Source: Verrucomicrobiota bacterium
GTDB lineage: Bacteria; Verrucomicrobiota; Verrucomicrobiia; Limisphaerales; Palsa-1400
Direction: 5' to 3'
DNA: 64,000 nt
Assembly: GCA_049513975.1 (NCBI GenBank)
Contig: JBEKVM010000029.1
Span: 12,783-76,782 of the forward strand
Shown here: one piece after another, positions 1-64,000 of the stretch
Position numbering within the stretch: the first letter of the stretch is position 1
Layout of the letters: the number at the start of each line of letters is the position of its first letter
Program-made: the position numbers and the translations under genes
The notes under the pieces: generated by a model
Database searches by the model: none
What the model was told of the DNA's origin: nothing
The model's input: the letters and a program-made list of their open reading frames with translations, nothing else

Positions 1-193
1 CTGGACACGACGGGGCCGCTGGTCGGGCCGGGCCACGCCGGGATAATAGTTGACAACGGCACGAACTGGTTCAGTTGCCATTTTGAAGCCGACGGGACGG
101 GGCGGCGCGGATCGGTGCTGGCCATGCTGCCGCTGCATTGGAAGGCCGACGGCTGGCCGGAACTGGACACCAAGGCGGCGAAATAATCCCACC

Positions 194-1657
194 ATGAATC
201 AGCCTCCAGCCGGATTTAGTTTTCAACAGGCCGCCCGGAACGCCCTCTTGCGGGCCGGATTCAAGCCGGATTTTCCCGCGCCCGTCCTGGCGCAGGTGAA
301 GGCGTTGCCGGATAGTCCTCCCGCCCCGTCCGGCGGTGATTTGCGCGATCGGCTCTGGTCGAGCATTGACAACCCGGACTCGCGCGATCTGGACCAGGTG
401 GAATGGGCGGAACGGCTGCCCGATGGCAACATCCGGGTGCTGGTGGGCGTCGCGGACGTGGATGCGGTGGTGAAGAGCGGCACGCCGGCCGATCTGCACG
501 CCCGGGACAACGCCACGTCGGTCTATACCGGCGGGCCGGTTTTTTCCATGCTGCCGGAAAGGCTTTCCACGGATTTGACCTCGCTGCGTCAAGATGAAGA
601 CCGGGCGGCGCTGATCATGGAGTTTGTGATGGGCGCGGAAGGGGAGGTCAAGTGCGCGGACGTCCGCACGGCGAGGTTGCGCAACAAGGCGCGGTTGAAT
701 TACGACCAAGCGGGCCAGTGGCTGGACGGAAAGGCCGGGGCTCCCTGTGAAGGCGCCGCCCCGGCGGGCCTGTGCGAACAATTGCGCTTGCAGCAGGAGG
801 CCAGCCAGCGCTTGAAGCGGTTCCGCGAGGAACGCGGCGCGCTGACGCTGGGCGACGTGGAAAGCGTGCCCATCGTGGTGGACGACCAGGTGCAGCGGTT
901 CGCGATTTTGCAGGAGAATTCGGCGCGGGACATCATCGAAAGTTTCATGATAGCGGCCAACGTGGCCATGGCGCGGTTTCTGCGGGAGCGGAATTCGCCC
1001 TGTCTGCGGCGGGTGGTGCGGACGCCCAAACGCTGGGACCGCATCCAGGAAATCGCCGGGCAACTGGGCTTCAAATTGCCGACGGATCCCGACCCGAAGG
1101 CGCTGGGGGAATTTTTGGAGCAAAGGAGGCAGGCCGATGCGATCCGTTTTCCCGAGTTGTCGCTGGCGATTTTGAAATCGCTGGGACCGGGGGTATATGT
1201 GGTGGAACGGCCGGGAACGGAGCACGAAGGGCATTTCGGACTGGCGCTCAACGATTACTCGCATTCCACGGCGCCGAACCGGCGCTACGCGGATTTGGCG
1301 ATGCAACGGCTGTTGAAGGCGAGCCTGAGCGGCGGCGCGGCGCCATATACGGAAGCCGAGCTGTCCGGTCTGGCCGATCACTGCACGGAGCGGGAGTCTG
1401 CGGCGCGGAAGGTGGAACGGTTCATGAAAAAGGTGGCGGCGGCGGCGATGCTGGCTTCGCAAATCGGGCAGGATTTTGAGGCGATTGTCACCGGCGCCTC
1501 GGAGAAGGGAACCTACGCGCGGTTGCTGAAGGTGCCGGCGGAAGGCCGGATTGTCCGTGGCGAAAGGGGGCTGGATGTGGGCGAGACAACCCGGGTGCGC
1601 CTGCTGGGGGTGAACGCGGAGCGTGGATTTATTGATTTCGAGCGCATCGCGGGTTAG
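194..1657 (+). CDS. RNB-domain 3'-5' exoribonuclease (RNase II/R family)
   Basis: ORF 50..1657. RNB-like core (HFGLALNDYSHSTAPNRRYADL) with an S1-like C-terminal tail. First ATG at 194 (MNQPPAG) preferred as start. Confidence 0.75.
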   Translation: MNQPPAGFSFQQAARNALLRAGFKPDFPAPVLAQVKALPDSPPAPSGGDLRDRLWSSIDNPDSRDLDQVEWAERLPDGNIRVLVGVADVDAVVKSGTPADLHARDNATSVYTGGPVFSMLPERLSTDLTSLRQDEDRAALIMEFVMGAEGEVKCADVRTARLRNKARLNYDQAGQWLDGKAGAPCEGAAPAGLCEQLRLQQEASQRLKRFREERGALTLGDVESVPIVVDDQVQRFAILQENSARDIIESFMIAANVAMARFLRERNSPCLRRVVRTPKRWDRIQEIAGQLGFKLPTDPDPKALGEFLEQRRQADAIRFPELSLAILKSLGPGVYVVERPGTEHEGHFGLALNDYSHSTAPNRRYADLAMQRLLKASLSGGAAPYTEAELSGLADHCTERESAARKVERFMKKVAAAAMLASQIGQDFEAIVTGASEKGTYARLLKVPAEGRIVRGERGLDVGETTRVRLLGVNAERGFIDFERIAG

Positions 1658-3768
1658 AAGCGCGCGGTGAGGGCGACGCCCCAGGTTTCCGGATCGCCGG
1701 GCTGGAGGATCAAGGAACTGAAGCCGGAGGCGGAAGCGGGGCCGGCGCCAAAGTTTTGGGCGTTGCTGAAGTAATGGCGGTCGAAAACATTTCGAGCGAA
1801 CAAACAAGCTTCAAAATTCCTGGTCTGGAAACCAATCTGCAGGTTGACCAGTTCATAGGAATCTTGCACGGTTGGCCCGGCCAGAGGGGCGCCGGTGTCG
1901 TCCAGGTGATAGCGTCCGATGCCAATGACGTCGCCGCGAACATAGGTGCGCCATGGAAGGCGATACGTGGCGGACAAATCGGCGGTAAATTCAGGGACGA
2001 AGCTGATGGGGTGGCCGGCGAGTTGGACGGGGAGGCCGCTGCTGGTGTCAAGAAAATTTTCGTAAGTGGCGCAAGTGTAACCGGCCGCGGCGCTCAACTC
2101 CAGGTCTTCCACCGGTTTGGCGGTGAGTTCCAGTTCCGCCCCGTAGCTGACGGCGCGATGGGCATTGAGCAGGCTGGCGATGAGGGGGTCCAGAGGCGAG
2201 ACCCTGATGACCTGACAGCCCCTGGTGTCGGTGTAAAACAAGGCCGCCCGGGTGGTGTATTTGTTGTCGTCACACGAGTTTTTGAGGCCCAATTCGTACT
2301 GCCAGGATCTGGCGGGCTGATAGGCATTATTGTTGATGAAGGAATTGAACCCGCCGCTTTGATAACCCTGGGCGACGCTGGCGTAGATTTCAGTTTGGGG
2401 CGTGAAATGCCAGGCGGCGGCAAACTTGGGCTGCACGGCGGAGAAGTCGGCGGAGGAATTAACGGGGGCCGGGCCGCCCAACGGGTTGACCACCGAGCCG
2501 TGGATGGACCGGTCGTCAAAAGTGGCGCGGAGTCCGGCGGTTAAATCCAGTTTTTCAAAGAGCGTGTAAGTGCCCTGTCCAAACCCGGCATAGGTTTGCC
2601 CGTCGGAATCGGTCACGCTGGGGGTGCCGCCGACGTAGCCGGAATCGGCGCGGAGGTCGTTGTCCAGGAAATAGAAGCCGGCCAGCCATTTGAAGGTGTC
2701 GGCGGTGTCGGGAGATTTCACGTGGAGCTCCTCGCCCCATTGTTCGAGGCGCGGCCGGGTGAAGCCTTCGGCGATGGGCAGGGCGGAAAAATCAAAGTCT
2801 TGCAACAGATTCTGCTTCCAATCCCGGTGGGTGGCGACCGAGGAGATGAGGGCCGGGCCGGTGTCGTAGGAAATTTTGAGGGCCTGATTGTCATCGGCGG
2901 CGTTGACGAAGCCGTCCACATTGCGATTGACGGCGAAGGGGCTGGGATCGGGCGGGACCGGCAGGGCCGGCGGAGCGGCAAAGGTAAAAGGGCCGGGGCG
3001 GTAGGTGGGGACAAATCCGTCATGGAACCGTTCCCCCGTGGCGGTGAAGGCGATTTTCCACGGTTCGCCGGGCGTCCAAATCAGTTCGGCCCGGCCGCTG
3101 AGTGTATCCTGCGTGTCCGGGTAATCATGGAGGAAGAGGTTGTGGACGTAGCCATCGCGAAAGCCGTAAAGGCCGGACAGATTCAAATAGAGTTGATTGT
3201 TGATGAGCGCGCCGCCGGCGCCGAGTTGATAACTCTGCGCGTTGTAATCGCCAAAACTGAGCGTGCCGGAGCCGTGCCAGTCGTTGCCGGGTTGCCTGGT
3301 GGTGATGTTCATGACGCCGCCCATGCCGCTCGCGCCGTAAAGCGTTCCTTGCTCGCCGCGGGCGAACTGAATGCCGGCCACGTCGTAGAGCGGCATGGCC
3401 CGGGAATTGAGATCGAAATAGGGAACATCGTCCACGTACATGCCGAGGACCGGTTCGCCGACGCCGAAACTGTTTTCGCGCAAGCCGCGGATGGAGAACT
3501 TGGGGGTGCGGTCGTCATTGGCGCCGAACACCGTGAGATTGGGCGTCTGGGCGGACAGGTCGCGGACGGAAGTGATTTCGCCGGGGCGCACCTCCTCGCC
3601 GGAGACCAGGGTGGTGGCGCTGCTGTCGGCCTGGGGAATGGGGGCGATGGAGACGCCTTCGACGGTGACGGGGGGCAATTGGCGGGTCTCGTTGGTGGGT
3701 TGGGCCGCGAGGGAAAAGAGGCCGAGATGAAGCAAGCCGGCAAGGGCGGCGGTCTTGAGATATTTCAT
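1654..3768 (-). CDS. TonB-dependent outer-membrane receptor
   Basis: ORF 1654..3828. Signal peptide from MKYLKTAALAG (ATG at 3768), plug-like N-terminus, long beta-barrel region, terminal aromatic ...LTARF. Confidence 0.85.
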   Translation of the reverse strand: MKYLKTAALAGLLHLGLFSLAAQPTNETRQLPPVTVEGVSIAPIPQADSSATTLVSGEEVRPGEITSVRDLSAQTPNLTVFGANDDRTPKFSIRGLRENSFGVGEPVLGMYVDDVPYFDLNSRAMPLYDVAGIQFARGEQGTLYGASGMGGVMNITTRQPGNDWHGSGTLSFGDYNAQSYQLGAGGALINNQLYLNLSGLYGFRDGYVHNLFLHDYPDTQDTLSGRAELIWTPGEPWKIAFTATGERFHDGFVPTYRPGPFTFAAPPALPVPPDPSPFAVNRNVDGFVNAADDNQALKISYDTGPALISSVATHRDWKQNLLQDFDFSALPIAEGFTRPRLEQWGEELHVKSPDTADTFKWLAGFYFLDNDLRADSGYVGGTPSVTDSDGQTYAGFGQGTYTLFEKLDLTAGLRATFDDRSIHGSVVNPLGGPAPVNSSADFSAVQPKFAAAWHFTPQTEIYASVAQGYQSGGFNSFINNNAYQPARSWQYELGLKNSCDDNKYTTRAALFYTDTRGCQVIRVSPLDPLIASLLNAHRAVSYGAELELTAKPVEDLELSAAAGYTCATYENFLDTSSGLPVQLAGHPISFVPEFTADLSATYRLPWRTYVRGDVIGIGRYHLDDTGAPLAGPTVQDSYELVNLQIGFQTRNFEACLFARNVFDRHYFSNAQNFGAGPASASGFSSLILQPGDPETWGVALTARF

Positions 3769-3884
3769 TTTATTGACGTGTCCTGCTTGAAACGCGCGGA
3801 TAAAACCAGCCCGGCGCGGGAATTGCAATGAATTTTTTGGCTTGATTTGGCGTGATTGGAATGGCTCATGTTTTTTGATGAATC

Positions 3885-4505
3885 ATGCCGGATAATTTCG
3901 CCCTGCTGAACGAGCCGCGCCGGCCCTGGCTGGATGCGGCGTTGCTGAAACAAAAGTTTCTCGCCCTTTCGTCTGAAATTCACCCGGACCGCGCGCACGA
4001 GGCGGGGGAAGCGGCACGGGAGGCCGCGACGCGCTGTTTTGCGGAGGTGAACGCGGCCTGGCAATGCCTGCGGGAACCGAAGGAGCGGCTGGGACATTTG
4101 CTGGAATTGGAATTGGGGGCGCGGCCCGCGGACGCGCAGGATGTGCCGGCGGCGGCGATGGATTTGTTTTTTGAAACGGGCCGGATTTGCCGGGAGACGG
4201 ACGCGTTTTTGGCGGCGAAAGGGAAAACCAGCTCGCCAGTGGTCAAGGCGCAAATGTTCGGGCGGGGAATGGAACTGGCCGGACAGTTGAACGGGCTGCA
4301 GCAAGTCATCCAACGGCGGCGGGAGGAGTTGCTGGCGGAGCTGCCGGGTCTGAATGCGGCGTGGGAGGCGGCGCCGGCGGCGGGGACGGCGGAGCGGGCG
4401 GCGGCGCTGCCGCTGGAGTCGCTGGAGCGGGTGTACCGGATGTTGAGCTACATCGCGCGCTGGACCGGACAAATCGAGGAACGGGTGGTGCAGCTTTCGT
4501 TTTGA
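3885..4505 (+). CDS. J-domain co-chaperone (HscB/DnaJ-like)
   Basis: N-terminal J-domain signature with HPD motif (SSEIHPDRAHE) in a 206-aa ORF. Confidence 0.6.
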   Translation: MPDNFALLNEPRRPWLDAALLKQKFLALSSEIHPDRAHEAGEAAREAATRCFAEVNAAWQCLREPKERLGHLLELELGARPADAQDVPAAAMDLFFETGRICRETDAFLAAKGKTSSPVVKAQMFGRGMELAGQLNGLQQVIQRRREELLAELPGLNAAWEAAPAAGTAERAAALPLESLERVYRMLSYIARWTGQIEERVVQLSF

Positions 4506-4613
4506 GCCGCAGGCGGGCAGTCAGGATATAAGGATTATTACTTGAATGTTTGGCAGGGACGTGGTTAACTAACTTTGAAGAGAGAAAGCCCTCGACTTAA
4601 GGAGAGACGCATC

Positions 4614-7600
4614 ATGCGCGCAAAAGAATTATTTGCCGGCAGGCCCGTCCATTTCCTGGTGCAGCCTAAACATCTTTTCCTTGCAGCGCTCATGCTGTTG
4701 CCGGCGGCGGCGGTTCCCAACGGCTCGGCGCAAGATGCGGCGCAGTTGATTTCCACCCATTCCAGCGCGCTGCCTTTGCCCGCCGGGGGCAACGGCGACT
4801 CGGTGGATCCGCAAATCAGCCCGGACGGACGGTTTGTGCTGTTTAACAGCACGGCGGGGAATTTGGCGCCGAATACGGGCGGGCAGTTGTGTTCCCAAGT
4901 TTATCTGCGCGACCGCGCCAGCAATACGACGACGCTGGTGAGCGTCAATCTCAATGGTTTTGGCGGGAACGGGAATTCGAGTTACGGGGGGATGACGCCG
5001 GACGGGCGCTATGTGGTGTTCACGAGCGATGCGAGCGATTTGGCGGCCGGAGAAACGAATAGATTCAGCGAGATATTTGTGCGGGACATGGCGGCCGGGA
5101 CGACGGTGCTGGCGAGCGTGTCCACCGGCGGGGTGGAAGGGAACGGAGTATCCAGTCATCCGGTCATGACGCCGGACGGGCGTTACGTGGCCTTCATCAG
5201 CACGGCGGGCAATCTGGCCGGTGGAGGCCAGGATAATCCTGACATTTTCCTGCGCGATCTGGCGGGGCAGACGACCGTGGCGATGAGCACGGCCGCCATC
5301 GGTTCCTCGTCCGGGGCAGCGATTTCCAGTCTTACGATCACGCCGAACGGGAGATATGTGGCGTTTGTCAGCACGGCGCTGAACTTGGTATCCGGCGTGA
5401 CGCAAGCCGGGGGCGAAGTCTATGTGCGCGACTTTACTGGGGGCGGGATCATTTGGGCGAGCAGCAATGCCACGACCACGGCCAAAGCGATTTTGGGAGG
5501 AAGCGCCACGCCGTCCTCCGAACACCCGGTCATCAGCGACGACGGGACGTGGGTGGCCTTCAAGACGGGGTCAAATAGCGTGTCGGGCGGCCGGGCCGTG
5601 ATTTTTGAATATAACACCGGTTCGGCGGCGCTGACGACGGTTTATACCAACGGGATATACGCGCTGCCGTGGAGCGACGATTTTTATGGGCCGGAAATGA
5701 CGCCGGACGGACGGTTCCTAGCATTCACGTCGGGAGAACAGGGGACCAACATTTATGGCAGCATCCGCCTTTGGGATTCCCAAACCGGCACCAATGCGCT
5801 GGTCAGCACGAATGGCAGCGGGGTGTATTCGGCCAACACCCTGGCGCAGGCGGCGTCGGTCACGCCGGACGGACATTATGTGGTGTTCCTGAGCAACGCG
5901 GGGGATTTGACGGGCAACACGGTTTCCAACGGCTCGCATATTTTCCGGCGCGACATGCCGGGAGGAAGCATGACGCTGGTGGATGTGGATACCAACGGGG
6001 CTGGCTCGACCGATTTCACGGGGACGTGCCCAAGTATCAGCAGCAACGGCCAGTTCATCGCCTTTTCCGGGCCGGATGGCGGACTGGTACCGTTGGACTT
6101 TAACGGCGCGAATGATGTGTTTGTAAGGGACGCGACCGGCGGGACGACGCAATTGATTTCGCAACGCAATCCATCCGTGCCGACACGGTCAGGCGACCGG
6201 TACAGTTCGGAAGATCCGCTTTCGATCAGCGCGGATGGGCGCTGGGTGGCGTTTGCCAGCTACGCCAATGATCTGGTGGCAAATGACACGAACAACGCGC
6301 GGGATGTTTTTGTGTGCGACCGCTGGAGCGGAAGCAACATTTTGGTGAGCGCCGGGCAAAGCGGAGGTTGCGCGCTGGGAGGGGACTCGATGACGCCGGT
6401 GATCAGCAGCAACGGGCAATACGTGGCGTTTGTCAGCGCGGCGACGAATCTGACCTCGGGCAATGTGATAACCAATGCCGGCACTTACAACGTTTATCGG
6501 CGAGACCTTCAGGCCCAGACGACGGTGCTGGCGAGCGTGAGCACCAATGGGGTGACGACGGGGGACAACGACTCGACCGGCCCGGTGATCAGCCAGGATG
6601 GACGGTATGTGGCGTTTCTGAGCAGGGCGCGCAACCTGGCGGCGGGGCTGACCGGAAGCGGGCCGAGCACGTTCTGGTACGATCTCGACGCGGGAACATC
6701 GCTGGCCCTGGGAGGAACAGGATGGGCGGGAGCTGCACCGACAATGAGCGCCGACGGACGTTACATTGCTTATGACATCCAACCCCAGGCGGTGTACGTT
6801 TGGGACACGCAGCAGGGGAAAAATATATTCACCAACTCCGGCGGTTTCGAGACGATCAGTCCCGACGGGTCGCGCCTGCTCTACGAATTGTTCCCCTCTG
6901 GCACGATCAAGGTCCAGGACTTGGTCAACGGAACCAACATGCTCACGGTCACGGGCGCGCCCAAGATCCGAAGTCCGGGGGTCTGGAGCGGGGACGGGCG
7001 GTTTGTCGCGCTGGTAACCTCTGTGGCGCTATCGGGACTGGACGGCAATCATACGAACGACGTTTATCTGGCCGATCTGCTTGCCGGGACGAACATTCTC
7101 GTCAGCGTGAATTCGAGTCTGACGGGGAGCGGGAATGCCGCGTCCGATTCGCCGGCGGTGAGTTGGGACGGGCGGTACGTGATCTTTCGCAGTTTTTCCA
7201 CCAATCTTGTCGCCGGGCACACCAACGCGCCCGACCTGTATCTCTACGACCGCATCAACGGCACGAACAGCCTTTTGACTCTGGAGCGACCGGCATCGGA
7301 CTGGATGCAGCGGCCGTCCAAACCGGTGATCAGCGTGGATGTCAGTTCGGCGGTGTTCCAAAGCTATGGCTCCGGACTGGGTCTCGGCCATGTCAGCCGG
7401 TTGCAGGACGTGTTCGCCGCCCTCCTGCCGCCCGCCGCGAACGCTGACAGCGACGGCGACGGCATCCCGGACTGGTGGATGATCCAGTATTTCGGGCATA
7501 TCACCGGCCAGGCCGGCGACCGGTCGCTGGCGCAGGACGATCCGAACGGCACGGGCATGACGACGTTGCAGGATTATATTGCGGGCACGAACCCGACTGA

Positions 7601-7832
7601 TCCCACGTCGGTTTTCCAAGTTTTGGTGGCGCCGCCCGGCTCGTCCGGCGGGAACGTGGCGCTGGTTTGGACCGCAGTGGCGGGGCGGAGCTACTCTGTG
7701 CAATTTAAGGACAGTCTGGATGATCCGCTCTGGCACGCCTTGGGCGGCACTCCGACGATTAACGGCAACCAGGGAGAATTTGCCGTGCCGACCGACAAGG
7801 CGAGCCGGTATTACAGGATCGTGGTGCAATAA
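4614..7832 (+). CDS. Large secreted PD40/TolB-like beta-propeller repeat protein with C-terminal Ca-binding-like DxDxDG motif
   Basis: More than 15 repeats of the type SPDGRYVAFxSxAxNL. DSDGDGIPDWW motif near the C-terminus. AAGGAG-like RBS before the ATG at 4614, followed by a hydrophobic signal region. Confidence 0.75.
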   Translation: MRAKELFAGRPVHFLVQPKHLFLAALMLLPAAAVPNGSAQDAAQLISTHSSALPLPAGGNGDSVDPQISPDGRFVLFNSTAGNLAPNTGGQLCSQVYLRDRASNTTTLVSVNLNGFGGNGNSSYGGMTPDGRYVVFTSDASDLAAGETNRFSEIFVRDMAAGTTVLASVSTGGVEGNGVSSHPVMTPDGRYVAFISTAGNLAGGGQDNPDIFLRDLAGQTTVAMSTAAIGSSSGAAISSLTITPNGRYVAFVSTALNLVSGVTQAGGEVYVRDFTGGGIIWASSNATTTAKAILGGSATPSSEHPVISDDGTWVAFKTGSNSVSGGRAVIFEYNTGSAALTTVYTNGIYALPWSDDFYGPEMTPDGRFLAFTSGEQGTNIYGSIRLWDSQTGTNALVSTNGSGVYSANTLAQAASVTPDGHYVVFLSNAGDLTGNTVSNGSHIFRRDMPGGSMTLVDVDTNGAGSTDFTGTCPSISSNGQFIAFSGPDGGLVPLDFNGANDVFVRDATGGTTQLISQRNPSVPTRSGDRYSSEDPLSISADGRWVAFASYANDLVANDTNNARDVFVCDRWSGSNILVSAGQSGGCALGGDSMTPVISSNGQYVAFVSAATNLTSGNVITNAGTYNVYRRDLQAQTTVLASVSTNGVTTGDNDSTGPVISQDGRYVAFLSRARNLAAGLTGSGPSTFWYDLDAGTSLALGGTGWAGAAPTMSADGRYIAYDIQPQAVYVWDTQQGKNIFTNSGGFETISPDGSRLLYELFPSGTIKVQDLVNGTNMLTVTGAPKIRSPGVWSGDGRFVALVTSVALSGLDGNHTNDVYLADLLAGTNILVSVNSSLTGSGNAASDSPAVSWDGRYVIFRSFSTNLVAGHTNAPDLYLYDRINGTNSLLTLERPASDWMQRPSKPVISVDVSSAVFQSYGSGLGLGHVSRLQDVFAALLPPAANADSDGDGIPDWWMIQYFGHITGQAGDRSLAQDDPNGTGMTTLQDYIAGTNPTDPTSVFQVLVAPPGSSGGNVALVWTAVAGRSYSVQFKDSLDDPLWHALGGTPTINGNQGEFAVPTDKASRYYRIVVQ

Positions 7833-7858
7833 CGAGTCCAGCGCGGCGAGGCGCCTCC

Positions 7859-8659
7859 TTACCAGAAGAAGTAAGGATCACCACCGTCGCCCGCCCTTGG
7901 CAGCATGTCGGTGAAATTCCGCCACTCGACATGGCCGTCGAGCATCCCGACATTGCCGCCGAGAGGGATCGAACCGTTCAAATGGGGACTGAGATGATGT
8001 TTTGTGTAACCACCGGGGACGACCACCCAATTGTAGGTGAGCATCGCGGCGTTAAGGGTGGGACCCGCCGGCGGAGGGACGCCATTCCCCGGGGTCAGGG
8101 TCGCGTCCGCCACAAGTGGGCGCGAGGCCGGTGTGACCGGATAATATGTGCCCAAATTGTTAACCCGCTGCATGGTCAAAGTGGCATTGATATTCGTGGA
8201 AAACAAATAGCTTCCCACCGGGGTCGTCCACATAGTGGAGACGCCTGGGACCGTGGTGGCATAACCGAGGACGCCGAACGTGCCTCCGAAATTGAAGAGG
8301 CTCCAATTATCCTGTTCCGTAAAACGCACAGATGTTCCCGGACAATATAAGGAGGTCCATTTCAGGCCGGTGTTTGTGACAAGGAAAATGTAAGCCTCCG
8401 GGGCGTCCCAAGCCCAATTGCCACCGTTAATGGTGGGAAGGTTGTCCTGGTTTTCGCCGCCATAGATTTGCAGGGCCAGGTCGTACTGCTCCAAATTGGC
8501 GGCGCACTGGGCGATGGCGGTTTTCCCGGTGACACGGCCCAGGGAGGGCAGGGCCATGACGGCCAGCAACGTCAGAACGGCCAGAAGGACCACAAGATCA
8601 ACCCGAGTGAGAGCGGAGTTGTCCGATTGCGGACGATGAAGCTTTTGGCTCATTTTCAT
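7859..8659 (-). CDS. Prepilin-type N-terminal domain / DUF1559-like (H-X9-DG-like) protein
   Basis: Hydrophobic pseudopilin-like N-terminus (LTRVDLVVLLAVLTLLAV) and C-terminal MLDGHVEW motif. AAGGAG lies 6 nt upstream of the ATG at 8659. Confidence 0.7.
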   Translation of the reverse strand: MKMSQKLHRPQSDNSALTRVDLVVLLAVLTLLAVMALPSLGRVTGKTAIAQCAANLEQYDLALQIYGGENQDNLPTINGGNWAWDAPEAYIFLVTNTGLKWTSLYCPGTSVRFTEQDNWSLFNFGGTFGVLGYATTVPGVSTMWTTPVGSYLFSTNINATLTMQRVNNLGTYYPVTPASRPLVADATLTPGNGVPPPAGPTLNAAMLTYNWVVVPGGYTKHHLSPHLNGSIPLGGNVGMLDGHVEWRNFTDMLPRAGDGGDPYFFW

Positions 8660-8744
8660 AGCACTCCTTATCAAGGATTGTTGATTCATATTCTACTTAA
8701 TTGGCTCCGCCAAAGCAAGAGGATTCGGCCAGCGGTTTCAAGCT

Positions 8745-8910
8745 CGGCCTGCGGGGAAACGCGGCGTGGGAAGCAGCGCCGGCGGCGGGTTCGGCGGGAC
8801 GGGCGGCGACGCTGCCGCTGGCGGCGTTGGAGCGGGGCTATGGGATGTTGAGCTACATCGGGCGCTGGACCGGGCAAATCGAGGAACGGGTGGCGCAGCT
8901 TTCGTTTTGA
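8745..8910 (+). pseudogene. Relic duplicate of the 3' end of the J-domain gene
   Basis: About 85% nucleotide identity to 4340..4505. Encodes LNAAWEAAPAAG...MLSYIGRWTGQIEERVAQLSF versus ...MLSYIARWTGQIEERVVQLSF, with no upstream J-domain. Confidence 0.7.
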
Positions 8911-8950
8911 CAGGGGCTATGAATTTTCTGGAAACCTCCTCTCCCCGGCC

Positions 8951-8978
8951 CTCTCCTCCACAGGTATGTGGAGGAGAG
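8951..8978 (+). terminator. 12-bp perfect hairpin after the relic gene end
   Basis: CTCTCCTCCACA-ggta-TGTGGAGGAGAG. No clear U-tract. Confidence 0.35.
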
Positions 8979-9077
8979 GGAGAAGACGCGCGGCGTTTCA
9001 AGCTTGCCGGGGAGGGGCTTAAATGAGAGGAAATGGGACGAGATTGCATGAATGAAGGTCTTTTTAGGCGGCATAGG

Positions 9078-9788
9078 ATGAGGCTGCGCGCGGCGGGGCT
9101 GGTTTTGCTGGCGCTGGCGGCCGCCCAGGCGGCGCTCCAGGCGCAAACGACCTGGCAGGAGGAGTTGGGCAAAATGCCGCTGACGAACCGCGTGGCGGAA
9201 CTGAACCGCTCGAATTGTGTGGCGGTAATGCTCGGCTCGTTTCGGCGCAATCCGGCGGTGAAGGGGTTGATTTTCATGCCGGGAGCCACGGATGAGTTTT
9301 ATTTCTTCCGGCGCGCGCGCGCCCGGCTGACCAACAGTTCGCCCACGCTGCTGGACGCGGTGGCGGCGCTGACGAACCAGACTTACATCCGCGCCACGGT
9401 GCGGGCGCCTTTTCTGCTGTTGCACACGGCGGAAGATCCGCTGGAGCCGATCGAGGTGGTGTTGGACGCGAAGGCGGCCGACGCGGCGAGGCGGCACAAA
9501 TTCGCCCGGGAGGCGCTCTATAATGACCGCGATTGGGATTACATGGAGCACCTGCTGGGGTTCTATCTCAACACCACGATGATTCCGAGGCCAAGGTCGC
9601 CTGACTCGAATCATTTCTTCCGCAACAGTTTTGTCGCGTTCGACCTGAACGGCTGGGAAGCGCTGGAGGCGTCGGCGCTGGCGGGGAAAACGAAATTTAC
9701 AGTCAAGAAGAGGTCCATTGTTTTTGAGGGGGACGCGCGGGAATTGGGCAAGCCGCCCATGGATGGGTTTTCCCTGATGCCGCATTGA
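9078..9788 (+). CDS. Hypothetical secreted protein
   Basis: ORF 9033..9788. Signal-like MRLRAAGLVLLALAAAQAALQA starts at the ATG at 9078. No recognisable domain. Confidence 0.5.
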   Translation: MRLRAAGLVLLALAAAQAALQAQTTWQEELGKMPLTNRVAELNRSNCVAVMLGSFRRNPAVKGLIFMPGATDEFYFFRRARARLTNSSPTLLDAVAALTNQTYIRATVRAPFLLLHTAEDPLEPIEVVLDAKAADAARRHKFAREALYNDRDWDYMEHLLGFYLNTTMIPRPRSPDSNHFFRNSFVAFDLNGWEALEASALAGKTKFTVKKRSIVFEGDARELGKPPMDGFSLMPH

Positions 9789-9907
9789 AGGAAGTGGGGA
9801 ATGCAGAGTGGGGAGTGCAGCGTGTAAAGTCAAAAAAAGTCCCCGGCCGCGGGATGGCCGCGGACGGGGATTGGGGACGGGGCGAATCGGATTGGGCGCA
9901 GCGTCAA

Positions 9908-10330
9908 TTACTGGTCATCCGGAGGCGGGCCGCCACCGCCAGGGCCATCCGGGCCGCCAGGACCACGGCCACCGGGACCACCAGGTCCACCTGGGCCGCC
10001 GAAGCCACCGGGGCCGCCCCGGCGCATCGGCGGGCCGAGCAAATCTTCCGGGGTCAAGGTGGTGGCGCCATTTTTGAGGAGTGTTTTCAAGGCGGCGGGA
10101 GCGTTGGCGATTTCGTTGGCATCAATCACGCCGTCGTGATTGGTGTCCAGCGCGAGGAAAACCGGCGGCAACGGGCGGCGTGCGCCCGGCCCGCCTTGCC
10201 GGCCCGGGGGCGGTCCGCCATTACCCCCCTGGCCCCCGGGGCCGGGGCCGTTATCCTGTTGGGCGATGATCACCCAGGTTGAAGCGCCGAGCGCCAACAT
10301 GGCCAGAACTGCTTTTGTCATTGTCTTCAT
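9908..10330 (-). CDS. Secreted EF-hand calcium-binding protein with Gly/Pro-rich tails
   Basis: Start MKTMTKAVLAMLALGAS (ATG at 10330). EF-hand loop DTNHDGVIDANE. GPGG-rich flanks. Confidence 0.7.
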   Translation of the reverse strand: MKTMTKAVLAMLALGASTWVIIAQQDNGPGPGGQGGNGGPPPGRQGGPGARRPLPPVFLALDTNHDGVIDANEIANAPAALKTLLKNGATTLTPEDLLGPPMRRGGPGGFGGPGGPGGPGGRGPGGPDGPGGGGPPPDDQ

Positions 10331-10721
10331 ATTTTGATTCCTTTCGTTGATTCGTTGTTTTGCGTGTTTGTCAAAGGCTGCTCCGACCACCGCGCGGGAG
10401 ACGCCGAGGTCGAAACAGAAAATTCGGTGGCCGGATAAAACCGCACTGGGAGCCGTGCGCGGCAATAGGCGGCGGGGGCCCTTTTGCCGGAGCGGCTGGA
10501 AGGGGAGAGGAGCATGAGCAGGAAGGGGGGGCCGGCGTTTTTCAGAGGCAGCATTTGAATCTTCATGCTGCCACGATACATCAGTGAACCTTAAGGGGAC
10601 GTTAAGGCTGAAATTTATTTGAAAAAAGTTTTTGGGGCGTTCTTCATGCAAACTTAAGGTTGGTTGTGAGAGAGTGACGGCGGGGCGGGGAGGTGTTAAA
10701 GTTCCCGCCGCCCGATGACGC

Positions 10722-11381
10722 ATGAGAATTCTAATTGTGGAAGATGAGCCGGATTTGCTCCGCAGCCTGGCGCAAGCGTTGCAGGAGGAGGGCTACGCCG
10801 TGGACACCGCCGCGGAGGGCGAAACGGGGCTGTTCAACGCGCAAAATTATGACTACGACGCGGTGGTGCTGGACGTGATGCTGCCCAAGGTGGACGGCTG
10901 GGAGATCTTGCGGCGGCTGCGCAAAACCAAAAAGACGCCGGTGCTGATGCTGACGGCGCGCGACCAGCCCAAAGACCGGGTGCGCGGACTGGACACGGGC
11001 GCGGACGATTACGTGGTCAAGCCGTTCGACCTGGCGGAATTGTTCGCGCGGCTGCGGGCGCTGATCCGGCGGAGCGCGGGCCGGACGAGCAACGTATTGA
11101 CGGCGGGGGACGTTGTGATTGACACGGGGGCGCGGCAGGTTTTGCGGGGCGGGCGGGAAGTGGCGCTGACGGCGCGGGAGTACGCGCTGGTGGAGTATCT
11201 GGCGCTGCACCAGGGCGAAGTGGTCACGCGCACGACGCTCTACGAGCATTTGTTCGACGAAAACGAAAGCACGCTGTCCAACTTGCTGGACGTGCATGTT
11301 TCCAACATCCGCAAGAAGCTGGGGGCGGACTTCATCATCACGCGGCGCGGGCACGGCTACTGCGTGGGAGGCGGGGCATGA
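10722..11381 (+). CDS. OmpR-family two-component response regulator
   Basis: Receiver domain (MRILIVEDEPDL...DVMLP) plus winged-helix C-terminus (...HVSNIRKKL..IITRRGHGY). Confidence 0.9.
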   Translation: MRILIVEDEPDLLRSLAQALQEEGYAVDTAAEGETGLFNAQNYDYDAVVLDVMLPKVDGWEILRRLRKTKKTPVLMLTARDQPKDRVRGLDTGADDYVVKPFDLAELFARLRALIRRSAGRTSNVLTAGDVVIDTGARQVLRGGREVALTAREYALVEYLALHQGEVVTRTTLYEHLFDENESTLSNLLDVHVSNIRKKLGADFIITRRGHGYCVGGGA

Positions 11382-12877
11382 TTTTCCGGTCCATCCGCTG
11401 GCGGCTGCAGCTTTGGTACGGCCTGGTTTTCCTGGCGCTGCTGGCGGGGTTTGGGTTGACGGCGTATGCCTTGCTGCGCAACGACCAGCTTCGCCACCTG
11501 GACGAGGAATTTCTGAGGCGGATGGGGCCGGTCTCCAACTCCTTGCGTCCACTGCGGGGCGGGCCGGGGCCGGACGGCCCCCGCATGGGCCGGGGCGGGC
11601 GGCGGGGTGACCGGGGTGATCGGGGCGGCCGGGGCGGTGACTTTCCAAACGGCGGACCACCGGAGGAGGGGATGTTTCCAGGCCCGGGCGAGCCGGGATT
11701 TCAATTTCATCTTCCATCGGAGCAGGCGGCGATGTTTGGCAGCGAGAGCAATTCTTTTTATTATGTGGTCTGGGCGCGGGACGGCAAGGAACTGGCGCGG
11801 TCGGTGGCCGCGCCGCCCGAGGTGCCGCGGCCGGAGGACACCCGGGCGCCGCAAGGACCGCCGGAGTGGCGAATGCGCGGAGTGTTCCGGGAGTTTTGGC
11901 ATCCCACGCCCGGCGGGGAAATGGTGCTGGTGGGACGTTCGATCGCGGAGGACCTGGCGGGGCTGCGGCTGCTGGCGTGGGAACTGGCGGGGGCGGGCGG
12001 GGTGGTGCTGTTGCTCGGTTTGACGGGCGGCTGGTGGGTGGCGACGCGGGCGATCCGGCCGATCGAAGACATCAGCGCCACAGCGGTGAAAATCGCGGCG
12101 GGGGATCTTTCCCAGCGCATCAGCGCGGCGGACACGGACAACGAGCTGGGCCGTTTGGCGGCGGTTTTAAATTCGACATTTGCGCGGCTGGAGGCGTCGT
12201 TCGCGCAGCAAAGGCAATTCACCTCGGACGCCGCGCATGAATTGCGCACGCCGATTACGGTGATGCTGACCCAGACGCAGACGGCGTTGAACCGGGAGCG
12301 CGGCGCGGCGGAATATCGGGCCACGGTGGAAGCCTGCCAGCGGGCGGCGCAACGGATGCGCAAGCTGATGGAATCCCTCCTGGAACTGGCGCGGCTGGAC
12401 GCGGGGCAGGAAACGCTGCAACGGGTGCCGTTTGACTTGTCGAAAACGGTGAACGAGTGCGTGGAGCTGGTGACGCCGCTGGCGGAAGCGCGGGGGCTGA
12501 GAATTCATTGCGCGGCGCCGGCGTTGCCGTGCGCAGGCGACCCGGAACGGATGGGCCAGGTCATCACCAATCTTCTGGGCAACGCCATCGAGTACAGCCA
12601 GGAATGCGGCGAGGTGCGAATCAGCGGGGAGAGACAAAGCGGGACGGTGAAATTGAGCGTGAGCAACAGCGGGCCGGGAATTGCGGTGGAGGATTTGCCG
12701 CGGATTTTCGAGCGATTTTATCGAGTGGACAAGGCGCGGTCGGGGAGCGGGGGACACACCGGGCTGGGGCTGGCGATTTCCAAGGCGATCGTGGAGGCGC
12801 ACGGGGGCAGCCTGGAAGCGGCCAGCCGGCCTGGAGAGGGGGCGACCTTCACGGTGCGGCTGCCGGAGGGGGGTTGA
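11378..12877 (+). CDS. Sensor histidine kinase (HAMP-HisKA-HATPase)
   Basis: 4-nt overlap with the regulator gene. H-box SDAAHELRTP, N/G boxes (NLLGNAIEY, GLGLAISK). Unusual Gly/Arg/Pro-rich sensor loop. Confidence 0.9.
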   Translation: MIFRSIRWRLQLWYGLVFLALLAGFGLTAYALLRNDQLRHLDEEFLRRMGPVSNSLRPLRGGPGPDGPRMGRGGRRGDRGDRGGRGGDFPNGGPPEEGMFPGPGEPGFQFHLPSEQAAMFGSESNSFYYVVWARDGKELARSVAAPPEVPRPEDTRAPQGPPEWRMRGVFREFWHPTPGGEMVLVGRSIAEDLAGLRLLAWELAGAGGVVLLLGLTGGWWVATRAIRPIEDISATAVKIAAGDLSQRISAADTDNELGRLAAVLNSTFARLEASFAQQRQFTSDAAHELRTPITVMLTQTQTALNRERGAAEYRATVEACQRAAQRMRKLMESLLELARLDAGQETLQRVPFDLSKTVNECVELVTPLAEARGLRIHCAAPALPCAGDPERMGQVITNLLGNAIEYSQECGEVRISGERQSGTVKLSVSNSGPGIAVEDLPRIFERFYRVDKARSGSGGHTGLGLAISKAIVEAHGGSLEAASRPGEGATFTVRLPEGG

Positions 12878-12977
12878 GAAGGCAGAAGGTTGAAGGTTGA
12901 AGGTTGAAGGTTGAAGGCTGAAGGCTGAAGGTTGAAGGTTGAAGGCTGAAGGCTGAAGGTTGAAGGTTGAAGGCTGA
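12874..12977. repeat. Tandem heptamer microsatellite (TTGAAGG/CTGAAGG), about 14 units
   Basis: Direct reading. Starts at the histidine-kinase stop codon. Confidence 0.9.
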
Positions 12978-13099
12978 ATCAATACGGAGGACAGGGCGGA
13001 GCGAGAGAAACCCACGTTTATTGTTGACGCTTCTGCCAGCGGTCGGGAGCTGCCGAGGAGGGTGGGCAATAGGCAACGCAGGAGGCCGTCGAGAACGAT

Positions 13100-14476
13100 T
13101 TGCAGTGCGGCGGAGGACCGGGGGGGATCAATGAATTTGCGCCTGATCCAAGCGATTACGCCGCGCTGCTACGTGCCTTGCAATTGGAGGACGGTGACGG
13201 AGCAGGGCGGGAAGGTGCGGGTGAAGGTTTTGCCCAGGCCGGTCACCTTCGCGGTCACGGGCACTATTCTTTGGGGTTCCTTGATGGAATTGGTGTCGTC
13301 CGGGCTGCTGGCGCTCAAGACGGTGGTTTGGCCGGCAGACTCGATGCCGGAAACGCCGCTGATCTCAACCTGCACATCCTGCGGCCGGCCGGCACTGTTG
13401 ACGACCTTCTGTATATTGCTGACTACAACAACAACCGCGTTCGCAAAGCGGATGCCAACGGCATCATTAGCACGGTGGGGGGCAATGGCATCCCGGGCTC
13501 TTCCGGGGACGGCGGCGCGGCCACCAATGCCAACCTGAATCATCCCCAAGGTGTGGGCTGGGACGCTTCCAGCAACCTGTATGTTGCTGACCTGGGCAAT
13601 CAGCGCATTCGCAAGGTAGGTGCCAACGGCATCATCACCACCATCGCTGGAAATGGGGGCCATATCTATTCCGGGGACGGCGGTGTCGCCACCAATGCCA
13701 GCCTGGATGCCCCTGCTGGAGTTGCGTTGGACGGCGCTGGCAATTTGTATATCGCCGACAGTTCAAACCAACGTATTCGCAAGGTGGACGCCAACGGCAT
13801 AATCACAACCGTGGCGGGCAATGGGACTTCAGGTTATATGGGAGATGGCGGTGCAGCCACCAATGGCCACCTCACCAGCCCAAACGGGGTGGCATTGGAT
13901 GCGTCGGGCAACCTGTATATCGCGGACTACAACAACAACCGCATTCGCAAGGCGGACCCGAATGGCGTTATCACCACCGTGGCGGGCGGAGGCGCGGGCG
14001 GCGACGGCGGCGCGGCCACGAACGCCAGCCTAAGCTTCCCCACCGGGGTGGCTTTGGATGTCTCTGGCAACCTATATATCGCCGACTCCGGTCACAATCG
14101 CATTCGCAAGGTGAATATTTCTGGTTCCCCGGCACTCAATTTAACCAATGTGAGTGCCAACGATGCCGGCAGGCACACCGTGGTGGTGGCAAGTTTTTAC
14201 GGCAGCGTGACCAGCGCCGTGGCCACGCTGACAGTCACCGACCCGCGCACCCCGCCGCAGATTATCGCCAGTGACGCCAGCTTCGGTTTCCTGACCAACC
14301 AGTTCGGGTTTAACCTCAGCGGCGCGGTCGGCCAGACGATTGTAGTGGATGGCTCGACGGATCTGGTGAATTGGACTCCGCTCTTCACCAATTGCTTATG
14401 CAGCAACCTGTTCTACTTCTGCGATCCGTGCTGGACCAATCCTCCGTGGCGCTTTTATCGGGCCAGGCTGCCGTGA
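13100..14476 (+). CDS. NHL-repeat beta-propeller protein with Ig-like C-terminal region
   Basis: Six repeats of the type NLYIADxxNxRIRKVxxNGIITTVAG. No signal peptide is visible, so the start is uncertain and the N-terminus may be damaged. Confidence 0.65.
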   Translation: MQCGGGPGGINEFAPDPSDYAALLRALQLEDGDGAGREGAGEGFAQAGHLRGHGHYSLGFLDGIGVVRAAGAQDGGLAGRLDAGNAADLNLHILRPAGTVDDLLYIADYNNNRVRKADANGIISTVGGNGIPGSSGDGGAATNANLNHPQGVGWDASSNLYVADLGNQRIRKVGANGIITTIAGNGGHIYSGDGGVATNASLDAPAGVALDGAGNLYIADSSNQRIRKVDANGIITTVAGNGTSGYMGDGGAATNGHLTSPNGVALDASGNLYIADYNNNRIRKADPNGVITTVAGGGAGGDGGAATNASLSFPTGVALDVSGNLYIADSGHNRIRKVNISGSPALNLTNVSANDAGRHTVVVASFYGSVTSAVATLTVTDPRTPPQIIASDASFGFLTNQFGFNLSGAVGQTIVVDGSTDLVNWTPLFTNCLCSNLFYFCDPCWTNPPWRFYRARLP

Positions 14477-14648
14477 GACACCGATGGGAAATGCTAAATG
14501 CTAAATGATAAAGTGGGTCTCCGGAGGGGAAGATGAATTGGATGGTGAGTTTTAACGGCGGTTGGGGAAGGATAAAAAGCGGCGGGCGGCGGCGGAAAGG
14601 AGTCACGGATCGAGTCTCGGCCTACCGATTTTGAATTCGGTCTTTTAA

Positions 14649-14765
14649 GGGCGCATCTTGATACAACCACCCTTGGATGGATCAAACCCCTCACCCTAAC
14701 CCTCTCCCCACTTCGTGGGGCGAGGGAATTGGCAAATCGCATGGTGGTGGTATCAAGATGCGCCC
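14649..14765. repeat. About 22-bp inverted repeat pair enclosing about 70 bp (MITE/REP-like)
   Basis: GGGCGCATCTTGATACAACCACC at 14649 versus the reverse complement of GGTGGTGGTATCAAGATGCGCCC ending at 14765. Confidence 0.55.
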
Positions 14766-14827
14766 GTTTTTTAAACGGAGGTTGTTAATGGCTCGCGCAG
14801 CGCTGGGACGCGGCTTATGTTGAGGGG

Positions 14828-15427
14828 ATGAGCAGGAAAGCGGAAAGAATTGCGGGGATGATGGCGGGGATGAAGGGGGAAGCGCCAAACGACAAGGGAG
14901 TGGACCGGCATTATGCGGGGTATTTTGAGTGTTTTAACCGGGGGCTTTTTTATGAGGCGCATGATGTGCTGGAACAGCTCTGGCTGAGGCAACGGGGCGG
15001 TCCGAACGGGCTTTTTTACAAGGGGCTGATCCAGTTGGCGGGGGCGTTTGTGCATTTGCAGAAGGACCGGAGGGGGCCGGCGGCGGCGTTGTTGAAGCTG
15101 GCGCGGAGGAATTTGCAGGGGTATCCGGCGGCGCATGAGGGGCTGGAGGTGCGGGAGGTTTTGGTTCTGATTGAAGGCTGGCTGGGAAAATTGGAGGAGG
15201 GAGTCAATCCGCTGGAGGAGGAGGGGCGGCCGAAGGAGATTAGGATTAAGATGAAGAATTGCGGCAATCCGCTGGCGGCGGAGGGTGGAGTTGTTGAAGG
15301 GGCTGGATCAAAAGGAATAATGGACGCCCGGGTAGAGGCATTGAATGGCCCCATGGTAGATGAGCCGGGCCAGGGGGCCGAAAAGTTGCCAGGCCAGGAT
15401 CATGCCGATGAAGGAGACTCCGGGTGA
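14828..15427 (+). CDS. DUF309-family protein
   Basis: YAGYFECFNRGLFYEAHDVLEQLWL...LIQLAGAFVHL signature. The 3' end overlaps the convergent gene by about 120 nt, so the true stop or extent is uncertain. Confidence 0.55.
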   Translation: MSRKAERIAGMMAGMKGEAPNDKGVDRHYAGYFECFNRGLFYEAHDVLEQLWLRQRGGPNGLFYKGLIQLAGAFVHLQKDRRGPAAALLKLARRNLQGYPAAHEGLEVREVLVLIEGWLGKLEEGVNPLEEEGRPKEIRIKMKNCGNPLAAEGGVVEGAGSKGIMDARVEALNGPMVDEPGQGAEKLPGQDHADEGDSG

Positions 15428-16021
15428 ACGCAGGAAGGCGGTGTAGCGGGCGGCGGCGGATTCGGAAAGACAGAGGAGGGGGAGGCTGGAGCCGTCGAGG
15501 GGAGGCAGTGGGATGAGGTTGAAGGCGAAGAGAAGGAGGTTGAGATAGAAAAAGACGCTGAGGAGGACGGCGGCCAGTTCGCAGAGGCCCGGGCGATTGG
15601 CCGAGACGAGGCGGGTGGCGTTGCTGATCTGTTCCGGGGCGGTAAACCAACCGAGGTGGAAGCCGAGGCGAATGAGGAGCGCGGCGGTGAGGCAGATGAG
15701 GAGGTTGGAGACCGGCCCGGCCAGGGCCATGAGGGCGGCGCGACGGGGGTGGCGACAAGCCCATTCCGGATCGTAGGGCGCGCTGGCCCAACCAATCATC
15801 CAGCCGCCCATGATGTAGGAAAGGATGGGGATAATGACCATGCCGAAGGGTTCGCGGCGGATGTGGGGAATGGGATCCAGTGTGACCTGGCCGCCGCGAT
15901 GGGCGGTGGGGTCCCCCAACTTTAAGGCGACGAGGGCATGGCTGGCTTCATGCAAGGTGGTGGAGAAGAGAAAAGCGAGGTACCAGGCGGCGCCGTTGAA
16001 GAGGGTGATTTGCGGGGACAT
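15308..16021 (-). CDS. Site-2 protease (peptidase M50) family membrane protein
   Basis: HEASHALV (HExxH) in a polytopic hydrophobic protein. Confidence 0.75.
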   Translation of the reverse strand: MSPQITLFNGAAWYLAFLFSTTLHEASHALVALKLGDPTAHRGGQVTLDPIPHIRREPFGMVIIPILSYIMGGWMIGWASAPYDPEWACRHPRRAALMALAGPVSNLLICLTAALLIRLGFHLGWFTAPEQISNATRLVSANRPGLCELAAVLLSVFFYLNLLLFAFNLIPLPPLDGSSLPLLCLSESAAARYTAFLRSPGVSFIGMILAWQLFGPLARLIYHGAIQCLYPGVHYSF

Positions 16022-16067
16022 GGTTTGGAACTGCCGGGAAGGAGGGGGCTGTCAAAAGAAGCAGACA

Positions 16068-16616
16068 TCAAGAGGGCATCATGCCGGTTTTGCGGGCGTA
16101 GTTAAAGAGGCCGCCGGCATCCACGACGGGGCGGACATCGCCGAGGGGTTTGAAGGGGTGGGTTTTTCCGGTCTTGGCAATGGTGACGGCGGCCCGGTCC
16201 AAATCCACGGTGACGACATCGCCGGTTTGCAAGGCGTCGCAGAGGCGGTCGGCGCATTCGCAGGGATAGAGTTCGCCGGTGGCCACGGAGTTGCGAAAGA
16301 AAATGCGGGCGAAACTTTCGGCGAGGACGACATGGCAGCCGGAGGAGCCGAGGGCGATGGGAGCGTGCTCGCGGGAGCTGCCGCAGCCGAAATTGCGGCC
16401 GGCGACGACGATGGGATAATCGCTTTGGAGTTTGCCTTGCTTGATGAAGCGGACGGGGTAAAGGGAGTCGGGCAGACCGGCGAGGGCGTGGCTGCCGAGT
16501 TTTTTGTATTCGGCGGGGATGGTGGGGACGAGGTTGAGGTATTGCGCGGAGATGATTTGGTCGGTGTCAATGTTGTCGCGCACGACGTAAACAGGGCCAG
16601 TAAAAACAGATTGCAT
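16068..16616 (-). CDS. Aconitase-family small subunit (LeuD-like, 3-isopropylmalate dehydratase small subunit family)
   Basis: NIDTDQIISAQYL and GRNFGCGSSREHAP motifs. No adjacent large subunit. Confidence 0.8.
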   Translation of the reverse strand: MQSVFTGPVYVVRDNIDTDQIISAQYLNLVPTIPAEYKKLGSHALAGLPDSLYPVRFIKQGKLQSDYPIVVAGRNFGCGSSREHAPIALGSSGCHVVLAESFARIFFRNSVATGELYPCECADRLCDALQTGDVVTVDLDRAAVTIAKTGKTHPFKPLGDVRPVVDAGGLFNYARKTGMMPS

Positions 16617-16747
16617 GGGTGGAATGTGCCCGAAGCGGAGGGGAATTCAAGGGTGTTGTTGCAGGGGAATGGGACGGGGGACTTATGGGACGCATGGGAA
16701 GGATAGGGCGAATGGCACGGATCGGACGCGCGGGCGGGAAGGGGCGG

Positions 16748-17848
16748 TTATTGTTGCGGGGTGGCCAGATAGGACTGCAATTGGCGGTGGCGTTCGGGGA
16801 GAGGGAGTTTGGCCAGTTGGGCGACGGCTTGGTAGAATTTTTCCAGGTCGCCGGCGTTGGCGCGGAGAAGGGAGTCGAAGGCGGGCACGAGATCGTAGTA
16901 GGCGGAGACGGTGTTGAGCTTGGCGTTGTTGATGGGCTGGTCGAACCAATCGTCGAAAGGGGATTGGCCGTCCCAGGAGGCTTTGAGAACGGAGTGGCTG
17001 GCGCGGAGTTGGGCGAGAATGTCCTGTTTGCGGGAGAGTTTGGCGGTGTCGGATAAGTTTGGGTTGTCATAGAGGGCCTGCAATTGGGCGCGGGCGGCCA
17101 TGATGAGGTCAATGAATTGATGGTCCTTGGCCAGATCGGCGCGGTAGCGGTCGCAAGCTTGGGGCGCAGAGGCAGCCAGGAGCCAGCGGCGCACGCCCTC
17201 GGACGCCACGGCGGTGGCGAAGGCTTCATTGAAGTCGGTGTCGCCGGGGACGAAGAGGCGCTGATGGGCCAGTTCGTGGAAAATAATTTCGGCAAGGGCG
17301 GAGTCGGGATCGTCTAGGAAGGTGTTGAGAACGGGGTCCCGGAACCAGCCGAGGGTGGAGTAGGTTTCGATGCCGTCCACATAGACATCCCAGCCTTTGT
17401 TGGCGAAGTCACCGGCATAACGGCGGGCGGGCTGTTCGTGAAAGTAGCCGCGATAGCTGACGCGGCCGACGATGGGGAACCACCAAGTCACGGGATCGAG
17501 GGAAAGGGCGGGGGCGATGTTGACGTTCCAGACGACAAATGGGCGGTGGAGGTCGGTGTATTTAAGGTAGCTCCGGCCGGCGGGGAGGAGGAGTTGTTGG
17601 GCGGCGAATTGGCGAATTGCCAAGATGGTTTCGAATTTGGCTTTGAGGGGGGCTGGAGTTTTTGGATCGGCGAGGAGCTTGGGGATGGACTGCTGATGGA
17701 GGAGGATTTGGCACTGGCCGGCGACGGCCTGCTGGTAGTAACCGACGGTCTGGCAGCCGGAAAGGGCGACAACCAGCAAGGCGCCAGCCAGCCCGCCGAG
17801 GCAACGGCGGAGAGTGGACCGGCGCGAACGGGGCGGGGCGTTATCCAA
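16748..17848 (-). CDS. Predicted zinc aminopeptidase (COG4324-like)
   Basis: Lipoprotein-like N-terminus (LSGCQ) and IFHELAHQ metal motif. Confidence 0.65.
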   Translation of the reverse strand: MDNAPPRSRRSTLRRCLGGLAGALLVVALSGCQTVGYYQQAVAGQCQILLHQQSIPKLLADPKTPAPLKAKFETILAIRQFAAQQLLLPAGRSYLKYTDLHRPFVVWNVNIAPALSLDPVTWWFPIVGRVSYRGYFHEQPARRYAGDFANKGWDVYVDGIETYSTLGWFRDPVLNTFLDDPDSALAEIIFHELAHQRLFVPGDTDFNEAFATAVASEGVRRWLLAASAPQACDRYRADLAKDHQFIDLIMAARAQLQALYDNPNLSDTAKLSRKQDILAQLRASHSVLKASWDGQSPFDDWFDQPINNAKLNTVSAYYDLVPAFDSLLRANAGDLEKFYQAVAQLAKLPLPERHRQLQSYLATPQQ

Positions 17849-17850
17849 GA

Positions 17851-18693
17851 TCAGTTGACGCCGAGGGCTTTTTTCACGGCCGGCTCCAAGGCTTCACCGC
17901 GGACGTTTTTGGCGATGATTTTGCCGGAGGTGTCGAGGAGGAAAGTGGCGGGGATGCTCTGGATGCCGTATTTGACCGCGAGGTCGTTCTGCCAGAACTT
18001 GCCGTCGAAATACTGGCGCCAAGGCATGTTATGGTCTTTGGTGAAGCTGATCAATTTGTCCTTGTCGCCGTCGCGATCGAGGCTGACGCCGATGATCTCG
18101 AAGCCCTTGTCGTGATATTTCTGGTAAACGGCGGCGACATTGGGGACTTCGCCGACGCAGGGGCCGCACCAAGTGGCCCAAAAATCAATCATGACCACCT
18201 TGCCTTTGTAGGCGGCGACGGACATGGGCTTGCCGTCCAGGTCCTTCACATCGAAATCGGGGAAGGCGGATTGGACGGCGAGGGCGTCTTGAATTTTTCT
18301 GGATTCTTCGCCCTTCTTGATGTTGGCGAGCATGGTGTCCACGTTTTTGGCCTGCTTGGAAGCGGGGAAGTCGCGCTGGAGTTGTTTGAGCATCTCGGAG
18401 CCTTTGTCCATTTGCTGGAAAACCTGGAGGTAAAGGGTGGCTTTCATGAAAGCGATGTTGGCCACGTCGTCGTTGGTTTCGCCTTTGTGCTTGGCGAGGA
18501 GGGCGTCGAACTCCTTGAGGTGGTCGGCCTGGTCGGCTTCGGTCCGATTCTGGCCGTCTTTGAGGCTGGCGGAGATGCGGAAGACCAAATTACTCAGTTC
18601 CAGCGCAGTGGCGCTTGGCTCGGCGGCGCGGGCGCGAAAAGAGGGAAGAAAAAGGGCGGCGACGGCGAGCATGGTGAGCAATCTGTTCTTCAT
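17851..18693 (-). CDS. TlpA-like thiol:disulfide oxidoreductase with N-terminal helical domain
   Basis: Signal peptide. Thioredoxin-fold motif FWATWCGPC. Confidence 0.8.
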   Translation of the reverse strand: MKNRLLTMLAVAALFLPSFRARAAEPSATALELSNLVFRISASLKDGQNRTEADQADHLKEFDALLAKHKGETNDDVANIAFMKATLYLQVFQQMDKGSEMLKQLQRDFPASKQAKNVDTMLANIKKGEESRKIQDALAVQSAFPDFDVKDLDGKPMSVAAYKGKVVMIDFWATWCGPCVGEVPNVAAVYQKYHDKGFEIIGVSLDRDGDKDKLISFTKDHNMPWRQYFDGKFWQNDLAVKYGIQSIPATFLLDTSGKIIAKNVRGEALEPAVKKALGVN

Positions 18694-18777
18694 AAAAGTC
18701 CTGAGTTTAAAACTGTTTGGAAATGTTCAACGACGGAGGAGAGCACGAGGCGGGGCGGAAAGCAAGGTTAATTGTCG

Positions 18778-18820
18778 GATTAAGGGATTAGGATTAGGAT
18801 TAAGAGATTAGGATTACGAA
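18778..18820. repeat. Tandem heptamer (GATTAGG/GATTAAG), about 6 units
   Basis: Direct reading between convergent gene ends. Confidence 0.85.
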
Positions 18821-19258
18821 TCAGCGTTTGGCGGCAGGGAGGGCCGGGGTCAGAAGGTCCACTTCGCCGCCATCGAGACCCAGGTGGCCGTCGCGCGGCT
18901 CGCAGCAGGATTGCATCTGGTTCCAAATGGTCTTGACGGACTCGGGGGCGTGTTCGGGCTTGGCGTGGCTGGCCCAGGTGAAAATCTCGATGAAGCGGGT
19001 CTGGCCGCCGCCATCCTTGTCGCGGACGATAACGTGGGGTTGGGCGGAAACCATGCGCTCCTTTTGATAAATGGCCCAGGCGCGCGCCAGGGTGTCTTGC
19101 AGTTGGGCTTCCTGGCCGGCTTTGACATGATAGGTGACCATGACCGTTTCAGGGGGGTCCGCTTTGGCCGGCGGAGTGCGTGGGGAATGGGACTTGGGGG
19201 TGGAACAGGCGGTCAAGGAGCCGAGGAAAAAGGCGAACCAGAGCGGGGTGATTTTCAT
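18821..19258 (-). CDS. Small lipoprotein, ABM/Dabb-like fold suspected
   Basis: MKITPLWFAFFLGSLTAC lipobox from the ATG at 19258. The upstream part of ORF 18821..19414 is Arg-rich noise. Confidence 0.5.
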   Translation of the reverse strand: MKITPLWFAFFLGSLTACSTPKSHSPRTPPAKADPPETVMVTYHVKAGQEAQLQDTLARAWAIYQKERMVSAQPHVIVRDKDGGGQTRFIEIFTWASHAKPEHAPESVKTIWNQMQSCCEPRDGHLGLDGGEVDLLTPALPAAKR

Positions 19259-19281
19259 AAGGCGGGGATAGCGGGCCGTAT

Positions 19282-19497
19282 TCATGCGAATACTAATCGG
19301 CCGCGCGGCAAGGGAATTTCCAAGCCGTCGTCTTTGGCGGTTTTGATCCAAAACTTGATGGCGTCTTCGGCGTTTTTTATGGCGGCGTGCCGTGTGGAGC
19401 CGTGGGCCATGCAACCGGGGAGCTCGGGCACATCAACCACGTAGGCTGTATCTTCCTCGCTCCACCAGACAATCATTTCATAGCGGTTGGGCTTCAT
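19282..19497 (-). CDS. hicB: HicB-family antitoxin
   Basis: YEMIVWWSEEDTAYVVDVPELPGCMAHG pattern. 4-nt overlap with the upstream hicA. Confidence 0.85.
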   Translation of the reverse strand: MKPNRYEMIVWWSEEDTAYVVDVPELPGCMAHGSTRHAAIKNAEDAIKFWIKTAKDDGLEIPLPRGRLVFA

Positions 19498-19736
19498 ATT
19501 AGTTTGTAATTTGCCAGAATTCTGCGGACTTGTCGAACTTGATAGGGCTTGGCGTTGGAGCCTTCGCGCTGGAGATTGATGCGTTCCAATACGCCTGTTT
19601 GGGTGAAAATATGATGGCTCGCCGAAACGCGCATCCGAAAACCTTTAGCCTGGAGCAGATGGCAAAGCTGGTCGAACCGGATGTTGGCGTCCGACTGGCC
19701 CCGAAGGATTTTTTCAAGGGTTTTTTCGGCACTCAT
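19494..19736 (-). CDS. hicA: HicA-family mRNA interferase toxin
   Basis: 80 aa with the ...GFRMRVSASHHIF... HicA signature. Confidence 0.85.
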   Translation of the reverse strand: MSAEKTLEKILRGQSDANIRFDQLCHLLQAKGFRMRVSASHHIFTQTGVLERINLQREGSNAKPYQVRQVRRILANYKLI

Positions 19737-19781
19737 TTTCGCATTGGATGGTATAGCTGGCGATTGTGTTTGTTCCCAATG

Positions 19782-21528
19782 TCATTGCTTTTGGGATTCC
19801 TTCGCCCATGTGTCCTTCAAGGTGATGGTGCGGTTGAAAATGAGATGGCCGGGGGCGCTCTCCTTGTCCAAGGCGAAGTAGGCCAGGCGCTCAAATTGAT
19901 AGCGGCATTCGGGCCTGGCGTCTTGCAAACCCGGCTCGCATTTGGCGGTGACGACTTCGAGGGAGCGCGGGTTGAGGTGTTGTTTGAAATCGCCGGCGGC
20001 GTCGGGTTCGGGGACGGTAAAGAGGCGGTCGTAGAGGCGGACTTGGGCGTCGGTGGCGTGGGGGGCGCTGACCCAGTGAATGGTGCCTTTGACTTTGCGG
20101 GCGGCGTTGGGGCCGCCGGTGCGGCTGTCGAAGTCGGCGGTGCAATGAAGTTGGGCGATGTTGCCGGCAGCATCTTTGACCACTTCATCGCACTTGATGA
20201 TGAAGGCGTATTTGAGGCGGACCTCGCCGCCGGGTTTGAGGCGGAAGAATTTGGGGGGCGGCGCTTCCATGAAATCGTCGCGCTCGATGAACAGTTCGCG
20301 GCTGAAGGGGATTTTGCGGGTGCCGGCGTTTTGGTCCTGGGGATTGTTGAGAGCATCGAGTTGCTCCACTTTGCCTTCGGGAAAATTGGTGATGATGAGT
20401 TTGAGGGGCCGCAGGACGGCCAGGCGGCGCAGGGCGCGCTGGTTCAAGTCCTCGCGGATGGCGTGTTCGAGGACGGCGACGTCGGTGATGCCGTTGTATT
20501 TGGTGATGCCGATGTGGTAGGCGAAATGGCGGAGGGCTTCGGGGGTGACGCCGCGGCGGCGCAGGCCGGAGATGGTGGGCATGCGGGGATCGTCCCAGCC
20601 GGTGACAATTTTATCGTTGACAAGTTGGAGGAGCTTGCGCTTGCTCATGACGGTGTAGCCGAGGCTGAGGCGGGCGAACTCGTATTGATGGGGAAGGGGC
20701 CGGGGCAGATCGAGGCTTTGCAGGAACCAATCGTAGAGGGGGCGGTGGACTTCGAATTCGAGGGTGCAGATGCTGTGGGTGATGCCTTCGAGGTAGTCGC
20801 TGAGGCAATGGGCGAAATCGTACATGGGATAAATGCACCATTTGGCGCCGGTGTGATGGTGCTCGGCGTGGCGGATGCGGTAGATGACGGGGTCGCGCAG
20901 CCAGATGTTGGGGGAGGCCATGTCAATTTTGGCGCGCAAGGTGCGGGTGCCGTTGGGAAATTCGCCGTTTTTCATGCGCTGGAGGAGGTCCAGGTTTTCG
21001 GCAATGGGACGGTCGCGAAAGGGGCTGTCCTGGCCGGGGCGGTCCGGGGCGCCGCGGTATTTGTCGGTGTCGTCGGGGGAGAGGTCGCAGATGTAGGCTT
21101 TGCCTTTTTTGACGAGGGTGACGGCGTAGTCGTAGAGTTGATCGAAATAGTCGGAGGCGTAGAAAGGCTCCTGGATTTCGGATTTCGGATTTCGGATTTC
21201 GGATTTTAAGACGGGCGGGAGATAGAAATCGGGTTTGCCGTTGCTGGTGACGGCTTCGGGGGTTTTGCCTTTGGGTTTGAGGCCCAACCGGTCGCCGGCC
21301 CAGCCGCCGATGAGCCAGTTGACGTCTTCCTGGATGGAGTCCACGTATTCGACGTCTTCCTTGGTGGGATTGGTGTCGTCCATGCGGAGGTTGCAGACGC
21401 CGCCGAATTCGCGGGAAGCGGGTGTGGATTTGGGCATAACGCTTCTCCGCCAGATGGGCGGCGACGATGTCGCGAATGAAATCGGCGGGGGCGGGCGGCG
21501 GAGTTTTATCTGGATTGGGCGTGGTCAT
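19782..21528 (-). pseudogene. glnS: Glutaminyl-tRNA synthetase with frameshift and deletion of the HIGH-motif segment
   Basis: N-terminal frame ends ...[23 protein letters not shown] (about 21426). The body continues in another frame, ...[19 protein letters not shown]... The about 25 aa PEPNGYLHIGHAKS..NFG block of GlnRS is absent. The rest (551 aa) is intact and strongly GlnRS-like, including VMSKRKL. Confidence 0.75.
21173..21207. repeat. (GGATTTC)x5 heptamer repeat inside the glnS body
   Basis: Translates as [14 protein letters not shown] within an about 45-aa insertion relative to canonical GlnRS. Confidence 0.85.
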
Positions 21529-21638
21529 GGTGCGGCGTTAAACATCATGGAGGAATATATCGGTTGTGGTTCTGTCATGGCAAGCCCGCTGGAGCGGATG
21601 GATGTTCGTGGTCAAGGCCGTCAAGGTTCAAAAATGTG

Positions 21639-21668
21639 GTTTGACCGGGTTTGACCGGGTTTGACCGG
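21639..21668. repeat. (GTTTGACCGG)x3 tandem repeat
   Basis: Direct reading. Confidence 0.85.
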
Positions 21669-21801
21669 ATGGGTTCGTTTGGCAGAATTCGACCGCGGCA
21701 GGTCGTGTTAGAGGCGGCGGTTGATTGGCCCGCCGATGGGTTGCGGCCGCGGAGCGAATTGGCCATTTTTTGCCATGTTGAGTCATAAGATTTATTTTTT
21801 T

Positions 21802-21840
21802 GCCTTTATTAACCTTTATTAGCCTTTATTAACCTTTATT
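21802..21840. repeat. (CCTTTATTAR)x4 tandem repeat
   Basis: Direct reading. Confidence 0.85.
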
Positions 21841-21923
21841 GGAATGGGGCCGGCGAATCCGGGCGCAAAGGCCAACGAGTTCAGCGCGGCCAGCCGGGAG
21901 CAAAGGAGTTGAACGACGGATAG

Positions 21924-21955
21924 AAAATGCAGAATGCAGAATGCAAAATGCAGAA
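21924..21955. repeat. Heptad repeat (GAATGCA family)
   Basis: AAAATGCAGAATGCAGAATGCAAAATGCAGAAT. Confidence 0.85.
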
Positions 21956-22069
21956 TTCCGAATCCGCTGCAATCCGCGGTAAAATCCTTGCGGAAAGTAG
22001 TGATGGCAGAGGAGGGAAGATCGTCCCTGTTGAATCGAGTGCTCCGGGATGCCGCGGCACGCTCCCCGC

Positions 22070-22180
22070 CCGCGCCTGCGCTGGCCGCATTCTCCCGGAT
22101 GCGGCCTTGGACTGTGCCTCCGTTTCTCACGCTGACGATTGAACCATAGGTTCTAATTTTTGTCAAGCCCCGGTTTGAAG
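22070..22180 (-). ncRNA. Conserved non-coding block, copy A (candidate promoter plus small RNA)
   Basis: 111 nt whose reverse complement aligns with 56510..56620. The first about 40 nt are identical (CTTCAAACCGGGGCTTGACAAAAATTAGAACCTATGGTT), then about 80% identity. No shared reading frame. Confidence 0.45.
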
Positions 22181-22181
22181 A

Positions 22182-22216
22182 AAATGCAGAATGAAGAATG
22201 CAGAATGCAGAATGAA
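22182..22216. repeat. Heptad repeat (GAATGCA/GAATGAA)
   Basis: AAATGCAGAATGAAGAATGCAGAATGCAGAATGAA. Confidence 0.85.
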
Positions 22217-22393
22217 AAATCGGCTTCCTTGGCGAATGTGACGCGCGACGAGGAAAGAGAACGGAGATGGGTGATTATGCCCCAGTGACGCGCTTTTGAC
22301 AAGTTTGTAAGCACTTACAGCGCAATCATTTGCACTTGAGATAGGGCGAAACCATAGTTTCATAATTCTCATGGCCTCCGGCGGGACACGCGG

Positions 22394-22600
22394 CCCCGAC
22401 GAGTGCATGGTCGTGAAGTCGCTGGATTCCAGCTTGCGCCCGGTGGCCGTGTGCAAACACCCCTTCGCAACATGGAATCCACCGCCATCACCACCAGGGA
22501 TTTGAAGGCATGGAGGGAAACCCGCTTTTGGAGCATCAATCTCGATTTCCACTCTCGCGGAGGGGGAAAAATCAGACGGTGCCATCACTCGCTCTCCGCC
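22394..22600. repeat. R-module copy 1 (about 200-bp non-coding module shared with the tRNA-Pro island)
   Basis: Aligns with 30581..30773 (GTGAAGTCGCTGGATTCCAGCTTGCGCC...CAACATGGAATCCACCGCCATCACCACCAGGGA...GGAGGGGGA.AAATCAGAC). Overlapping ORFs are in different frames in the two copies. Confidence 0.7.
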
Positions 22601-22637
22601 GTCTTGCCGAACGACCGGGACTCGCCTTTATACACAT

Positions 22638-23990
22638 TCAATACACTGTGGGTCGGATACGGTAGAAAGCGTTCGGAAATTGGTTCGTATCTGCCGATAC
22701 ATCAAAAAGCAAGTTGCTGCCCGCCCCCCGCAATTTGGCAACCGGTTGCCAGTTTGCCGCCAACAAATTAGTGGCTCGCTGAAGTTCGTACCAACGAAGC
22801 GGCGAAGTGTTCGACGCGCTCAGATGAAAGTTCGAGTTCCACCCTATGAGCAGGGGCGGACTTGAATTTGTGGGATTATTGCCAAGCATCCACTCTTGCA
22901 CGGTGGTGTATCCATCCGGGTCCGGAACCTGCATTTCCACGCTGTCATTAGTTGACAACCCGTAATAGTTCAACCAGCGGAAAGGGATTCCGTGCGTAGT
23001 TGTTTGCTCGATTGCGCAAATAGAATTGTCGGCTGGATTGAATGCATACAGTACATTCGTGTGGCTATCGAAAGCCATAATAGTCGTCGCAAATGGCATG
23101 CCTGCAATCTCGGTTGCATCACCATGAATCGGAAATGTCGTGGTATCCCAAATCGAGGCCTGCCCAAATGCAACAGTGCCATCGCAGTTCAGTGCGTAAA
23201 CCTGTTCCTGAAATAGACCGAACTGGTCTGAAAAATTCGTTGGATTGAAGAGTATCTGACCATAGGCCAGGCACCGGTTGTCGCCGGACACTGAATAATT
23301 GTCGTAACCCCAACCATAGGGATAAGGGCTATAATACTCGGTATCGTCCAGAGCAATCTGATCAGTGGAAACATCAAAGTCTCCCATTGCGCCGAGATTT
23401 CCATAGTACGTGTACTGCCCAAAGAGGTGAGTTTTATCCGAGAATATGACCATGTGGGTCTTTACGACGGCAAAGCTTCCCAAATCCGCGCCAGTGTCGG
23501 TATTCAGAGAATGCGCGTCGCCTCCATTCCAATCGTCAGATCCCGAGTTGTAGTAAAGCCGGCCCGGTCTGCCGGCGGTCACATTCTCGGCGACGACCGA
23601 TGTAATATACGAAGTAACTAAGGTTTGATTGATGAGCGCCACTACCCCAATGCGCCAAGAGCCGGGCAGCCCGGTTCCTGGTCCCTTATTCGCGATGTAG
23701 AGAAAGTTCCCGGTGCTATCAATGTCGAAGTCCGATGGGTCCTTTCCGACATAAATGCTGTTTTGGATCGATGCAGTCTGAAGATTAATGAAGAGAATTT
23801 CGCTGCCCTGCCGGTTGATGGCATAAACCCACGGTCGATGGGGATCGGGCAGAATTCGCACGACATTCGTGCCCAAGGGAATCTTCTCCGATATTGCCCA
23901 AGTGGCACCTGTCGCGCCACCACAACTGATGAGGAGCATGCCTGCACAAACTACTACTTCCGACATTCGATAAGGGAAATGCTTTTTCAT
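22638..23990 (-). CDS. Secreted beta-propeller (YVTN/lactonase-like) protein
   Basis: Signal-like N-terminus from MKKHFPYRM (ATG at 23990). Noticeably lower GC than the surroundings. Confidence 0.6.
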   Translation of the reverse strand: MKKHFPYRMSEVVVCAGMLLISCGGATGATWAISEKIPLGTNVVRILPDPHRPWVYAINRQGSEILFINLQTASIQNSIYVGKDPSDFDIDSTGNFLYIANKGPGTGLPGSWRIGVVALINQTLVTSYITSVVAENVTAGRPGRLYYNSGSDDWNGGDAHSLNTDTGADLGSFAVVKTHMVIFSDKTHLFGQYTYYGNLGAMGDFDVSTDQIALDDTEYYSPYPYGWGYDNYSVSGDNRCLAYGQILFNPTNFSDQFGLFQEQVYALNCDGTVAFGQASIWDTTTFPIHGDATEIAGMPFATTIMAFDSHTNVLYAFNPADNSICAIEQTTTHGIPFRWLNYYGLSTNDSVEMQVPDPDGYTTVQEWMLGNNPTNSSPPLLIGWNSNFHLSASNTSPLRWYELQRATNLLAANWQPVAKLRGAGSNLLFDVSADTNQFPNAFYRIRPTVY

Positions 23991-24000
23991 ATGTCCGACC

Positions 24001-24147
24001 TGAAGGATGTCGCCGCCAACACCCAAAATCAAACCTTTAATGCGGTTTTTCGTCTCAAATCAACAAAGGGAACAACGGCCTTGCACCAGTCTGGCGGAGC
24101 CTTGGCGCCGAACCGAGCAACGCCGGAAGGCGCTCCCTCCAAAGTGG
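24001..24147 (-). pseudogene. S-module copy 1: remnant of a Rep gene 3' end plus downstream leader
   Basis: Minus-strand translation ERLPALLGSAPRLRQTGARPLFPLLI* matches the Rep C-terminus ERIPALLGSVPRLRQAGAKRLFPLLI* at 31630... The leader up to the next start codon is also conserved. Confidence 0.65.
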
Positions 24148-24411
24148 TTTCTCGAGGTTTTCTGTGGATCTGGTCAGGCAACGGCGGATTTAGGAAGCCT
24201 GCGCGTCTCGCCGAAATTGAGTCCATGGGAAGGAATTGGCGAAGCAGTGGGGCGCGAGACGCACCCCACAGCGACCGGGACGGTCGCGCTCCCAATCCTG
24301 CCATTCTCATTGCCTGAAAGAGGCGGGCCGCGAGGGCGCGGCCCGCGGCACGCGGGGGCGCGCGCGCTCCCAGGAAGCAGGAAATATGTGCGATTAAGAT
24401 TAGGAGTAGGA

Positions 24412-25569
24412 TTAACGGTCGGACTTTAAGCCAAAGAGCCGGCGGTGTTCGAGGATGGCGTAGCGGTCGGTCATGCCGGAGAGGTAGTCGCAGATGGCGC
24501 GGAGCCAGCCGGCCCGACGGGCGCGCTTTTGGCTGGAGACGCCAATTTCCCGGGGATGTTCCAGGTAATAGGCGAAAAGGTCGCCCAGCATGGTGCCGGC
24601 GCGGTTGTTTGGCTCAAAGACGACAGGGCTGGAATAGAGATTCTGCAAAAGGTAGGCGCGGAGTTCGAGGTTCAAACGGCGGCGGCGAAGGCTGTGCTGG
24701 ACCAGGGGATGGGGCTGGAGGCGGACGTCGTCGGCGGATTGGACGCCGGAGGCGAGGATGGCGGCTTCGGTGGTCTGGACGACGTCGCGCACCTGGCGGT
24801 CAATGAGGCAGCGGATGATGAAGTAGCGGCGGGTTTCGTCGGGGAGGCGGGGGTGTTCGGCCAGGACGGCGCGGGAGGCTTCGGAAAATAGTTTGACTTC
24901 GCGGTTGAGTTTTTTTTCGGAGAGGAGGCCGGCTTCCAGGCCGTCATCGAGGTCGTGGCTGCAATAGGTGAGTTCGTCGGCGAGGTTGGCGACCTGGGCT
25001 TCGAGGGAGGGGGATTTTGGGGAGAAGCCGGGGCGGTGGCGGGGATGATCGTAGGGGGATTGGTGTTTGGCCAGGCCTTCGCGGGTTTCCCAGGTGAGGT
25101 TCAAGCCGCGGAAGGCGGGGTATTTTTCCTCGAGTTCCTCGACGATGCGGAGGCTCTGGCGGTTGTGCTCGAAGCCGCCGTGGCCGCGCATCAATTGGTC
25201 GAGGACTTCCTCGCCTTTGTGGCCGAAGGGGGCGTGGCCGAGATCATGGGCCAGGGCGATGGTTTCGGCGAGGTCCTGGTTGAGGTTGAGAGCGCTGGCG
25301 ATGTTGCGGGCGATGGCGGCGACTTCGATGGTGTGGGTGAGGCGGGTGCGAAGATGATCGCCGGTGCCGTTGAGGAAGACCTGGGTCTTGTATTCGAGGC
25401 GGCGGAAGGCGCGGGAGTGGATGACGCGGTCGCGGTCGCGCTGGTATTCGGTGCGCCAGAGGGCGCGGGGTTCGGGGTGGACGCGGCCGCGGGATTGGGC
25501 GCTGAGCTGGGCGTAAGGGGCGAGAGTCTGGCGTTCCCGTTGTTCGAGTTGTTCTCTGGAACAAGGCAT
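24412..25569 (-). CDS. dgt: dGTP triphosphohydrolase-like HD-domain protein
   Basis: RDRDRVIHSRAFRRLEYKTQVF and HDLGHAPFGH motifs. Confidence 0.85.
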   Translation of the reverse strand: MPCSREQLEQRERQTLAPYAQLSAQSRGRVHPEPRALWRTEYQRDRDRVIHSRAFRRLEYKTQVFLNGTGDHLRTRLTHTIEVAAIARNIASALNLNQDLAETIALAHDLGHAPFGHKGEEVLDQLMRGHGGFEHNRQSLRIVEELEEKYPAFRGLNLTWETREGLAKHQSPYDHPRHRPGFSPKSPSLEAQVANLADELTYCSHDLDDGLEAGLLSEKKLNREVKLFSEASRAVLAEHPRLPDETRRYFIIRCLIDRQVRDVVQTTEAAILASGVQSADDVRLQPHPLVQHSLRRRRLNLELRAYLLQNLYSSPVVFEPNNRAGTMLGDLFAYYLEHPREIGVSSQKRARRAGWLRAICDYLSGMTDRYAILEHRRLFGLKSDR

Positions 25570-25587
25570 GGCAGGCCGCCGGCGGGA

Positions 25588-26856
25588 TCAGTTGGCCAGG
25601 AGTTCCTGGACGGAGAAGCCGCGGAGTTCGAAGAGGCGGCGGATGGCGTCCTCGATGAGGTTGTTGGGGCAGGAGGCGCCGGCGGTGATGCCGACGGTGA
25701 TTTTACCCGGGGGCAGCCAGCCGAGGGTCTCGACTTCCTGCTGGAGCTGGAGGTTGTAGTGGCGGATCAATTTGTCGGAGACCATCATGGCGGCATTTTT
25801 GACAAAGTAAGTGGGGAGTTTGGCTTCGCCCATTTCGGCGAGATGGGAGGTGTTGGAGGAATTGTAGCCGCCGATGACGAGGAGGAGGTCCATGGGTTCG
25901 CAGAGCAGTTTTTCGAGGGCGTCCTGGCGTTCCTGGGTGGCGCCGCAAATGGTGTCAAAGAAGCGGAAGTGGCGGTCCAGTTGGCCGGGGCCGAAGCGGG
26001 CGATCATGGCGTTTTTGATGCGGCGCTGGACCTCTTCGGTTTCGCCGCGGAGCATGGTGGTTTGGTTGGCGACGCCGACGGCCTGGAGATGGATGTCGGG
26101 ATCGAAGCCGGCGGAATAAGCGCCGGCGAAGGTGTCGAGGAATTCCTGCTTGTTGCCGCCGTGGAGGATGTAGTTACAGACGTAATCGGTTTCGGCCAGG
26201 GTATAGACGACGAGGTAATGGCCCGGGCCGTCGGCGCCGGCCTGGGAGGTGGTGGCCTTGGTTTCCTCGTGTTTGGCCTTGCCGTGGATGATGCTGGTGA
26301 CGCGTTCCTTGGAGTATTGGCGGACGCGCTTCCAGACGCTCATGACGTCGCCGCAAGTGGTATCCACCAACCGGCAGCCCTTGGCCACCAATTTGGTGCG
26401 GGTGCCGACTTCGGTGCCGAAAGCGGGGATGATGACGACGTCGTCCTCGCGCAGACGATCCAATTCCTGTTCGGTGGGCTTGGGGGAAATGATCTGGATG
26501 CCCATGTTGTAAATCTGGTCGTTGACTTCGGGGTTGTGAATGATTTCGCCCAGGAGATAAATGGGCTGGGGCAGGGGAAAGACATTGCGGGCGGCGTAAG
26601 CGAGGTCAATGGCGCGTTCCACGCCGTAACAGAAGCCGTATTTCTTGGCCAATTTGACGGTGAGCAGGCCGTCGGCGCTGAGGACGTGGCCCTTGTCGCG
26701 AATGCGTTCGACCAGTTCGCTGCGGTAATGGGAGAGAACCTGGGCCTGGACGGCGGCCATGACATCAGGGCGGCGGAGATTGATTTTTTTTGGCGTTGAG
26801 CTGGGGTCTCCGTTGCCACGGCCATTCCCATTCCCATTTTGCGCGTTGTTGAGCAT
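25588..26856 (-). CDS. ispH: 4-hydroxy-3-methylbut-2-enyl diphosphate reductase
   Basis: FCYGVERAI, conserved Cys positions, SSNTSHL motif. Asn/Gly-rich N-terminal extension. Confidence 0.88.
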   Translation of the reverse strand: MLNNAQNGNGNGRGNGDPSSTPKKINLRRPDVMAAVQAQVLSHYRSELVERIRDKGHVLSADGLLTVKLAKKYGFCYGVERAIDLAYAARNVFPLPQPIYLLGEIIHNPEVNDQIYNMGIQIISPKPTEQELDRLREDDVVIIPAFGTEVGTRTKLVAKGCRLVDTTCGDVMSVWKRVRQYSKERVTSIIHGKAKHEETKATTSQAGADGPGHYLVVYTLAETDYVCNYILHGGNKQEFLDTFAGAYSAGFDPDIHLQAVGVANQTTMLRGETEEVQRRIKNAMIARFGPGQLDRHFRFFDTICGATQERQDALEKLLCEPMDLLLVIGGYNSSNTSHLAEMGEAKLPTYFVKNAAMMVSDKLIRHYNLQLQQEVETLGWLPPGKITVGITAGASCPNNLIEDAIRRLFELRGFSVQELLAN

Positions 26857-27022
26857 AACACCGCAAGTTTAGCATGGGTTGGGCGGGTTCAAAGGCTAAA
26901 ATATCGGCGCGCCCGATGAACGGGAATGGGACAAATAGGGCGAATGGGAGGGATCTGGACAAACACGGACGGCCACTTGGGCAGGTTTGTTGGCAAACGG
27001 CAGTGCTTAATGTGGCTGGAAT

Positions 27023-28153
27023 CTATGCCGAAGGGCGTGCGGCAACGCGGGCGGCGACGGCGCGGCAGATGTCGGCGGCGGCGGCGGGGCGGCCCAAGGC
27101 GGCGGCGGCCCGGGCCATGCCGGCGAGTTTTTTGGAGCCGAGAAGCCGGCCCAGACGAAAGGGGAGGTCTTCGACGCGATTGGCTTTGGCGGCGGCGCCG
27201 TGTTCGAGAAGGAAATCGCTGTTGGCGGCTTCCTGGCCGGGAATGGGATTGAGAATGAAGAGGGGTTTGCCCAGGGCCAGCGCCTCGGAGGTGGTCAAGC
27301 CGCCGGGTTTGGTGATGAGCAAATCGGAGACGGCCATGAGTTCGTGCATGTTGGCGACGAAGCCCAGGACGCGGGTGGGATGACGGCGGTCGGAGGAGGC
27401 CAGGTCGCGGCGAAGGCGGTCGTTGCGGCCGGCCACGACGAGGGTTTGAAAGGGGCGTTGGAGCTGATCGAGCGCGGCGAGGATTTGCGCGACCGGCCCC
27501 ATGCCGAATCCTCCGCTGAGAACGAGGAGAATGGGGAGATCGTCGCGCAGGCCAAGCTCTTTGCGCACGAGGGCGGCGTCAATGGGGCCGGAAAATTTTG
27601 CGGAGATGGGAATGCCGGTGACGAGGACCTGGGCGGCGGGGGCGCCGCGGGCGACAAGACGGGCCTTGGTTTCCTCGGCGGCGACGCAATAGAGGTCCAC
27701 GTTGGGGTCCATCCAGAGGGCGTGGGCCTCAAAATCGGTGACGATGCTGACGGTGAGAGGGGGAGGGCCGGGCCACTTTTTGCGGAGTCCGCCGAGGAGT
27801 TCGACGGGGAGGTAATGGGTGCAGAGGACGGCGTCGGGGGCGAATTGTTTGACGAAGCGGGCGAATTTGCGGGAGCTGTTCGAGCCGATGGCGTTTTTCC
27901 AGTGGGCCAGTTTTGCGACGAGGCTGGGGTTGTCCATTGTGTTGAAGACCAGACCCCAGAGTTCGGGGGCGTGGGCGATCAATTTGACGTAGCCATCGCT
28001 ATAGATTTTTTTGTGAAGCGGGGAAAAGAAGGTGAGGAGATCGAGGCGCTGGACGACGTCCTGGGGCCGGGCCTGAAGCCAGGTTTCATGGAGTGCGGCG
28101 GCGGCCTGGAGATGGCCTGCGCCGGCGGTAATGGTGGCGAGGAGAATGCGCAT
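27023..28153 (-). CDS. GT28-family glycosyltransferase (MGDG synthase / UgtP-like)
   Basis: MRILLATITAGAGHLQAA N-terminus and LITKPGGLTTSEALA C-terminal motif. Confidence 0.8.
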   Translation of the reverse strand: MRILLATITAGAGHLQAAAALHETWLQARPQDVVQRLDLLTFFSPLHKKIYSDGYVKLIAHAPELWGLVFNTMDNPSLVAKLAHWKNAIGSNSSRKFARFVKQFAPDAVLCTHYLPVELLGGLRKKWPGPPPLTVSIVTDFEAHALWMDPNVDLYCVAAEETKARLVARGAPAAQVLVTGIPISAKFSGPIDAALVRKELGLRDDLPILLVLSGGFGMGPVAQILAALDQLQRPFQTLVVAGRNDRLRRDLASSDRRHPTRVLGFVANMHELMAVSDLLITKPGGLTTSEALALGKPLFILNPIPGQEAANSDFLLEHGAAAKANRVEDLPFRLGRLLGSKKLAGMARAAAALGRPAAAADICRAVAARVAARPSA

Positions 28154-28296
28154 TAGGTCTGAGGGTTGTAATCGGAAGCCGGTGTTTAGTCCAACCGGAA
28201 AGGGCGGGGCTGGTGGAAGGCGTGCGGGCGTGCGGAACGGGCTGCCGTTGGCCTTGCATCAGTGGAAAGATGTGCCATGATGGAGGGCCGGTCGCG

Positions 28297-28373
28297 CCGG
28301 AGCGTAGCTCAGCCTGGTAGAGCACTTGGTTTGGGACCAAGACGTCGCAGGTTCAAATCCTGTCGCTCCGACC
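28297..28373 (+). tRNA. tRNA-Pro(TGG), canonical, CCA encoded
   Basis: CGGAGCG-TA-GCTC-AGCCTGGTA-GAGC-A-CTTGG-TTTGGGA-CCAAG-ACGTC-GCAGG-TTCAAAT-CCTGT-CGCTCCG-A-CCA. D-loop GG and T-loop TTCAAAT are present. Confidence 0.95.
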
Positions 28374-29637
28374 ATTTTGCCACTTTTGACCCATTGTGAC
28401 AGACAGGGACAAAAGGGGACTTTACCCCCGTAAACAAAGGACTTTTTTCACTTTCCGCCATCACCGGCAAAGTGACAATCGTTGACAGCAAATGACCCGC
28501 TTTGACCAGAGTTTGTGTGTCTAGTTGTGTGTCATCCGCCCCAGGGGTTTCCGCGCGATGGAAGCTCAGTTTCTGAATGGCCTCTTTCAACGGCAGCATT
28601 CGCGCATCGGTGTATGTCTTCGCCGTCTGGCTTGGGTCACGGTGCCTCATCAGCGCCATCCGCACGCGCTCGCTCGGTGTCCCTGGCGCAAGCTGCGTGC
28701 AGAACGTGACGCGGAAGCTGTGGAAGTCCAGCCGCCCGTCACCAGTGTCTTTCCAGTCAATTCCCGCCGCCTGCAAGTCCGCATAAAAGCGTTTGTAACC
28801 GGGGAACATCCCCTTGAAAATCAGTTGGTCCTGACTGCACGACGCGGGCTTGAGCTTCATCAATGCCGCCACAAGGTCAGGATGCAACGGCAGATCATCC
28901 TCGTAATGATTCTTGGAGATAGTCGCAGAGACGGTGATTCTCGGGTCCGCACCATCCAGCACCACGTCAGCCCACCGCAATTGCTTGATTTCGCCTCTGC
29001 GAATGCCCGTCAGCACCGCCAACAAGTAAATCGCCGCACGGCTCCCGGCGACGGCCAGCAGGCGCTGAATCTCCTCTGCCGTGTAAGACCGCCGCGCCCG
29101 TTTCTGGCGGCCTTGCACCCGCAGCAGTTCCACTTTCGCCAGCGGATTCCGTGCGATAAAACCCAAACGCTCCGCCCACTTGAGAAACGCCCGCATTGCC
29201 ACGAGATATTCGTTCAGGGTCTTTGGCGCTTTCTCCTGCTTTTGCCGCCACAGTTGAAACGACTCCGCGTTCACATCTTTGAAGTGTTCCCAGGCGCAAT
29301 CCCTCATCAGCGAGCCGACATAATTTTCCACGCCTTGCACGTATCGTTTCACACAACCGCTGGTTTTAAGCTCTTGGACGAAAACCGCAAAATGCCCCGC
29401 CAGGGGTCTTCCCGCCGCTTCCCGCATTTTCTCCGGCGCAATCAAGCCAACCGATTCTTGACTGTGATCTTTCAATATCTGTTGAAGTTTCTGGTCCGCC
29501 GAGCGCGGTTCCGTGACCTCAAGCGGAATGTCCCTCATCCTGTGTTCGCCGGGAAAGCGGACACGCGCCCGATATAACCGGGCATAAACCACCTTGCCGT
29601 TGCGCCGACGTTTTGGCCGATAAATGTAGGCAATCAT
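28309..29637 (-). CDS. Tyrosine recombinase / phage integrase
   Basis: R..HxxR..Y pattern (HSFRVTF..., LMRHRD...KTYTD). The last about 25 codons are read-through across the tRNA (WSERQDLNL), so the true 3' end is uncertain. Confidence 0.85.
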   Translation of the reverse strand: MIAYIYRPKRRRNGKVVYARLYRARVRFPGEHRMRDIPLEVTEPRSADQKLQQILKDHSQESVGLIAPEKMREAAGRPLAGHFAVFVQELKTSGCVKRYVQGVENYVGSLMRDCAWEHFKDVNAESFQLWRQKQEKAPKTLNEYLVAMRAFLKWAERLGFIARNPLAKVELLRVQGRQKRARRSYTAEEIQRLLAVAGSRAAIYLLAVLTGIRRGEIKQLRWADVVLDGADPRITVSATISKNHYEDDLPLHPDLVAALMKLKPASCSQDQLIFKGMFPGYKRFYADLQAAGIDWKDTGDGRLDFHSFRVTFCTQLAPGTPSERVRMALMRHRDPSQTAKTYTDARMLPLKEAIQKLSFHRAETPGADDTQLDTQTLVKAGHLLSTIVTLPVMAESEKSPLFTGVKSPFVPVCHNGSKVAKWSERQDLNLRRLGPKPSALPG

Positions 29638-29861
29638 ATTTTGCTCCTCTGGGGGAAATTCCCCCTTTGCTCGCGCATCCGCTCAAGAAACGCCTCAATA
29701 TCGCTTTGCATCAATCCCACCGCGCGGCCCACCCTCACCAAATGCGGCAGTTCGCCCCGGTCCGTCATCCGCCGCACCGACCGCACGCAAACACCCAGGC
29801 TGGCCGCAACCTCTCGCAATCTCATAACCCGGTCCAGTTTCTTTTCGCCTTCACCATTCAT
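29634..29861 (-). CDS. AlpA/excisionase-like helix-turn-helix protein
   Basis: MRLREVAASLGVCVRSVRRMTDRGELPHLVRVGRAV.. Overlaps the integrase start by 4 nt. Confidence 0.7.
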   Translation of the reverse strand: MNGEGEKKLDRVMRLREVAASLGVCVRSVRRMTDRGELPHLVRVGRAVGLMQSDIEAFLERMREQRGNFPQRSKI

Positions 29862-29877
29862 TTTTATCCTTTCATAC

Positions 29878-30393
29878 TCAAACCACCAGCCGACTTTCCA
29901 GATACGGCTTGGCCTTCTGCCGGGTTTCCGTGTTGATACAAAACCACTTCGCCCGAAGAATTCTGTCCGCCGACACGACATCCTCTTTCAGGAACAGCTT
30001 GGCACCCAGCCGGCCAAGCGGATTCCCAATGGCCTTGTCAATGTGACTCTCGTAAGCGACCCGGCTCTTGAACAAAAAGGCGAATGCCTCGGATTTCACC
30101 CAATTGGCAATGATCCGCGCGGAAGGCTCGATTGTGTCAAAAAACGCATTCCAACTCTTTTTGGGGTCGTTGAGCGCCTTCGTGATCGTGACGGCGCTTA
30201 ATTTGACGCCCTGTTCTTCCAGCAGGAACCGGCTGATTGCCCGCGCACTCATTCTTTGCGACGCCTCGAAAAGAAACGGGAACATTTCGATCACCAGCCC
30301 GCGATGGGCGGTGAACTCTGTTGATTTTGCGTGCCCGACCAATTTCAGGCCGATGTCAGTCGCACTCGTTGTTTTTTGATGGTCTTGTGCCAT
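29878..30393 (-). CDS. Hypothetical protein (island cargo)
   Basis: 171-aa ORF on the same strand as the island genes. No motif recognised. Confidence 0.45.
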   Translation of the reverse strand: MAQDHQKTTSATDIGLKLVGHAKSTEFTAHRGLVIEMFPFLFEASQRMSARAISRFLLEEQGVKLSAVTITKALNDPKKSWNAFFDTIEPSARIIANWVKSEAFAFLFKSRVAYESHIDKAIGNPLGRLGAKLFLKEDVVSADRILRAKWFCINTETRQKAKPYLESRLVV

Positions 30394-30580
30394 ATTGTTG
30401 GTGATCTTAACACCCTTATCAACCTTGTCAACCCCCTATTTTCAACAATTTTAAACACCGAGACCATGCCGCCACCCCCACCTCTGATAAAGGCATTTTC
30501 CCCGCGGCTCGTTCCCGTGTCGTCATCCGGCTTGCTAAAGGCAAGAAGGCCAAGCCGGATGCCAACACGCGAACGCTCCG

Positions 30581-30773
30581 CCCCGACAAGTGCCTGGTGG
30601 TGAAGTCGCTGGATTCCAGCTTGCGCCCTGTTTCCCCTTCGCAACATGGAATCCACCGCCATCACCACCAGGGAGTTGAAGGCAGCGCGGGCAGGCCGCT
30701 TTTGCGGGTCTCAATGATGTTTTCCGCTGTCGCGGAGGGGGAGAAATCAGACTGTGCCGTCACTCCATCTCCG
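30581..30773. repeat. R-module copy 2
   Basis: See 22394..22600. Confidence 0.7.
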
Positions 30774-30922
30774 AGGCCGCGAGGGACGATAACGCACGGA
30801 TGACGCCTAACACGGAAAGCTGAACCACCGCCGACTCGCGACGTGAGCCGCGTTAGCGAAACGGCAAGCGCCACCGGCGGTTCGCTCCGGCGACTTCGTT
30901 AGCCCACGGTGTCTTCACATTT

Positions 30923-31165
30923 CTAATGTCTCTTCCGCTCCCGGTCATAGTGCAGCTTCGTCGCAAAAGCCGCGACCACCAGAATCGGAACAGTGGCGAG
31001 AAGCCAAGGCAGTTCACGAGCGCCGAAGAGGGCCAGTGCGGCGAAGACGCCGATGACAAAATAGACACTCTCCCGACGATAACAGCACTGGCGATAGCTG
31101 CGACCGGAAGAACAAGCACAAGGCTCAATGAACTTCTTCGCCAGCCATGCCTTCGGACTTTTCAT
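30923..31165 (-). CDS. Small membrane protein with SEC-C-type Cys motif
   Basis: CACSSGRSYRQCC followed by two hydrophobic helices. Confidence 0.45.
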   Translation of the reverse strand: MKSPKAWLAKKFIEPCACSSGRSYRQCCYRRESVYFVIGVFAALALFGARELPWLLATVPILVVAAFATKLHYDRERKRH

Positions 31166-31287
31166 TGCAGTGTGCTTGGTGGCCTAAAGAAAAAAGCTGA
31201 ACCACCGCCGACCCGTGACGTGAACCGCGACAGCAGCACGAAAAGCGCCAACGGCGGTTGGCTCCGGCGACTTGTTTGGCGATGGGG

Positions 31288-31563
31288 TCATGACCTGAGT
31301 TCCGTGATGGCATAATAACCATACCTACCCAGTAAAATAATGGGGAAAACGCATAGGAGGCCTGCAACAACTCGCTGCCACATCACACCGTGGCGTAGCA
31401 CCGGAGCAACAAATAGCAATGCGAGACCGGCAAGTCCAAGATTCTCAAAATACCAAGAATCCGGATTTCTGTAGTCCTTAATGATGTAGCTAATGCGGCT
31501 CCAAAGAAACCACTGAACCGCGATGGCCCCAACGAACGCGAAAAGTGGATAGTTCTTTCTCAT
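31288..31563 (-). CDS. Small polytopic membrane protein
   Basis: 91 aa with three hydrophobic segments, AT-richer sequence. Confidence 0.45.
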   Translation of the reverse strand: MRKNYPLFAFVGAIAVQWFLWSRISYIIKDYRNPDSWYFENLGLAGLALLFVAPVLRHGVMWQRVVAGLLCVFPIILLGRYGYYAITELRS

Positions 31564-31566
31564 CCC

Positions 31567-31722
31567 AGAAGGATGTCGCCGCCGGCACCCAAAATCAAGC
31601 CTTTAATGCCGTTAATGCAGTTGTTCGTTTCAAATCAGCAGAGGGAACAACCGCTTTGCACCGGCCTGCCGAAGCCGGGGCACCGAACCGAGCAACGCCG
31701 GAATCCGCTCCATCCAAAATTC
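31567..31722. repeat. S-module copy 2 (Rep 3' end plus conserved leader)
   Basis: See 24001..24147. Confidence 0.7.
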
Positions 31723-32937
31723 AACGCCAGCAAATAGTTTGACAGTGAAATCCCGCGAGAACAACTGCCCCTTCCGCATCTTCGCCCGTTTCTCCTTCGG
31801 ACAGGTCGCCATGCGGTAACGGCGCATCACCCGGCGCAGTTTCAACGCCTGCCCGTTCGTCAACTCCAGTACATCCCGCCGACCGAGAGGCAGATTCTTG
31901 CGGCCAACAATGCCCCAAAACCGACCCGGCTTCGCGGACCAAATGCACTCGCCAATCTTCGCAACATACTTCTTCGCCGCGTACGCGAAGGCCCCACGCT
32001 TCGAGCCAAGCGTCTGAACCGACGTGCCCGCACGATAATGCTTCACCTCGCCGCTCCCAACCACGTCAAACCAATTCCGCGCAAACCAATTCGCAATCGA
32101 ATCTCCGTTCACCACAGACGGACACTTGCCATGCGGCTCCACACGAATGGCACACCATTCCTCGCGCTCATCCACCAAGGCACTGTGACCCTCCACCCAT
32201 TCGCCCCCGGCCAAAACATCCTCATCCCACACAACCACAAGTCCAATCATTCGGCGGCGCAAACGAACTTGCTCGGTCCGCATGGTCTTCCACTCGAAAC
32301 CCCACGGCACGCCCCAGACAAACGCATGGATATGCGGCGCGATCTTCCCCTTGTTCACCCCGCTTTTGCGAGGTTGAAATTCTAGCTTCCACATCAAACA
32401 GCCGTCAGGAAACCGACGGGCGAACCGCTTTGACATCGTATCAATGTGCCGCTTCACCTGTTCGCCATCCCAGGCGTAACGGTCAAACTCATCAGGATAC
32501 GTCAGACCCGCCATGAACGGCACCGCGCCATCTTCCACCTTCGCCAAGTAATCCAACATCCGCCGCCGTGACGCCGCCGTGAACTCCTCAATTTCGCCAC
32601 GCTCACCACCGCGACGCTCAGGCCCGCGCAAATGTCCCTCAGAACGGCACCGCAATTCCATGAAGCTCGCGTTGCGATAAACTTGCAACATGCCCTTGCT
32701 CGTATTTCGCGGTGAATTATGCACCTTAGACAAGCCAGGGCGAACGCATGTGGTCGGCGGCCAGGCGGCCGGTGAACCGTCCACCTGGCCACCGACCCGC
32801 ATTGCGGCGACAACGGCGGCAGCCTGCTCGAATGTAGTGACCGGGGAGGAATCGAAGGAATCATTGCGCACAATCCACCCCCAAACGCGACGCCCCAAGG
32901 AAAGTTGGCCCTCCCGCATCGTCCGTTGACACCACAT
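31630..32937 (-). CDS. Putative HUH-type rolling-circle replication initiator
   Basis: HUH-like APHIHAFVWG and Tyr motif AFAYAAKKYVAK. The start codon is not resolved. Confidence 0.55.
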   Translation of the reverse strand: MWCQRTMREGQLSLGRRVWGWIVRNDSFDSSPVTTFEQAAAVVAAMRVGGQVDGSPAAWPPTTCVRPGLSKVHNSPRNTSKGMLQVYRNASFMELRCRSEGHLRGPERRGGERGEIEEFTAASRRRMLDYLAKVEDGAVPFMAGLTYPDEFDRYAWDGEQVKRHIDTMSKRFARRFPDGCLMWKLEFQPRKSGVNKGKIAPHIHAFVWGVPWGFEWKTMRTEQVRLRRRMIGLVVVWDEDVLAGGEWVEGHSALVDEREEWCAIRVEPHGKCPSVVNGDSIANWFARNWFDVVGSGEVKHYRAGTSVQTLGSKRGAFAYAAKKYVAKIGECIWSAKPGRFWGIVGRKNLPLGRRDVLELTNGQALKLRRVMRRYRMATCPKEKRAKMRKGQLFSRDFTVKLFAGVEFWMERIPALLGSVPRLRQAGAKRLFPLLI

Positions 32938-33193
32938 TCCGCCGCAGAACCGGCGAGCAAAATGGCTCGCTGTCCGGTTCTGCTCGTTCTATTTCGCCGC
33001 CGTGCCGCCCTGGTATCACTGGCCCCCCTTGTCTGTGGCCGTGCTGGCAATGGCGAGGATTGCCACTTTGAGCGCCGCGTTGAGCCGGGGCCATGCCTTG
33101 ACTACTTGGGACAGGTCATGTAAGGAAGTGACCGGAGTTTGTGAGTCTCCTTGTGAGTCTCGCGTTGTAACTCCTTGATTATCAGCAGGCGGA

Positions 33194-33221
33194 GGCAGGT
33201 TCAAATCCTGTCGCTCCGACC
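33194..33221 (+). repeat. attR: duplicated tRNA-Pro 3' end
   Basis: Identical 28 bp to 28346..28373. Confidence 0.9.
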
Positions 33222-33346
33222 ACTTCATGACCCAGGGCTGGGGTTGGATTACCGGGTCGCCCGATCTGCAAATTCGCTCTTGCAGTTGGGTCGCTTTGAA
33301 TTGACAGCTTGGGAGAGCGAGCTTTTTGGCCCGCCCTCCCGGTGTT

Positions 33347-33931
33347 TTATTCCTTCACGAACAGCCTCCATTCGGGAATGCGGTGGGCGTTGCGGATGAG
33401 GGCGGAGGCCGGCAGCTCCTTGGGCGCGCGCGGCACGCGGAGCAATTTCAAGCCGGCTTCGTGGGGAAGGCGGTTGCCTTTGCGGGCGTTGACGTCTTTG
33501 CCGGCCCAAACCAGATTTTCCCAGGCGTTCTTGCCGCCGCGCGAACGGGGCAGGACGTGATCGAGGCTGCCATCTTCAGGGCGCAGGACGCGGCCGGTGT
33601 ATTGGCAGCGGTTGCCGTCGCGCTCGCGGATGGCGCGGGCGCAGAGCTTCGGGCGCTTCTTGGGCACCTTGGCGTAATTGACCGCGACGATGACCGTGGG
33701 CACACGGACCGGACCGCGGACGGTCCGCACGGCGTTGTCCTGCGGACGAATGGGCAGCGTGATCCACTCGTCCCAGGTCACGGGACGGATGTGGTTTTGG
33801 CCTTCGATGTCCAGAGCGGTCGCCACGTTGGTGGCCATCATGCAGAAGGCCTCCTGCGGCGTGCGAACGTTGACGGCCTGCCAGTTGCGGTTGAGCACCA
33901 GCACGAGCGATTTGTTCAGTATGTCATTCAT
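33347..33931 (-). CDS. HNH endonuclease
   Basis: Start MNDILNKS (ATG at 33931). HNH core CQYTG....LDHVLPRSRGGKNAWENLVWAGKDVNARKGN. Same strand as, and immediately downstream of, the tRNA-like array. Confidence 0.8.
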   Translation of the reverse strand: MNDILNKSLVLVLNRNWQAVNVRTPQEAFCMMATNVATALDIEGQNHIRPVTWDEWITLPIRPQDNAVRTVRGPVRVPTVIVAVNYAKVPKKRPKLCARAIRERDGNRCQYTGRVLRPEDGSLDHVLPRSRGGKNAWENLVWAGKDVNARKGNRLPHEAGLKLLRVPRAPKELPASALIRNAHRIPEWRLFVKE

Positions 33932-33937
33932 AAATTC

Positions 33938-34027
33938 AGTGATGAGTGGAGAGTGGAGAGTGATGAATGAAAAACCCGGCACTCCGCATTTCCCACTCTG
34001 CGCCCTGCACTCCCGACTCTGCATTTT
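33938..34027. repeat. Heptad-repeat hairpin a
   Basis: GAGTGGA/GAGTGAT/GAATGAA heptads face CACTCTG/CACTCCC/GACTCTG heptads. Confidence 0.7.
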
Positions 34028-34072
34028 CTTCCGGTGTTTGTTCTTTGTTGGTGCTTGCGCACAATTGGGAAT

Positions 34073-34147
34073 TGGCTGCCCCGCCTGGTTTTGCTCCAGG
34101 TCCTCCGGTTTCAGAGACCGGCGCACTCCTGAGTATGCAACGAGGCA
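34073..34147 (-). tRNA. tRNA-like Gln(CTG), CCA encoded
   Basis: TGCCTCG-TT-GCAT-ACTCAGGA-GTGC-G-CCGGT-CTCTGAA-ACCGG-AGGA-CCTGG-AGCAAAA-CCAGG-CGGGGCA-G-CCA. U1:A72 and G73. Confidence 0.7.
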
Positions 34148-34148
34148 A

Positions 34149-34222
34149 TGGTCGCCCGGGAAGGTTCTGCCCCTTCGATTTCTGGGTGTAGGCCGGACGT
34201 GATTCTATTTCACCACCGGGCG
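34149..34222 (-). tRNA. tRNA-like Val(TAC), CCA encoded
   Basis: CGCCCGG-TG-GTGA-AATAGAA-TCAC-G-TCCGG-CCTACAC-CCAGA-AATC-GAAGG-GGCAGAA-CCTTC-CCGGGCG-A-CCA. C33. Confidence 0.65.
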
Positions 34223-34240
34223 ATTTTGAGTTAAGAATTT

Positions 34241-34304
34241 GGAATGCGGAGTGCGGAATGAAGACGCCCCACTCTGCATTCTGCATTCTTCATTCTGCAT
34301 TTCC
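34241..34304. repeat. Heptad-repeat hairpin b
   Basis: GGAATGCGGAGTGCGGAATGAAGA...CTCTGCATTCTGCATTCTTCATTCTGCATTTCC. Confidence 0.75.
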
Positions 34305-34307
34305 GAG

Positions 34308-34381
34308 TGGCTGCCGGGGCTGGAGTTGCACCAACATATGCGCCTTCAAAGGGCGCTGTCCTACGATTAGACGACCCGGCA
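34308..34381 (-). tRNA. tRNA-like Gln(TTG), CCA encoded
   Basis: TGCCGGG-TC-GTCT-AATCGTA-GGAC-A-GCGCC-CTTTGAA-GGCGC-ATAT-GTTGG-TGCAACT-CCAGC-CCCGGCA-G-CCA. U1:A72 and G73. Confidence 0.75.
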
Positions 34382-34390
34382 AATGGGAAA

Positions 34391-34469
34391 TGATGAAGGA
34401 TGGAGGATGAAGGAAGAATTGAGGGCCGCTGCGATGTTTTGACTTCATCCTTCTTCCTTCATCCTTCTT
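34391..34469. repeat. Heptad-repeat hairpin c
   Basis: GATGAAGGATGGAGGATGAAGGAAGAA...TTCATCCTTCTTCCTTCATCCTTCTT. Confidence 0.75.
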
Positions 34470-34479
34470 ACTGGAAGAG

Positions 34480-34553
34480 TGGTGGCCCGCCAGGGTAACG
34501 CTCCCTGTTCAACGGCTTAAAAGACCGTTGCATCACTTTAATGCTTGCAGGCC
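34480..34553 (-). tRNA. tRNA-like Lys(TTT), CCA encoded
   Basis: GGCCTGC-AA-GCAT-TAAAGTG-ATGC-A-ACGGT-CTTTTAA-GCCGT-TGAA-CAGGG-AGCGTTA-CCCTG-GCGGGCC-A-CCA. A8. Confidence 0.75.
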
Positions 34554-34557
34554 ATGA

Positions 34558-34651
34558 CGATTGCGGATTGGCGATTGCGGATTGCGGATTTGAAGACAAA
34601 GGTCCGGCTGTCCGGGCGCGCTCTCAATTCGCAATTCGCAATCCGCAATTG
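34558..34651. repeat. Heptad-repeat hairpin d
   Basis: GATTGCGGATTGGCGATTGCGGATTGCGGATT...AATTCGCAATTCGCAATCCGCAATT. Confidence 0.75.
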
Positions 34652-34656
34652 AAAGA

Positions 34657-34728
34657 TGGAGCCTCCAGCCGGTGCTGCCCCGGCACGAATTCTTTACAAA
34701 AGAAATCCACAGGCTGCTGCATGGAGGC
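34657..34728 (-). tRNA. tRNA-like Thr(TGT), CCA encoded, reduced D-arm
   Basis: GCCTCCA-TG-CAGCAGCCTGTGGA-TTTCT-TTTGTAA-AGAAT-TCGT-GCCGG-GGCAGCA-CCGGC-TGGAGGC-T-CCA. Confidence 0.55.
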
Positions 34729-34766
34729 GCATTGGCTCGACGGGCCGTAGCTCGAAGAGCGAAGGC

Positions 34767-34838
34767 TGGTCGCAGTCCCCAGTGCTGCCCTGGGCAGAGC
34801 GGGCGTATGAAACCTGCCTGAGCGCTGGCTCGACTGCG
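34767..34838 (-). tRNA. tRNA-like with CAT anticodon (Met/Ile2 type), weak anticodon stem
   Basis: CGCAGTC-GA-GCCAGCGCTCAGG-CAGGT-TTCATAC-GCCCG-CTCTG-CCCAG-GGCAGCA-CTGGG-GACTGCG-A-CCA. Confidence 0.45.
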
Positions 34839-34883
34839 GTGGGCGAATGGCCGTCTTGGGGAAGGGCTTCACACGACCGAAAT

Positions 34884-34993
34884 TGGCGTCCCTGACCGGC
34901 TTTGCTCCCGCCTACGTTCAGATGCTACGGCGGGCAAGCCGGTGATCTCCTGCATGAGAGGCAGGCGTGTTGGCTGGGCTACACTACAGGGAT
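34884..34993 (-). tRNA. tRNA-like Glu(CTC) with about 39-nt hairpin insertion in the T-loop
   Basis: ATCCCTG-TA-GTGT-AGCCCAGCCA-ACAC-G-CCTGC-CTCTCAT-GCAGG-AGATC-ACCGG-[39 nt, CCCGCC..GGCGGG hairpin]-CCGGT-CAGGGAC-G-CCA. Confidence 0.4.
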
Positions 34994-34998
34994 GGAAT

Positions 34999-35090
34999 TG
35001 GTGCGCGCGTCCGGTAACGCTCCGGAACCCGGCACTGATCTAGTGCGATGCGGGGTATAAAGCCGCCGGCTCTCTTTGAGCTACGCGCGC
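34999..35090 (-). tRNA. Class II (long variable arm) tRNA-like, anticodon ambiguous (TAT best fit, TTA alternative)
   Basis: GCGCGCG-TA-GCTC-AAAGA-GAGC-CG-GCGGC-TTTATAC-CCCGC-ATC-GCACT-AGATC-AGTGC-CGGGT-TCCGG-AGCGTTA-CCGGA-CGCGCGC-A-CCA. Confidence 0.5.
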
Positions 35091-35095
35091 GCAAA

Positions 35096-35183
35096 TGGCG
35101 GAATGCCGTGGAGTTGCGCCACATGCCCGAAGGCACGCACTCGTTAGCACCGAGGCCCGGCTCGCTCGTCCGGTTGACATTCC
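35096..35183 (-). tRNA. tRNA-like Ser(GCT), class II, CCA encoded
   Basis: GGAATGT-CAA-CCGG-ACGAGCGAG-CCGG-GC-CTCG-GTGCTAA-CGAG-TGC-GTGCC-TTCG-GGCA-TGTGG-CGCAACT-CCACG-GCATTCC-G-CCA. Confidence 0.65.
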
Positions 35184-35186
35184 AAA

Positions 35187-35261
35187 TGGTGCCCGTGGCA
35201 GGACTTGCGCCTGCACTGTCGAAGGTTTGAGCTTCGCGCCTCTGCCTTGGGCTACACGGGC
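35187..35261 (-). tRNA. tRNA-like Leu(CAA) with short (class I) variable loop
   Basis: GCCCGTG-TA-GCCC-AAGGCAG-AGGC-G-CGAAG-CTCAAAC-CTTCG-ACAGT-GCAGG-CGCAAGT-CCTGC-CACGGGC-A-CCA. Confidence 0.75.
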
Positions 35262-35264
35262 TGT

Positions 35265-35339
35265 TGGTGCCCACGGCCGGATTTGCACCGACACTGGGCG
35301 CGTTTTAAGTGCGCTGTCTCTGCGTTGGACTACATGGGC
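35265..35339 (-). tRNA. tRNA-like Leu(TAA) with short variable loop
   Basis: GCCCATG-TA-GTCC-AACGCAG-AGAC-A-GCGCA-CTTAAAA-CGCGC-CCAGT-GTCGG-TGCAAAT-CCGGC-CGTGGGC-A-CCA. Confidence 0.7.
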
Positions 35340-35343
35340 AAGT

Positions 35344-35419
35344 TGGTACCGCGTGAAGGAATTGCACCCTCAACCTTCCCGTTCTGAGCGGGACGCCTCT
35401 GCTGTTGGGCTAACGCGGC
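35344..35419 (-). tRNA. tRNA-like Leu(CAG) with short variable loop
   Basis: GCCGCGT-TA-GCCC-AACAGCAG-AGGC-G-TCCCG-CTCAGAA-CGGGA-AGGTT-GAGGG-TGCAATT-CCTTC-ACGCGGT-A-CCA. Confidence 0.75.
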
Positions 35420-35425
35420 CTGGAT

Positions 35426-35501
35426 TGGCACTCCCGGAAGGACTCTCACCCTCATCTTCGACGTTCGAAGCGTCGCGCTCTGGTGATTGAGCTACGGGAG
35501 C
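35426..35501 (-). tRNA. tRNA-like Arg(TCG), CCA encoded
   Basis: GCTCCCG-TA-GCTC-AATCACCA-GAGC-G-CGACG-CTTCGAA-CGTCG-AAGAT-GAGGG-TGAGAGT-CCTTC-CGGGAGT-G-CCA. Confidence 0.75.
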
Positions 35502-35503
35502 GG

Positions 35504-35610
35504 GAAGAAGTGCAAAATGCGGAATGCAGAATGCAGAATGAAATGCCGCACACCATGCCTTGCCTTCGGGATGGTCTCACTCTGCATTCTTCACTCTCAA
35601 TTCTCCATTC
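35504..35610. repeat. Heptad-repeat hairpin e
   Basis: GAAGTGCAAAATGCGGAATGCAGAATGCAGAATGAAATG...CACTCTGCATTCTTCACTCTCAATTCTCCATTC. Confidence 0.75.
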
Positions 35611-35614
35611 GAAA

Positions 35615-35689
35615 TGGTGGGTTGCCGCGGAATTGCACCGCGTTCTCGCCGGTTAAGAGCCGGGACTTCACTGTAAAAGTTTGCAACCC
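35615..35689 (-). tRNA. tRNA-like Lys(CTT), CCA encoded
   Basis: GGGTTGC-AA-ACTT-TTACAGTG-AAGT-CCCGG-CTCTTAA-CCGGC-GAGAA-CGCGG-TGCAATT-CCGCG-GCAACCC-A-CCA. A8. Confidence 0.7.
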
Positions 35690-35691
35690 GG

Positions 35692-35768
35692 ACGCGACGC
35701 GATGGCGGAGTTGAACCGCCGCAGCCAGGTCTGTGAGGCCCTTGCCGGCACCGGTGTTCGCGTCGCGT
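35692..35768 (-). other. Hairpin element: 11-bp closing stem enclosing a T-arm with a canonical-type loop, not a cloverleaf
   Basis: Plus-strand arms ACGCGACGCGA (35692..35702) and TCGCGTCGCGT (35758..35768) pair. The minus sense contains GGCGG-TTCAACT-CCGCC. No anticodon arm could be found. Confidence 0.4.
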
Positions 35769-35819
35769 AAGTAATAATCGTCGTTGTTGATTGTCTCCAA
35801 AGGACGTAACAATCCAGGC

Positions 35820-36581
35820 ATGACGATTCCGGCTGAATTGCTGCAACGCCTGGCCGCCGCCAAAAGCGTGACGGTGCTGACGGGCGCCGGCGTGTCGGCG
35901 GAAAGCGGGGTCCCCACATTTCGCGATGCCCAGACCGGGCTGTGGGCGAAATTCAGTCCCGAAGAACTGGCCACGCCGCGCGCCTTCCGGCGAAATCCCC
36001 GCCTGGTTTGGGAATGGTATGAATGGCGGCGTGAGCTTGTCGCCGCCGCCAAGCCAAACCCGGCGCACCTCGCCCTGGCAGAAATGGAGAAGGTCTTTCC
36101 GCGGTTCCATCTCATCACGCAAAACGTGGACGGTCTGCATCAACGCGCTGGAAGCCGGCGGGTCATCGAACTGCACGGCAATATCATGCGCACGAAATGT
36201 TTTGACGAGGGCACGCTGGTTTCGAGTTGGAAAGACACCGGCGATGTCCCGCCGAAATGCCCGGCCTGTGGCGGCTGGTTGCGCCCCGACGTGGTTTGGT
36301 TTGAAGAGGCAATGCCGGAAGCGGAGATGGCACAGGCCGCGACGGCGAGCACGCATTGCGACGTCTTTTTTTCCATCGGCACGTCCACTGTTGTTTATCC
36401 CGCGGCCGCCCTGCCAGCGGAAGCGTTGCGCAGCGGGGCGACCGTGGCGGAGATCAATCCGCAACCCACACCATTCACGCCGCAGGCGCATTTTGCTCTG
36501 GCTGGGGCGGCCGGGGTTGTGTTGCCCGAATTGATGGAGGGCCTCAACGCCGTGCGTGGCGGGCTGCGCGCGTCGTCGTAG
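35820..36581 (+). CDS. cobB: Sir2-family NAD-dependent protein deacylase (CobB-like)
   Basis: GAGVSAESGVPTFRD, QNVDGLHQRAG, Zn ribbon C..C...CPACGG, FFSIGTS. Start MTIPAELL at 35820. Opposite strand to the array. Confidence 0.85.
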   Translation: MTIPAELLQRLAAAKSVTVLTGAGVSAESGVPTFRDAQTGLWAKFSPEELATPRAFRRNPRLVWEWYEWRRELVAAAKPNPAHLALAEMEKVFPRFHLITQNVDGLHQRAGSRRVIELHGNIMRTKCFDEGTLVSSWKDTGDVPPKCPACGGWLRPDVVWFEEAMPEAEMAQAATASTHCDVFFSIGTSTVVYPAAALPAEALRSGATVAEINPQPTPFTPQAHFALAGAAGVVLPELMEGLNAVRGGLRASS

Positions 36582-36636
36582 GCCCACCTCCGCTCTACGA
36601 GCTACGGCGGCCAACCTTCGCCGCGGCGAAGGTTGG
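36582..36636 (-). repeat. Partial E-type repeat with a perfect 12-bp hairpin that pairs the CCA of the Cys tRNA-like
   Basis: CCAACCTTCGCC-GC-GGCGAAGGTTGG (36611..36636) followed by CCGCCGTAGCTCGTAGAGCGG, homologous to the E repeats. Abuts the sirtuin stop codon. Confidence 0.55.
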
Positions 36637-36708
36637 AATCCCGTGCTGGAATTGCACCAGCCTTTGCGGTTCTGCAGACCGCCGCCTGAGCTGCTCGGCC
36701 AACGGGAC
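36634..36708 (-). tRNA. tRNA-like Cys(GCA), CCA encoded
   Basis: GTCCCGT-TG-GCCG-AGCAGCTCA-GGC-G-GCGGT-CTGCAGA-ACCGC-AAAG-GCTGG-TGCAATT-CCAGC-ACGGGAT-T-CCA. U73. Confidence 0.75.
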
Positions 36709-36720
36709 GCACTTCAAAAT

Positions 36721-36795
36721 TGGGGTGACCAACCGGAGTTGCACCGGCACAAACGCCGTCACGGGGCGTGATGCTGCTGTTACATCATGATCACC
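36721..36795 (-). tRNA. tRNA-like His(GTG) with encoded G-1 and C73
   Basis: (G-1)GTGATCA-TG-ATGT-AACAGCA-GCAT-C-ACGCC-CCGTGAC-GGCGT-TTGT-GCCGG-TGCAACT-CCGGT-TGGTCAC-C-CCA. C33. Confidence 0.75.
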
Positions 36796-36798
36796 ATG

Positions 36799-36892
36799 GC
36801 AAAAGTGCAAAGTTGTGAACGCAAAGTGCAGAGTGGAAGGCACCATGTTCGCGTCCTTCCATTCTTCACTCTGCATTCTGCCTTCTTCACTC
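36799..36892. repeat. Heptad-repeat hairpin f
   Basis: AAAGTGCAAAGTTGTGAACGCAAAGTGCAGAGTGGAAGG...CCTTCCATTCTTCACTCTGCATTCTGCCTTCTTCAC. Confidence 0.7.
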
Positions 36893-36895
36893 AAA

Positions 36896-36971
36896 TGGAG
36901 CCCCTGGCCGGACTCGCACCGGCGGATACGAGTTTACGAAACTCGCCCTGTTGCTGCTGAGGCACGGGGGC
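36896..36971 (-). tRNA. tRNA-like Thr(CGT), CCA encoded
   Basis: GCCCCCG-TG-CCTC-AGCAGCAAC-AGGG-CGAGT-TTCGTAA-ACTCG-TATCC-GCCGG-TGCGAGT-CCGGC-CAGGGGC-T-CCA. U73, as in the other Thr unit. Confidence 0.65.
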
Positions 36972-36973
36972 GG

Positions 36974-37099
36974 GAAAGAAAGGATGAAGGATGAAGGCTG
37001 AAGGCTAAAGTAAAGGCAAAAGCGAGCGATCAACAAGAGATTCTAATGCTCGCTGAGCAATCTTTTCCTTCATCCTTCATACTTCTTCCTTCTTACTTC
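36974..37099. repeat. Heptad-repeat hairpin g
   Basis: AAGGATGAAGGATGAAGGCTGAAGGCTAAAG...CCTTCATCCTTCATACTTCTTCCTTCTTACTTC. Confidence 0.7.
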
Positions 37100-37104
37100 A
37101 AAAC

Positions 37105-37150
37105 TGGCGCTCTCACATGGATTTGCACCATGAGGTTCTGGCTTCGTTAC
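37105..37150 (-). pseudogene. 3' fragment of a tRNA-like unit (CCA, acceptor strand, T-arm CATGG-TGCAAAT-CCATG), truncated at the adjacent CDS
   Basis: Plus strand TGG-C-GCTCTCA-CATGG-ATTTGCA-CCATG. No matching 5' acceptor strand. The region beyond 37147 is the 3' end of the ORF. Confidence 0.45.
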
Positions 37151-37719
37151 GGCCAAACACTCGCCCGGTTTGTCGCCAGGTTGTCGAGAATCCAGGTTTT
37201 GTTGCGAAGCGGAAAAAGAGTTAATCTCGACATGTTGTCAACATTACTGGCGGCCTCCCGGACCTCGGCCATATTCGGCAGGCGGACGTAATTGCTGCCT
37301 TCGATCATCACCTGGGGTGCTCGGTGCTCCATGTAGTCCCGTACGTAGCTGCCCAGGGAGCCGCTGTTCGGCGGCCAGTCCGAGGACCGTGGAAGATTCG
37401 TGGAACCACTCCGAAGATCAACGACAAATACCAACATGGACGTGTCGTCGTCGTCCACACACAAGAAGCGTTTGCCGTCCGCAAAAGCATAGAGACAAAG
37501 AGGACAATCAAAAAAGTCGCCCCATATACTGAACAACTTGGTTTCGCCGGCATAGACGGGATATTCCTTGTCCCCCCACCACAGAGGTGCTGGGAGCTTG
37601 ACAGCCGCCACGACTTTCCCGTTTGCGCGAAGCTTCACACTGCGCGTTCCCAATAGCTGCCATAGCGCCAAGCCAATGGCGGCGACTATGAGAATAAGAA
37701 TGACGATTCGTCGTTTCAC
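37147..37719 (-). CDS. Hypothetical membrane-anchored protein
   Basis: MKRRIVILILIVAAIGLALW anchor. Lower GC. Sits inside the array on the array strand. Confidence 0.5.
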   Translation of the reverse strand: MKRRIVILILIVAAIGLALWQLLGTRSVKLRANGKVVAAVKLPAPLWWGDKEYPVYAGETKLFSIWGDFFDCPLCLYAFADGKRFLCVDDDDTSMLVFVVDLRSGSTNLPRSSDWPPNSGSLGSYVRDYMEHRAPQVMIEGSNYVRLPNMAEVREAASNVDNMSRLTLFPLRNKTWILDNLATNRASVWP

Positions 37720-37810
37720 GATGTGCAGCGCCTGGAATCTATAAGCCTGGAACGCCCCTCGTAGCCATCATAAATTCGGGCTGACTCAGTTTCTTGCATT
37801 TAGAGCAAAT

Positions 37811-37888
37811 TGGCATCCGTGATCGGACTCGCACCGATTAGGCCCGGCTTGAAAGACCGGCTGCTCGATCTGCTTTGCATTCACGGAC
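37811..37888 (-). tRNA. tRNA-like Glu(TTC), CCA encoded, enlarged D-loop
   Basis: GTCCGTG-AA-TGC-AAAGCAGATCGA-GCA-G-CCGGT-CTTTCAA-GCCGG-GCCTA-ATCGG-TGCGAGT-CCGAT-CACGGAT-G-CCA. Confidence 0.65.
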
Positions 37889-37909
37889 TAATTGCGCAGG
37901 ACTGAGAAT

Positions 37910-37984
37910 TGGCCCCCGAGGTTGGTATCGCGCCAACGTCTCCTCCTCTTCAGGGAGGCGCTAATCTTCCTCAGCTACCCGGGG
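37910..37984 (-). tRNA. tRNA-like Phe(GAA), CCA encoded
   Basis: CCCCGGG-TA-GCTG-AGGAAGATT-AGC-G-CCTCC-CTGAAGA-GGAGG-AGAC-GTTGG-CGCGATA-CCAAC-CTCGGGG-G-CCA. Confidence 0.75.
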
Positions 37985-37990
37985 AATGAA

Positions 37991-38062
37991 TGGCCCGGTA
38001 GAGGGAGACTCTGTCGAGCTGTGACTAAATCGAGTCAGGGTTCGACGGAGTCTCCCTACCGG
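37991..38062 (-). ncRNA. CCA-terminated rod-like hairpin (acceptor-like stem stacked on a 7-bp stem, no cloverleaf)
   Basis: CCGGTAG-G-GAGACTC-C-GTCGA-ACCC-TGACT-CGATTT-AGTCA-CAGC-TCGAC-A-GAGTCTC-CCT-CTACCGG-G-CCA. Confidence 0.4.
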
Positions 38063-38070
38063 GAAAAGTA

Positions 38071-38141
38071 TCGTCCCGGCAGGTAATGCTCCTGCGTCTT
38101 CCGGTTATCAGCCGGGCGCTCTGCTCTTGAGCTACAGGACG
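38071..38141 (-). tRNA. tRNA-like Ile(GAT), the only member without an encoded CCA
   Basis: CGTCCTG-TA-GCTC-AAGAGCA-GAGC-G-CCCGG-CTGATAA-CCGGA-AGAC-GCAGG-AGCATTA-CCTGC-CGGGACG-A, followed by TAC. Confidence 0.7.
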
Positions 38142-38287
38142 GTGGTTAGTTGCGGTTTCAGGCCGAAGCGTTTGGCGGGGCGGAACACGATGTTCAGCTT
38201 GCCGATTGGCCGGATGCGCATGGCCCGATTTAGTTGGCAGCGCTTGCGAAAGAGCAACTGGCTTTGACAGCGGACAATGGGTTTCAT
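38132..38287 (-). CDS. Possible 51-aa very basic small ORF (below the ORF-track cutoff)
   Basis: ATG at 38287 with AAAGG 8 nt upstream. MKPIVRCQSQLLFRKRCQLNRAMRIRPIGKLNIVFRPAKRFGLKPQLTTVL*. The stop codon lies inside the 5' end of the Ile tRNA-like. Confidence 0.25.
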   Translation of the reverse strand: MKPIVRCQSQLLFRKRCQLNRAMRIRPIGKLNIVFRPAKRFGLKPQLTTVL

Positions 38288-38316
38288 GGGATTACCTTTC
38301 GTTAAGGGTTTGGAAT

Positions 38317-38418
38317 TGGCTTGCCGGGCCGAAGCCGCTTCCGGGAGGAGACATGGCCCGTCTTGGCTTCGCTTCGACGCGGCAGCCTGCGCCGCCCGCT
38401 GATGGAGGCGGCGAAAGC
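38317..38418 (-). repeat. E repeat copy 1 (CCA-terminated structured repeat plus hairpin)
   Basis: Family shared with 38919.., 39193.. and 39468... The plus strand starts AATTGGC(C/T)TGCC and ends GGCGAA(A/G)GCTGG. Confidence 0.6.
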
Positions 38419-38509
38419 TGGCGGAAGGCGTCGGTAACGCTCCGACCTCGGGTTTGAGCCGATCCTGTTTTCGGGACAGGCGCAGCCAGCTTATATCTGC
38501 CTGCCTTCC
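38419..38509 (-). tRNA. tRNA-like Ser(CGA), class II, CCA encoded
   Basis: GGAAGGC-AG-GCAG-ATATAAGCTGG-CTGC-G-CCTGT-CCCGAAA-ACAGG-A-TCGG-CTCAAAC-CCGA-G-GTCGG-AGCGTTA-CCGAC-GCCTTCC-G-CCA. C33. Confidence 0.7.
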
Positions 38510-38513
38510 TTAA

Positions 38514-38588
38514 GTGGAGAGTTGGGAGTAAAGAGTGTAGAATCGAAAATGCCTGTATTCTGCACTCTGCACTTTGCACTCTGCATTC
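38514..38588. repeat. Heptad-repeat hairpin h
   Basis: GTGGAGAGTTGGGAGTAAAGAGTGTAGAATCG...TATTCTGCACTCTGCACTTTGCACTCTGCATTC. Confidence 0.7.
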
Positions 38589-38592
38589 AAAA

Positions 38593-38666
38593 TGGCTGCC
38601 AGACTTGGACTCGCACCAAGACAAGCGGCTTAACAGGCCGCCGTGCTACTTTGACACCACCTGGCA
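38593..38666 (-). tRNA. tRNA-like Asn(GTT), CCA encoded
   Basis: TGCCAGG-TG-GTGT-CAAAGTAG-CAC-G-GCGGC-CTGTTAA-GCCGC-TTGT-CTTGG-TGCGAGT-CCAAG-TCTGGCA-G-CCA. Confidence 0.75.
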
Positions 38667-38668
38667 AT

Positions 38669-38745
38669 TGGCGCTGCCGGCAGGATTTGCACCCGCATAA
38701 GTTCGTTTAGAAGACGAACGCCTCATCTCGTTCGGCCACGGCAGC
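38669..38745 (-). tRNA. tRNA-like Arg(TCT), CCA encoded
   Basis: GCTGCCG-TG-GCCG-AACGAGATGA-GGC-G-TTCGT-CTTCTAA-ACGAA-CTTAT-GCGGG-TGCAAAT-CCTGC-CGGCAGC-G-CCA. Confidence 0.75.
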
Positions 38746-38754
38746 TTTTGGAAA

Positions 38755-38830
38755 TGGTCGGAATGGCAGGGTTTTCACCTGCGGCCTCCCGGTCCCAAGC
38801 CGGGTGCTCTAAAGACTGAGCTACATTCCG
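38755..38830 (-). tRNA. tRNA-like Pro(TGG), CCA encoded
   Basis: CGGAATG-TA-GCTC-AGTCTTTA-GAGC-A-CCCGG-CTTGGGA-CCGGG-AGGCC-GCAGG-TGAAAAC-CCTGC-CATTCCG-A-CCA. Confidence 0.75.
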
Positions 38831-38837
38831 TGAAGAA

Positions 38838-38913
38838 TGGCGGACCCGAAGGGAGTTGCACCCTCAACCCTCCCGCAGACAACGGGGCGCTCTGCTGATT
38901 GAGCTACGAGTCC
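38838..38913 (-). tRNA. tRNA-like Asp(GTC), CCA encoded
   Basis: GGACTCG-TA-GCTC-AATCAGCA-GAGC-G-CCCCG-TTGTCTG-CGGGA-GGGTT-GAGGG-TGCAACT-CCCTT-CGGGTCC-G-CCA. Confidence 0.7.
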
Positions 38914-38918
38914 GAAAT

Positions 38919-39019
38919 TGGCCTGCCCGCCGAAGCTGCGCAGGACGAGGCGTAAAGCCCGCCTTCGCTAAAGCTACGGCGCGGCAGCCTTCGCCCGCCG
39001 TTGCACAGCGGGCGAAGGC
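38919..39019 (-). repeat. E repeat copy 2
   Basis: Minus sense: GCCTTCGCCCGC-TGTGCAACG-GCGGGCGAAGGC hairpin, then CTGCCGCGCCGTAGCTTTAGCGAAGGCGGGCTTTACGCCTCGTCCTGCGCAGCTTCGGCGGGCAG-G-CCA. Confidence 0.65.
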
Positions 39020-39107
39020 TGGTGGGAAGTGCTGGTAACGCTCCAGTCGTCGCTTCCGACATGTTTTGAGACGTCCGGGTTACGGCCGGATTGCCGGATC
39101 ACTTCCC
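39020..39107 (-). tRNA. tRNA-like Tyr(GTA)?, 88 nt, D-arm reduced, long extra arm
   Basis: GGGAAGT-GA-TCCGGCAA-TCCGG-CCGTAAC-CCGGA-CGTCTCAAAACATGTCGGAAGCGACG-ACTGG-AGCGTTA-CCAGC-ACTTCCC-A-CCA. C33. Alternative folds are possible. Confidence 0.45.
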
Positions 39108-39113
39108 TGAAAT

Positions 39114-39186
39114 TGGTAGCGGGGGTGGGAGTTGCGCCCACGGAGGCAGAGCTTATGAGGCTCGCCTGAATCTCATTCTCCCCGCA
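39114..39186 (-). tRNA. tRNA-like Met-type (CAT), 1:72 mismatch, tiny D-loop
   Basis: TGCGGGG-A-GAAT-GAG-ATTC-AGGC-GAGC-CTCATAA-GCTC-TGCCTCC-GTGGG-CGCAACT-CCCAC-CCCCGCT-A-CCA. Confidence 0.55.
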
Positions 39187-39192
39187 GTGAAA

Positions 39193-39293
39193 TGGCCTGC
39201 CAGCCGTAGCTGTGCAGGACGAGGCGTAACGTCGGCCTTCGCTAAAGCTACGGCGCGGCAGCCTTCGCCCGCCGTTGCACAGCGGGCGAAGGC
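39193..39293 (-). repeat. E repeat copy 3
   Basis: Near-identical to copy 2 over the hairpin and the CGGCGCGGCAGCCTTCGCCCGCCGTTGCACAGCGGGCGAAGGCTGG block. Confidence 0.65.
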
Positions 39294-39368
39294 TGGTGGA
39301 GTCGGTGGGTAACGCTCCCACATCGGCTTGCTTGCAGGGCAAGTGCATTGCTTGTCTGCCACGACCCC
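39294..39368 (-). tRNA. tRNA-like Ala(TGC) with G3:U70
   Basis: GGGGTCG-TG-GCA-GACAAGCAA-TGC-A-CTTGC-CCTGCAA-GCAAG-CCGAT-GTGGG-AGCGTTA-CCCAC-CGACTCC-A-CCA. Position 3 G pairs with position 70 T. C33. Confidence 0.75.
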
Positions 39369-39383
39369 ATAAAGTCAAAAGAA

Positions 39384-39457
39384 TGGCAAGCCGCCCTGGT
39401 GCTGCCCCAGGCAAGCTGAGTTTTGGAGACTCTGCTGCACAGGCTGGTGCGCGACTT
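39384..39457 (-). tRNA. tRNA-like Trp(CCA), CCA encoded
   Basis: AAGTCGC-GCAC-CAGCCT-GTGC-AGCA-GAGT-CTCCAAA-ACTC-AGCTTG-CCTGG-GGCAGCA-CCAGG-GCGGCTT-G-CCA. Confidence 0.6.
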
Positions 39458-39467
39458 GTTTTGGAAT

Positions 39468-39567
39468 TGGCCTGCCAGCCGCAGCCGCGCAGGAGGAAAC
39501 GAAAAGCCCGCCTTCGCTGAAGCTGCGGCGGGCAGCCTTCACCCGTTGACATGCAGCGGGGGAAGGC
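39468..39567 (-). repeat. E repeat copy 4 (most diverged)
   Basis: The plus strand starts AATTGGCCTGCCAGCCGCAGCCGCGCAGG and ends GCAGCGGGGGAAGGCTGG. Confidence 0.55.
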
Positions 39568-39641
39568 TGGTGCGGTTGCCGGGAGTTGCGCCCGGACTTC
39601 CTCCGTGGCGGGGAGGCATTCTGCTGTTAAATCACAACCGC
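39568..39641 (-). tRNA. tRNA-like Gly(GCC), CCA encoded
   Basis: GCGGTTG-TG-ATTT-AACAGCAG-AAT-G-CCTCC-CCGCCAC-GGAGG-AAGT-CCGGG-CGCAACT-CCCGG-CAACCGC-A-CCA. C33. Confidence 0.75.
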
Positions 39642-39651
39642 GAAATTAGAA

Positions 39652-39679
39652 GGGCCGGGAGCGTTGCTGCTCCCGGCCC
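39652..39679. other. 11-bp perfect GC-rich hairpin 10 nt upstream of the first array unit
   Basis: GGGCCGGGAGC-gttgct-GCTCCCGGCCC. Confidence 0.6.
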
Positions 39680-39989
39680 ATGCCATTTCAACAAAGAACA
39701 AACACCTCTTGGCGATCTAAGCGATCCCAACCCGCGGTTTCACGGCGGCTGTTTCGGTGTTTAGGGGCACACCTCCTGCAAAGCCCTTAATATGTAAATC
39801 TAAAATTCGTCCTGTTCGTCCTGGGGACGTTGTCTTCCGGTCGTGGGCAGACCCCGCCGGTGAGGCTTCTCTGCTCGTCCCCGCCAAATTCAATTTGTCG
39901 CCAGAAGACATCACCTGGATGTCGCGTTATTCTTGTTCACAGATTGTCCATTTATCGTTGTTAATCGTTCACAGTCATGCTTTTCAGGG

Positions 39990-40026
39990 AAAATAAAAAA
40001 CCCTGCTTGCATGTCGGCAAGCAGGG
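39990..40026 (-). terminator. Rho-independent terminator (minus strand)
   Basis: CCCTGCTTGC-atgtcg-GCAAGCAGGG, with the A-run AAAATAAAAAA on the plus side, which is a U-tract on the minus strand. Confidence 0.6.
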
Positions 40027-40444
40027 TTGAGGAAGTTCTATTTCGTTCGTTACCTGCTTGCCATGAGTCTATCCAACTTGACCTGTTGTTCCGGGGCTGC
40101 GGTGGATAGACCAAGGCTAAACACACTACCCGGGTTATACCGGCTATGACGTGTCCCAATGGTCATTGGGGCCGCCGTCATCGGCCAACTCGCGGCTGAT
40201 ATGTTTAAGCAAGTTTTCATTGAACTTATAACACAGGTATCACGGAGTGTTCATTGCGTCAACTACTATTTAAAAATATTTTGAGATTTTTTTATTGCGC
40301 CCGGATTCATATATTCGGATAGGTTGATGTGAAATTCCTGACGCCCCGCGCAGTTTTTGCGCTGACGCCGTGAGATTGACGCGGGCCTGCCGCTTCTGTT
40401 TCTCCGGGATGATGAAGGAGCCGGCGGCAGGGTTTGGCCTCGCG

Positions 40445-40473
40445 TTGACTGAATGGCAAAATGATTTTAAAAT
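40445..40473 (+). promoter_or_regulatory. Sigma70-like promoter for the downstream hydrolase gene
   Basis: TTGACT, 17-nt spacer, TAAAAT. GAGGAAG RBS before the ATG at 40495. Confidence 0.5.
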
Positions 40474-40494
40474 AAAAAACTTAGAGGAAGCCTT

Positions 40495-43266
40495 ATGCGA
40501 ACCATGACCCTGATCGAAGGCGCGATGTCCCTGCTATTTGCCGCCACGGCACTGGCCGGGCCACACTGGACCGAACGCTACAACGTCGTCTGGACCACCC
40601 CGAGCAAGGATGCGGCCGGTTCGATGCCGCTGGGCAACGGCGAGGCCGGCATCAATCTGTGGGTGGAGGAGAACGGGGATCTGCTGTTCTACATCGGCCG
40701 AAGCGACTCGTTGAGCGAGATCTCCCGGCTTCTGAAAGTCGGGCAGGTGCGCGTGTCGCTGTCCCCCAATCCGTTTGTCACGGGCGCCCCGTTCCGCCAG
40801 GAGTTGAAACTGAGCGATGGCGTGTGCGAAATCACCGCCGGCGAGGGCGGGAAGAAGGTGACGCTGCGGGTCTTCGTGGGCAGCGATCGTCCGGTGGTGC
40901 ATGTGACGGGGCAGTCCGCCTCGCCGCTGACCGTGAAGGCAAGGGCTGAGTGCTGGCGCACGCAGCGCCGCGCGCTGCCCAAGGGAGACGAACAAGGTTC
41001 GGCCTGGACCCTGCGGGATGCGCCATTCGAACTTTATGAATCGGCGGATGTTTTCCCAGCCGGATTGGAAGGGGCGGCGGCCTGGTATCACCGCAACGAG
41101 GAATCCGTCGCTTTTCCATCCACCATCAAACACCAGTCGCTGGAGTCCGTGGCGGACCAGGCTCACGATCCGTTGTGGCATCGCACCTTCGGCGGGTGGC
41201 TGACCGGGGCGGAATTCAAGCCGGTGGATGGACACTCGATCCAGACCATTGCACCCGGCAGGTCGTTTGCGCTGCGCGTAGCGGCGCCGTGCGGCCAGAC
41301 GCCGACAGCGCAGGCCTGGATGGATGAGGCGAAACAACTCGCAGCCGAGGCTGCGGACGCCCCCGCCGCCCTGGGCCGCACCACGGCTTGGTGGCGGGAA
41401 TTCTGGGACCGCTCCTGGGTCATTACCGATGCCGGGATGGGAGGGCGGGTTGGCGGGGAACAGCATCCGCTGCGCATCGGCTACGACTCCAATAAACAGA
41501 ACCCGTTCCCCGGCGCCATCGGTCGCACGGCGGTCTTCAGCCGGCCACTCCCGCCGGAGGAAATCGCCCGGCTGGCCGCCGCCGCTCGTGACCAGACCAC
41601 TCCGATACAGGATGGTCTGCTGGCCGCCGGCGATGGAACTCCGCGCGAAATCCCCAAGGACAAATTGAACTTCAAACGCGGCTTCAGTCTGGAAGCCTGG
41701 ATCAAACTTGATCGGACTGAACCGGGCCGCATATTTGACAAGATAACCGCCGGCGGTTCGGATGGATTCCTTTTCGATACGCATCCCGGCGATACGCTGC
41801 GCCTGATCGTCGGCAGCAAAGTTCTGAGCGCTCCTCCCCGCACGATCCAAGCGGACGGCTGGCATCATGTGGCGGCCACCTTCGACAGCGGCACCGGCGC
41901 GGCAAGTATATATCTGGACGGGAAACTCCTGGCCGGGCAATCCGGGGATGACGTTTCCCCCATTGCGCGGGGCTACACCCTGCAACGCTACATGCAGGCC
42001 TGCGGCGGCCGCGGCGCCTATCCCATCAAGTTCAACGGCGGCATCTTCACGGTTGAACCCGAAGCCGTGGGCCGGCCGTACAACCCTGATTGGCGCGCCT
42101 GGGGCGACCCCCACTGGTTCCAGAACGTCCGCCACATGTATCACCCGATGCTGGCCGGCGGTGATTTCGAGATGATGGGCCCCTTCTTCCGAATGTACGA
42201 AACCGCCCGCCCCTTGTGCGAGGCGCGGGCCAGGCTCTATTACGGCGCGGAAGGCTGTTACTTTCCCGAAACCATGACGGTTTGGGGCGCCTATGCCAAC
42301 GGCGACTATGGCTGGCAGCGCGGCGATCATCCGCCCGGGGACATCCTGTGCAACTACTGGCGCTACGCCTGGAACCAGGGGCCGGAACTGGTCAGCCTGA
42401 TGCTCGACTACTGGGACTACACCCGCGATGAAGCCTTCCTGAGGCAGCAGGCTTTGCCGATGGCCGTTGCCGTGCTGAAGTACTTCGATACGCGCTTCAA
42501 GAAAGATGAAAAGGGCACGATTATTCTGGACCCCACCCAGTCGGTGGAAACCTTTTGGTGGGAGGTGGTCAACGACATGCCGAGCGTGGCGGGATTGAAC
42601 GACATCACGGCGCGGCTGAGCGCATTGCCGGAAAGACTGACCGCGGCGCCAGAGCGTGAGTTCTTCGCGAAGATGAAAGCGGCCTGCCCCGCGGTGCCGG
42701 TGGAGCAGGGCCGTCTGGCTCCCGCGCAGCAATACAAGGACCAGCGCAGCAACTGTGAGAATCCCGAACTCTACGCGGTTTGGCCCTTCCGGCTTTACGG
42801 CTTGGGCAAGCCGGGATTGGAAGAAGCCCGCGCCGCCTACGCCCACCGTGCCAACCACTTGGATGCGGGCTGGGGCTACGACGGCAACTGCGCCGCGTTA
42901 TTGGGCTTGACGGGGGAGGCCGCCCGCATTCTCCGGGTCAAATGCGCCAACTCCAACCCGGCCTACCGCTGGCCCGCCACCTGGGGACCGAATTTCGATT
43001 GGCTGCCCGATCAAAACCACGGGGGCAACCTGCTGAATACCACCCAGCTTATGCTGCTGCAAAGCCAGGGCGGCAAGCTCCGCCTGCTCCCCGCCTGGCC
43101 GAAGGATTGGGACGTGAGCTTCAAGTTGCACGCGCCCTGCAACACGACCGTCGAATGTGTGTATCGCGGTGGCAAGGTGGAGAAACTCACGGTGACGCCG
43201 TCCGCACGGGCGTCGGATGTCATACAGCCTGACAGCGAGACCGCAGAGGAGAGGGGGCAGCCATGA
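40495..43266 (+). CDS. Secreted LamG-domain-containing glycoside-hydrolase-like protein (DUF5703/GH95-like architecture suspected)
   Basis: Signal peptide. LamG-like block (FSLEAWIKLD...WHHVAATFDSGTGAASIYLDGKL). Large C-terminal alpha/alpha-toroid-like region. Confidence 0.65.
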   Translation: MRTMTLIEGAMSLLFAATALAGPHWTERYNVVWTTPSKDAAGSMPLGNGEAGINLWVEENGDLLFYIGRSDSLSEISRLLKVGQVRVSLSPNPFVTGAPFRQELKLSDGVCEITAGEGGKKVTLRVFVGSDRPVVHVTGQSASPLTVKARAECWRTQRRALPKGDEQGSAWTLRDAPFELYESADVFPAGLEGAAAWYHRNEESVAFPSTIKHQSLESVADQAHDPLWHRTFGGWLTGAEFKPVDGHSIQTIAPGRSFALRVAAPCGQTPTAQAWMDEAKQLAAEAADAPAALGRTTAWWREFWDRSWVITDAGMGGRVGGEQHPLRIGYDSNKQNPFPGAIGRTAVFSRPLPPEEIARLAAAARDQTTPIQDGLLAAGDGTPREIPKDKLNFKRGFSLEAWIKLDRTEPGRIFDKITAGGSDGFLFDTHPGDTLRLIVGSKVLSAPPRTIQADGWHHVAATFDSGTGAASIYLDGKLLAGQSGDDVSPIARGYTLQRYMQACGGRGAYPIKFNGGIFTVEPEAVGRPYNPDWRAWGDPHWFQNVRHMYHPMLAGGDFEMMGPFFRMYETARPLCEARARLYYGAEGCYFPETMTVWGAYANGDYGWQRGDHPPGDILCNYWRYAWNQGPELVSLMLDYWDYTRDEAFLRQQALPMAVAVLKYFDTRFKKDEKGTIILDPTQSVETFWWEVVNDMPSVAGLNDITARLSALPERLTAAPEREFFAKMKAACPAVPVEQGRLAPAQQYKDQRSNCENPELYAVWPFRLYGLGKPGLEEARAAYAHRANHLDAGWGYDGNCAALLGLTGEAARILRVKCANSNPAYRWPATWGPNFDWLPDQNHGGNLLNTTQLMLLQSQGGKLRLLPAWPKDWDVSFKLHAPCNTTVECVYRGGKVEKLTVTPSARASDVIQPDSETAEERGQP

Positions 43267-43373
43267 GTCAAGCAGAGGGAAATGGTTTGTTCGTTTTTTG
43301 TTTGGAAAGCGAGCTGGGGATTGCCGGCAGAGGGCCGGCAACCGGGCGGCATACCCACCCCTTTGGGGGTCTG

Positions 43374-43468
43374 GACCCGTTAACCCGTTAGGACCGTTGT
43401 CAATGAAGGACTTACATGAGGTCCGACCCGTTAGGTGACCCGTTAGAACCCGTTAGGAACCCGTTAGG
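43374..43468. repeat. Seven dispersed/tandem copies of CCGTTAR (iteron-like)
   Basis: GGACCCGTTAACCCGTTAGGACCGTT...GACCCGTTAGGTGACCCGTTAGAACCCGTTAGGAACCCGTTAGGGG. Confidence 0.8.
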
Positions 43469-43506
43469 GGCAAATGCAAAATTATAAATTATGAATTATA
43501 AATGAA

Positions 43507-43680
43507 GACGGTCGGGAAATGCGGAATGCAAAATGAAGAAGGGGGGCAGGATTAAGATAAGGATTATGATTAGGATACTGAGGATTTGGCTTGGTTCCAA
43601 AAACGGGTCGGCAGACTGGCAGGCGGGGGAAATGCAAAGTGCTGAATGCAGAATGAAGAATGAAGAAGGGGGCCGGCGGG
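43507..43680. repeat. Mixed heptad repeats (GAATGCA and GATTAGG families), same orientation
   Basis: GAAATGCGGAATGCAAAATGAAGAAG; GATTAAGATAAGGATTATGATTAGGATACTGAGGATT; AAATGCAAAGTGCTGAATGCAGAATGAAGAATGAAGAAG. Confidence 0.8.
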
Positions 43681-43891
43681 TGTGGAACGGAAACGTGGTT
43701 TTGATCTCGCCGTCTTTTGTGCAAACTGAGCGGGCTTTAACCGCGGATTTCGCGGATTTCACGGATAAGATTTGGGCAACCGCGCCGTCGCGCCGTTCCA
43801 ATCCGGGCTGAACCATCCGGCTAGGCATGTCAAGAATAAATGTGGCATCGTTAGGAACCGACCACTTTACCACTTTACGACCACTTTAGCT

Positions 43892-46800
43892 TTACGGCCT
43901 GCGGGCCGACTGGCGGGCGATTTCTTCGGCGAGCTTTTGTGGCTCGTGGCAGACGAGGAAATCCCATTGGCCGAGACGGCCCCAGTGGTTCACGGCGGAC
44001 AGCCAGCGGCGCGCGGCCTGGTGCTTGGCCTCCGTGTCCTCGTGGCTCTGGCCTTTTATTTCCAGAATGAGGGTGACGCCGCTGGCGAGTTTGACGAGGA
44101 AATCCGGCTCGTAAACGTGCGGGTTGCCGTACAGTTCATACGGGATGTTGAACTCGAGGCGGTCATTGCGGGCGTAGCAGGTGACAATTCCTTCTTTGGC
44201 GAGTTTTTCGAGCTGGAATACGGCGGCTTGTTCCCATGAATTGGTGTCGCACGCCACAAGATTTAAATGGCTTGCCTCGGTTATGAGGACCGGCTTGACG
44301 GTTTTGAAGTGGACGCTTTCGGTGCTGCCGATGGGCTTGTACCGGTTCAGCCTTGGCAAAAGGGGCGTCTCTCCCTTGGCGTCGTCGGGTGTGATGGCCG
44401 CAACCAAAAGTGAAACGATGCGCTGGGCGTAGGTTTGCAGGCCGATCTCGCATGGGTGGCAGCCGCAAAACTCCACTCTGGTGCCGATGTAATCCTGCAC
44501 AATCTTGAGGACCTGGGGAAATAATGTGACGCGGCTCTGGCGTTTCAAGCTTTCCTTCCCGGCATGGGCGGTCTCGGTCAGTTCCCGCACGATTTCCCGC
44601 GCGATTTCAAACGCGATGGTCTGCGGGTGAACCGAGGCATAATACTCGTGCCGGTTCACTTCCGTGAATCCGAAGCCGCCGTGCGCGCTCGGGTGTCCAA
44701 TTTGGTAGCCAACTTGCGGGCGGACAAAGGCGGCGGTCGGGGTGTTCCATGGGTCAAGCCCTGTGCGCTCGACCTGGCGGACGTCGCATTGAATCAGGTT
44801 CCGCTTTAGGTCCACCACGTAGCCTTCCACTATCGGGAAGCGGATTTCAAATTGTTTCCGGGCTGGCAGTGCCATGATTTCGTGTTTGGGGCGGTCTTCG
44901 GGCGGCGGGCCTCCGCCTGGTTCCCGGCCCTTGAACGGGATGAGCGAAAACGGCACGCCGAAAATGTCAACGTATTCGGCGGTGAGCAGACCGGTTTGGG
45001 GGTCGGGCGTGTAATCCATCCGGCGCAATCCCCGGCCAACAACCTGCTCGCAGAGGAGCTGGCTGTGAAAGGCGCGCAAGCCGAGGATCTGGGTCACGTT
45101 GTCGGCATCCCATCCTTCGCTCAGCATGTTAACGCTGACAACGCAGCGGATGCGCTCGCCGGGTTCCCCTACCTTTCCGACCGTGGAAACGATTTTTCGC
45201 AATTCTTCCGCCGCCTCTTTTCTGGTCGCTTTGGGGTCTTCGTTCTCGGCGGCCCTGAGGAGTTCTGAATCAATGCGGAGCGTGACCTCGGCGCCCTTTT
45301 GATTCCAAAGTTGCGGGAAACCATTGAGCCCGCTGCTGTAGGCTTTCTGCGGCTTGGCTATTTTCTTTCGCTTTGGGGAATCCTCATCCTCCTCTTCATC
45401 CGGGGAGTCGGCTGCAATCGTTTCCTCGCCGGAAATCATGCGGTGGAAGTGCTCGGCGATGTCCGTGTTATCGCAGACAATGATCATGACGGGCGGCTTG
45501 CGTTCCTGGCCGGGTGTTGCTTTCTGCATAACGTCGTATCGCTGTTTCCATTCGCCGGTGAGCGTGAGCAATGCGTCCTCGGCTTTGCGATAAACGACTT
45601 CGGGTTTGACTTTTCCTCCCGTGAATTTTTCGCCCGCTTTGAGGTCGCGGGTGATGTGCTCCCACAATTTGAAATACTTGGGGTCCGGCCGGCCGGTGTT
45701 GTCGATGGCCGGCAGGCGCGGAATTTTGGTGATGCCGCTTTCGATGGCGTCAACCAAGCTGAAATCGCTGACAATCCACGGGAAGGGCGAGCCTTCGGGG
45801 TAGCCGCTGCCGTGGATATAAAAGGGGGTGGCGGACATATCCACACAGAGGGCAATGCCGCACGCCGAATTGATCTTGTCCAGTCCCGATACCCACACCG
45901 TCGCGTCTTCTCTTTCCTTTTTTTCCTCTGGCGTGAGTTTTTCATCTTCGCCGACTGGCGCGGGCCGATAGGCGTGGTGGCCTTCATCGTTCAAGACCAT
46001 CAATGGCTCGGTTTCCCAAAGATCGCCAAGCCGATTTTGGGCAAAGGCTTCGGGCGTTTCTGGTCCGAGTTTTCCGACTGTGGCGCTGCCGACTTTGATG
46101 ACTTCGGACTCCGGCCCCAACCAGTGCCAGTTTGTCACCAAGACTTTCCCCTTGGCCAGTTCGCCGCGCAAGGTGGTGGGAACCAGATCGAATTGTTCGT
46201 AATAATTATCCACGTCGCCCGGGTACAGCACGGCAAGGCGTTCCTTGATCGTGAGATTTGGACACAGAACCAGGGCACGGCGGGGAAAGCGGGGATCGCC
46301 TGGCTTAGTGCCGCGGTTGCAGAAAGCCCATGAAATGAGCATCGCCATGAGAACGGTTTTGCCGCTTCCGGTGGCCATTTTGCAGGCGAAGCGCGGAATG
46401 GATTTTAGTCCTTGCTCGTTCGGGATGTCCGCCAGCTTGGGATGCTGCGCGATTTTCGTTATCCATTCGTGCGGGCGGGGATTCTGGCCTTGGCAAAGAG
46501 CGCGGTATTCCTCCGGGGCGAGCTTGGGCGTCCAGCGCGGTTTTTTGCCCTGGGCGAGAATTTCCCGCAAGTAGATGATCGTCTCAGCGGCTTCGATCTG
46601 GCAAAAAAACAGCCTTCGCGCTCTGTCTTGGCGCCACCAATGGCGAAGCAGTTGCTTCGTTGTTTCCGATCCGTTTTCCCAGCCTGATTCGCGCCAGCGT
46701 TTTACGTCTTCACGCAAGGCGTTCACCAGCGGCAGGTCGTCGCGTTCCTCCTCTGCGAGCAGGGACATTTGGGCGCTGCCGGTGCGTTCGCTTTTGAACC

Positions 46801-46945
46801 AATAACTTGCTGGCCGGCGATTGGGTGTTTTGCTGGGGATGCCGGTCTGCGTGTCGTAGAGCCAGTGGTGCTCCGGCTCGGTGTAGGGCGAGCAGAGAAT
46901 GGGATTCTCGACCGGCTGAATCGGGATTTGTTCTTCTTTGCTCAT
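43892..46945 (-). CDS. Type III restriction enzyme, Res subunit
   Basis: SF2 helicase motifs (MATGSGKT, VLNDEGHH, SEGWDA) plus a C-terminal nuclease region. 4-nt overlap with mod. Confidence 0.85.
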   Translation of the reverse strand: MSKEEQIPIQPVENPILCSPYTEPEHHWLYDTQTGIPSKTPNRRPASYWFKSERTGSAQMSLLAEEERDDLPLVNALREDVKRWRESGWENGSETTKQLLRHWWRQDRARRLFFCQIEAAETIIYLREILAQGKKPRWTPKLAPEEYRALCQGQNPRPHEWITKIAQHPKLADIPNEQGLKSIPRFACKMATGSGKTVLMAMLISWAFCNRGTKPGDPRFPRRALVLCPNLTIKERLAVLYPGDVDNYYEQFDLVPTTLRGELAKGKVLVTNWHWLGPESEVIKVGSATVGKLGPETPEAFAQNRLGDLWETEPLMVLNDEGHHAYRPAPVGEDEKLTPEEKKEREDATVWVSGLDKINSACGIALCVDMSATPFYIHGSGYPEGSPFPWIVSDFSLVDAIESGITKIPRLPAIDNTGRPDPKYFKLWEHITRDLKAGEKFTGGKVKPEVVYRKAEDALLTLTGEWKQRYDVMQKATPGQERKPPVMIIVCDNTDIAEHFHRMISGEETIAADSPDEEEDEDSPKRKKIAKPQKAYSSGLNGFPQLWNQKGAEVTLRIDSELLRAAENEDPKATRKEAAEELRKIVSTVGKVGEPGERIRCVVSVNMLSEGWDADNVTQILGLRAFHSQLLCEQVVGRGLRRMDYTPDPQTGLLTAEYVDIFGVPFSLIPFKGREPGGGPPPEDRPKHEIMALPARKQFEIRFPIVEGYVVDLKRNLIQCDVRQVERTGLDPWNTPTAAFVRPQVGYQIGHPSAHGGFGFTEVNRHEYYASVHPQTIAFEIAREIVRELTETAHAGKESLKRQSRVTLFPQVLKIVQDYIGTRVEFCGCHPCEIGLQTYAQRIVSLLVAAITPDDAKGETPLLPRLNRYKPIGSTESVHFKTVKPVLITEASHLNLVACDTNSWEQAAVFQLEKLAKEGIVTCYARNDRLEFNIPYELYGNPHVYEPDFLVKLASGVTLILEIKGQSHEDTEAKHQAARRWLSAVNHWGRLGQWDFLVCHEPQKLAEEIARQSARRP

Positions 46946-49900
46946 GGCAGCTCCATGACGCGCATTCCTTCGTTGCCGCGCGGGTCAATGACCTTGACTG
47001 CCACACGCCATTTCTCGCCCTTCTTTAGCCGGGGTGGTCGCGGAAAGGGCAGGCTCTCCAGGCCGCTCAATGCGGAAAACGCGTCTTCCTCAATTATGCC
47101 CCGGTCGCCCAGCGCCCTGGCCAGCTTGTCCCATTTGGTCTTGTCCGGGAAAAATGCCTGGCAAATGCAGAACGTCCGTCCGTCGTAATCGCTGTCCAGC
47201 CACCATGCGGCGATGCGTTCCTTGTTGGTCGGGAAAAGAGTATTGGTGACCGGGTCATAGACATCCATGCCCTCAACTTCGATGGTGTATGTGCCGTCCG
47301 ATTGTTTTGCCGGGCCTTTGATGCGCGGGGCGCTGAAAACGGTGAAAAGCTGGCTGCCGGGCTGGGTTTTTAGCAAGTCGCCCATCGCCACATCGGGGCG
47401 AATGAGCGCCATGTGCAATCGCAATTTCGGGTGGCTGCCGCCTGCAATGGCGTCCTGGGCGGCTGCGTCGAAGCCAAAGGCGGCAAATACAACGTCGTCA
47501 TAGGCTTTGCGGTTTGCATCGCGAATAACGTCCTCCACTTGGTAGGCGGTGAGGTTGCCGACGTCGGGGCCGATGGTTACTGCGACGTGGCGTTGTCTCT
47601 GGTCGCCGTTGGCCCATTCGCCCTCGGCATGGATGAGAGAGGCGCCGGTGATTGGTTCAAGGCGGCCGAATTTCATGTTTTTGTTTCCGGGGAAATCCAC
47701 GCCGCTGGCTTTCAGGAGACGGATGACTTTATCAAGGTGGGCCTCCACGTTCTGAACCTCGGCGGCGGATGTGGGCTGGCTCGCGTCGGCGGTGGGAATG
47801 AACGTTTCCAGCGGCTCCGGTGCGCCGCCGATGGGTGTCTCTAGCCCTTCTTCCACGGCGATGACACCTTCCACGGTGAATGGGCCGCTGACGCGGACAA
47901 TGCCCGGCACTTCTTCCGGTTTGTCCACGAGTTCTTCCATCTCGGCGTTGGCTGCAATGCACTGATTGACCTCGTCCATTTTTGAACGCCAGGCTTGGCG
48001 GTATTGCTTCAAGGCTTCCTGCAATGGTTTGGGCCAGTCGGGATCGGTGTCGAACGGGACTTCCCACTCCTGCCATTGCTGTTGGCGAGTTGGGGATTGT
48101 GGATTGCCGGGAAGCAACCAACGGCGGCGGTCGGCTTCGGTGATACTTTTCTTTCCCTCTTCCCGTTCCTTCCGCTTGAGTTTTTCGGCCACGAGGGCCG
48201 ATTGCTCAGGCGTCACTTGCTTGAGAGCGGCGTTCAGTTCCTGGAGGCGCTGGGCGAGAATTGGCCCGTGTTTGGCGAAGATGGGGTCCAGCGATGTGTT
48301 GCGGGCGATGCTTTTGAGTGTAACGTGTGGCAGGGTTGTACAGGAAAAAGTTTTCGGTTGATCTCCTGCGTTTTTCAGCCAGGTGCCTTTCGGGTTGCGG
48401 GTCAGGTCCTCGGCGCTCAGTTCGCGCAGTTTGAAATAGGGGAAGCGGGCCGTGAGAAGCCGTTGCTTGGCCAATGCTAGTGCGACACGGCTTGTGTCGA
48501 GTGTAATCCATCGGCGTCCCCATTGCTCGGCCACATAAGCCGTGGTCCCGCTGCCGCATGTTGGGTCTAACACCAAATCCCCGGGATCTGTCGTCATTAG
48601 GAGACAGCGCTGAACCACTTTGGTTGTGGTTTGAACCACGTATATCTTGTCTTGCTCGGCGGTCCCCATTGTGTCAGCCCATAAGTTTCCGAGGACGCTC
48701 GCGGAAAAGTCGTGGAAATACTTCTTGAAGTTCGCGAATTCGCGCGTCTTAAGAAGTCGCTCGGCATTCTTCAACCGCTGCATCCCTGTGGCGTTCGTTT
48801 TCCAGCCGCCCTTCTTGGGGCGTCTTACTTGCTCACCGTCAAGTCCAAAGTCGAACGTAGTGGATTCGCTTGCTGTTTCTGATGTCAGGGGATCGCCCCT
48901 CCATGCGCGGGCGTTTTTCGGGACACTCTCGGGGTCTTCGCGCTCTTCGTCTAAAATCGGACGGGACCATCCTTCGGGAAGCTCGATGCGCGCGAATCTC
49001 GCTCCGGCACCCTCCCGGAGGTCCTTCGTGACGTAAAGGGGATTGTATTTCATTCCATCGAAGTCGCGGGAGTACCAGAGGAGATAATCGGAGACGTTGT
49101 CGAGTCTCGCCTCGCCCATGCCGCCAGTCTTTTTAACCGTGATGAGGGAGATGAAGTTGTCGGCGCGGAAGACCTCATCCATGAGGCAGCGCACGCGGTG
49201 GATGTTCTCGTCGCTGATTTGAACGAAAATTGATCCTGTGTTGGCAAGTAATTCTTTTGCCATCGCCAAGCGGTCGCGGAGATAAGCCAGATAGGAATGG
49301 ATTCCAAGCGTCCAAGTATCGCGGTAGGCTTTGACCATTTCCGGCTCGCGCGTCAGGTCTTGCTCGCGGTCTTTCACGTCGCGCTGCCCGAGCTGCGGCT
49401 GGAAATTGGAACTGAATTTGATTCCGTAGGGCGGATCGAAATAGATCATCTGCACCTTGCCGGCCAGGTCTTCGCGGCGGGCCAGGCTCGCCATGACTTG
49501 CAGGGAGTCGCCCAAAATGAGCCGGTTGGACCAATCCACGTCGTATTTGTAAAACTGGACGGCCTCGGCGTAGGATTGCTGCGGGTCGGCAAAAAGTTCG
49601 CGCTGCACGTCCTGCCTGGCCAGCACGCGCAAGATGGCTTGGGTGGAAACGCGCTCGTGGATGTGAAGGGCGACCGGTTCGACTTCAAACCACGGCTTTT
49701 CGCGTTTGCCGGACCATTCAAGCCAAGGCTCGTGGTTGCGGAGAGCGGCAGCAAGGGTGCGGGCTTCGTCCTCCGTCAATGCCCGTTTGCGCGAAGTTTG
49801 GAGAAGTTCGGGCAGGCGGTCAGTTTCCGTCGCGTCCGTGGCGGAGCGGAGCGTAGGTGGCAAGTGCGGATTGTACTCGTACCTGAGCTTGGGCGCTTCT

Positions 49901-50016
49901 TGCAGGATGCCCTGGGACTCAAGCCCGGCCGGCGGGATGTTCTTCCGTTTGGTTGGGTATTTGTACGACGCGACATCCCCGCTGGCGGCGGGCGGCCCGA
50001 CATTTTTGCGCGGCAT
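46942..50016 (-). CDS. Type III DNA methyltransferase, Mod subunit (long form)
   Basis: IYFDPPYGIKF catalytic motif and DPTCGSGTTA SAM motif. About 400-aa C-terminal extension. Confidence 0.85.
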   Translation of the reverse strand: MPRKNVGPPAASGDVASYKYPTKRKNIPPAGLESQGILQEAPKLRYEYNPHLPPTLRSATDATETDRLPELLQTSRKRALTEDEARTLAAALRNHEPWLEWSGKREKPWFEVEPVALHIHERVSTQAILRVLARQDVQRELFADPQQSYAEAVQFYKYDVDWSNRLILGDSLQVMASLARREDLAGKVQMIYFDPPYGIKFSSNFQPQLGQRDVKDREQDLTREPEMVKAYRDTWTLGIHSYLAYLRDRLAMAKELLANTGSIFVQISDENIHRVRCLMDEVFRADNFISLITVKKTGGMGEARLDNVSDYLLWYSRDFDGMKYNPLYVTKDLREGAGARFARIELPEGWSRPILDEEREDPESVPKNARAWRGDPLTSETASESTTFDFGLDGEQVRRPKKGGWKTNATGMQRLKNAERLLKTREFANFKKYFHDFSASVLGNLWADTMGTAEQDKIYVVQTTTKVVQRCLLMTTDPGDLVLDPTCGSGTTAYVAEQWGRRWITLDTSRVALALAKQRLLTARFPYFKLRELSAEDLTRNPKGTWLKNAGDQPKTFSCTTLPHVTLKSIARNTSLDPIFAKHGPILAQRLQELNAALKQVTPEQSALVAEKLKRKEREEGKKSITEADRRRWLLPGNPQSPTRQQQWQEWEVPFDTDPDWPKPLQEALKQYRQAWRSKMDEVNQCIAANAEMEELVDKPEEVPGIVRVSGPFTVEGVIAVEEGLETPIGGAPEPLETFIPTADASQPTSAAEVQNVEAHLDKVIRLLKASGVDFPGNKNMKFGRLEPITGASLIHAEGEWANGDQRQRHVAVTIGPDVGNLTAYQVEDVIRDANRKAYDDVVFAAFGFDAAAQDAIAGGSHPKLRLHMALIRPDVAMGDLLKTQPGSQLFTVFSAPRIKGPAKQSDGTYTIEVEGMDVYDPVTNTLFPTNKERIAAWWLDSDYDGRTFCICQAFFPDKTKWDKLARALGDRGIIEEDAFSALSGLESLPFPRPPRLKKGEKWRVAVKVIDPRGNEGMRVMELP

Positions 50017-50504
50017 GGTTCAGCCTTGGTTTTGGCAGCCCGGGCCGTTGTCGGGATGGCTTGCGTTCTGTGAAAGGGATTCCGTGCCGAAAAATGAAGG
50101 GGCGTGACCTACACACGCTCCTTCACAGGCACGGAGATGCCCTTTACGGAACGCTTTCGGGCACGCCCGAGTGGGCATGCCTTCGAGCGCCGTCCGTAAA
50201 GTCGAAATTCTCCGTTTCGTGAAGGACAGCAGCCGAAGCTACGCGAATTGATTCTTGTTAAAAATTCTGGTCGTTTTTGCTCTTGTCTGAAAACGCGAGA
50301 CTATGCCGTGAGCTTCCGCGATGCAATCACTGAGTTTTCGCCGCGCTCATTTTCAGCGGAGGCAAGTCGGCTTCGGGCGATTTGGGCAATCGCTGGCATG
50401 TCGGCTGTGGTGCGATGGGTGTTTGGGCGCAACACGGGCGATTTGCCAACGCGACCGCGGAGTCCGTCACCGCCCTGCCCACTCATGACTGACGGATCAT
50501 AAAC

Positions 50505-52505
50505 TCACCCCAACTCCGGTTTCCGGGTCAAAACCCAGATGTGGCTGCGAACGGCTTCGACTAATGGGTCCGCACTCGTCTGGTCAAGGCGGCGCAGGAT
50601 TTTTTCCCAGCGGTAGGCGAAGCTGCCGCCGGTGTCGTACTTGCAATGTTGGAAGAGGGTGTCGAAGGAGCGGCGGCGTTTGCGATAGTCTTCCTGGATG
50701 TGAACAAACCGCTCACGAAATGCGGTGAGATAGACCCGGGCGAATCCGGTTCCGTTGGACAGGAGTTTGGCCCGGGTGTTGACGGGCCGGGCGTAATGTT
50801 CGGCAAAGGCGTCCAACGGACGTTCGTATTCGCCGAAAGCGCCACTGTGATCGCTGACCAGAATCTCCGCCGGCAGCCCCTCCTCGTCTTCCCGGATGAC
50901 TTCGTCGCCATCGTCGAAGACCGGGGAGGCGCCCTGGTACAAAGCCCGGCCGACGATCATGTTGGAGGCGGCGGCCTTGCCAAGCAGGGTGGCCAGCCGG
51001 ATGGCGTAGTCGGCCCGCGCCAGTTTTTCCATGGGCACTTTGTCGCTGGCGACGCCTTCCAGATAGTCGCGCTCGAAGTAGGTGGTGCGAATGAGCTGCC
51101 CGCGATACTTTCCCGCCAGGCCAGTGTAGGTTTCGTTCAGGCGCCGCATGACGACACGGGAGGGCAGGTTCATGCCCAACTGGCGGCAGCCGAGCCTTCG
51201 ATCCAGCCAGTAATCGGTGTAATCGTCGCTTTCCTCGATGGATTGAAGAAGCTCCTTGCCTTCGTCCAGATGCTCCCACACGCCCCACTTGAGCAAGCGC
51301 ATGAAGCGTTTGATGGGCTGGTGCTCGCCGTGCGAGCGCAGTTCGGCCAGGTAAACGCCGCGGCGGCCCACCTTCTGCGGACGTTCCTTGGAGAGGGATT
51401 CGGGGAGGCGGCCGAGATTGATATATTCGATGTCTCCGTATTCCCGGATCATGTTGAAAATGATGCCTTTGGCTCGCGGATCAAACAGCTTTTGCAGGGC
51501 CTGATCCTCGGGATGACGGGCCGCCTCTTCGAAGAGGGGATCCAGGAGAAACTCGCCTTCCTCGAAACGGCCGCCGGGCAGCCACTCCACATGCAGATAG
51601 AATTCGGGGCTTAGTCCGCTGAGGATCTGGTCGGTCTGGGTTTCGCTGCCCTCGAGAAAGAGGGTCGCGATCATGCGATGGCCCCAGGCTTCATTGGCGC
51701 CATTATCCCGCTGGAAGGCCTCATGCACGGCGGAAATGAAATGGCGTTTGAGCGCCTCATATTGGGCGCGCAATTCAGCGGCGGCGAGCTGCCCGAAGAC
51801 CACGCCGGCAAAAAGGGCCGGGCCGCAATGCCGCAAATCCGCGGCAAAAAAATCCAGTTCCAGACGCCCCAGATGGTTGCGGCGGATCGAGTAGTTGGCA
51901 ATTTCCTGAAGCTGCCGCGCCAAGGCGGCGTCATCCAGAGCGCCCAGATTTGCGAACTCCGCGCAGGTCAGCCAGCGCGTGCCGGTCAGCCGGTTGTAGA
52001 AGTAAATGGGCAGCTCTTCAATCGCCACCTTGGAACTCAAGATCAGCCTGGCTTGCTCCTCCTTCGTCGTCGGGATGGCGCTGAGCCGCCAACACTCGCC
52101 CCGCCGCTTGATCGCCTCCCGCACGCGCCGGTCCGCCACCGAGAGGAACATAATCCGCCGCTTGGAAACCAGCTCCTGCAACAGTTCATCGGCGGCGAAG
52201 GCCAAATCCATCCGGGCGGGATTGGGGCGGATCAGGACCTGGCCGGGATCGAAAATGAGATCCACCGAGTTGCGGCAAATCTTTTCCTCTTCCTCCAGGC
52301 TGAGCGGTGCGAGCGCGTCTTTGGCCCGCTGGCGGTTGATCGACTCGAGGAAAGCAGACCGCTGGCACGCATGAACGTCCGGCGGCAGCGTGTAGAGCGT
52401 CTTCTGGCCCACAAACAAAGTCCCGATCCGCACCTTCTGCCGGCCCTGTTCGTCCCGTTCGAACGGAGGGGGCCCAATTAGTTCCAGTTCCAAATCCATG
52501 CTCAC
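50505..52505 (-). CDS. Large hypothetical protein (orphan), upstream of and co-directional with the Type III R-M operon
   Basis: 666-aa ORF with good coding texture. I recognise no family. Any resemblance to atypical (AceK-like) kinases is weak. Confidence 0.6.
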   Translation of the reverse strand: MSMDLELELIGPPPFERDEQGRQKVRIGTLFVGQKTLYTLPPDVHACQRSAFLESINRQRAKDALAPLSLEEEEKICRNSVDLIFDPGQVLIRPNPARMDLAFAADELLQELVSKRRIMFLSVADRRVREAIKRRGECWRLSAIPTTKEEQARLILSSKVAIEELPIYFYNRLTGTRWLTCAEFANLGALDDAALARQLQEIANYSIRRNHLGRLELDFFAADLRHCGPALFAGVVFGQLAAAELRAQYEALKRHFISAVHEAFQRDNGANEAWGHRMIATLFLEGSETQTDQILSGLSPEFYLHVEWLPGGRFEEGEFLLDPLFEEAARHPEDQALQKLFDPRAKGIIFNMIREYGDIEYINLGRLPESLSKERPQKVGRRGVYLAELRSHGEHQPIKRFMRLLKWGVWEHLDEGKELLQSIEESDDYTDYWLDRRLGCRQLGMNLPSRVVMRRLNETYTGLAGKYRGQLIRTTYFERDYLEGVASDKVPMEKLARADYAIRLATLLGKAAASNMIVGRALYQGASPVFDDGDEVIREDEEGLPAEILVSDHSGAFGEYERPLDAFAEHYARPVNTRAKLLSNGTGFARVYLTAFRERFVHIQEDYRKRRRSFDTLFQHCKYDTGGSFAYRWEKILRRLDQTSADPLVEAVRSHIWVLTRKPELG

Positions 52506-52656
52506 GCCCCAGTTTTAGCAGCAGACGGCGGAGACGGCAAGCAAGCGAAAGCGACGCCAGGCCGGAAAAAAGAAAAATGCGCGGCGAGGCATAATGAGAT
52601 TGGCGCTCCCGCAAGCGGGATGACTGCTCATAGAGCACTCTGGACGCCCCGGCACA

Positions 52657-52872
52657 ATGATCTCGAAACCGGTACTTAGAGCGATGCTCTTCGCCGCGCG
52701 ATGGTATTTATGCCACCCCGCTGAAAAAAAGCCAGCCGAAGTTATGGCCCTGTATTTCATGCACTACAATTTCGTCCGCATTCACCAGACCTTGCGGGTC
52801 ACGCCAGCGATGGAGGCGGGGATTGCCGACCACGTTTGGGGCATGGAAGAAATTGTGGCTCTCCTGCCTTGA
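52657..52872 (+). pseudogene. C-terminal fragment of a DDE transposase
   Basis: ALYFMHYNFVRIHQTLRVTPAMEAGIADHVW is typical of a transposase C-terminus. No catalytic N-terminal part is present. Confidence 0.6.
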
Positions 52873-52896
52873 TTTTCAGACGCGGCGGGTTCAGGT

Positions 52897-53277
52897 TTGT
52901 GTGGCGTTAATCCATCATTCATCATGCGTATCATTTTATTGCTTTTCATTACGGCTGCATTGCCAATCGCGTGGTTGGTTGCAGATTTCAAGGCCCCTCC
53001 AATCATCCGCCGCATTCTGGGCATTGTGACAATTTTATGGTCATTCGGGGTCGCCTCGTTGGTTGGGATTTTACAGGTCTTTGACGCCAATATCTATTTT
53101 ACAGGAGCCACTAAGGATTTGCTCACCAACTCGGTTCAGGCACTCAAGGCTGGTAAAACGGAGACAGTGATTCGGGAATGGGTGCGCGCTGATGACCAGT
53201 TTCACCCTACTTACGAAAATCGTGCGGCATACCAACAGATTGTGGATGGGGCAATCGAAGGGATGAAAAAACCATAA
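52897..53277 (+). CDS. Small membrane protein, AT-rich
   Basis: 126 aa with three hydrophobic helices. Composition differs clearly from the flanks. Confidence 0.5.
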   Translation: MCGVNPSFIMRIILLLFITAALPIAWLVADFKAPPIIRRILGIVTILWSFGVASLVGILQVFDANIYFTGATKDLLTNSVQALKAGKTETVIREWVRADDQFHPTYENRAAYQQIVDGAIEGMKKP

Positions 53278-53324
53278 ACGCCTCTTCGATTCAAATTGAT
53301 ACACTACCGAAGTTATTCACAAAA

Positions 53325-55196
53325 CTATTCACCGTCCCGCCCGCCGCCGTCCCCGGGAGGCGGATGGGCGGGTTCGTCCGGCTGCTTGTGAAACTGGAGG
53401 CTGTGCAGCTTGTGATAAACGCCGCCCAGGGCCAGCAGTTCGGCGTGGCGGCCCGTTTCCACAATCCGTCCCTCGTCAAGAACAAGGATAACGTCGGCGT
53501 GCTGCACGGTGGAAAGGCGGTGGGCGATGCAAATGGTGGTCCGCCCTTTCATCAGTTCATCCAGCGCGGCCTGCACCATGCGCTCCGATTCGCTGTCCAG
53601 CGAACTGGTGGCTTCATCCAGGACGAGGATGGGCGCGTTTTTCAAAATGGCCCGGGCAATGGAAAGCCGCTGCCGCTGCCCGCCGGAAAGGGTCACGCCT
53701 TTCTCCCCAATCCCCGCTTCATAGCCGCCCGTCTTCTCCATGATGAATTCGTGGGCATGGGCGTGTCTGGCCGCTTCCTCCACTTCGCCGGCGCTGGCGC
53801 CGGGCCGCCCGCAGGCGATGTTGTTGCGAATGGTGTCGTTGAAAAGAATGACCTCCTGGGTGACGACGGCGATCTGGGAGTGAAGGTCGTGCAGGGCCAC
53901 CTCGCGCAAGTCCACCCCGCCGATGCGCACGGCGCCCGCCGTGGGATCGTAGAAGCGCAAGAGCAGGTTGGTCAGCGTGGTTTTGCCGGAGCCGGTCCGG
54001 CCGACCAGGGCCACCATCCGGCCGGGTTTGACTTTCAACTGGATGTCGCGCAGGACCAGACCGGCTCCATAGCCGAAGCTGACGTTGTCAAAATGAATTT
54101 CCGCGCCGGCGGCGCGCAGCGGCGCCGGTTGGGCGGCGTCGGTCAGGGTGTTGGGGATGGCGAGCAGTTCAAAGACCCGCTGGGTGGCGGCCTGGGCCTG
54201 GGTCATCTGGCTGTGCAGGCGGATCAGGTTTTTAATGGGGGCGTAGAGCATGAGCAGCGCGGTGACAAAAGTGAGAAATTCGAGCGAGGTCGAACGGCCG
54301 GCCATATAGAGAAACATTCCGGCGATGCCGAGGGAGCCTGCGAATTCAATCAACGGTCCCGGAGATTCGGTGGCGCGGACCACCCGCATGCAGTTGCTGC
54401 GGAAGATACTCACGCTGGCTTTGAACTGGTTGACCACCACCGCTTCCAGATTGTAAGCCTTGATGATGCGGTTGCCGGTGAAGGATTCGTGCATGACTTT
54501 GCCCAGCGCGGCCAGTTCGGTTTGGATGGCCGCGCCGGCCCGCCGGACTTTGCGGCTGTAAACCGTAATCGGAATCATGCACAACGGAAACACCAGCAAA
54601 GAGATGACTGTCAATTTCGGTTCCACCTTGACCATCATGTATAAATAGGTCAGGAGGGTGACGGGACAAGAAATCAGGGTGACCAGGGAGACGGCGATCA
54701 TATTCTGCAGGACCAGAACGTCGCTGTTGCGCGAGATCAATTCACCCGTGCTGTTTTTTGTGAAGAAACTCAGGGGCAGGTTGAGCAGATGCTCGAACAG
54801 CCGGACGCGCAAATCGCAGATGGTGCGCAACGCCACCCAGGCCATGAGATACGAACTGAGATAGGCCACGATGCCGCGCACCAACACCACCAAAGGGATC
54901 AGGCTCACGATCAGGATCTTCCAAGTCATGGAGCCGGCCGTCTGGGCGGCGACCCACTGTTTCATCTGGATAAACATTTCGCGCACCCAGCCCGGCACCC
55001 AATGCGGCACGGCGCCGGCCAGTTTTTGCAAATCCTCCGGGTGATTATTCGTAAACATCACGCAGAAAACAAATGCCGCCGTTCCCAGGACCAGCGGCTG
55101 GCCAAGCCCGTTCAAAATTCCAAAAAACACCCCCAGGAGGAACCGTCCCTTGTAGGGCCGGTTTAATTCCCACAGCTTAAAAAGAAATTTAATCAT
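53325..55196 (-). CDS. msbA: ABC transporter permease/ATPase fusion (MsbA-like lipid exporter)
   Basis: Six TM segments plus Walker A GRTGSGKTT, LSGGQRQR and Walker B ILVLDEATS. Start MIKFLFKLW at 55196. Confidence 0.8.
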   Translation of the reverse strand: MIKFLFKLWELNRPYKGRFLLGVFFGILNGLGQPLVLGTAAFVFCVMFTNNHPEDLQKLAGAVPHWVPGWVREMFIQMKQWVAAQTAGSMTWKILIVSLIPLVVLVRGIVAYLSSYLMAWVALRTICDLRVRLFEHLLNLPLSFFTKNSTGELISRNSDVLVLQNMIAVSLVTLISCPVTLLTYLYMMVKVEPKLTVISLLVFPLCMIPITVYSRKVRRAGAAIQTELAALGKVMHESFTGNRIIKAYNLEAVVVNQFKASVSIFRSNCMRVVRATESPGPLIEFAGSLGIAGMFLYMAGRSTSLEFLTFVTALLMLYAPIKNLIRLHSQMTQAQAATQRVFELLAIPNTLTDAAQPAPLRAAGAEIHFDNVSFGYGAGLVLRDIQLKVKPGRMVALVGRTGSGKTTLTNLLLRFYDPTAGAVRIGGVDLREVALHDLHSQIAVVTQEVILFNDTIRNNIACGRPGASAGEVEEAARHAHAHEFIMEKTGGYEAGIGEKGVTLSGGQRQRLSIARAILKNAPILVLDEATSSLDSESERMVQAALDELMKGRTTICIAHRLSTVQHADVILVLDEGRIVETGRHAELLALGGVYHKLHSLQFHKQPDEPAHPPPGDGGGRDGE

Positions 55197-55233
55197 GCGC
55201 GCTTCGGCCAGTATGCCCCGTGGGGCGCAAACT

Positions 55234-56319
55234 TCAAAGTTTAAGGTGCTGGGCGGAAATGGGCCACAGGGGGCGAATGGCATCAAACACCTCGGTCACA
55301 GAAATGGAGGCCAGACACTCGGCCCCGCCCCGGGCCTGGCAATCGTTCCGGCCCGTTTCAATGCAACGGCAGCCCGCCGCCAGAAACTTGTGCTGGAGTG
55401 TCGCGGGCGGCAGCCATTCCTTCAACCCGGGATATTTGCGGAAGAGGGTGAAGGTGGAAACGCCCAGGGCCACGGCCAGATGCAAGACGCCGGAATCCGC
55501 GCCGAGGTGCAGCCGGCAGCGTTGCAGCAACGCCGCCAATTGTCCGAGGCTCAGGCCCGGCAGACACAGCAGCCGCGCATCGGGCACGGCGTCGCCCAGC
55601 CGGTCCAGCCGTTCCGACTCACGGGCGTTGGCCGCGGCGGTGGCCACCAGTTGCACGGCCGGGTCGCTCTCCAGAATCATCCTGGCCAGTTCCACCCAGT
55701 TTTCCAGCGGCCATTCCTTGAGCGGCGTGCTGGCGTTGATGGAAAGGTGAATGGCATTGGCCGGGATGTTGGCCGCGGCCGATTCCCGCGCTTTCTCCGG
55801 CACGCGCAAATCAAACCGGGGCGGCTCCAGCGAGAAACCCGCCGCCGCCAGCACGTTCCGCCGTTGCGCGTAAACCGGGAGATCCCGCCCTTGCCGCGGC
55901 ACCCAATTCCCAATCACCCACCGGTTCCAAAAATGGCGGCGCCCGCCCTCCTGCGCCAACTGCCACTTCGCGCCCGTCAACGCCGTCAGGAAAATCGTGC
56001 GGTCCGATCCGCTGAAATTAAAGGCCGCGTCATACTTTTCCCGACGCAACGCGCCGATAATGTCCCAATGCCGCCACCAGGCCGGGCTTTGCGGCGTCAG
56101 CGGAAACGCCCAGGCCCGGTCCACACACGGGGCCAAACCGAGCAATTCCGCCCCGACCGCGGCGGACAAAGTATGAAGCTGCGCCGCCGGATAATGCCGT
56201 TTGATTTCCCACAACGCCGGAACCAGATGGACCGAATCGCCGAGGAAGCCCAAATCCACCACGATGATTTTGCGCGCCGATTTGGTTTGCTCGTAAAAAT
56301 TTGCGCCCACAGCCTGCAT
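55234..56319 (-). CDS. GT9-family glycosyltransferase (LPS heptosyltransferase-like)
   Basis: KIIVVDLGFLGDSVHLVPAL and C-terminal GADSGVLHLAVALG motifs. Confidence 0.8.
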   Translation of the reverse strand: MQAVGANFYEQTKSARKIIVVDLGFLGDSVHLVPALWEIKRHYPAAQLHTLSAAVGAELLGLAPCVDRAWAFPLTPQSPAWWRHWDIIGALRREKYDAAFNFSGSDRTIFLTALTGAKWQLAQEGGRRHFWNRWVIGNWVPRQGRDLPVYAQRRNVLAAAGFSLEPPRFDLRVPEKARESAAANIPANAIHLSINASTPLKEWPLENWVELARMILESDPAVQLVATAAANARESERLDRLGDAVPDARLLCLPGLSLGQLAALLQRCRLHLGADSGVLHLAVALGVSTFTLFRKYPGLKEWLPPATLQHKFLAAGCRCIETGRNDCQARGGAECLASISVTEVFDAIRPLWPISAQHLKL

Positions 56320-56509
56320 GTCGTCCTCTACTTAATGGCAACCCGCCGGATTGGCGAGAGCAAAATCATCCGGGACAGACGCATCCCAATTGACGGCATG
56401 GGGCATACCCATAAATGTCTTTTCTGTCGCCGACCTCATCCACCACCAGGCACGCGCCTTCCAGTGCAAGAAGCCGCTTCTTCATTTTGCATTCTTCATT
56501 CTGCCTTTT

Positions 56510-56620
56510 CTTCAAACCGGGGCTTGACAAAAATTAGAACCTATGGTTGAATTGCCAGCGTGAGACACGTAGGCAGAGTCCAAGGCCGCCTCCGGGAGGA
56601 TGCGCCCAGCGCAGGCGCGG
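56510..56620 (+). ncRNA. Conserved non-coding block, copy B
   Basis: See 22070..22180. Contains TTGACA at 56524..56529. Preceded by a heptad-repeat arm (56480..56508). Confidence 0.45.
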
Positions 56621-57007
56621 AGCGAAAGGCGGCGTCCCAAACCAGGAGAAGATTTCTGCCACAAACGAACGCAAGCAACACAGAGACAAGAGGTTATGCT
56701 GTTTTTTTCTTTGGGATTCTTAACGCAAAGTCGCAAGGGCGCGGCGCAAAGAGTTTTTTCCGCCTTGGCCTCTTGGCGTCTTGGCGACTCTTGCCCCGAA
56801 AGCTCTCGGGGTTGACAGTTGAACACTCTTTTTTAGCCGTGGAATCCGCGGTTCAATTTGTTTGTTTGAGCCTCCGTCGCGCTGTGCTCTTTTGTGGCAA
56901 ATTCGTTTTGATTGCGGCCCCTTGCGTGGCGCCTTTTGCGCCTTTTTGCGGTGAATCAACACAAGCGCCTCTCCATGAACAACTTGCGCGCAAAAACGAG
57001 CTTTCCC

Positions 57008-57050
57008 AATCAAGGCCAATCAAGTCCAATCAAGGTAAATCAAGGTATTT
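57008..57050. repeat. (CAATCAAGKY)x4 tandem repeat
   Basis: CAATCAAGGCCAATCAAGTCCAATCAAGGTAAATCAAGGT. Confidence 0.8.
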
Positions 57051-57328
57051 TCCATGGCCTCTGCGTCATCAAAATGGTTGAATTCGCGCCATCACGAAGC
57101 CCCTCCCGATCCGGGTTCACCTCCATCCCTGTATGGCTAAATATGAGTAAACACGACCAAATACGACCAAATACGACCCATGCACAAATCCCCAACGGAA
57201 AAATCTCCCGGCTTCCCCGCGACATTCGTGAGCAGACCCACTCCCAGTTGCGCGACGGCCATTCCGCCGGGCCAATCGTTCAGAACTGTGAATTATGACT
57301 GACTTGGGCGGACGGAACTGGTAAAATA

Positions 57329-57565
57329 ATGAGCATGAAAATGGCGACAACCCCGGCGGAGCAGCGGCGCTGGATGCGACAATGGCGCGAGGCGGCCATT
57401 ATGCTGGATGAGGTTAAGCGGGATGAATTGGCCAACCTCACCGAGCATGAGGCGTGGCGGCAAATCGAGGGGCTGCTTTCCCTCGCTCCTTACTACCGCC
57501 GCCTCTCGCGCACCTCCGGCCTGGTCAAACAGCAGGCTTGGTTTCACAAACGGAACAGGAAATGA
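57329..57565 (+). CDS. Small helical protein, putative antitoxin partner
   Basis: 78 aa. Its stop overlaps the next start (ATGA). Confidence 0.45.
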   Translation: MSMKMATTPAEQRRWMRQWREAAIMLDEVKRDELANLTEHEAWRQIEGLLSLAPYYRRLSRTSGLVKQQAWFHKRNRK

Positions 57566-58173
57566 ACAATGTCATCGCCGCCGCGCTTGAGTTACAGGCA
57601 GTTTGCCAGCAGCACGGCTGGCGATTTTGTTTTATTGGCGGAATCGCGGTGCAGCGCTGGAGCGAACCCAGATTCACGAACGATGCGGACCTTACTTTGC
57701 TGACCGGTTTTGGCTCGGAGAACGCCTTTATCCGGCCTCTGCTCGAGGTCTTTGTCCCCAGGAGACCCGATGCCGCTGAGTTTGCGTTGCGCAGCCGCGT
57801 TCTGCTCCTCAAGAATTCCGAAGGCGTTGGTCTGGATGTTGCCTTGGGCGCGTCCCCGTTTGAAACGCACACCATTGAGCGATCCTCGCCGTTTGTGTTT
57901 CCCACCGGCCAGTCTCTTATTACCTGCTCGGCTGAAGATTTGCTGGTGCATAAATGCTTCGCCAACCGCGACAAGGATTGGCTGGATGTGGACGGCATCC
58001 TGGCGCGGCAGTGGAATAAACTGAATTTAAAACTGGTGCGGACGGAATTGAAGCCGCTGGCGGAGTTGAAGGAGGAGCCGGAGATTATCGCCCGGCTCGA
58101 AGAAAAGATCGCCCGCCACAACCAGCCCTTCACCCGCATCAAACCCACCAAACCGAGGAAAAAACGACGGTGA
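57562..58173 (+). CDS. Nucleotidyltransferase-fold protein (AbiEii/MNT-like)
   Basis: Start MNNVIAAALE at 57562. GGIAVQRW...TNDADL pattern typical of minimal nucleotidyltransferases. Confidence 0.55.
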   Translation: MNNVIAAALELQAVCQQHGWRFCFIGGIAVQRWSEPRFTNDADLTLLTGFGSENAFIRPLLEVFVPRRPDAAEFALRSRVLLLKNSEGVGLDVALGASPFETHTIERSSPFVFPTGQSLITCSAEDLLVHKCFANRDKDWLDVDGILARQWNKLNLKLVRTELKPLAELKEEPEIIARLEEKIARHNQPFTRIKPTKPRKKRR

Positions 58174-58961
58174 ATAAATTGCCCATCTCGGTCTGCATGA
58201 TTTCCGGCGCGGAAGCCCAACGGATCGGCCATGCCCTGGCCAGCGTGGCGGGATGGACTTCCGAGATTATTGTCGTGCTGAACGAGGATGTGGCCGACGG
58301 CACGGACCAGATCGCGGCCTCCCATGGCGCCAGGGTTTTTCGCGAGGCGTGGAAGGGCCACATCGCCCAAAAGAATTCCGCCATGCAAAAGGCAACCCAA
58401 CCCTGGATTCTGGGATTGGACGCCGACGAAGCAGTTTCGGAGGAATTGCGCGACGAAATTCTGGCTCTCCAACTCCCGTTCTCAAACTGTGCCGCCTACA
58501 GTTTTCCGCGCCGCACTTTTTTTCTTGGCCGGTGGATTCGTCATGGCGACTGGTATCCAGACCGTTGCGCCCGGCTGTGGCAGCAGGGGAAAGCCCGCTG
58601 GGAGGGCGTTGATCCCCATGATTCCTTGCGGGTGGACGGCGCCACCGGCAAGTTGCGTCACGACCTGCTCCATTATTCCAATCCCAACATCAGCAGCTAC
58701 GTGCGGAAAATCAATTACTTCGCCGATCTGCATCTGCAACGGCAACTGGCCGAAAAGGCGCGCTGGTCCGCCGCCGGCGCCATTTTTCGCGCAGCCTGGC
58801 GCTTTGTGCGCGCGTATTTTTTCCGCCTGGGATTCCTGGATGGGTATCCCGGCTTTTTCATCGCGGCTTCCACCGCCTATTCCACCCTCGTCCGGCACAG
58901 CCGCCTCTTCGAGCATTTGCAAACCGCCCAGCCGCCATGCGCGCCCCCTCAATCTCGTTGA
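58170..58961 (+). CDS. GT2-family glycosyltransferase
   Basis: ISVCMISGAEAQRI..., LGLDADE (DxD). Confidence 0.8.
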   Translation: MNKLPISVCMISGAEAQRIGHALASVAGWTSEIIVVLNEDVADGTDQIAASHGARVFREAWKGHIAQKNSAMQKATQPWILGLDADEAVSEELRDEILALQLPFSNCAAYSFPRRTFFLGRWIRHGDWYPDRCARLWQQGKARWEGVDPHDSLRVDGATGKLRHDLLHYSNPNISSYVRKINYFADLHLQRQLAEKARWSAAGAIFRAAWRFVRAYFFRLGFLDGYPGFFIAASTAYSTLVRHSRLFEHLQTAQPPCAPPQSR

Positions 58962-59749
58962 TCATTTCCACCTACGAGCGGCCCGGCCCGCTGGAGCAGG
59001 TCTTGCAGGGCGTCCGGCGCCAGTCGGAAATGCCGCTGGAGATTTTGATTGCGGACGACGGCTCCGGCCCCGCCACCCGCGCCTTGATCAGCCAATGGCA
59101 GGCACGGCTGGCCGCCCCCTTGCGCCACCTCTGGCAGCCCGACCAGGGCTTCCGCAAAACCCTCATTCTCAACCAGGCGGTCGCGGCGGCCAAAGGCGAT
59201 TACATCGTCCTGCTCGACGGGGATTGCGTGCCGCATGCAAAATTCATCGCCGACCACGGCGCGCTGGCGGAAAAAAATTTCTGGGTGCAGGGCCGCCGCT
59301 GTTTTGTGCGGGAAAAGTTCGCCCCGGCCTTTTCCGCCGCCGCCACGCCCGTCTGCCAATGGATGCTGGCTGGACGAATCACCGGCCTGGCCAAGGCGGT
59401 TCACCTTCCCTTTCCGCTGGTGCGCCGCAACACCGGCCAGCGCGGCATCATCGGCTGCAACATGGGATTCTGGCGCGAGGACCTTCTCGCCATCAACGGG
59501 TTCGACGAGGAATATACCGGGTGGGGCATTGGCGAGGACTCCGACCTGGGCACGCGGCTTTACCATCTGGGCCGGCCGCGCAAATTTGTTTATGGCCACG
59601 CCATTGTTTATCATCTGAACCACCCCATGCTCGGTCGCAGCCACCTCGAAGCCAGCCGCCAGCGCCTGGCCGAAACCATCCGCTCCGGCAAAATCCGTTG
59701 TGCGCGCGGGATCGAACCATATCTTCCCAACGCCGCCCGGCCCGCATGA
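58937..59749 (+). CDS. GT2-family glycosyltransferase
   Basis: ISLIISTYERP..., LLDGDCVP (DxD). Confidence 0.8.
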   Translation: MRAPSISLIISTYERPGPLEQVLQGVRRQSEMPLEILIADDGSGPATRALISQWQARLAAPLRHLWQPDQGFRKTLILNQAVAAAKGDYIVLLDGDCVPHAKFIADHGALAEKNFWVQGRRCFVREKFAPAFSAAATPVCQWMLAGRITGLAKAVHLPFPLVRRNTGQRGIIGCNMGFWREDLLAINGFDEEYTGWGIGEDSDLGTRLYHLGRPRKFVYGHAIVYHLNHPMLGRSHLEASRQRLAETIRSGKIRCARGIEPYLPNAARPA

Positions 59750-60957
59750 AATCCACCCTTGAAGCGGACCGCGTGAAATTGCGGATTTTGCATCTCAATT
59801 CCCTCCTCACCGGCGGCGGGACTGACGACCAATGCGTCCAACTGGCGGCCGGGCTGCAGCAACTGGGCCAGCACGTCATGCTCGCCGGTCCGGGCGGGCG
59901 GGATTTTTCCAAAATCATCGCCGCTGCCGGGCTGCCGTTCCTGGACACGGGAAATGATGCGTCCAAGTTTAGATATATACTGCGCGCGGCCCGTTGGATT
60001 CGCCTGGAAAAAATTCAAATTGTCCACGGCCACCACGGACGCGACCTGTGGCCCGCGATTTTCGCCGCAAAAATGTCCGGCGCAAAACCGAAGATTGTCC
60101 TCACCCGCCACCTGGCGAAAAGCCCCGCCTCCTTCGCCAGCCGCCGTTTCTTGCTCGGCCAATGCGACGCGCTCATCGCCGTTTCCGAATTCGTGGCGCG
60201 CGTCCTGCGCGAAGGGATTTATGAGCCGGATTCGCCGGAGAAGGAACGGCGCCGCCGTCCGCCGCTGCGCGGGGATTTTAGCAAGATTCATGTCATTTAC
60301 GGCGGGATTGACACCGGCCGGTTCCGCCCCTCCGGCGCGGCGGAGAAAAGGCGCGAGCTGGGGTTGGAGCCCGGGCATTTCGCGTTTGCCGTGGTGGGCG
60401 GTTATGATTTGCCGCGCGGCAAAGGCCAGCGCGAGTTTTTGATGGCCGCGGCCCGGGTGCATGAGAAAATTCCGCGGGCGCGGTTTCTCATCATTGGCCG
60501 CGGCAGCATGGCGGGGATTTTGCGGGCGGACATCGCGCGCCTCGGACTGGCCGGCAAAGCGTGGCTGACGCCGTACGCGGCGGACATGCCTTCCGTTATG
60601 AACGCCATTGATTGCCTGGTGCATCCGCAGATTGGCACCGAAGCGCTGGGGTTGGTCATCTGCGAAGCGCACGCCTGCGGCAAACCGGTCATCGCGTCCG
60701 CGCTGGACGGAATTCCGGAGGCCTTTCGCGCCGGCAATTATGGGCGGCTGGTGGCGCCCGAAAACGTCGCCGAACTGGCCGGGGCGATGGAGGCGCAGGC
60801 GGCCCAGCCGGGGCTGGACGCCGCCGCCGCCGCCGCCCTCCACGAAAAAGTGACGCGCGTCTTCTCCCTGGAACGCTCCGCCAAAGAGGTCTTGCGGCTC
60901 TATGGTGATTTGTTATCGTGCGCCAGTTTTACCGCCAGCCCGCCGCCAGGCGGTTGA
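59746..60957 (+). CDS. GT4-family glycosyltransferase
   Basis: ATG at 59746 overlaps the previous stop. LRILHLNSLLTGGGTD... and E..GLVICEAHACGKPVIAS motif. Confidence 0.8.
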   Translation: MKSTLEADRVKLRILHLNSLLTGGGTDDQCVQLAAGLQQLGQHVMLAGPGGRDFSKIIAAAGLPFLDTGNDASKFRYILRAARWIRLEKIQIVHGHHGRDLWPAIFAAKMSGAKPKIVLTRHLAKSPASFASRRFLLGQCDALIAVSEFVARVLREGIYEPDSPEKERRRRPPLRGDFSKIHVIYGGIDTGRFRPSGAAEKRRELGLEPGHFAFAVVGGYDLPRGKGQREFLMAAARVHEKIPRARFLIIGRGSMAGILRADIARLGLAGKAWLTPYAADMPSVMNAIDCLVHPQIGTEALGLVICEAHACGKPVIASALDGIPEAFRAGNYGRLVAPENVAELAGAMEAQAAQPGLDAAAAAALHEKVTRVFSLERSAKEVLRLYGDLLSCASFTASPPPGG

Positions 60958-60964
60958 AAAGAAC

Positions 60965-61885
60965 ATGAAAATTCGCCTGGATTTTTGCGATTTTTGGCCG
61001 GGGTTTCCCAAGACGGATAATTTTTTTTATCACCTTCTGCGCGAACGGTTCGAGGTGGAAATCTGCGACCGGCCGGACTTTTTGATCTTCGCCGACCCCG
61101 GACAGCATGTCCACCGGGTGCATAATTGCGTGAAGATTTTTGTGGCCATCGAGGTGTTCCTGCCGGATTTCCGCTGGTGCGATTATGCCTTCACCTGCCA
61201 TTATCTGGATGACCCGCGCCACCTGCGGCTGCCCTATTACGCCTGGAGCCCATGTCCGCCGTCGCCGGGAAGCGGGGAAGAAATCGCGCGGGTGATGGCG
61301 GCCAAGACCAAGTTTTGCAGTTTCATCGTCACCAACGCGAAACGGAAGAAAACCCATAAGCGCGTCGAATTCTTCCATCGCCTTTCCCAATATAAAAAGG
61401 TGGATTCCGGGGGCGCGGCCTGGAACAACATCGGGCGCGTCATTCCAAGAGGGGCCAACCATAAACTGGAATTTAACCTTCCCTACAAATTCAGCATCGC
61501 CTTTGAAAACGGGTCAACGCCGGGTTATACGACGGAGAAAATTGTGGATGCCATCAAGGCGCGGTGCGTGCCGATTTATTGGGGAAATCCGCGGATCGGA
61601 GAAGAGTTCAACCCCAAAAGCTTTCTCAATTATTTCGATTTTCCGAGCGAAGAGGCGCTGATTGAAAAGATCATCGAACTGGACCGTGACGACGCCAAGT
61701 ACCTGGAGTATCTGCGCCAGCCTTTTTTTCACAACAACCAGCCCAATGAATTCTTCAGCCACGAACGGCTGCTGAATCAGTTTGAAAAGATATTCACCAC
61801 CCCGATCACGCCGGTCTCGGCCCGGCGCTATCCGCTGCAAATTGACCGTTGGATTCCGGTGCTGAAGAACCGGTCCAATCAATGA
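60965..61885 (+). CDS. GT10-family alpha-1,3-fucosyltransferase-like
   Basis: MKIRLDFCDFWPGF N-terminus, FCSFIVTNA and FSIAFENGSTPGYTTEKI motifs. Confidence 0.75.
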   Translation: MKIRLDFCDFWPGFPKTDNFFYHLLRERFEVEICDRPDFLIFADPGQHVHRVHNCVKIFVAIEVFLPDFRWCDYAFTCHYLDDPRHLRLPYYAWSPCPPSPGSGEEIARVMAAKTKFCSFIVTNAKRKKTHKRVEFFHRLSQYKKVDSGGAAWNNIGRVIPRGANHKLEFNLPYKFSIAFENGSTPGYTTEKIVDAIKARCVPIYWGNPRIGEEFNPKSFLNYFDFPSEEALIEKIIELDRDDAKYLEYLRQPFFHNNQPNEFFSHERLLNQFEKIFTTPITPVSARRYPLQIDRWIPVLKNRSNQ

Positions 61886-61924
61886 CAATGCTTCAGTCAT
61901 GGGTGGGCTATATCAGATAGGGCC

Positions 61925-62000
61925 GGCAGTCCTCTGCCCGCCGCACGAAGGTGGTGTGAGGTGGATTCTACCAATGCCCGACGGCGGGCAGAGGACTGCC
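61925..62000. terminator. 19-bp inverted repeat between convergent genes
   Basis: GGCAGTCCTCTGCCCGCCG ... CGGCGGGCAGAGGACTGCC. Confidence 0.5.
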
Positions 62001-62028
62001 CGCCCTACCACCCCACGACGCATTGCCA

Positions 62029-63021
62029 TCAATGATACTGGGCTGGCGCACCGGCCAGGACACGGCGGGTGATTTGGCTGATTTTGCGCCGGGCCTGGCC
62101 CCGGGCCAGGCGCGCCCGCCAGGCGGAGGGTTGGAGAATCCACGGGGTTTTAGCGCGGCGCAGCCTGTCCAGCTCGTCCTGCGCCAGGGCGGCCATGTTC
62201 AGCGCCGGCTCCAGTTCGGCCCAGTGGACCGCCTCCAGTATTGCGGGCAGCGCCGGGTTGCGGGAGCGCTGCTGCGCGATGACGTTCTGGGCCAGCCGAA
62301 ACATTTTCAAGGCCAGGGAGTCAACGTGATAACCCGCCAGCGAATAGGCCTTGGGGTGCAGGCGAAAGGTGGAGAAACGTTGCGGCGTCACGGCAATTTT
62401 GAAGTCGAAAATATTTTGCACTCCCCAGGCGCCGTCGCCGGCGGTTCCGAACTCCAGGGGAAAGGGGCGTTGCCGGAGACAATCGGTCCGATACAGGTTG
62501 CTGGCTGAACTGCCGGGCAGGGCGCACCACAGGTGCGTCACCGTGAACAGAAATTGGTCGGCGGTGGAAAGCAACTCGGGCCGGACCATTTTTCGTCCTT
62601 CCAGGATTTCATCAATCAACCACCGGCTGTCCGGCAGCGCGTGGCCGGCGGCGTTGACGAAACGGGGCTTGCTGATCACCAGGTCGCATTGGAACTCCTC
62701 CGCCACTTGCAAAAGATGTTCCAGGCCGGGGCGGGTGATGGCATCGCCCACCGTGGCGATATACACATATTTGGCGCTGACCTTTTGAATCCCGTAGTTC
62801 CAGGATTGGTACAAACCGGGAGGATGCGTCCAATAAGTCGTGCAGGCAGGCGGCAGACTGGCTCTTAACATTTCCACCGTCCCATCTTGCGAGTCGCTGT
62901 CCACCACCACAATTTCCTGCGCCCGGTCAATCCAGGGCAGGAGAGAGGCGATATGTTCGGGCAGGAGGGGGGCGCAATTGCGGGTGGGGATCAGCACCCC
63001 GATGGTTGGAGTGGCGCTCAT
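62029..63021 (-). CDS. GT2-family glycosyltransferase
   Basis: IGVLIPTRNCAPLL..., VVDSDSQDGT. Confidence 0.8.
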   Translation of the reverse strand: MSATPTIGVLIPTRNCAPLLPEHIASLLPWIDRAQEIVVVDSDSQDGTVEMLRASLPPACTTYWTHPPGLYQSWNYGIQKVSAKYVYIATVGDAITRPGLEHLLQVAEEFQCDLVISKPRFVNAAGHALPDSRWLIDEILEGRKMVRPELLSTADQFLFTVTHLWCALPGSSASNLYRTDCLRQRPFPLEFGTAGDGAWGVQNIFDFKIAVTPQRFSTFRLHPKAYSLAGYHVDSLALKMFRLAQNVIAQQRSRNPALPAILEAVHWAELEPALNMAALAQDELDRLRRAKTPWILQPSAWRARLARGQARRKISQITRRVLAGAPAQYH

Positions 63022-63025
63022 GGAT

Positions 63026-63913
63026 TTAGCCCGAAACCGGCGGATCATTCAGGACCATCAGGCGCGCCAGTTGGTCGAGAGTGACGCGAGGTTGCCAGCC
63101 GAGGGAGCGGATGCGGGACGGATTGCTGACCAGGCGCGAGTACTCGGGCGCGAAGCCCGGCTTCTCCACGACATATTCACGCCAGTCGCAATGGACGGCG
63201 GCAAAACAGGCCTTGGCCCAGTCGGCGATGCTGTAAGCGATGCCGCTGCCGAGGTTGGCCTCGAGGATGGCGTCTTGTTGGGTCAGGGCCAGGATGGCTT
63301 CCACCATGTCGCCGGCAAAAGTCCATTCTTTCTCGACCGACAGGTCCCCCAGTTCCAGGCGGAACTTTTCGCCCGCGCCGGCCCGCCGCGCCGCCGTGGC
63401 AATGGTTTGGCTGACATGGCCCGGCTTGCGCAGCGGGCTTTCGTGGTGGAAAAGATAGCCAAAGAAAACGTTGACCCCCAGTTGGCGGTAGTAACGCGCC
63501 AGGAAGTTGGAATAATTGCGCACGGCGGCATAGGCGCTGGCCGCATCCATCGGATCATCCTCTGAAATCGGCCGGCCGCGATTGACAAATTGGAGGGCGC
63601 TGCCCGCCAGGAAAACCCTCGAACCCCGGCTGTGGCGATGGACCGCCTCCAGGATGTTCAAGGTGCCGGTGCCGATGGTGGCGTGGTTCTCCGCCGCCGC
63701 TTCATGGCCGGTGCTGGAACGCGCCGCCAGATGGAAAATCATCTCCGGCCGGCGCTCGCCAATGAGCCGGCTGACCAGGCTGGCATCGGCCACATCGCCG
63801 ATAATCGGGGCCTGTTGCCGGGCCACCGCCGCCACCCTCCAGCCGCGCTCCTGTGCCAGCCGCCGCAGATATTGGCCATCCTGGCCGTTGGCGCCGAAAA
63901 TGAGGATTTCCAT
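63026..63913 (-). CDS. NAD-dependent epimerase/dehydratase (short GDP-sugar dehydratase-like)
   Basis: MEILIFGANGQDGQYL Rossmann N-terminus and YAAVRNY (YxxxK-like) region. Confidence 0.75.
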   Translation of the reverse strand: MEILIFGANGQDGQYLRRLAQERGWRVAAVARQQAPIIGDVADASLVSRLIGERRPEMIFHLAARSSTGHEAAAENHATIGTGTLNILEAVHRHSRGSRVFLAGSALQFVNRGRPISEDDPMDAASAYAAVRNYSNFLARYYRQLGVNVFFGYLFHHESPLRKPGHVSQTIATAARRAGAGEKFRLELGDLSVEKEWTFAGDMVEAILALTQQDAILEANLGSGIAYSIADWAKACFAAVHCDWREYVVEKPGFAPEYSRLVSNPSRIRSLGWQPRVTLDQLARLMVLNDPPVSG

Positions 63914-64000
63914 CTGACTCCAATGGGCGCGCCCTGGCCCTGCTACTTTTGTTGGATGACTTCGATGGCCGGCAGCGGAAAAATAAAGCCGGCCCCTTTT

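Follow-up and report, generated by a model that had tools for sequence, protein, structure and literature searches.

Long tRNA arrays (L-arrays) are delimited by a minimum of 20 tRNA genes in one orientation, with 2 or more genes per kb (PMC4758250, PMC8421152); they spread horizontally, are linked to homing endonucleases and are known in Verrucomicrobia (PMC8421152). A linkage of HNH genes to tRNA arrays is likewise reported in PMC8421152, PMC6582537 and PMC12803027. The trn operon of Anabaena/Nostoc sp. PCC 7120, located on pCC7120delta, is such a long array of same-strand genes with encoded CCA and a terminal HNH gene, and all four of its tRNA-Leu genes are 75-78 nt long, at 90 nt for tRNA-Ser(GCU) and 87 nt for tRNA-Tyr. 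According to PMC8421152, 23 of the 26 tRNAs of this operon were aminoacylated in vivo and the operon was induced by translational stress. From these numbers it follows that at least one of the four short tRNA-Leu was charged; the short Leu arm is not commented on in the text consulted.

Other tRNA-Leu of class I, which do not possess the long variable arm, have been described in different contexts. The type I tRNA-Leu(CAA) of Streptomyces coelicolor, encoded by a stand-alone chromosomal actinomycete gene and not by an array, has the 5-nt variable loop ACAGC and is leucylated by the single LeuRS of its host; U8:A14 is important in its recognition, A73 is not an identity element and E. coli LeuRS cannot charge it (PMC6614811). 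Horizontally acquired mycobacterial tRNA clusters with an embedded HNH gene contain a short-loop tRNA-Leu(UAG) (PMC6582537; PMC5966550; PMC12803027), and we liken them by description to the locus studied here, from which they differ in belonging to Actinobacteria, their plasmids and mycobacteriophages. The class I tRNA-Leu of animal mitochondria also does without the long arm, and A73 together with A14 specifies its leucylation (PMC9976931); it is organellar, A+U-rich, structurally loose and served by a dedicated LeuRS, and sequence kinship is not expected. On short-armed tRNA-Leu in phages or arrays, the literature searched gave only scattered remarks.

Three short tRNA-Leu genes in a long tRNA array

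The DNA analysed here, a stretch of 64,000 nucleotides from a Verrucomicrobiota bacterium (hereafter the window), carries three consecutive tRNA genes with Leu anticodons, each detected by ARAGORN, by Rfam and by our own cloverleaf parse:

35344..35419, minus strand, class I tRNA-Leu(CAG), 76 nt including encoded CCA
35265..35339, minus strand, class I tRNA-Leu(UAA), 75 nt including CCA
35187..35261, minus strand, class I tRNA-Leu(CAA), 75 nt including CCA

Their layouts are as follows:

tRNA-Leu(CAG): GCCGCGU UA GCCCAACAGCAGAGGC G UCCCG CUCAGAA CGGGA AGGUU GAGGG UGCAAUU CCUUC ACGCGGU A CCA
tRNA-Leu(UAA): GCCCAUG UA GUCCAACGCAGAGAC A GCGCA CUUAAAA CGCGC CCAGU GUCGG UGCAAAU CCGGC CGUGGGC A CCA
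tRNA-Leu(CAA): GCCCGUG UA GCCCAAGGCAGAGGC G CGAAG CUCAAAC CUUCG ACAGU GCAGG CGCAAGU CCUGC CACGGGC A CCA

The initial annotation had described these units as 75-76 nt long with 5-nt variable loops and A73, and this was confirmed throughout: ARAGORN returned exactly the same coordinates, and the cloverleaf parse yielded the variable loops AGGUU (CAG), CCAGU (UAA) and ACAGU (CAA) with no extra arm, stems of 7/3-4/5/5 base pairs, A73 and an encoded CCA in all three units. Against Rfam model RF00005 (gathering score 29), the CAA, UAA and CAG units scored 48.7, 43.6 and 51.1 bits, respectively; the corresponding E-values, calculated for the whole window, range from 2e-7 to 6e-6. The anticodon loops (CUCAGAA, CUUAAAA and CUCAAAC) have 7 nt, U33 and a purine at position 37, and in the Rfam alignment the anticodon stem, loop and stem read CGAAG/CUCAAAC/CUUCG for the CAA unit and UCCCG/CUCAGAA/CGGGA for the CAG unit. 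Since ARAGORN, Rfam and our own parse agree, the earlier description of the trio is correct and a mis-registration of the anticodon loops, which had been named as a possible refutation, does not apply.

Two class II candidates were rejected for the trio. A canonical bacterial class II tRNA-Leu has a stemmed arm of at least 10 nt in place of the loops of 5 nt found here, and the class II type of recoding tRNA (allo-tRNA or nev-tRNA) does not fit genes that are without a long arm and whose core agrees with the family of their anticodon.

Some features were recorded for individual units. The CAG unit shows G1.U72, C2:G71, A14, A15:U48, C13.A22, A18 G19 in the D loop and G55 C56 in the T loop. In the UAA unit, positions 31:39 form an A.C mismatch, which is seen in relatives too. 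The CAA unit carries C54. Of the 197 unique sequences of the family described below (a total that counts the window copy), 196 have U54, and the C54 of this unit breaks a U54:A58 pair present in every other unique family sequence; the closest orthologue of this unit (positions 3261-3335 of locus L048) has U54. Common to the T loops of all three window units is G55, which means an altered elbow.

The trio is part of a larger array, whose features and surroundings are the following:

34073..39641, minus strand, tRNA array of the L-array type, about 30 same-strand units in 5.6 kb (ARAGORN, Rfam, parse and folding)
35096..35183, minus strand, class II tRNA-Ser(GCU) with long variable arm and G73 (fold and hand parse)
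34999..35090, minus strand, long-armed tRNA of 92 nt with anticodon UAU (Ile AUA) and A73 (ARAGORN)
38419..38509, minus strand, class II tRNA-Ser(CGA) of 91 nt with a 17-nt variable arm and G73 (parse and relaxed-threshold ARAGORN)
39104-39020, minus strand, non-canonical tRNA-Tyr(GUA), a unit of the array
35820-36581, plus strand, SIR2 gene that interrupts the array
37147-37719, minus strand, 190-aa open reading frame (ORF) that interrupts the array
33347..33931, minus strand, gene for an HNH endonuclease of 194 aa (PF13395, HNH_4), immediately downstream of the array
28298-28374, canonical tRNA-Pro(UGG) (ARAGORN and Rfam), followed by an integrase gene and a Rep-like gene
33195-33225, 31-nt repeat of the 3' end of this tRNA-Pro, closing a 4.9-kb integrative element
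40495, glycoside hydrolase gene beyond the array

ARAGORN found 17 tRNA genes in the window, of which 16 fall within 34308-39368 on the minus strand. The count of about 30 units was reached with the help of ARAGORN at a relaxed threshold, Rfam matches taken by E-value threshold, folds of the gap regions and inspection by eye. The units cover nearly all amino acids, and almost every one ends in an encoded CCA. They are arranged in the order Gly GCC, Trp CCA, Ala UGC, Met CAU, Tyr GUA (non-canonical), Asp, Pro UGG, Arg UCU, Asn, Ser CGA, Ile GAU, Phe, Glu UUC, a truncated unit, Thr CGU, His, Cys, a tRNA-like unit with a 9-bp acceptor, Lys CUU, Arg UCG, Leu CAG, Leu UAA, Leu CAA, Ser GCU, the long-armed Ile UAU, a Glu CUC-like unit, CAU, Thr UGU, Lys UUU, Gln UUG, Val UAC and Gln CUG. 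With about 30 minus-strand units in 5.6 kb and an HNH_4 gene directly downstream, the locus has the density, orientation and HNH linkage of L-arrays and matches the horizontally transferred L-array type.

The long-armed units of the array serve as a reference for the trio. Both Ser units retain their long arms, as had been claimed, and Ser(GCU), which lies directly downstream of the trio and has copies of 92-93% identity in loci L005 and L079, is an internal control for this. A long-armed Tyr had also been proposed: a Tyr(GUA) unit does exist at 39104-39020, in a non-canonical form, and ARAGORN detects no standard tRNA-Tyr; the proposal may have referred to this unit or to the 92-nt long-armed unit at 35090-34999, which carries the Ile anticodon UAU. 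In the array Tyr, the D stem encloses the anticodon arm and the window copy has C33. The Ile(UAU) unit is a member of a conserved family with the variable arm GCACUAGAUGAGUGC and has 23 related copies in other loci; it formally fits the combination of a long-arm body with the anticodon of another amino acid, a matter separate from the Leu question.

The array has suffered several interruptions. The SIR2 gene and the 190-aa ORF adjoin truncated units (at about 37176-37104, and the hairpin H2 cut at about 36585) and have no counterparts in the other array loci compared. Insertions of about 100 nt follow five of the tRNAs. When the array was scanned for promoters and terminators, no signal exceeded the shuffled background. 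A location of the array inside the tRNA-Pro integrative element was considered and rejected, as the 4.9-kb element with its integrase and Rep-like genes stops before the array. The tRNA-Pro(UGG) at 28298-28374 duplicates the Pro(UGG) of the array at 38830-38755, the one comparison of this kind possible within the 64 kb.

The class I tRNA-Leu family in related loci

Since the T loops of the array read UGCRANU instead of UUCRANU, a public genome collection and a viral collection were scanned for pairs of adjacent tRNA 3' halves that have the UGCRANU type of loop. The genome collection contained at least 119 such loci, overwhelmingly from Verrucomicrobiota among the matches listed (Opitutaceae, Verrucomicrobiaceae, Akkermansiaceae, Pedosphaera, Chthoniobacter and one complete Nibricoccus chromosome), with others from Planctomycetota, Myxococcota and further groups, and the viral collection contained 109, many of them on contigs of 60-260 kb. 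ARAGORN detected 2634 tRNAs in 230 loci, that is, in the 228 related loci and two copies of the window region, and the isotype labels used in the comparison are based on anticodons.

The arm loss had been regarded as specific to Leu within the array, and this specificity extends to the 228 related loci. Leu-anticodon tRNAs comprised 205 of class I and 136 of class II (211 of class I when the window is included), in comparison to 3 and 107, respectively, for Ser and 0 and 62 for Tyr, which indicates a recurrent and Leu-specific loss of the arm, although these class proportions are not unbiased because the loci were picked by their T-loop pattern. A 5-nt variable region is present in 190 of the 205 class I Leu members. 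The textbook rule that bacterial tRNA-Leu belong to class II thus fails for mobile tRNA sets, in which about 60% are of class I in the loci examined.

An assignment of the trio to another isotype had been named as a further possible refutation, and the nearest neighbours, by sequence as well as by a family covariance model, are tRNAs with Leu anticodons. Among the 2634 tRNAs, the 40 nearest to the UAA unit and the 40 nearest to the CAA unit all have Leu anticodons, as do 38 of the 40 nearest to the CAG unit, where two Gln(UUG) are the exceptions. The closest neighbours of the trio units are orthologues with compensatory stem changes, and they include near-identical Leu(CAG) genes in L028, L048, L059, L115 and L039 and Leu(UAA) genes in L012, L059, L076, L112, L013 and L080. 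Across the 197 unique sequences of class I Leu, pairing amounts to 84-100% at 20 of 21 stem positions, as against 59% after shuffling of partners, and as many as 6 pair types occur at one position. In an alignment of 48 sequences without the window, 99.6% of the cells are paired and both partners have changed in 19 of 20 pairs; none of 500 shuffles reached the observed pairing, and slid registers came nowhere close. The covariance model R1, built from this alignment with the window sequences excluded, gave 77.3 bits for CAA, 75.7 for UAA and 74.3 for CAG, and 57.4 for the best other tRNA of the window.

The model also recognises genes of known systems. Three of the Anabaena Leu genes score 66.8-74.9 bits with R1, like the trio, and Leu(GAG) scores 26.9; the Anabaena operon differs from the window array in being cyanobacterial, plasmid-borne and of lower G+C, in its canonical elbows (G18G19 and UUC in the T loop), in its gene order and in some variable loops of 6 nt. 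BLAST of the trio against cultured phages led to genes annotated as tRNA-Leu. In Pseudomonas phage vB_PseuGesM_254 (OR575930), two tRNA-Leu of 74-75 nt are accompanied by a class II Ser, and in Microcystis phage Mwe-JY26 (PP438418) two of 77-78 nt by a class II Leu and Tyr; these tandem genes within tRNA clusters score 59.6-78.1 bits with R1, and Leu(UAG) of Mwe-JY26 shares GCCCGUG UA GUCC AA ... ACAGU with the window genes. Unlike the trio, they reside in a phage genome and not in a chromosomal array, and their elbows are mostly canonical. The variable loop ACAGC of S. coelicolor tRNA-Leu(CAA) resembles ACAGU of the window, a likeness by description. Among PLSDB plasmids, BLAST of the trio gave no match at E <= 0.01.

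The distribution of these arrays is patchy and points to horizontal spread. The window array is syntenic with arrays in L060, L059, L076, L005, L048, L079 and L082, and at least 8 further loci share with it the block Cys(GCA)-Arg(UCG)-Leu(CAG)-Leu(UAA)-Leu(CAA). HNH homologues are present in 66 of the 228 array loci, and in syntenic loci they are 70-84% identical and occupy the same place after the last Gln tRNAs. Syntenic arrays are found in many Verrucomicrobiota MAGs, others occur in further phyla and in the 109 viral-contig loci, and contigs with an IspH 95% identical to that of the window carry different genes on the side that holds tRNA-Pro and the array in the window. The IspH of the window itself is 100% identical to a protein assigned at NCBI to a Verrucomicrobiota MAG. 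Judged by its sequences, the trio belongs to a widespread and conserved family of short tRNA-Leu that occurs in phages and horizontally spread arrays. It would therefore be an ordinary member of a kind of tRNA-Leu that is already known and has been little discussed so far, and not a sign of recoding. For annotation this means that Leu-anticodon tRNAs of 74-78 nt in phages and arrays should be called tRNA-Leu, and neither pseudogenes nor agents of recoding.

Amino acid identity and probable charging of the trio

The parse revealed a Leu-type core with U8, A14, A15, U48, C13.A22 and A73 in three of three units. Similarly, in the class I Leu family A73 and U8:A14 are each found in 97% and A15:U48 in 96% of members, the C13.A22 mismatch is conserved and leaves a D stem of 3 bp, C2:G71 is present in most, and G3:U70 is absent. 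The combination of an unpaired 13:22, A15:U48 and A73 is common only to class I Leu and class II Leu among the anticodon groups compared. Positions 13:22 are paired in 3% of class I versus 2% of class II Leu, and the corresponding values are 96% versus 97% for A15:U48 and 97% versus 100% for A73. In other class I groups, Cys excepted, 13:22 is paired in 61-94%. By mean identity to class I Leu, class II Leu is nearest (0.56) and class I Arg is comparable (0.54).

These features can be set beside what is known of E. coli LeuRS. The Leu identity elements of E. coli include A73, A15:U48, G18G19 and A20a in the D loop, contacts of the enzyme with the elbow matter, charging depends neither on the anticodon nor on the long arm, so that variants lacking both of these arms remain substrates, and C2:G71 acts as an antideterminant against SerRS (PMC9976931). 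We therefore consider it probable that the trio represents genuine tRNA-Leu of a class I lineage, borne by the array, charged by the host LeuRS, decoding in the standard way and forming part of a supernumerary, mobile back-up set. In such a scheme, the array would be transcribed as one or a few precursors off the minus strand, from which RNase P and 3' nucleases would excise the tRNAs with their CCA already encoded. The host LeuRS would then charge the trio by means of A73 and the tertiary core (U8:A14, A15:U48 and the elbow), and not by the anticodon or a long arm. Decoding would keep its standard meaning, with CAG reading CUG, UAA reading UUA and UUG, and CAA reading UUG. By analogy with the Anabaena and phage sets, the HNH-linked array may constitute a supernumerary and mobile tRNA set that provides a back-up pool when housekeeping tRNAs or translation are impaired, for instance under stress or under attack by tRNA-targeting agents.

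Several observations have to be held against this explanation, namely the altered elbow, C54 in the CAA copy, C33 in the array Tyr, the insertions and truncations of the array, and a promoter scan that gave no convincing candidate. Also, type I substrates are not tolerated equally well by all LeuRS enzymes, and since the E. coli enzyme fails with the Streptomyces tRNA (PMC6614811), the compatibility of the verrucomicrobial LeuRS with the trio is an assumption of ours. The class I Leu family, which ranges from cyanobacteria to Verrucomicrobiota, may be seen as a natural experiment on how LeuRS recognises its substrates without the extra arm.

The A18:G55 elbow and other readings of the trio

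In the tRNAs of the related loci, the D and T loops vary together. Those with U55 C56 have GG in the D loop in 98% of cases, those with G55 C56 have AG in 97% and GG in only 8%, and in those with G55 G56 AC predominates; the A18:G55 pattern can be followed row by row in the alignment A2. By these patterns, the array lineage replaces G18:U55 with A18:G55 and sometimes G19:C56 with C19:G56. A kissing elbow of Watson-Crick pairs between GC and GC was considered as well and rejected, as a retained G19:C56 together with a change of 18:55 from G:U to A:G fits better. No description of an A18:G55 elbow was found in the literature searched, and this elbow, which may also be newer, is the less ordinary feature of the locus, rather than the short Leu arm. 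In any case, the variant offers a large natural covariation set for the tRNA elbow. Another peculiarity of the set is A37 in place of G37 in its CUN-reading Leu tRNAs.

A possible but doubtful reading is that the short tRNA-Leu belong to a re-engineered parallel set of Verrucomicrobiota arrays and phages, which the host could still charge and which would evade tRNA-modifying enzymes of the host, or defence nucleases or toxins aimed at tRNAs, so that the loss of the arm would be an adaptation to evasion and not neutral drift. Other elements of this reading would be A18:G55 in place of G18:Psi55, A37, the long-armed Ile(UAU) and the Tyr with its enclosing D stem.

We think it unlikely that the trio is cryptic or decaying cargo, that is, a group of intact-looking relics of a transferred array that are silent in the host and have no role in translation. 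The truncated units, the insertions of the SIR2 gene and the 190-aa ORF, the insertions of about 100 nt after five tRNAs, C54 in Leu(CAA), C33 in Tyr and the promoter scan that gave nothing above shuffled background are what such decay would produce, and PMC8421152 describes L-arrays as nearly silent in standard conditions. However, the stems of the trio are fully paired, its cores equal the family consensus and its R1 scores are as high as those of any member. Orthologous blocks are conserved with compensatory changes across many Verrucomicrobiota genomes, which argues for continued selection on the lineage, and the Anabaena array is inducible and its tRNAs are charged (PMC8421152).

Still less probable is a role outside translation, in which the tRNAs would be regulators, or decoys or sponges for tRNA-targeting defence nucleases or toxins, instead of adaptors. 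Arrays of tRNA genes have been discussed as putative anti-defence devices (PMC12803027), and the G55/A18 elbow together with the loss of the arm could change recognition by tRNA-binding proteins. Yet the near-complete coverage of amino acids, U33 and a purine at 37, the encoded CCA and isotype-specific discriminators speak for adaptors, since U33/R37, CCA ends and discriminators serve charging and decoding and are not required of decoys, and tRNAs of the Anabaena array are aminoacylated (PMC8421152).

Finally, the misacylation or recoding envisaged in the initial annotation, by which a synthetase other than LeuRS would charge the class I bodies and UUR and CUG would be read as another amino acid, finds little in its favour beyond an architecture that is unusual for bacterial tRNA-Leu, the place of class I Arg next in similarity after class II Leu (mean identity 0.54 vs 0.56), other mismatches between architecture and anticodon in the arrays (long-armed Ile(UAU), Lys(UUU), Asn and Thr) and an odd acid-gel mobility reported for two Anabaena operon tRNAs, Phe and Ile (PMC8421152), and we regard it as highly improbable. 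Against it stand the conserved, covarying family and the Leu core signature that it keeps (A73, A15:U48, an unpaired 13:22 and mostly C2:G71), in which G3:U70, G-1, C73 and a long arm for SerRS or TyrRS are all absent. The anticodons are wrong for every synthetase that reads an anticodon (PMC9976931), mistranslation was not detected in Anabaena (PMC8421152), cultured phages whose hosts use the standard code harbour members of the family, as does Anabaena, and the type I tRNA-Leu(CAA) of Streptomyces is leucylated. Also, the other isotypes of the arrays obey the classical discriminator rules, with U73 in 94 of 94 Cys, G73 in Asp, Asn and Trp, C73 in 53 of 88 His and mostly U73 in Thr, which argues for standard synthetases and the standard code.

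Covariation at the tRNA elbow

The T loops of the tRNA array of the window (34073-39641, minus strand) carry U-G55-C56-R-A, or A-G-C-G-U-U-A, in place of U-U-C, and the same was found in the 228 related array loci (L003-L230; at least 119 genome loci and 109 viral-contig loci, chosen by their T-loop pattern). In the D loops of the window array and of these loci, A18 G19 replaces G18 G19. Analysis of 2356 unique tRNAs revealed that the two positions change together: tRNAs with UC at positions 55-56 possess GG in 98% of their D loops, those with GC possess AG in 97% and GG in only 8%, and for those with GG at 55-56, AC is the commonest D-loop combination. This is a covariation of the tertiary pairs 18:55 and 19:56 in hundreds of tRNAs from Verrucomicrobiota and phage, and no account of such a swap was encountered in the literature searched.

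Unusual tRNA bodies and anticodon loops

Two tRNAs of the array depart from the usual architecture in other ways:

34999-35090, minus strand: tRNA with anticodon UAU (Ile, AUA), 92 nt, A73, long variable arm
39020-39104, minus strand: non-canonical tRNA-Tyr(GUA), with relatives in the related loci L059 (5681-5775), L082, L102, L021, L005 and L060

Formally, Ile(UAU) is a class II body carrying a non-class-II anticodon. Its variable-arm hairpin GCACUAGAUGAGUGC is conserved, and 23 related copies were found among the related loci listed. A long arm likewise recurs in Lys(UUU), Asn(GUU) and Thr tRNAs of these arrays.

The tRNA-Tyr(GUA) is called neither by ARAGORN nor by Rfam. Directly after positions 8-9, a UCCRG 5' strand covaries with CYGGA located 3' of the anticodon arm (strand pairs CCGG/CCGG, CCAG/CUGG in three cases, and CCGA/UCGG), and therefore the "D stem" of this tRNA encloses the anticodon arm. 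At position 33, the window copy has C33, whereas U33 is present in six of six relatives.

Most CUN-reading Leu tRNAs of the arrays, including Leu(CAG) (35344-35419, minus strand), possess A37 and not G37. In the window array and related loci, A37 was counted in 87 of 103 class I and in 57 of 73 class II CUN-reading Leu tRNAs. As housekeeping bacterial tRNA-Leu(NAG) carries G37 (m1G37), the A37 Leu tRNAs of the arrays would escape methylation by TrmD.

Insertions in and next to the array

An element of ~100 nt occurs repeatedly; in it, a perfect hairpin of 13-15 bp precedes a long imperfect one with a terminal GCCA:

39468-39567, 39194-39293, 38920-39019 and 38316-38418, minus strand: four copies
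36633 down to ~36585, minus strand: truncated copy

It is inserted exactly behind the CCA of a tRNA, is absent from the matching positions of the syntenic locus L059, and has similar copies in only five other loci among those listed (L022, L060, L061, L076 and L105). It resembles a small insertion, either mobile or tRNA-like.

Open reading frames also occur within the array:

38132-38287, minus strand: very basic 51-aa ORF, flanked by Ser(CGA) and Ile(GAU)
35820-36581, plus strand: SIR2-family gene (Pfam, 1e-52)
37147-37719, minus strand: 190-aa ORF without family

The 51-aa ORF is found at the same place, with 50-70% identity, in 16 genome-derived array loci among those listed and in none of the viral array loci, and is likely a real small-protein gene embedded in the array. 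The SIR2 gene and the 190-aa ORF, neither present in the other 228 loci, are inserted adjoining truncated units, namely a partial tRNA (~37104-37176) and an H2 hairpin cut at ~36585.

Between tRNA-Pro and the block of HNH gene and array, a further insertion was found:

28298-33225: 4.9-kb integrative element with tRNA-Pro and a direct repeat of its 3' end

Behind a canonical tRNA-Pro(UGG) come genes for an integrase, an HTH_17 protein and a Rep-like protein, and the tRNA-Pro 3' end is directly repeated at 33195-33225 (31 nt, 97% identical); together, these form the integrative element.

Other RNA-like features

35696-35770, minus strand: tRNA-like unit, acceptor stem of 9 bp (GCGACGCGA/UCGCGUCGC)
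39990-40260, minus strand: non-coding stretch of ~270 nt upstream of the array

The tRNA-like unit has a canonical T loop (UUCAACU), no CCA and no clear anticodon arm, and gives a weak Rfam match to tRNA-Sec (20 bits). The non-coding stretch, possibly a small RNA, has no Rfam matches, and a strong intrinsic terminator (40028-39999) lies at its end.

Follow-up and report, generated by a model that had tools for sequence, protein, structure and literature searches.

Results

E copies in the window and the genes that they follow

The window (the whole stretch of DNA analysed, 64 kb in length) contains four full copies of a repeat, here called E, of 103–105 nt, together with a truncated copy and a mini copy of 39 nt (Table 1). 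All of them lie on the minus strand, and the first bases of each are the CCA of a tRNA-like gene. Pattern and profile scans of the window found no copy away from a tRNA end, and the chance matches expected in shuffled sequences were 0 for the 20-mer GCCGTAGCTTTAGCGAAGGC and for both E patterns. A previous reading made from the sequence only had described four to five copies of a repeat of about 100 nt; the profile scan confirmed the repeat, with four full and further partial copies, while the number had to be corrected to six copies or fragments, the 39-nt E6 having escaped the earlier list.

Table 1. Positions of E copies, their blocks and neighbouring features in the window
Feature	Positions	Strand	Details
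E1	39468..39570	-	103 nt, full; ends in GGCAGGCCA; nhmmer E=8.9e-18, pattern matches, fold
E2	39193..39296	-	104 nt, full; after tRNA-Ala(TGC); nhmmer E=1.2e-19
E3	38919..39022	-	104 nt, full; nhmmer E=2.2e-20; RNAfold z=-4.8
E4	38317..38421	-	105 nt, full; after Ser-CGA-like unit; nhmmer E=4.1e-15
E5	36582..36636	-	About 55 nt; after tRNA-Cys(GCA); nhmmer E=3.3e-8, model positions 1-71
E6	34731..34769	-	39 nt, mini form: B1 + short hairpin + degenerate B5; CCAGCCTTCGCTCTTCGAGCTACGGCCCGTCGAGCCAAT
HP1 of E3	38985..39022	-	CCAGCCTTCGCCCGC-TGTGCAACG-GCGGGCGAAGGCTG; C-A of CCA pairs with T-G
HP1 of E1	39533-39570	-	
HP1 of E2	39259-39296	-	
HP1 of E4	38383-38421	-	
HP1 of E5	36612-36636	-	
B3:B4 rod of E3	38957..38984	-	CCGCGCC-GTA-GCT..AGC-GAA-GGCGGGC; RNAalifold
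B5 of E3 (3' terminal block)	38919..38936	-	GCTTCGGCGGGCAGGCCA
tRNA Gly-GCC-like	39571..39641	-	Rfam RF00005, 50.8 bits; CCA 39568-39570 = first 3 bases of E1
tRNA-Ala(TGC)	39297..39368	-	ARAGORN; upstream of E2
tRNA-Cys(GCA)	36637..36708	-	ARAGORN + Rfam; upstream of E5
Convergent SIR2 gene	35784-36581	+	Stop codon adjoins end of E5
192-aa ORF	38974-39552		Spans E1-E3; rejected as coding
Terminal HNH gene	33347-34126		
att repeats at tRNA-Pro	28347-28374 and 33195-33222		

Pairwise identity among the copies was 71–94 %, E2 and E3 being the closest pair (94 %) and E4 the most divergent full copy (71–74 % identity to the others), and E1, E2 and E3 are spaced 274–275 nt apart. E5 consists of the 5' part alone (a short HP1 and B3:B4) and runs right up to the stop codon of the sirtuin gene, as had been read before, while E6 is of the same type as mini copies of 33–47 nt in four related loci (L018, L028, L026 and L083). 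As for the upstream units named earlier, those before E1, E2 and E5 were upheld as Gly, Ala and Cys by Rfam or ARAGORN calls, while the units preceding E3 and E4, like that preceding E6, were tRNA-like as judged by eye alone; the long-arm unit before E3 was called by neither ARAGORN nor Rfam. The 192-aa ORF spanning E1–E3 had no Pfam match, and compensatory stem changes favour structure over coding, so that the ORF is attributed to the repeated GC-rich sequence.

Two hairpins with compensatory changes

A full element consists of HP1, whose foot holds the target C-A, the B3:B4 rod, a variable stretch and B5, which ends in GCCA. Both HP1 and the inner B3:B4 rod are conserved with compensatory changes. 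The hairpin with the CCA of the tRNA in its 5' arm, noticed in the sequence-only reading, was confirmed, with the C-A of CCA paired: RNAfold pairs A76 with U, and C75 could pair with the next G, which RNAfold places in the second hairpin, while in E5 all three CCA bases are paired (3/3). The following segment of about 69 nt, which had been seen as cloverleaf-like but impossible to fold, is instead the covarying B3:B4 rod followed by B5, and its supposedly D-arm-like GTAGCT motif is the inner GCTC/GAGC stem of the rod, present in longer variants. In B3:B4 the outer stem spans 7 bp and has a single bulged G, and the 3x3 internal loop is rich in purines.

Alignment of the copies, the check proposed with the original observation, revealed compensatory changes in HP1 stems both within the window and across relatives. 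The base of the stem after CCA reads CCAGCC/GGCTG in E1–E4 versus CCAACC/GGTTGG in E5, and the inner stem reads CGCCCGC/GCGGGCG in E2 versus CGCCGCC/GGCGGCG in E4. In 17 full relatives, paired cells made up 96.9 %, as compared with 27–51 % when the partners were slid, with double changes at six pairs and a covariation score that was reached by 0/500 shuffles. Among 123 unique instances of HP1, pair 3 was GC in 113, AT in 5, CG in 2 and TA in 1, and pair 11 was CG in 47, TA in 46 and GC in 5; free positions of B3:B4 in 147 unique instances were CG 84/TA 47 and CG 113/TA 17/AT 6.

B5 is able to pair with B3 (GCCGNAGC:GCTNCGGC) and with CTGCC, forming an acceptor-stem-like helix followed by G-CCA. 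This helix was 94.3 % paired, but its support is weaker than that of B3:B4 because only one pair varies, and this pair is broken in 6 of 15 sequences. A 'long rod' of B3 and B5 was rejected as the main fold, given that changes in B3 are compensated by B4 and merely wobbled by B5; we keep it as an alternative or secondary fold that is compatible with the data.

Stem mismatches were G-U in 47 cases versus A-C in 19 (p=0.0008), suggesting that the hairpins most likely act in the tRNA-sense single strand, with co-transcribed RNA as the favoured form. The same bias is equally compatible with top-strand ssDNA. In the predicted fold of tRNA plus E, both parts fold independently and stably. None of 11 terminator-like sites found between 33800 and 40200 lies inside an E copy, and HP1 is followed by CCGCGCC with no U-tract. 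No copy matched the tRNA and tRNA-like families of Rfam (CL00001) at E<=5 or received an ARAGORN call, and at this permissive threshold no Rfam family, ribozymes included, matched E.

Distribution of E across genomes and tRNA types

Scanning one genome per species with the E pattern (about 0.01 chance matches expected by our own calculation) found 24 loci, which belong to Verrucomicrobiota, Acidobacteriota and Proteobacteria, and a metagenome scan with a pattern lacking both B1 and CCA gave at least 120 loci. At the genome-scan loci, the start of E falls on the final three bases of genes that ARAGORN calls as tmRNA or as tRNA-Ala, Val, Leu, Ser or Arg. Among the matches listed, 92 B1 motifs begin exactly at the CCA of a tRNA or tmRNA (ARAGORN 3' ends), the carriers being tmRNA, tRNAs of 18 named types and one tRNA whose type is undetermined. 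A tRNA or tmRNA 3' end was present within 150 nt upstream on the same strand in 68/112 of the metagenome matches listed; about 30–40 % of the cores among the matches listed had no nearby ARAGORN tRNA, many of them lying at non-canonical array tRNAs or tmRNA pieces and some at apparently non-tRNA sites.

In carrier genes that encode no CCA tail (L151 and L155), E follows C71-C72-A73, and this favours DNA as the level of recognition. Since the junction forms there without a CCA tail, and no reverse transcriptase recurs near E among the matches listed, an RNA-mediated origin of the tRNA-CCA-E junction is disfavoured. In tandem copies, the next E begins at the GCCA of the preceding one. Orthologous copies in Verrucomicrobiales (L013/L017 and L019/L022/L025) have diverged in their loops and kept their blocks, a pattern that also fits a host-selected function.

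In blastn searches of phages and plasmids with the E region, tRNA genes matched and E did not. A viral scan with HP1 alone gave six chance matches in coding DNA, so this pattern is too loose; a second viral scan gave three stretches, two of which look real and one of which is a chance match, so E is rare in IMG/VR contigs. The absence of a described equivalent, suspected from the outset, was borne out, in that no curated RNA family matched and no published description was found in the full-text literature; the 'multicopy sequence' repeats of Geobacter and the repeats of the GTAG/CGTC REP survey are different from E.

A small GIY-YIG gene is linked to E in relatives

When the ORFs lying up to 1.5 kb from E were clustered without bias at 144 loci among the matches listed, a single family recurred, a GIY-YIG protein found at 39 loci, while no integrase, HUH (Y1/RAYT) or other transposase or reverse transcriptase was recurrent. 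Among the metagenome matches listed, 31/108 had the start of this gene of about 80 aa within 300 nt downstream on the same strand, so that about 30 % of the copies elsewhere carry the nuclease gene directly downstream. The protein matched PF01541 with E=1e-13 to 1e-14; residues Y5, Y7, Y19, R29, H33 and N34 are invariant and E65 is nearly so, all of which we take to be catalytic residues of GIY-YIG enzymes. As in GIY-YIG homing elements, relatives thus have an ORF with intact catalytic residues beside the element. Of 1254 candidates in a homologue search, 1247 proteins matched at E<=1e-5, and 3/3 independent loci picked by the protein alone had the order tRNA/tmRNA-E-GIY-YIG. At L028, a homologous array of Limisphaerales, E and the GIY-YIG gene lie between two tRNAs.

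The window itself contains no GIY-YIG gene and its copies are gene-less, so any activity on them would have been in trans or in the past. A tblastn search of plasmids with the GIY-YIG protein gave no match. No DNA-binding module is obvious in the catalytic domain of about 80 aa. The insertion specificity cannot come from CCA by itself, which is too short.

Filled and empty sites

At the tRNA-Ala site the window has CCA[102 nt]TTTCAC, while a relative has CCCTTTCAC. In full, the filled site of the window (E2) reads ..CTCCA-CCA[GCC..102 nt..GGCAGGCCA]TTTCACTGCGGGGAG and the empty site of L028 reads ..CTCCA-CCC-TTTCACTGCGGGGAG, with near-identical flanks around the 102-nt indel. Conversely, the window, L018 and L083 lack a 34-nt insert that L028 has after the CCA of tRNA-Arg(TCT), and the Ile-GAT, Phe, Thr-CGT and Arg-TCG sites are likewise polymorphic among homologous arrays. 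E therefore varies in presence at defined sites with conserved flanks, as GIY-YIG homing elements do. The CCA at the junction is either a 3-bp target duplication or carried by the element, and both fit.

Discussion

E begins exactly at the CCA of tRNA and tmRNA genes in several phyla, has a covarying anatomy, and is present or absent at orthologous sites. In our assessment the gene-less E copies of the window are probably non-autonomous or decayed members of a family of small selfish elements that targets the 3' ends of tRNA and tmRNA genes, inserting in one orientation directly after the CCA. E would be co-transcribed with its carrier tRNA, since its orientation is constant and no promoter of its own is predicted. 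The hairpins may have been selected in the tRNA-sense single strand, so that the trailer folds alone and is cut away from the tRNA, and the second, CCA-ended helix may mark the 3' end of this trailer. The GIY-YIG nuclease (UPF0213/Slx1-like) could introduce a break and so drive the copying of the element into 'stem + CCA' sites that are unoccupied or into resident E copies, a mode that would be homing or gene conversion and not classical transposition. The window copies may have spread with a horizontally mobile tRNA array or been mobilised in trans.

More tentatively, E and the GIY-YIG protein of about 80 aa might form an undescribed class of bacterial mobile element, in which 'stem + CCA' is recognised by structure and the element is copied in. 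A minimal Slx1-like, structure-specific nuclease would act jointly with the element's own hairpins, one of which embeds the target CCA while another imitates an acceptor stem with NCCA at its end; each inserted copy would thereby regenerate the target. Such copying-in would be neither classical transposition, integrase recombination nor standard sequence-specific homing.

The original proposal of a control device for the tRNA cluster was right about the hairpin that includes CCA, but a local control role was not supported. If E were a host cis-regulatory RNA, kept since its hairpin sequesters CCA and thereby controls 3' maturation, CCA availability or read-through, with mobility incidental, one could understand the C-A pairing in every copy, the covarying stem, the excess of G-U over A-C, the stable and mutually independent folds of tRNA and E, and the blocks that orthologous copies (L013 versus L017) retain despite loop drift. 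However, in three phyla the same blocks are found behind tmRNA and no fewer than 18 types of tRNA, which excludes vertical conservation of a regulator as their source; moreover, orthologous tRNAs in sister arrays lack E, mini and tandem forms occur, and we regard this explanation as unlikely. Multi-phylum spread, clean indels, linkage to the nuclease gene and the missing U-tract make the CCA pairing, most simply, a consequence of the insertion site and of the need to fold beside the tRNA; an effect of E on the 3' processing of its carrier tRNAs is possible. Still less can be said for decayed tRNA genes or fragments duplicated within the array, which the data contradict and to which we give practically no credence: the GTAGCTC..GAGC motif looks like a D-arm, the 3' end is G-CCA and E1–E3 are regularly spaced, but tRNA-type matches and calls are lacking, the covarying pairs form two hairpins and no cloverleaf, and E is also found after tmRNA and lone chromosomal tRNAs that are remote from any array.

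The REP/BIME/REPIN repeats with RAYT, and IS200/IS605 with its miniature derivatives (Di Nocera 2013; PMC3733652), resemble E in being short, modular, GC-rich hairpin repeats whose gene-less copies outnumber gene-carrying ones, and in having strand-specific hairpins, no terminal inverted repeats and insertion beside a short sequence. An IS200/IS605-like or REP-like miniature moved as ssDNA by a HUH (Y1) transposase encoded elsewhere, with GIY-YIG as passenger or helper, would explain the hairpins at both ends (HP1 at the 5' end, the B5 hairpin or helix at the 3' end), the insertion in one orientation exactly 3' of a short sequence, a 3' end (..GCCA) that resembles the target, and a G-T bias compatible with top-strand ssDNA; in structure, E indeed has the subterminal hairpins, single orientation and insertion site of such miniatures. 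Nevertheless, autonomous-looking E copies among the matches listed have GIY-YIG nearby and no Y1 transposase (TnpA), and neither this, RAYT nor another transposase recurs at the 144 loci. There is no conserved GTAG/CGTC tag, the candidate GTAG position in GCCGNAGC being A, T or C, and E lies at tRNA and tmRNA 3' ends, with 0 window copies elsewhere, and is not scattered in intergenic space as REP is. The target CCA also lies within the hairpin foot of E, an arrangement that is not known from the ends of IS608. We consider such an origin quite improbable. A self-cleaving ribozyme that cuts the tRNA 3' trailer, as the phage theta (HDV-like) ribozymes do, is more improbable again. These minimal HDV-like ribozymes adjoin phage tRNA 3' ends, 4.5 % of their tRNAs encoding CCA (PMC10879173), and share with E the position, a structured RNA starting from the tRNA 3' end and a proposed trailer role; theta is co-transcribed, and E presumably so. 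E also has strongly conserved loop and junction bases (a GNA/GAA internal loop and the UNCG-like GCUNCGGC). Unlike theta, E consists of two plain hairpins with no double pseudoknot and no Rfam ribozyme match, its carrier tRNAs encode CCA, it resides in bacterial chromosomes and arrays and not in gut phages, and it is linked to a nuclease gene; HP1 loops as small as 3–4 nt (L008 and E5) are too short to hold a nested pseudoknot (P2/P3) of the HDV-like type, and mini forms of 33–47 nt persist.

Among known systems, phage T4 SegB, a free-standing GIY-YIG homing endonuclease in a tRNA cluster (PMC2330249), and the HNH genes that adjoin long tRNA arrays, or 'L-arrays' (PMC8421152), share with E a small nuclease gene among or beside tRNA genes, GIY-YIG in the case of SegB, and presence that varies at a defined site; the window's array resembles L-arrays in being horizontally mobile, with a terminal HNH gene. 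SegB is larger, cuts within the tRNA genes of a competing phage and has no conserved non-coding hairpin module (PMC2330249), whereas the partner of E is the catalytic domain alone, the junction falls exactly at CCA and most copies are gene-less structured elements in bacterial chromosomes of several phyla. Tyrosine-integrase islands and prophages also use tRNA and tmRNA 3' ends as landing sites, but they are kilobases long and repeat 15–50 bp of the tRNA, while E has 35–400 nt, at most CCA is repeated, this alone recurring at the element end, one family uses many tRNAs and no integrase was recurrent among the matches listed. The window also holds an integrase-type island in its tRNA-Pro, bounded by att repeats (Table 1). 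The retrotransposons that target tRNA genes in compact eukaryotic genomes, Dictyostelium TRE and yeast Ty3 (PMC5006619), are likewise selfish elements that find a 'safe haven' at tRNA genes of many types; their movement is RNA-mediated and directed at Pol III complexes, and they insert at a distance of tens of bp (PMC5006619), in contrast to E, which has an exact junction and no reverse transcriptase.

If our interpretation is correct, a common, unannotated selfish element resides at exact tRNA and tmRNA 3' ends in abundant soil phyla, namely Acidobacteriota, Verrucomicrobiota and some Proteobacteria, and would be the bacterial counterpart of the 'safe haven' targeting of tRNA genes so far described mainly for eukaryotic retrotransposons. 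It would also give a testable role to a very large family of stand-alone GIY-YIG proteins of about 80 aa, annotated merely as 'putative endonuclease' or 'excinuclease ABC C subunit domain'. E accounts for conserved 'RNA-like' hairpins and spurious ORFs (..RRSFSEGG..) beside tRNA genes, which is relevant to the calling of tRNA 3' ends and the interpretation of tRNA operon transcripts, and the family could supply a compact nuclease guided by structure, or serve as a marker by which to trace how tRNA arrays spread.

E copies in the tRNA array of the window

A profile built from full copies of E, a repeat of about 100 nt, recovered six copies or fragments in the window (E1 to E6, see the table), and every one of them opened with the CCA of the tRNA-like unit before it. 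The sequence-only reading, which had placed an E repeat at tRNA CCA ends, was correct, since all copies start at a CCA, pattern and profile searches across the 64 kb found none away from tRNA-like units, and longer E patterns had zero expected occurrences in shuffled sequence; the profile added one fragment. The copies lie in a long minus-strand array (about 39641-34076) in which ARAGORN and Rfam identified at least 25 tRNA-like genes, with a SIR2 gene inside it, and which matches the description of 'L-arrays', which spread horizontally and have an HNH gene beside them (PMC8421152).

Features of the tRNA array, its neighbourhood and the E repeat
Feature	Position in window	Strand	Remark
E1	39570-39468	minus	full copy; profile search
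E2	39296-39193	minus	full copy; profile search
E3	39022-38919	minus	full copy; profile search
E4	38421-38317	minus	full copy; profile search
E5	36636-36582	minus	5' half, ends at SIR2 stop codon; profile search
E6	34769-34731	minus	39-nt mini form; profile search
HNH endonuclease gene	33347-34126	minus	downstream end of tRNA array
Tyrosine integrase	28309-29637	minus	tRNA-Pro element
Weak Rep-like ORF	31630-32937	minus	tRNA-Pro element
AT-rich heptamer-type repeats	34230-34310, 34385-34475, 34560-34650, 35505-35610, 36800-36895, 36975-37105, 38515-38592
B1			consensus CCAGCCTTCGCC; full E copies
B2			consensus GGCGAAGGCTG; full E copies
B3			consensus CC(G)CGCCGNAGCT; full E copies
B4			consensus AGCGAAGGCGGGC; full E copies
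B5			consensus GCTNCGGC..GGCARGCCA; full E copies

Many units of the array had odd T-loops, with GGTGCAACTCC or GGAGCGTTACC in place of GGTTCGAATCC, and D-loops lacking GG; several were recognised by neither ARAGORN nor Rfam. Homologous arrays were present at loci L018, L028, L083, L103, L143 and L108 of other genomes or metagenomes; the one at L018 contained a weak match to YrlA (Y RNA-like) at 2996-3127 (minus), with 40.7 bits against a gathering score of 69. Within the window array, a 190-aa ORF (37147-37719, minus) had no Pfam match, and the AT-rich heptamer-type repeats (TGCAGAA, TGAAGGA, ATTGCGG), which make up a repeat family of their own, formed long imperfect hairpins in the spacers between tRNA groups. 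The array begins just past the right end of a 4.85-kb integrative element in tRNA-Pro (28298-33222), which has a 28-bp direct repeat of the tRNA-Pro 3' end at 28347-28374 and 33195-33222. The SIR2-family gene (35784-36581, plus) is convergent with E5, and at L013 and L017, both on Verrucomicrobiales chromosomes, tRNA-Ser, E and SIR2 follow one another on one strand; this proximity may be a coincidence or a conserved neighbourhood. A B3:B4-like hairpin (GCCCGCCGTAGCATCTGAACGTAGGCGGGAGC) at 34907-34937 (minus) falls within a tRNA-Met-like unit, in its T-loop region, and thus an E module is present inside a tRNA-like gene.

Structure of E and conservation of its pairing

Each full copy contained five conserved blocks (B1 to B5). 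B1 pairs with B2 in a 5' hairpin, HP1, whose foot holds the C-A of the CCA opposite U-G, and B3 pairs with B4 in a rod made of a 7-bp stem, interrupted by a single bulged G, and a purine-rich 3x3 internal loop. Longer variants of the rod add an inner GCTC/GAGC stem, which is what had been taken for a 'D-arm-like' motif. Possible partners of B5 are B3 and the CTGCC after HP1; the long helix so formed, followed by G-CCA, resembles an acceptor stem. None of the copies had a terminator-like U-tract. A second architecture, in which a long HP1 carries B5 at its tip, was common in soil metagenomes, and mini forms consisted of B1 and B5.

The pairing of HP1, B3:B4 and the small B5 hairpin was evaluated in 17 full copies, where 96.9% of positions were paired as compared with 27-51% for slid partners. 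Double changes occurred at six pairs, and the observed covariation score was reached by none of 500 shuffles, so the compensatory stem changes that had been proposed as a check on aligned copies were indeed found. In larger sets, the first HP1 pair after C-A took all four Watson-Crick forms (GC 113, AT 5, CG 2, TA 1), pair 11 of HP1 was divided between CG (47) and TA (46), and the two free positions of B3:B4 were CG 84 / TA 47 and CG 113 / TA 17 / AT 6. The B3:B5 helix was compatible with the data, which are weakly informative about it. Among stem mismatches, G-U exceeded A-C (47 vs 19, p=0.0008), indicating that pairing is selected in the tRNA-sense single strand, which may be RNA or top-strand ssDNA, two cases that this comparison does not separate.

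Occurrence of E at tRNA and tmRNA 3' ends in other genomes

Scanning one genome per species with a degenerate pattern of the positions invariant in the window copies, for which we calculated about 0.01 chance matches, retrieved 24 loci in MAGs of Verrucomicrobiales, Opitutales, Limisphaerales, Acidobacteriota and Alpha- and Gammaproteobacteria. B4 and B5 were conserved in these matches though absent from the pattern, and the start of E overlapped the last three bases of tmRNA and of ordinary tRNA-Ala, Val, Leu, Ser and Arg genes identified by ARAGORN. Metagenomes were scanned with B2-B3-B4 only, a pattern chosen to keep CCA out of the search, yielding at least 120 loci. Among the matches listed, a same-strand tRNA or tmRNA 3' end lay no more than 150 nt upstream in 68 of the 112 such cores with enough upstream sequence, and no more than 400 nt upstream in 80. 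With all loci pooled, at least 92 B1 motifs started exactly at the CCA of a tRNA or tmRNA, spanning 18 named tRNA types, one tRNA without an assigned type, and tmRNA; many of the other loci were at non-canonical array tRNAs or tmRNA pieces missed by ARAGORN. Since host genes encode CCA anyway (197 of 205 tRNAs), it is part of the tRNA gene. E was rare in viral contigs (two real matches), and no copy was found in phage and plasmid collections at blastn sensitivity.

Filled and empty sites in homologous arrays

In the homologous arrays L018, L028, L083, L103 and L143, E was placed after different tRNAs. At tRNA-Ala(TGC), the window reads ..GACTCCA-CCA[GCCTTCG...GGCAGGCCA]TTTCACTGCGGGGAG and L028 reads ..GACTCCA-CCC-TTTCACTGCGGGGAG, a 102-nt indel with matching flanks. 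After tRNA-Arg(TCT), a 34-nt mini copy followed the CCA in L028 and was absent from the window, L018 and L083, and the Ile-GAT, Phe, Thr-CGT and Arg-TCG sites were also polymorphic between arrays. Tandem copies of E started at the GCCA of the preceding copy. Judged from these sequence comparisons, E is an insertion. At L151 (tRNA-Ala) and L155 (tmRNA) no CCA tail was encoded and E followed C71-C72-A73, which favours recognition at the DNA level, by the sequence and structure of the acceptor-helix end, over recognition of mature tRNA.

The tRNA-Arg(TCT) site reads CCA-ACCA-TTGCC in L083 (1385-1450, minus) and CCA-TTGCC in L018 (4370-4432, minus); the extra ACCA may be the footprint of a lost mini E, a duplicated CCA. 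The window tRNA-Ile(GAT) (38071-38141, minus) has no CCA after the discriminator base. Next comes a different hairpin, with arms of 25 bp (38002-38057, minus), and only beyond it GCCATTCATTCC, while the orthologues of this tRNA in L018, L028 and L083 carry a 33-37 nt mini E at the same spot. The window hairpin may represent a second family of elements that uses this site.

A GIY-YIG nuclease gene near some E copies

Translation downstream of E revealed small GIY-YIG ORFs at several loci, matching PF01541 with E-values of about 1e-14. When every stop-free segment up to 1.5 kb from E was clustered without bias, for 144 loci among the matches listed, this protein was the only real recurrent family (39 loci), and no integrase, HUH transposase or reverse transcriptase recurred. 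In 31 of 108 cores among the matches listed, the ORF start lay on the same strand, no more than 300 nt downstream. A search for homologues gave 1247 proteins at E<=1e-5 from 1254 candidates; those listed were 56-85% identical to the query and shared invariant Tyr, Tyr, Tyr, Arg, His and Asn residues, with Glu at position 65 nearly so. Their source names were only 'putative endonuclease' or 'excinuclease ABC C subunit domain', and the closest solved structure by sequence was 1ZG2, an uncharacterised UPF0213 protein. Three independent loci picked by the protein alone all presented tRNA-Ala, tRNA-Pro or tmRNA, then E, then the GIY-YIG gene. The 64-kb window contained no such gene; a Limisphaerales array homologous to the window's carried E and GIY-YIG between two tRNAs.

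ORF-bearing copies were often followed by a partial second E, of about 75 nt in L019 and shorter in L008, L155, L153 and L151. At L019 (3650-4260, minus), L008 (6655-7450), L153 and L155 the ORF lay between direct repeats of E segments, the upstream one a full E and the downstream one a partial E without B1, and L153 and L154 held tandem units of partial E plus ORF. This arrangement suggests that recombination through E mediates integration and that the ORF is lost when the repeats recombine with each other.

Origin of E and rival explanations

The E copies of the window probably belong, as gene-less members, to a family of selfish elements landing at the 3' ends of tRNA and tmRNA genes. E would be transcribed together with the tRNA, and its compact hairpins and CCA-ended 3' helix would let it be trimmed off with the tRNA unharmed. 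A break made by the GIY-YIG nuclease would drive copying into new 'stem + CCA' sites or resident E copies, and recombination between flanking E repeats would remove the ORF, leaving the common gene-less form.

The sequence-only reading had proposed that the repeat could control 3' processing, CCA availability or transcription termination. The CCA pairing is present in the 5' hairpin, as a built-in feature of the element and not as a regulator evolved by the window's array, and it is unlikely that E is kept as a regulator of its tRNA. A miniature element driven by an HUH enzyme appears quite unlikely. E had no match to tRNA, ribozyme or other Rfam families at E<=5; that it is a ribozyme is highly improbable, and that it is a pseudo-tRNA scarcely credible. 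None of these four explanations accounts jointly for the cross-phylum distribution at tRNA ends, the clean indels and the exclusive link to GIY-YIG.

Several known systems are partial analogues that differ from E in a defining feature: elements of the REP/RAYT and IS200/IS605 types (PMC3733652), theta ribozymes adjoining the 3' ends of phage tRNAs (PMC10879173), tRNA-targeting retrotransposons (PMC5006619) and the GIY-YIG protein SegB of the T4 tRNA cluster (PMC2330249). We found no description of E in Rfam 15 or in the full-text literature, the coverage of which is incomplete. As a site-specific selfish element with miniature derivatives, E would be of a known kind, and a new targeting mechanism is a realistic possibility.

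Follow-up and report, generated by a model that had tools for sequence, protein, structure and literature searches.

Few nucleotides in biology are as strongly conserved as U55 and G18, and the two elbow contacts of tRNA, G18-Psi55 and G19-C56, are presented as fixed in textbooks. Long tRNA arrays (L-arrays) have been described in Anabaena, where they have a linked HNH gene and a co-regulated rtcB gene, are induced by translational stress and yield tRNAs that are charged in vivo and present in polysomes (PMC8421152). Silence during normal growth and induction by stress are known for Anabaena only, and 23 tRNAs were found to be charged there, the text being silent on whether the single G55 unit is among them (PMC8421152). 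The same study lists Verrucomicrobia among the L-array-bearing phyla, describes horizontal transfer as a route of L-array spread, and makes no mention of the T-loop or the elbow.

Elbow anatomy and its recognition through stacking have been reviewed (PMC4810234). The T-loops of riboswitches follow the consensus (YGNRA)NY, in which the intercalating base is almost always an adenosine bonded to the G at position 2, while tRNA T-loops are set apart from this type by a U at that position; an rRNA T-loop, GGAAG, is cited in the same work (10.1101/2022.12.26.521914). The non-proteinogenic tRNA-Gly of S. aureus exemplifies bacterial tRNAs that are functional and become charged although they lack G18, G19, U55 and C56 (PMC4574755). 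These differ from the units analyzed here in that they serve a single amino acid in cell-wall synthesis, have UU or CU at 18-19 and do not form arrays, and no A18/G55 pairing rule is described for them (PMC4574755). Phage tRNAs that evade host defences are likewise mobile supernumerary sets that differ at nuclease-read sites (van den Berg et al. 2023, PMC10264068), with the difference that the changes lie in the anticodon loop there and in the elbow here, where a comparable evasion may operate. No description of an A18/G55 tRNA elbow was found in the literature searched, the coverage of which was limited, so that this is absence of evidence only.

The window, i.e., the whole 64,000-nt stretch of DNA analyzed here, contains approximately 31 array units within 5.6 kb (34073-39641), as detected with a structural scanner that requires a 7-bp acceptor stem, a 5-bp T stem with a 7-nt loop and N-CCA, and nothing else. 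By comparison, 16 array units were detected by ARAGORN, 19 by the Rfam tRNA model and 28 by the covariance model R1. Under the Rfam model, 18 units scored 38-64 bits as cloverleaves with a 7-bp acceptor stem and 5-bp anticodon and T stems. Since default ARAGORN overlooks nearly half of the array units, the number of tRNAs in such genomes and phages is underestimated. The array and its units are as follows:

34073..39641 (-), whole tRNA array; ~31 tRNA-like genes on a single strand, G55 throughout, encoded CCA in 30/31
39568..39641 (-), Gly(GCC) unit; Rfam, scanner; T-loop CGCAACT, D-loop AACAGCA, C33
39384..39457 (-), Trp(CCA)-like unit; scanner, R1 weak at 15.8 bits; reduced D-arm; T-loop GGCAGCA
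39294..39368 (-), Ala(TGC) unit; ARAGORN, scanner; T-loop AGCGTTA; G3:U70 and A73 retained
39114..39186 (-), Met(CAT)-like unit; scanner, R1 32.7 bits; T-loop CGCAACT
39020..39107 (-), long unit of 84 nt plus CCA; scanner alone, missed by all models; T-loop AGCGTTA
38838..38913 (-), Asp(GTC) unit; ARAGORN, scanner; T-loop TGCAACT, D-loop AATCAGCA
38755..38830 (-), Pro(TGG) unit; ARAGORN, Rfam; D-loop AGTCTTTA, T-loop TGAAAAC; U19 can pair with A56
38669..38745 (-), Arg(TCT) unit; ARAGORN, Rfam; T-loop TGCAAAT
38593..38666 (-), Asn(GTT) unit; ARAGORN, Rfam; T-loop TGCGAGT
38419..38509 (-), Ser(CGA) unit; scanner, R1 19 bits; long variable arm; T-loop AGCGTTA
38071..38141 (-), Ile(GAT) unit; ARAGORN, Rfam; T-loop AGCATTA; the sole unit without encoded CCA
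37910..37984 (-), Phe(GAA) unit; ARAGORN, scanner; T-loop CGCGATA
37811..37888 (-), Glu(TTC) unit; scanner, R1; T-loop TGCGAGT, A8
37105..37191 (-), weak or degenerate unit; scanner with 6/7 acceptor pairs, R1 17.8 bits; T-loop TGCAAAT
36896..36971 (-), Thr(CGT) unit; ARAGORN, scanner; T-loop TGCGAGT
36721..36794 (-), His(GTG) unit; Rfam, scanner; T-loop TGCAACT; G-1 and C73 retained; C33
36634..36708 (-), Cys(GCA) unit; ARAGORN, Rfam; T-loop TGCAATT, U73
35615..35689 (-), Lys(CTT) unit; scanner, R1; T-loop TGCAATT, A8
35426..35501 (-), Arg(TCG) unit; ARAGORN, Rfam; T-loop TGAGAGT (A56)
35344..35419 (-), Leu(CAG) unit; ARAGORN, Rfam; T-loop TGCAATT; short 5-nt variable loop; A73
35265..35339 (-), Leu(TAA) unit; ARAGORN; T-loop TGCAAAT; short variable loop
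35187..35261 (-), Leu(CAA) unit; ARAGORN, Rfam; T-loop CGCAAGT; short variable loop
35096..35183 (-), Ser(GCT) unit; scanner; long variable arm; T-loop CGCAACT
34999..35090 (-), unit with anticodon TAT; ARAGORN, scanner, Rfam 28.2 bits; 23-nt variable arm; T-loop AGCGTTA
34884..34993 (-), long unit; scanner, R1 41.1 bits; T-loop AGCAAAG
34767..34838 (-), short 68-nt unit; scanner; T-loop GGCAGCA
34657..34728 (-), Thr(TGT) unit; scanner, R1; reduced D-arm; T-loop GGCAGCA
34480..34553 (-), Lys(TTT) unit; ARAGORN, scanner; T-loop AGCGTTA; A8 with U14
34308..34381 (-), Gln(TTG) unit; ARAGORN, Rfam; T-loop TGCAACT
34149..34222 (-), Val(TAC) unit; Rfam, scanner; T-loop GGCAGAA, C33
34073..34147 (-), Gln(CTG) unit; Rfam, scanner; T-loop AGCAAAA

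Directly downstream of the array lies the marker gene of the locus:

33347..33931 (-), HNH endonuclease, 194 aa; Pfam HNH_4 and HNH_5

With at least 20 dense, same-orientation, supernumerary tRNA genes, an HNH neighbour, and a link to rtcB that is seen in relatives only, the locus is an HNH-linked L-array of Limisphaerales/Pedosphaera-type Verrucomicrobia. In line with this, it shares with the Nostoc/Anabaena L-arrays the dozens of supernumerary one-strand tRNA genes, the adjoining HNH gene and the rtcB link, and its HNH protein is approximately 42% identical to that of the Nostoc trn operon across the nuclease half. However, the Nostoc and Mycobacterium arrays carry canonical TTC loops, the sole exception being one Nostoc TGCAACT unit, whereas every unit in the window has G55. 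The G55 unit of the Anabaena trn operon lies near 51.0 kb of plasmid delta, has the T arm GCGGG-UGCAACU-CCCGU and is typed as Glu-CUC by ARAGORN. Further, the window array encodes CCA almost throughout and is syntenic and conserved through an order-level group, apparently unlike the patchy L-arrays of the earlier survey (PMC8421152). The idea that G55 is a general L-array property was rejected, as the arrays of Nostoc and Mycobacterium intracellulare are canonical almost entirely, which also means that an L-array can work without G55.

A housekeeping gene for the same isoacceptor was used as an internal control:

28298..28374 (+), housekeeping tRNA-Pro(TGG); ARAGORN, Rfam; canonical GG + TTCAAAT elbow, D-loop AGCCTGGTA

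The contrast between this gene and the array Pro had been drawn in a preliminary description of the DNA; its TTCAAAT loop was found as described, while its coordinates had been given as 28297..28373 and are corrected here. As this chromosomal gene carries the same anticodon, TGG, and lies 10 kb from the array, the array units are supernumerary to the housekeeping genes. Alignment of the array Pro to the Rfam tRNA model (64.3 bits) yielded the D-arm GCTC-AGTCTTTA-GAGC and the T-arm GCAGG-TGAAAAC-CCTGC. Its minimum-free-energy fold (-29.5 kcal/mol) is a cloverleaf with the T-stem register of that alignment, and its T region does not contain any TTC; therefore, a canonical loop cannot be recovered by a register shift. 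Of 77 aligned columns, 59 (77%) agree between the array and chromosomal Pro genes, and the elbow positions are among those that differ.

As previously claimed, G was found at position 55 in every array member (31/31 units), and C at position 56 in all but two, Pro (TGAAAAC) and Arg-TCG (TGAGAGT). Both of these loops fit GNRA at 55-58, and hence they are no exceptions to a 'GC' rule. Each T-loop type listed in the preliminary description was recovered among the array units, together with TGAGAGT and AGCAAAG, and the swap of the 54/58 pair to A54/T58 in the AGCGTTA and AGCATTA units, a minority class, is real. Many D-loops indeed lack GG (20 of 25 parsed units), and the canonical signature of G18-G19 plus T54-U55-C56 is not present in the array units. 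By contrast, the claim that the D-loops mostly lack the elbow partner needs correction, since a base complementary to nucleotide 56 is retained, preceded by an A.

Relatives of the array were found in 232 species-level genomes, nearly all of them Verrucomicrobiota, with synteny, and similar arrays were also present in viral contigs. Across 70 related Verrucomicrobial loci with syntenic arrays, position 55 was G in 1003/1008 units (99.5%) and position 57 was a purine in 1007/1008, and the G53-C61 pair was retained in 829 of the 848 distinct units of related arrays. The order of the array genes upstream of the HNH gene is syntenic among related loci, and the T-loop type is constant among orthologous units of different genomes. 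Among the ARAGORN tRNAs of the window and related loci, 16 did not have a G55 loop; most of these lie outside the arrays, and 14 carry TTC. That ordinary tRNAs of the lineage generally carry G55, one of two outcomes that had been foreseen as fatal to the idea of a distinct elbow, was rejected on this basis, as these 14 housekeeping tRNAs of the same loci are canonical. The other such outcome, a shifted T-stem register that restores TTC, was not obtained with any alternative fold.

Helix statistics were derived from an alignment of the top 150 covariance-model hits (A2), used for the helices only; with 95% C56, this alignment was useless for testing the 19-56 pair. Helix cells were paired in 97.5% of cases, compared to 38-43% with slid partners, and T-stem cells in 99.7% in the register used. 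All four helices covary, with both-sided changes in 20/21 helix pairs. As D-loop length variation and family structure blurred fixed-offset and mutual-information analyses, the 19-56 pairing was resolved by family-wise alignments. In the Leu group, 75 units showed G-C, 13 showed C-G and one a mismatch (Fisher p = 1e-14); the Val/Ile group comprised 61 G-C and 10 U-A units (Fisher p = 4e-10), and the Pro group 20 G-C, three U-A and one U-G. The D-loop dinucleotide is AG in 90% of C56 units and AC or AT in units with G56 or A56. In several Arg families, A56 faces C19 or is without a partner.

Position 18 is mostly A in the array units. In 120 viral loci, a GG D-loop accompanied U55 in 289/311 units, while AG without GG accompanied G55 in 299/354 (Fisher p = 5e-108), and the same 18/55 coupling was observed inside 19 mixed arrays, of which L092 is an example (p = 3e-39). 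G18 is thus replaced mostly by A, while at 19-56 any of the pairs G-C, C-G and U-A can occur. The altered elbow proposed in the preliminary description holds for the 18/55 contact, which is changed from G18:U55 to A18:G55, but not for G19-C56, which is kept and covaries. A 2-bp antiparallel kissing contact between the GC of the D-loop and the GC of the T-loop was dropped, after the family-wise alignments, for the standard 19-56 pair plus A18. These patterns suggest that the elbow has been rebuilt rather than lost, a structural reading that the sequence comparisons support well.

Arrays made up purely of G55 units are also present in bona fide phage contigs, and a phage contig that encodes terminase, portal and protease has 20 G55 units. 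Phages appear to use the same design. The GC content of pure G55 viral loci extends from 41% to 65%, which indicates a broad host range. The isolates mycobacteriophage Lukilu, Pseudomonas phage RVTF4 and Microcystis phage Mwe-JY26 and the huge phage LR756501 had canonical loops, and there was no isolate phage with a G55 array among these.

The majority loops of the array (TGCAACT, TGCGAGT and CGCAACT), combined with A18 D-loops, match the T-loops of FMN and cobalamin riboswitches in sequence. The latter are 7-nt (YGNRA)NY loops in which an adenosine of the partner loop inserts between positions 4 and 5. A (YGNRA)NY loop was present in 20/31 units of the window, with about one third outside the consensus, and 577 of the 848 distinct units in relatives combined U/C54, G55, R57 and A58, the remaining third being misfits. 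The loops outside Y-G-N-R-A (~1/3 of units) are AGCGTTA/AGCATTA, GGCAGCA/GGCAGAA, AGCAAAA and CGCGYTA. The GGCAG minority loop resembles the rRNA T-loop GGAAG. The riboswitch elements differ in that they make riboswitch tertiary contacts and are not tRNAs, whereas position 3 of the array loops is, in addition, joined to base 19 by a Watson-Crick pair that covaries.

A second structural likeness is to the tRNA-like structure of TYMV, whose T arm reads CGGG-UGCAACU-CCCG and whose D-loop A38 touches the T-loop in the crystal structure (PMC6265322). UGCAACU is the most frequent loop of the window and shares second place across the related arrays, and the Rfam Tymo_tRNA-like model gave weak matches to two array units. 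The TYMV element differs, however, in being a 3'-UTR mimic from a plant RNA virus whose acceptor arm is pseudoknotted, and in being a single element rather than a gene family; nothing points to homology between it and the array units.

With regard to decoding, the anticodons are family-specific and cover nearly all amino acids. In related arrays, G3:U70 was present in 19/19 Ala units and G-1/C73 in 18/18 His units, and the discriminators follow bacterial rules (U73 in Cys; A73 in Leu, Lys, Val and Ile; G73 in Gln, Asn, Asp, Ser and Trp). Position 33 is U in 79% and C in 19% of units, and position 37 is a purine in 96%. The 8/14 pair was U-A in 330 units, A-U in 81 and A-A in 41; among units whose D stem has 4 bp, 17% showed the U8/A14 swap. 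Decoding could suffer from either C33 or this swap. None of the Leu units has the long variable arm. Having full anticodon arms and identity elements, the units are unlike bacterial Y RNAs (YrlA-type), which are encoded beside rsr (Ro60) and rtcB and possess a Ro-binding stem but neither an anticodon arm nor an identity set, even though the RtcB/Ro60 neighbourhood of relatives matches that class, and no array unit gave an Rfam Y RNA match.

Taken together, we consider it likely on balance, from the conserved sequence features, that the array units are working tRNAs with a rebuilt elbow, and neither pseudogenes nor mere look-alikes. The sequences show that the T-loop has shifted from the tRNA-specific U-U-C-R-A to Y-G-N-R-A and that G18 has mostly become A. 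By analogy with the riboswitch and TYMV structures, A18 would intercalate between 57 and 58 and hydrogen-bond to the sugar edge of G55, an arrangement that would leave the L-shape and the flat outer face at 19-56 intact. The 19-56 face, recognised by RNase P and the ribosome via stacking, would thus be preserved, while the G18/T54/Psi55 signature would be erased. Such an elbow might fold without modification by TruB, TrmA or TrmH and escape enzymes or nucleases that read canonical elbow bases; the biological advantage may lie in either property, and the array may constitute a spare tRNA set for translational or tRNA damage. An elbow-directed nuclease was not identified in the window. Cleavage between T54 and Psi55 is reported for one Burkholderia contact-dependent inhibition toxin. 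The wider proposal, put forward tentatively, is of a second widespread elbow design, A18:G55 combined with a 19-56 pair that covaries freely, by which phages and spare arrays would make translation-competent tRNAs that fold without T54, Psi55 and Gm18 modification and are invisible to enzymes, toxins and nucleases reading G18 or T-Psi-C.

Across a whole bacterial order and in phages, more than 1000 naturally occurring tRNA genes swap one elbow contact for another module while the other contact covaries freely. If the array tRNAs decode, this would show that the elbow sequence is set by its reading enzymes rather than by the needs of folding, and the arrays would provide a natural, tested orthogonal elbow for tRNA engineering, as well as a candidate mechanism by which spare and phage tRNAs escape tRNA-directed modification, damage and defence. 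If the wider proposal is true, phage tRNA evasion would extend from the anticodon loop to the elbow.

An A18/G55 elbow that is selectively neutral and equally stable, established a single time in the mobile ancestor array and then inherited under maintained pairing constraints but without special advantage, would account for the loop classes TGCAA, TGCGA, GGCAG and AGCGT being found in both Verrucomicrobial and viral arrays, a recurrence suggestive of shared ancestry; it would also agree with the horizontal spread of L-arrays (PMC8421152) and with the fact that canonical L-arrays work in Anabaena. We regard this explanation as rather improbable. The resemblance of the array Pro to the host tRNA-Pro and the isoacceptor-specific features indicate that the units are not simple copies of one G55 founder, and both elbow types stand side by side in mixed arrays under strict 18/55 coupling. 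Further, G55 is nearly invariant in spite of free variation at position 56 and in the 54/58 pair, which points to active selection for G, and the broad host range suggested by the GC spread of pure G55 viral loci is likewise at odds with neutrality.

It also seems unlikely that the units are non-decoding tRNA-shaped RNAs, i.e., decoys or sponges for anticodon nucleases and other ribotoxins, partners or substrates of the RNA-repair machinery of Ro60 and RtcB, or non-ribosomal amino-acid donors, which their elbow would keep off the ribosome or EF-Tu. The RNA ligase RtcB was found in 46 and Ro60/TROVE in 25 of 84 related loci, embedded in or next to the array (neither is encoded in the 64-kb window), the S. 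aureus tRNA-Gly provides a precedent in cell-wall synthesis (PMC4574755), and a sponge role was raised by the Anabaena authors (PMC8421152). C33, A8 and class-I-shaped Leu units are, moreover, unusual among decoding tRNAs. However, a decoy needs no synthetase identity elements, and here these are strictly kept, along with the anticodon set and, with one exception, CCA; covariation maintains the 19-56 face on which the ribosome and RNase P rely. The TYMV structure, which has the same loop, is aminoacylated and bound by an elongation factor, and the Anabaena L-array tRNAs, though mostly canonical, are charged and found in polysomes. Decaying pseudogenes, or odd loops produced by a wrong T-stem register, can be dismissed as practically untenable even though default ARAGORN misses many units and some score poorly, since this reading is refuted by conservation and covariation: the T stem is paired almost throughout, the Pro fold agrees in register, the T regions lack TTC, the loops are constant over 70 loci with compensatory changes, and the identity elements are intact, all of which, together with TTC in ordinary tRNAs, bears out the earlier view of a selected alternative elbow over pseudogene drift.

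Two protein-coding features lie inside the array:

35820..36581 (+), CobB-type Sir2 deacylase on the opposite strand; Pfam SIR2 1.2e-52, NCBIfam NF001753
37147..37719 (-), 190-aa ORF without family match

The Sir2 gene was found at the same array position in only 6/84 loci, and the 190-aa ORF only in this window among the 84. The HNH gene adjoins syntenic arrays in loci L001-L004 and L007-L086. It has 5728 homologues, the best 120 of which are 78-94% identical, and HNH matches also occur on plasmids of Persicobacter and Acaryochloris.

The array on the minus strand of the window was delimited by ARAGORN, which predicted 16 tRNAs between 34.3 and 39.4 kb, and by Rfam, which yielded 19. A structural scanner blind to loop sequence, whose sole requirements were acceptor and T stems of 7 and 5 bp, respectively, a T-loop of 7 nt and N-CCA, gave around 31 units (34073 to 39641), and a covariance model trained on 21 array units recovered 28. 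As claimed in a preliminary description, position 55 of the T-loop was G in all of the ~31 scanned units, and position 56 was C in all except Pro (GAAA) and Arg-TCG (GAGA). The T-loops comprised TGCAAYT, TGCAAAT, TGCGAGT, CGCAACT, CGCAAGT, CGCGATA, TGAAAAC, TGAGAGT, AGCGTTA, AGCATTA, GGCAGCA, GGCAGAA, AGCAAAA and AGCAAAG, and every unit but one carried an encoded CCA.

Two tRNA-Pro genes of the window were compared directly:

38755-38830, minus strand: array tRNA-Pro(TGG), 64.3 bits with the Rfam tRNA model
28298-28374: chromosomal tRNA-Pro(TGG), D-loop AGCCUGGUA, T-loop UUCAAAU

In the Rfam tRNA alignment, the array gene showed the D-arm GCUC-AGUCUUUA-GAGC and the T-arm GCAGG-UGAAAAC-CCUGC, and its minimum-free-energy fold was the same cloverleaf. 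The two genes shared the same nucleotide at 59 of the 77 aligned positions, the differences being compensatory stem changes and elbow nucleotides.

Conservation was assessed in 1008 clustered CCA-ending units from 70 related loci, collected with loop sequence as no criterion. G55 was present in 1003 and a purine at position 57 in 1007, while position 56 was mostly C (883 units), with A in 74 and G in 49; G53-C61 was intact in 829 of 848 distinct sequences. Orthologous units kept their loop type across genomes (e.g., always AGCGTTA-like in Ala, CGCGATA in Phe). When 134 distinct units were aligned by a model, pairing held in 97.5% of the helix cells, compared to 38–43% with partners slid, and 20 of 21 helix pairs changed on both sides. 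Judged from the sequences, the identity elements obey bacterial rules: G3:U70 in 19/19 Ala units, G-1/C73 in 18/18 His units, U73 in Cys, A73 in Leu, Lys, Val and Ile, and G73 in Gln, Asn, Asp, Ser and Trp. The G55 conservation, helix covariation, constant orthologous loops and identity elements bear out the earlier proposal that the altered elbow is selected and not a product of pseudogene drift.

Two refuting explanations named in the preliminary description were ruled out. The T-stem was 99.7% paired in the alignment of 134 units, which fixes the T-loop register and leaves no room for a shift restoring TTC loops. Nor is G55 a common trait of ordinary tRNAs in this lineage, since 14 of the 16 ARAGORN tRNAs with non-G55 loops in the window and related loci had TTC loops; most of these 14 lay beyond the arrays or on the opposite strand.

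In the canonical elbow, nucleotides 19 and 56 pair, and nucleotide 18 is inserted between 57 and 58, where it bonds with Psi55. Array D-loops nearly always held an A followed by the complement of nucleotide 56, as the dinucleotide AG in 90% of C56 units and as AC or AT in units with G56 or A56. Covariation at the elbow positions, a check proposed in the preliminary description, was found for 19-56 by family-wise alignments and Fisher tests, with 75 G-C, 13 C-G and one mismatch in the Leu group (p = 1e-14), 61 G-C and 10 U-A in the Val/Ile group (p = 4e-10), and 20 G-C, three U-A and one U-G in the Pro group; array Pro 38755-38830 is itself a U19-A56 case. The pair is therefore kept and covarying, and G18 alone is replaced. 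Thus, the statement that array D-loops mostly lack the GG elbow partner held for the dinucleotide, absent from 20 of 25 parsed units, but not for the 19-56 contact.

A viral contig collection was scanned with a pattern of two adjoining G55-type T arms. At least 120 stretches matched, compared to around 20 expected by chance according to our own estimate, and many were arrays. Among the matches listed, 15 loci were purely G55 (GC content 41% to 65%) and 19 mixed G55 with canonical units. In the 682 distinct units of these listed matches, a GG D-loop was found in 289 of 311 U55 units, and AG without GG in 299 of 354 G55 units (p = 5e-108). This coupling also occurred inside the mixed viral arrays listed (p = 3e-39), and in the viral contig L092 it was visible unit by unit. 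One viral contig carried 20 G55 units beside terminase, portal and head-protease genes, and therefore true phages carry the G55 design. No G55 arrays were found in the cultured phages checked, whose loops were canonical; plasmid arrays of Nostoc and Mycobacterium were also canonical, with the exception of one Nostoc unit.

That unit, from the Anabaena trn operon on Nostoc PCC 7120 plasmid delta (L005, ~3332-3409), has otherwise canonical neighbours, the T arm GCGGG-TGCAACT-CCCGT (loop UGCAACU) and a D-loop containing AAG. The annotated tRNA-Leu(CAA) of Microcystis phage Mwe-JY26 (L209, 292-368) combines the array-type D-arm GCCCAATGCAGAGGC with yet another non-canonical T-loop, CTCGTTC. The viral G55 array L139 contains its own HNH endonuclease (1646-2302), and radical-SAM ORFs, each matching DUF5131 weakly and below threshold, lie near the arrays of two viral contigs (L139, 9922-10983; L131, 4505-5272).

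Two thirds of the array loops fit the consensus (Y-G-N-R-A)NY. T-loops of FMN and cobalamin riboswitches follow the same consensus (UGNRA 88.7%, CGNRA 10.9%) and are set against the tRNA type UUCRA; their intercalator between positions 4 and 5 is almost exclusively adenosine and bonds the sugar edge of G2 (10.1101/2022.12.26.521914). The GGCAG class resembles the rRNA T-loop GGAAG cited in that study. Weak Rfam Tymo_tRNA-like matches on two array units are explained by the TYMV tRNA-like structure, whose T arm is CGGG-UGCAACU-CCCG and whose D-loop A38 touches the T-loop in the crystal (PMC6265322). Given the Y-G-N-R-A loops and these parallels, we interpret the elbow of these tRNAs as a generic T-loop into which A18 would intercalate, a reading we consider well grounded; such an elbow would retain the L-shape and stacking face and remove the G18/T54/Psi55 signature. 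The AGCGUUA, GGCAGCA, AGCAAAA and CGCGYUA classes fall outside this model.

The array is accompanied by three protein-coding features:

33347-33931, minus strand (as the array), 3' of the array: HNH endonuclease, 194 aa
35820-36581, plus strand, inside the array: CobB-type Sir2 gene
inside the array: orphan 190-aa ORF

The HNH protein had 5728 homologues (identity 78-94% for the best 120), whose contigs carried syntenic arrays immediately upstream of HNH with the shared order Ala, Asp, Pro, Arg, Asn, Ile, Phe, Thr, His, Cys ... Leu, Leu ... Gln, HNH. With each species represented by a single genome, scanning gave 232 relatives; nearly all were metagenome-assembled genomes of Verrucomicrobiota, with the labels Limisphaerales, Pedosphaera or subdivision 3. 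Among 84 array loci, 46 encoded the RNA ligase RtcB, usually <3 kb downstream of HNH, 25 encoded Ro60/TROVE, inside the array or upstream, and two a PIN-domain gene; RtcB and Ro60/TROVE were both absent from the window. These neighbours suggest that the array is part of an RNA damage-response island.

The housekeeping tRNA-Pro harbours at its 3' end a 4.85-kb integrated element (28375-33222), which has an exact 28-bp direct repeat (28347-28374 and 33195-33222) and comes between the array with its HNH gene and the genes that follow HNH in related genomes. On the minus strand it encodes a tyrosine integrase (28309-29637) and a protein (31630-32937) with a weak, sub-threshold Rep ORF2/G2P match (E = 3.5e-4).

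L-arrays with HNH are an already known kind of locus. Santamaria-Gomez et al. (2021) described them as long arrays of supernumerary tRNAs, next to a conserved HNH gene and co-regulated with rtcB, and listed Verrucomicrobia among the phyla possessing them; in Anabaena, translational stress induces these tRNAs, which are charged in vivo and present in polysomes (PMC8421152). The window locus is similar in its many supernumerary tRNAs, adjoining HNH and, in relatives, rtcB link. T-loop and elbow are undiscussed in that paper, and the literature searched yielded no description of the A18/G55 elbow, of the rules by which it covaries or of phage arrays that carry it.

Because of the intact identity sets, near-complete amino-acid coverage, encoded CCA and L-array precedent, we favour real, chargeable tRNAs, which may serve, alongside RtcB and Ro60, as a reserve set upon damage to tRNAs or translation. 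The main rival is a non-decoding role as decoy or amino-acid donor, for which the S. aureus cell-wall tRNA-Gly, devoid of G18, G19, U55 and C56, offers the closest precedent (PMC4574755). As for the elbow change, we favour one that would confer independence from elbow modifications, evasion of proteins or nucleases reading the canonical elbow bases, or both, which would parallel phage tRNA escape from anticodon nucleases (PMC10264068). A neutral founder effect is a possible explanation of the elbow.

Further oddities were observed in the units. Among 479 units from the window and the related loci whose D stem has 4 bp, 81 had A8:U14 in place of U8:A14 (e.g., Lys(TTT), 34480-34553), and C33 stood for U33 in array Gly(GCC), His and Val(TAC). 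Leu units at 35187-35419 and in related Verrucomicrobial arrays all had a 5-nt variable loop (class-I shape) with A73 kept; the long arm was kept in Leu of some viral arrays and in Ser units. Unit 34999-35090, which has a UAU anticodon and a variable arm of 23 nt, was conserved in 37 related loci, and unit 39020-39107 (84 nt) had an acceptor stem of possibly 8 bp and UCA within an irregular anticodon loop.

An element of ~105 nt recurred four times in the spacers:

38918-39024, minus strand: spacer element
39192-39298, minus strand: spacer element
39467-39572, minus strand: spacer element
38318-38423, minus strand: spacer element

Copies start directly after a unit's CCA, form two long predicted hairpins, terminate in GGCAGGCCA, and show compensatory changes in five predicted pairs; the element may act as a signal for processing or be an additional RNA. 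Sub-cluster spacers (~34230-34310, 34390-34470, 35520-35600, 36800-36890, 36980-37090 and 38520-38590) consisted of tandem heptamers GCAGAGT, GCAGAAT and GAAGGAT opposite their complements, giving long imperfect hairpins. These may act as terminators, as processing sites or as regulatory repeats similar to the Anabaena trn promoter direct repeats, and they produced spurious weak microRNA matches in Rfam.
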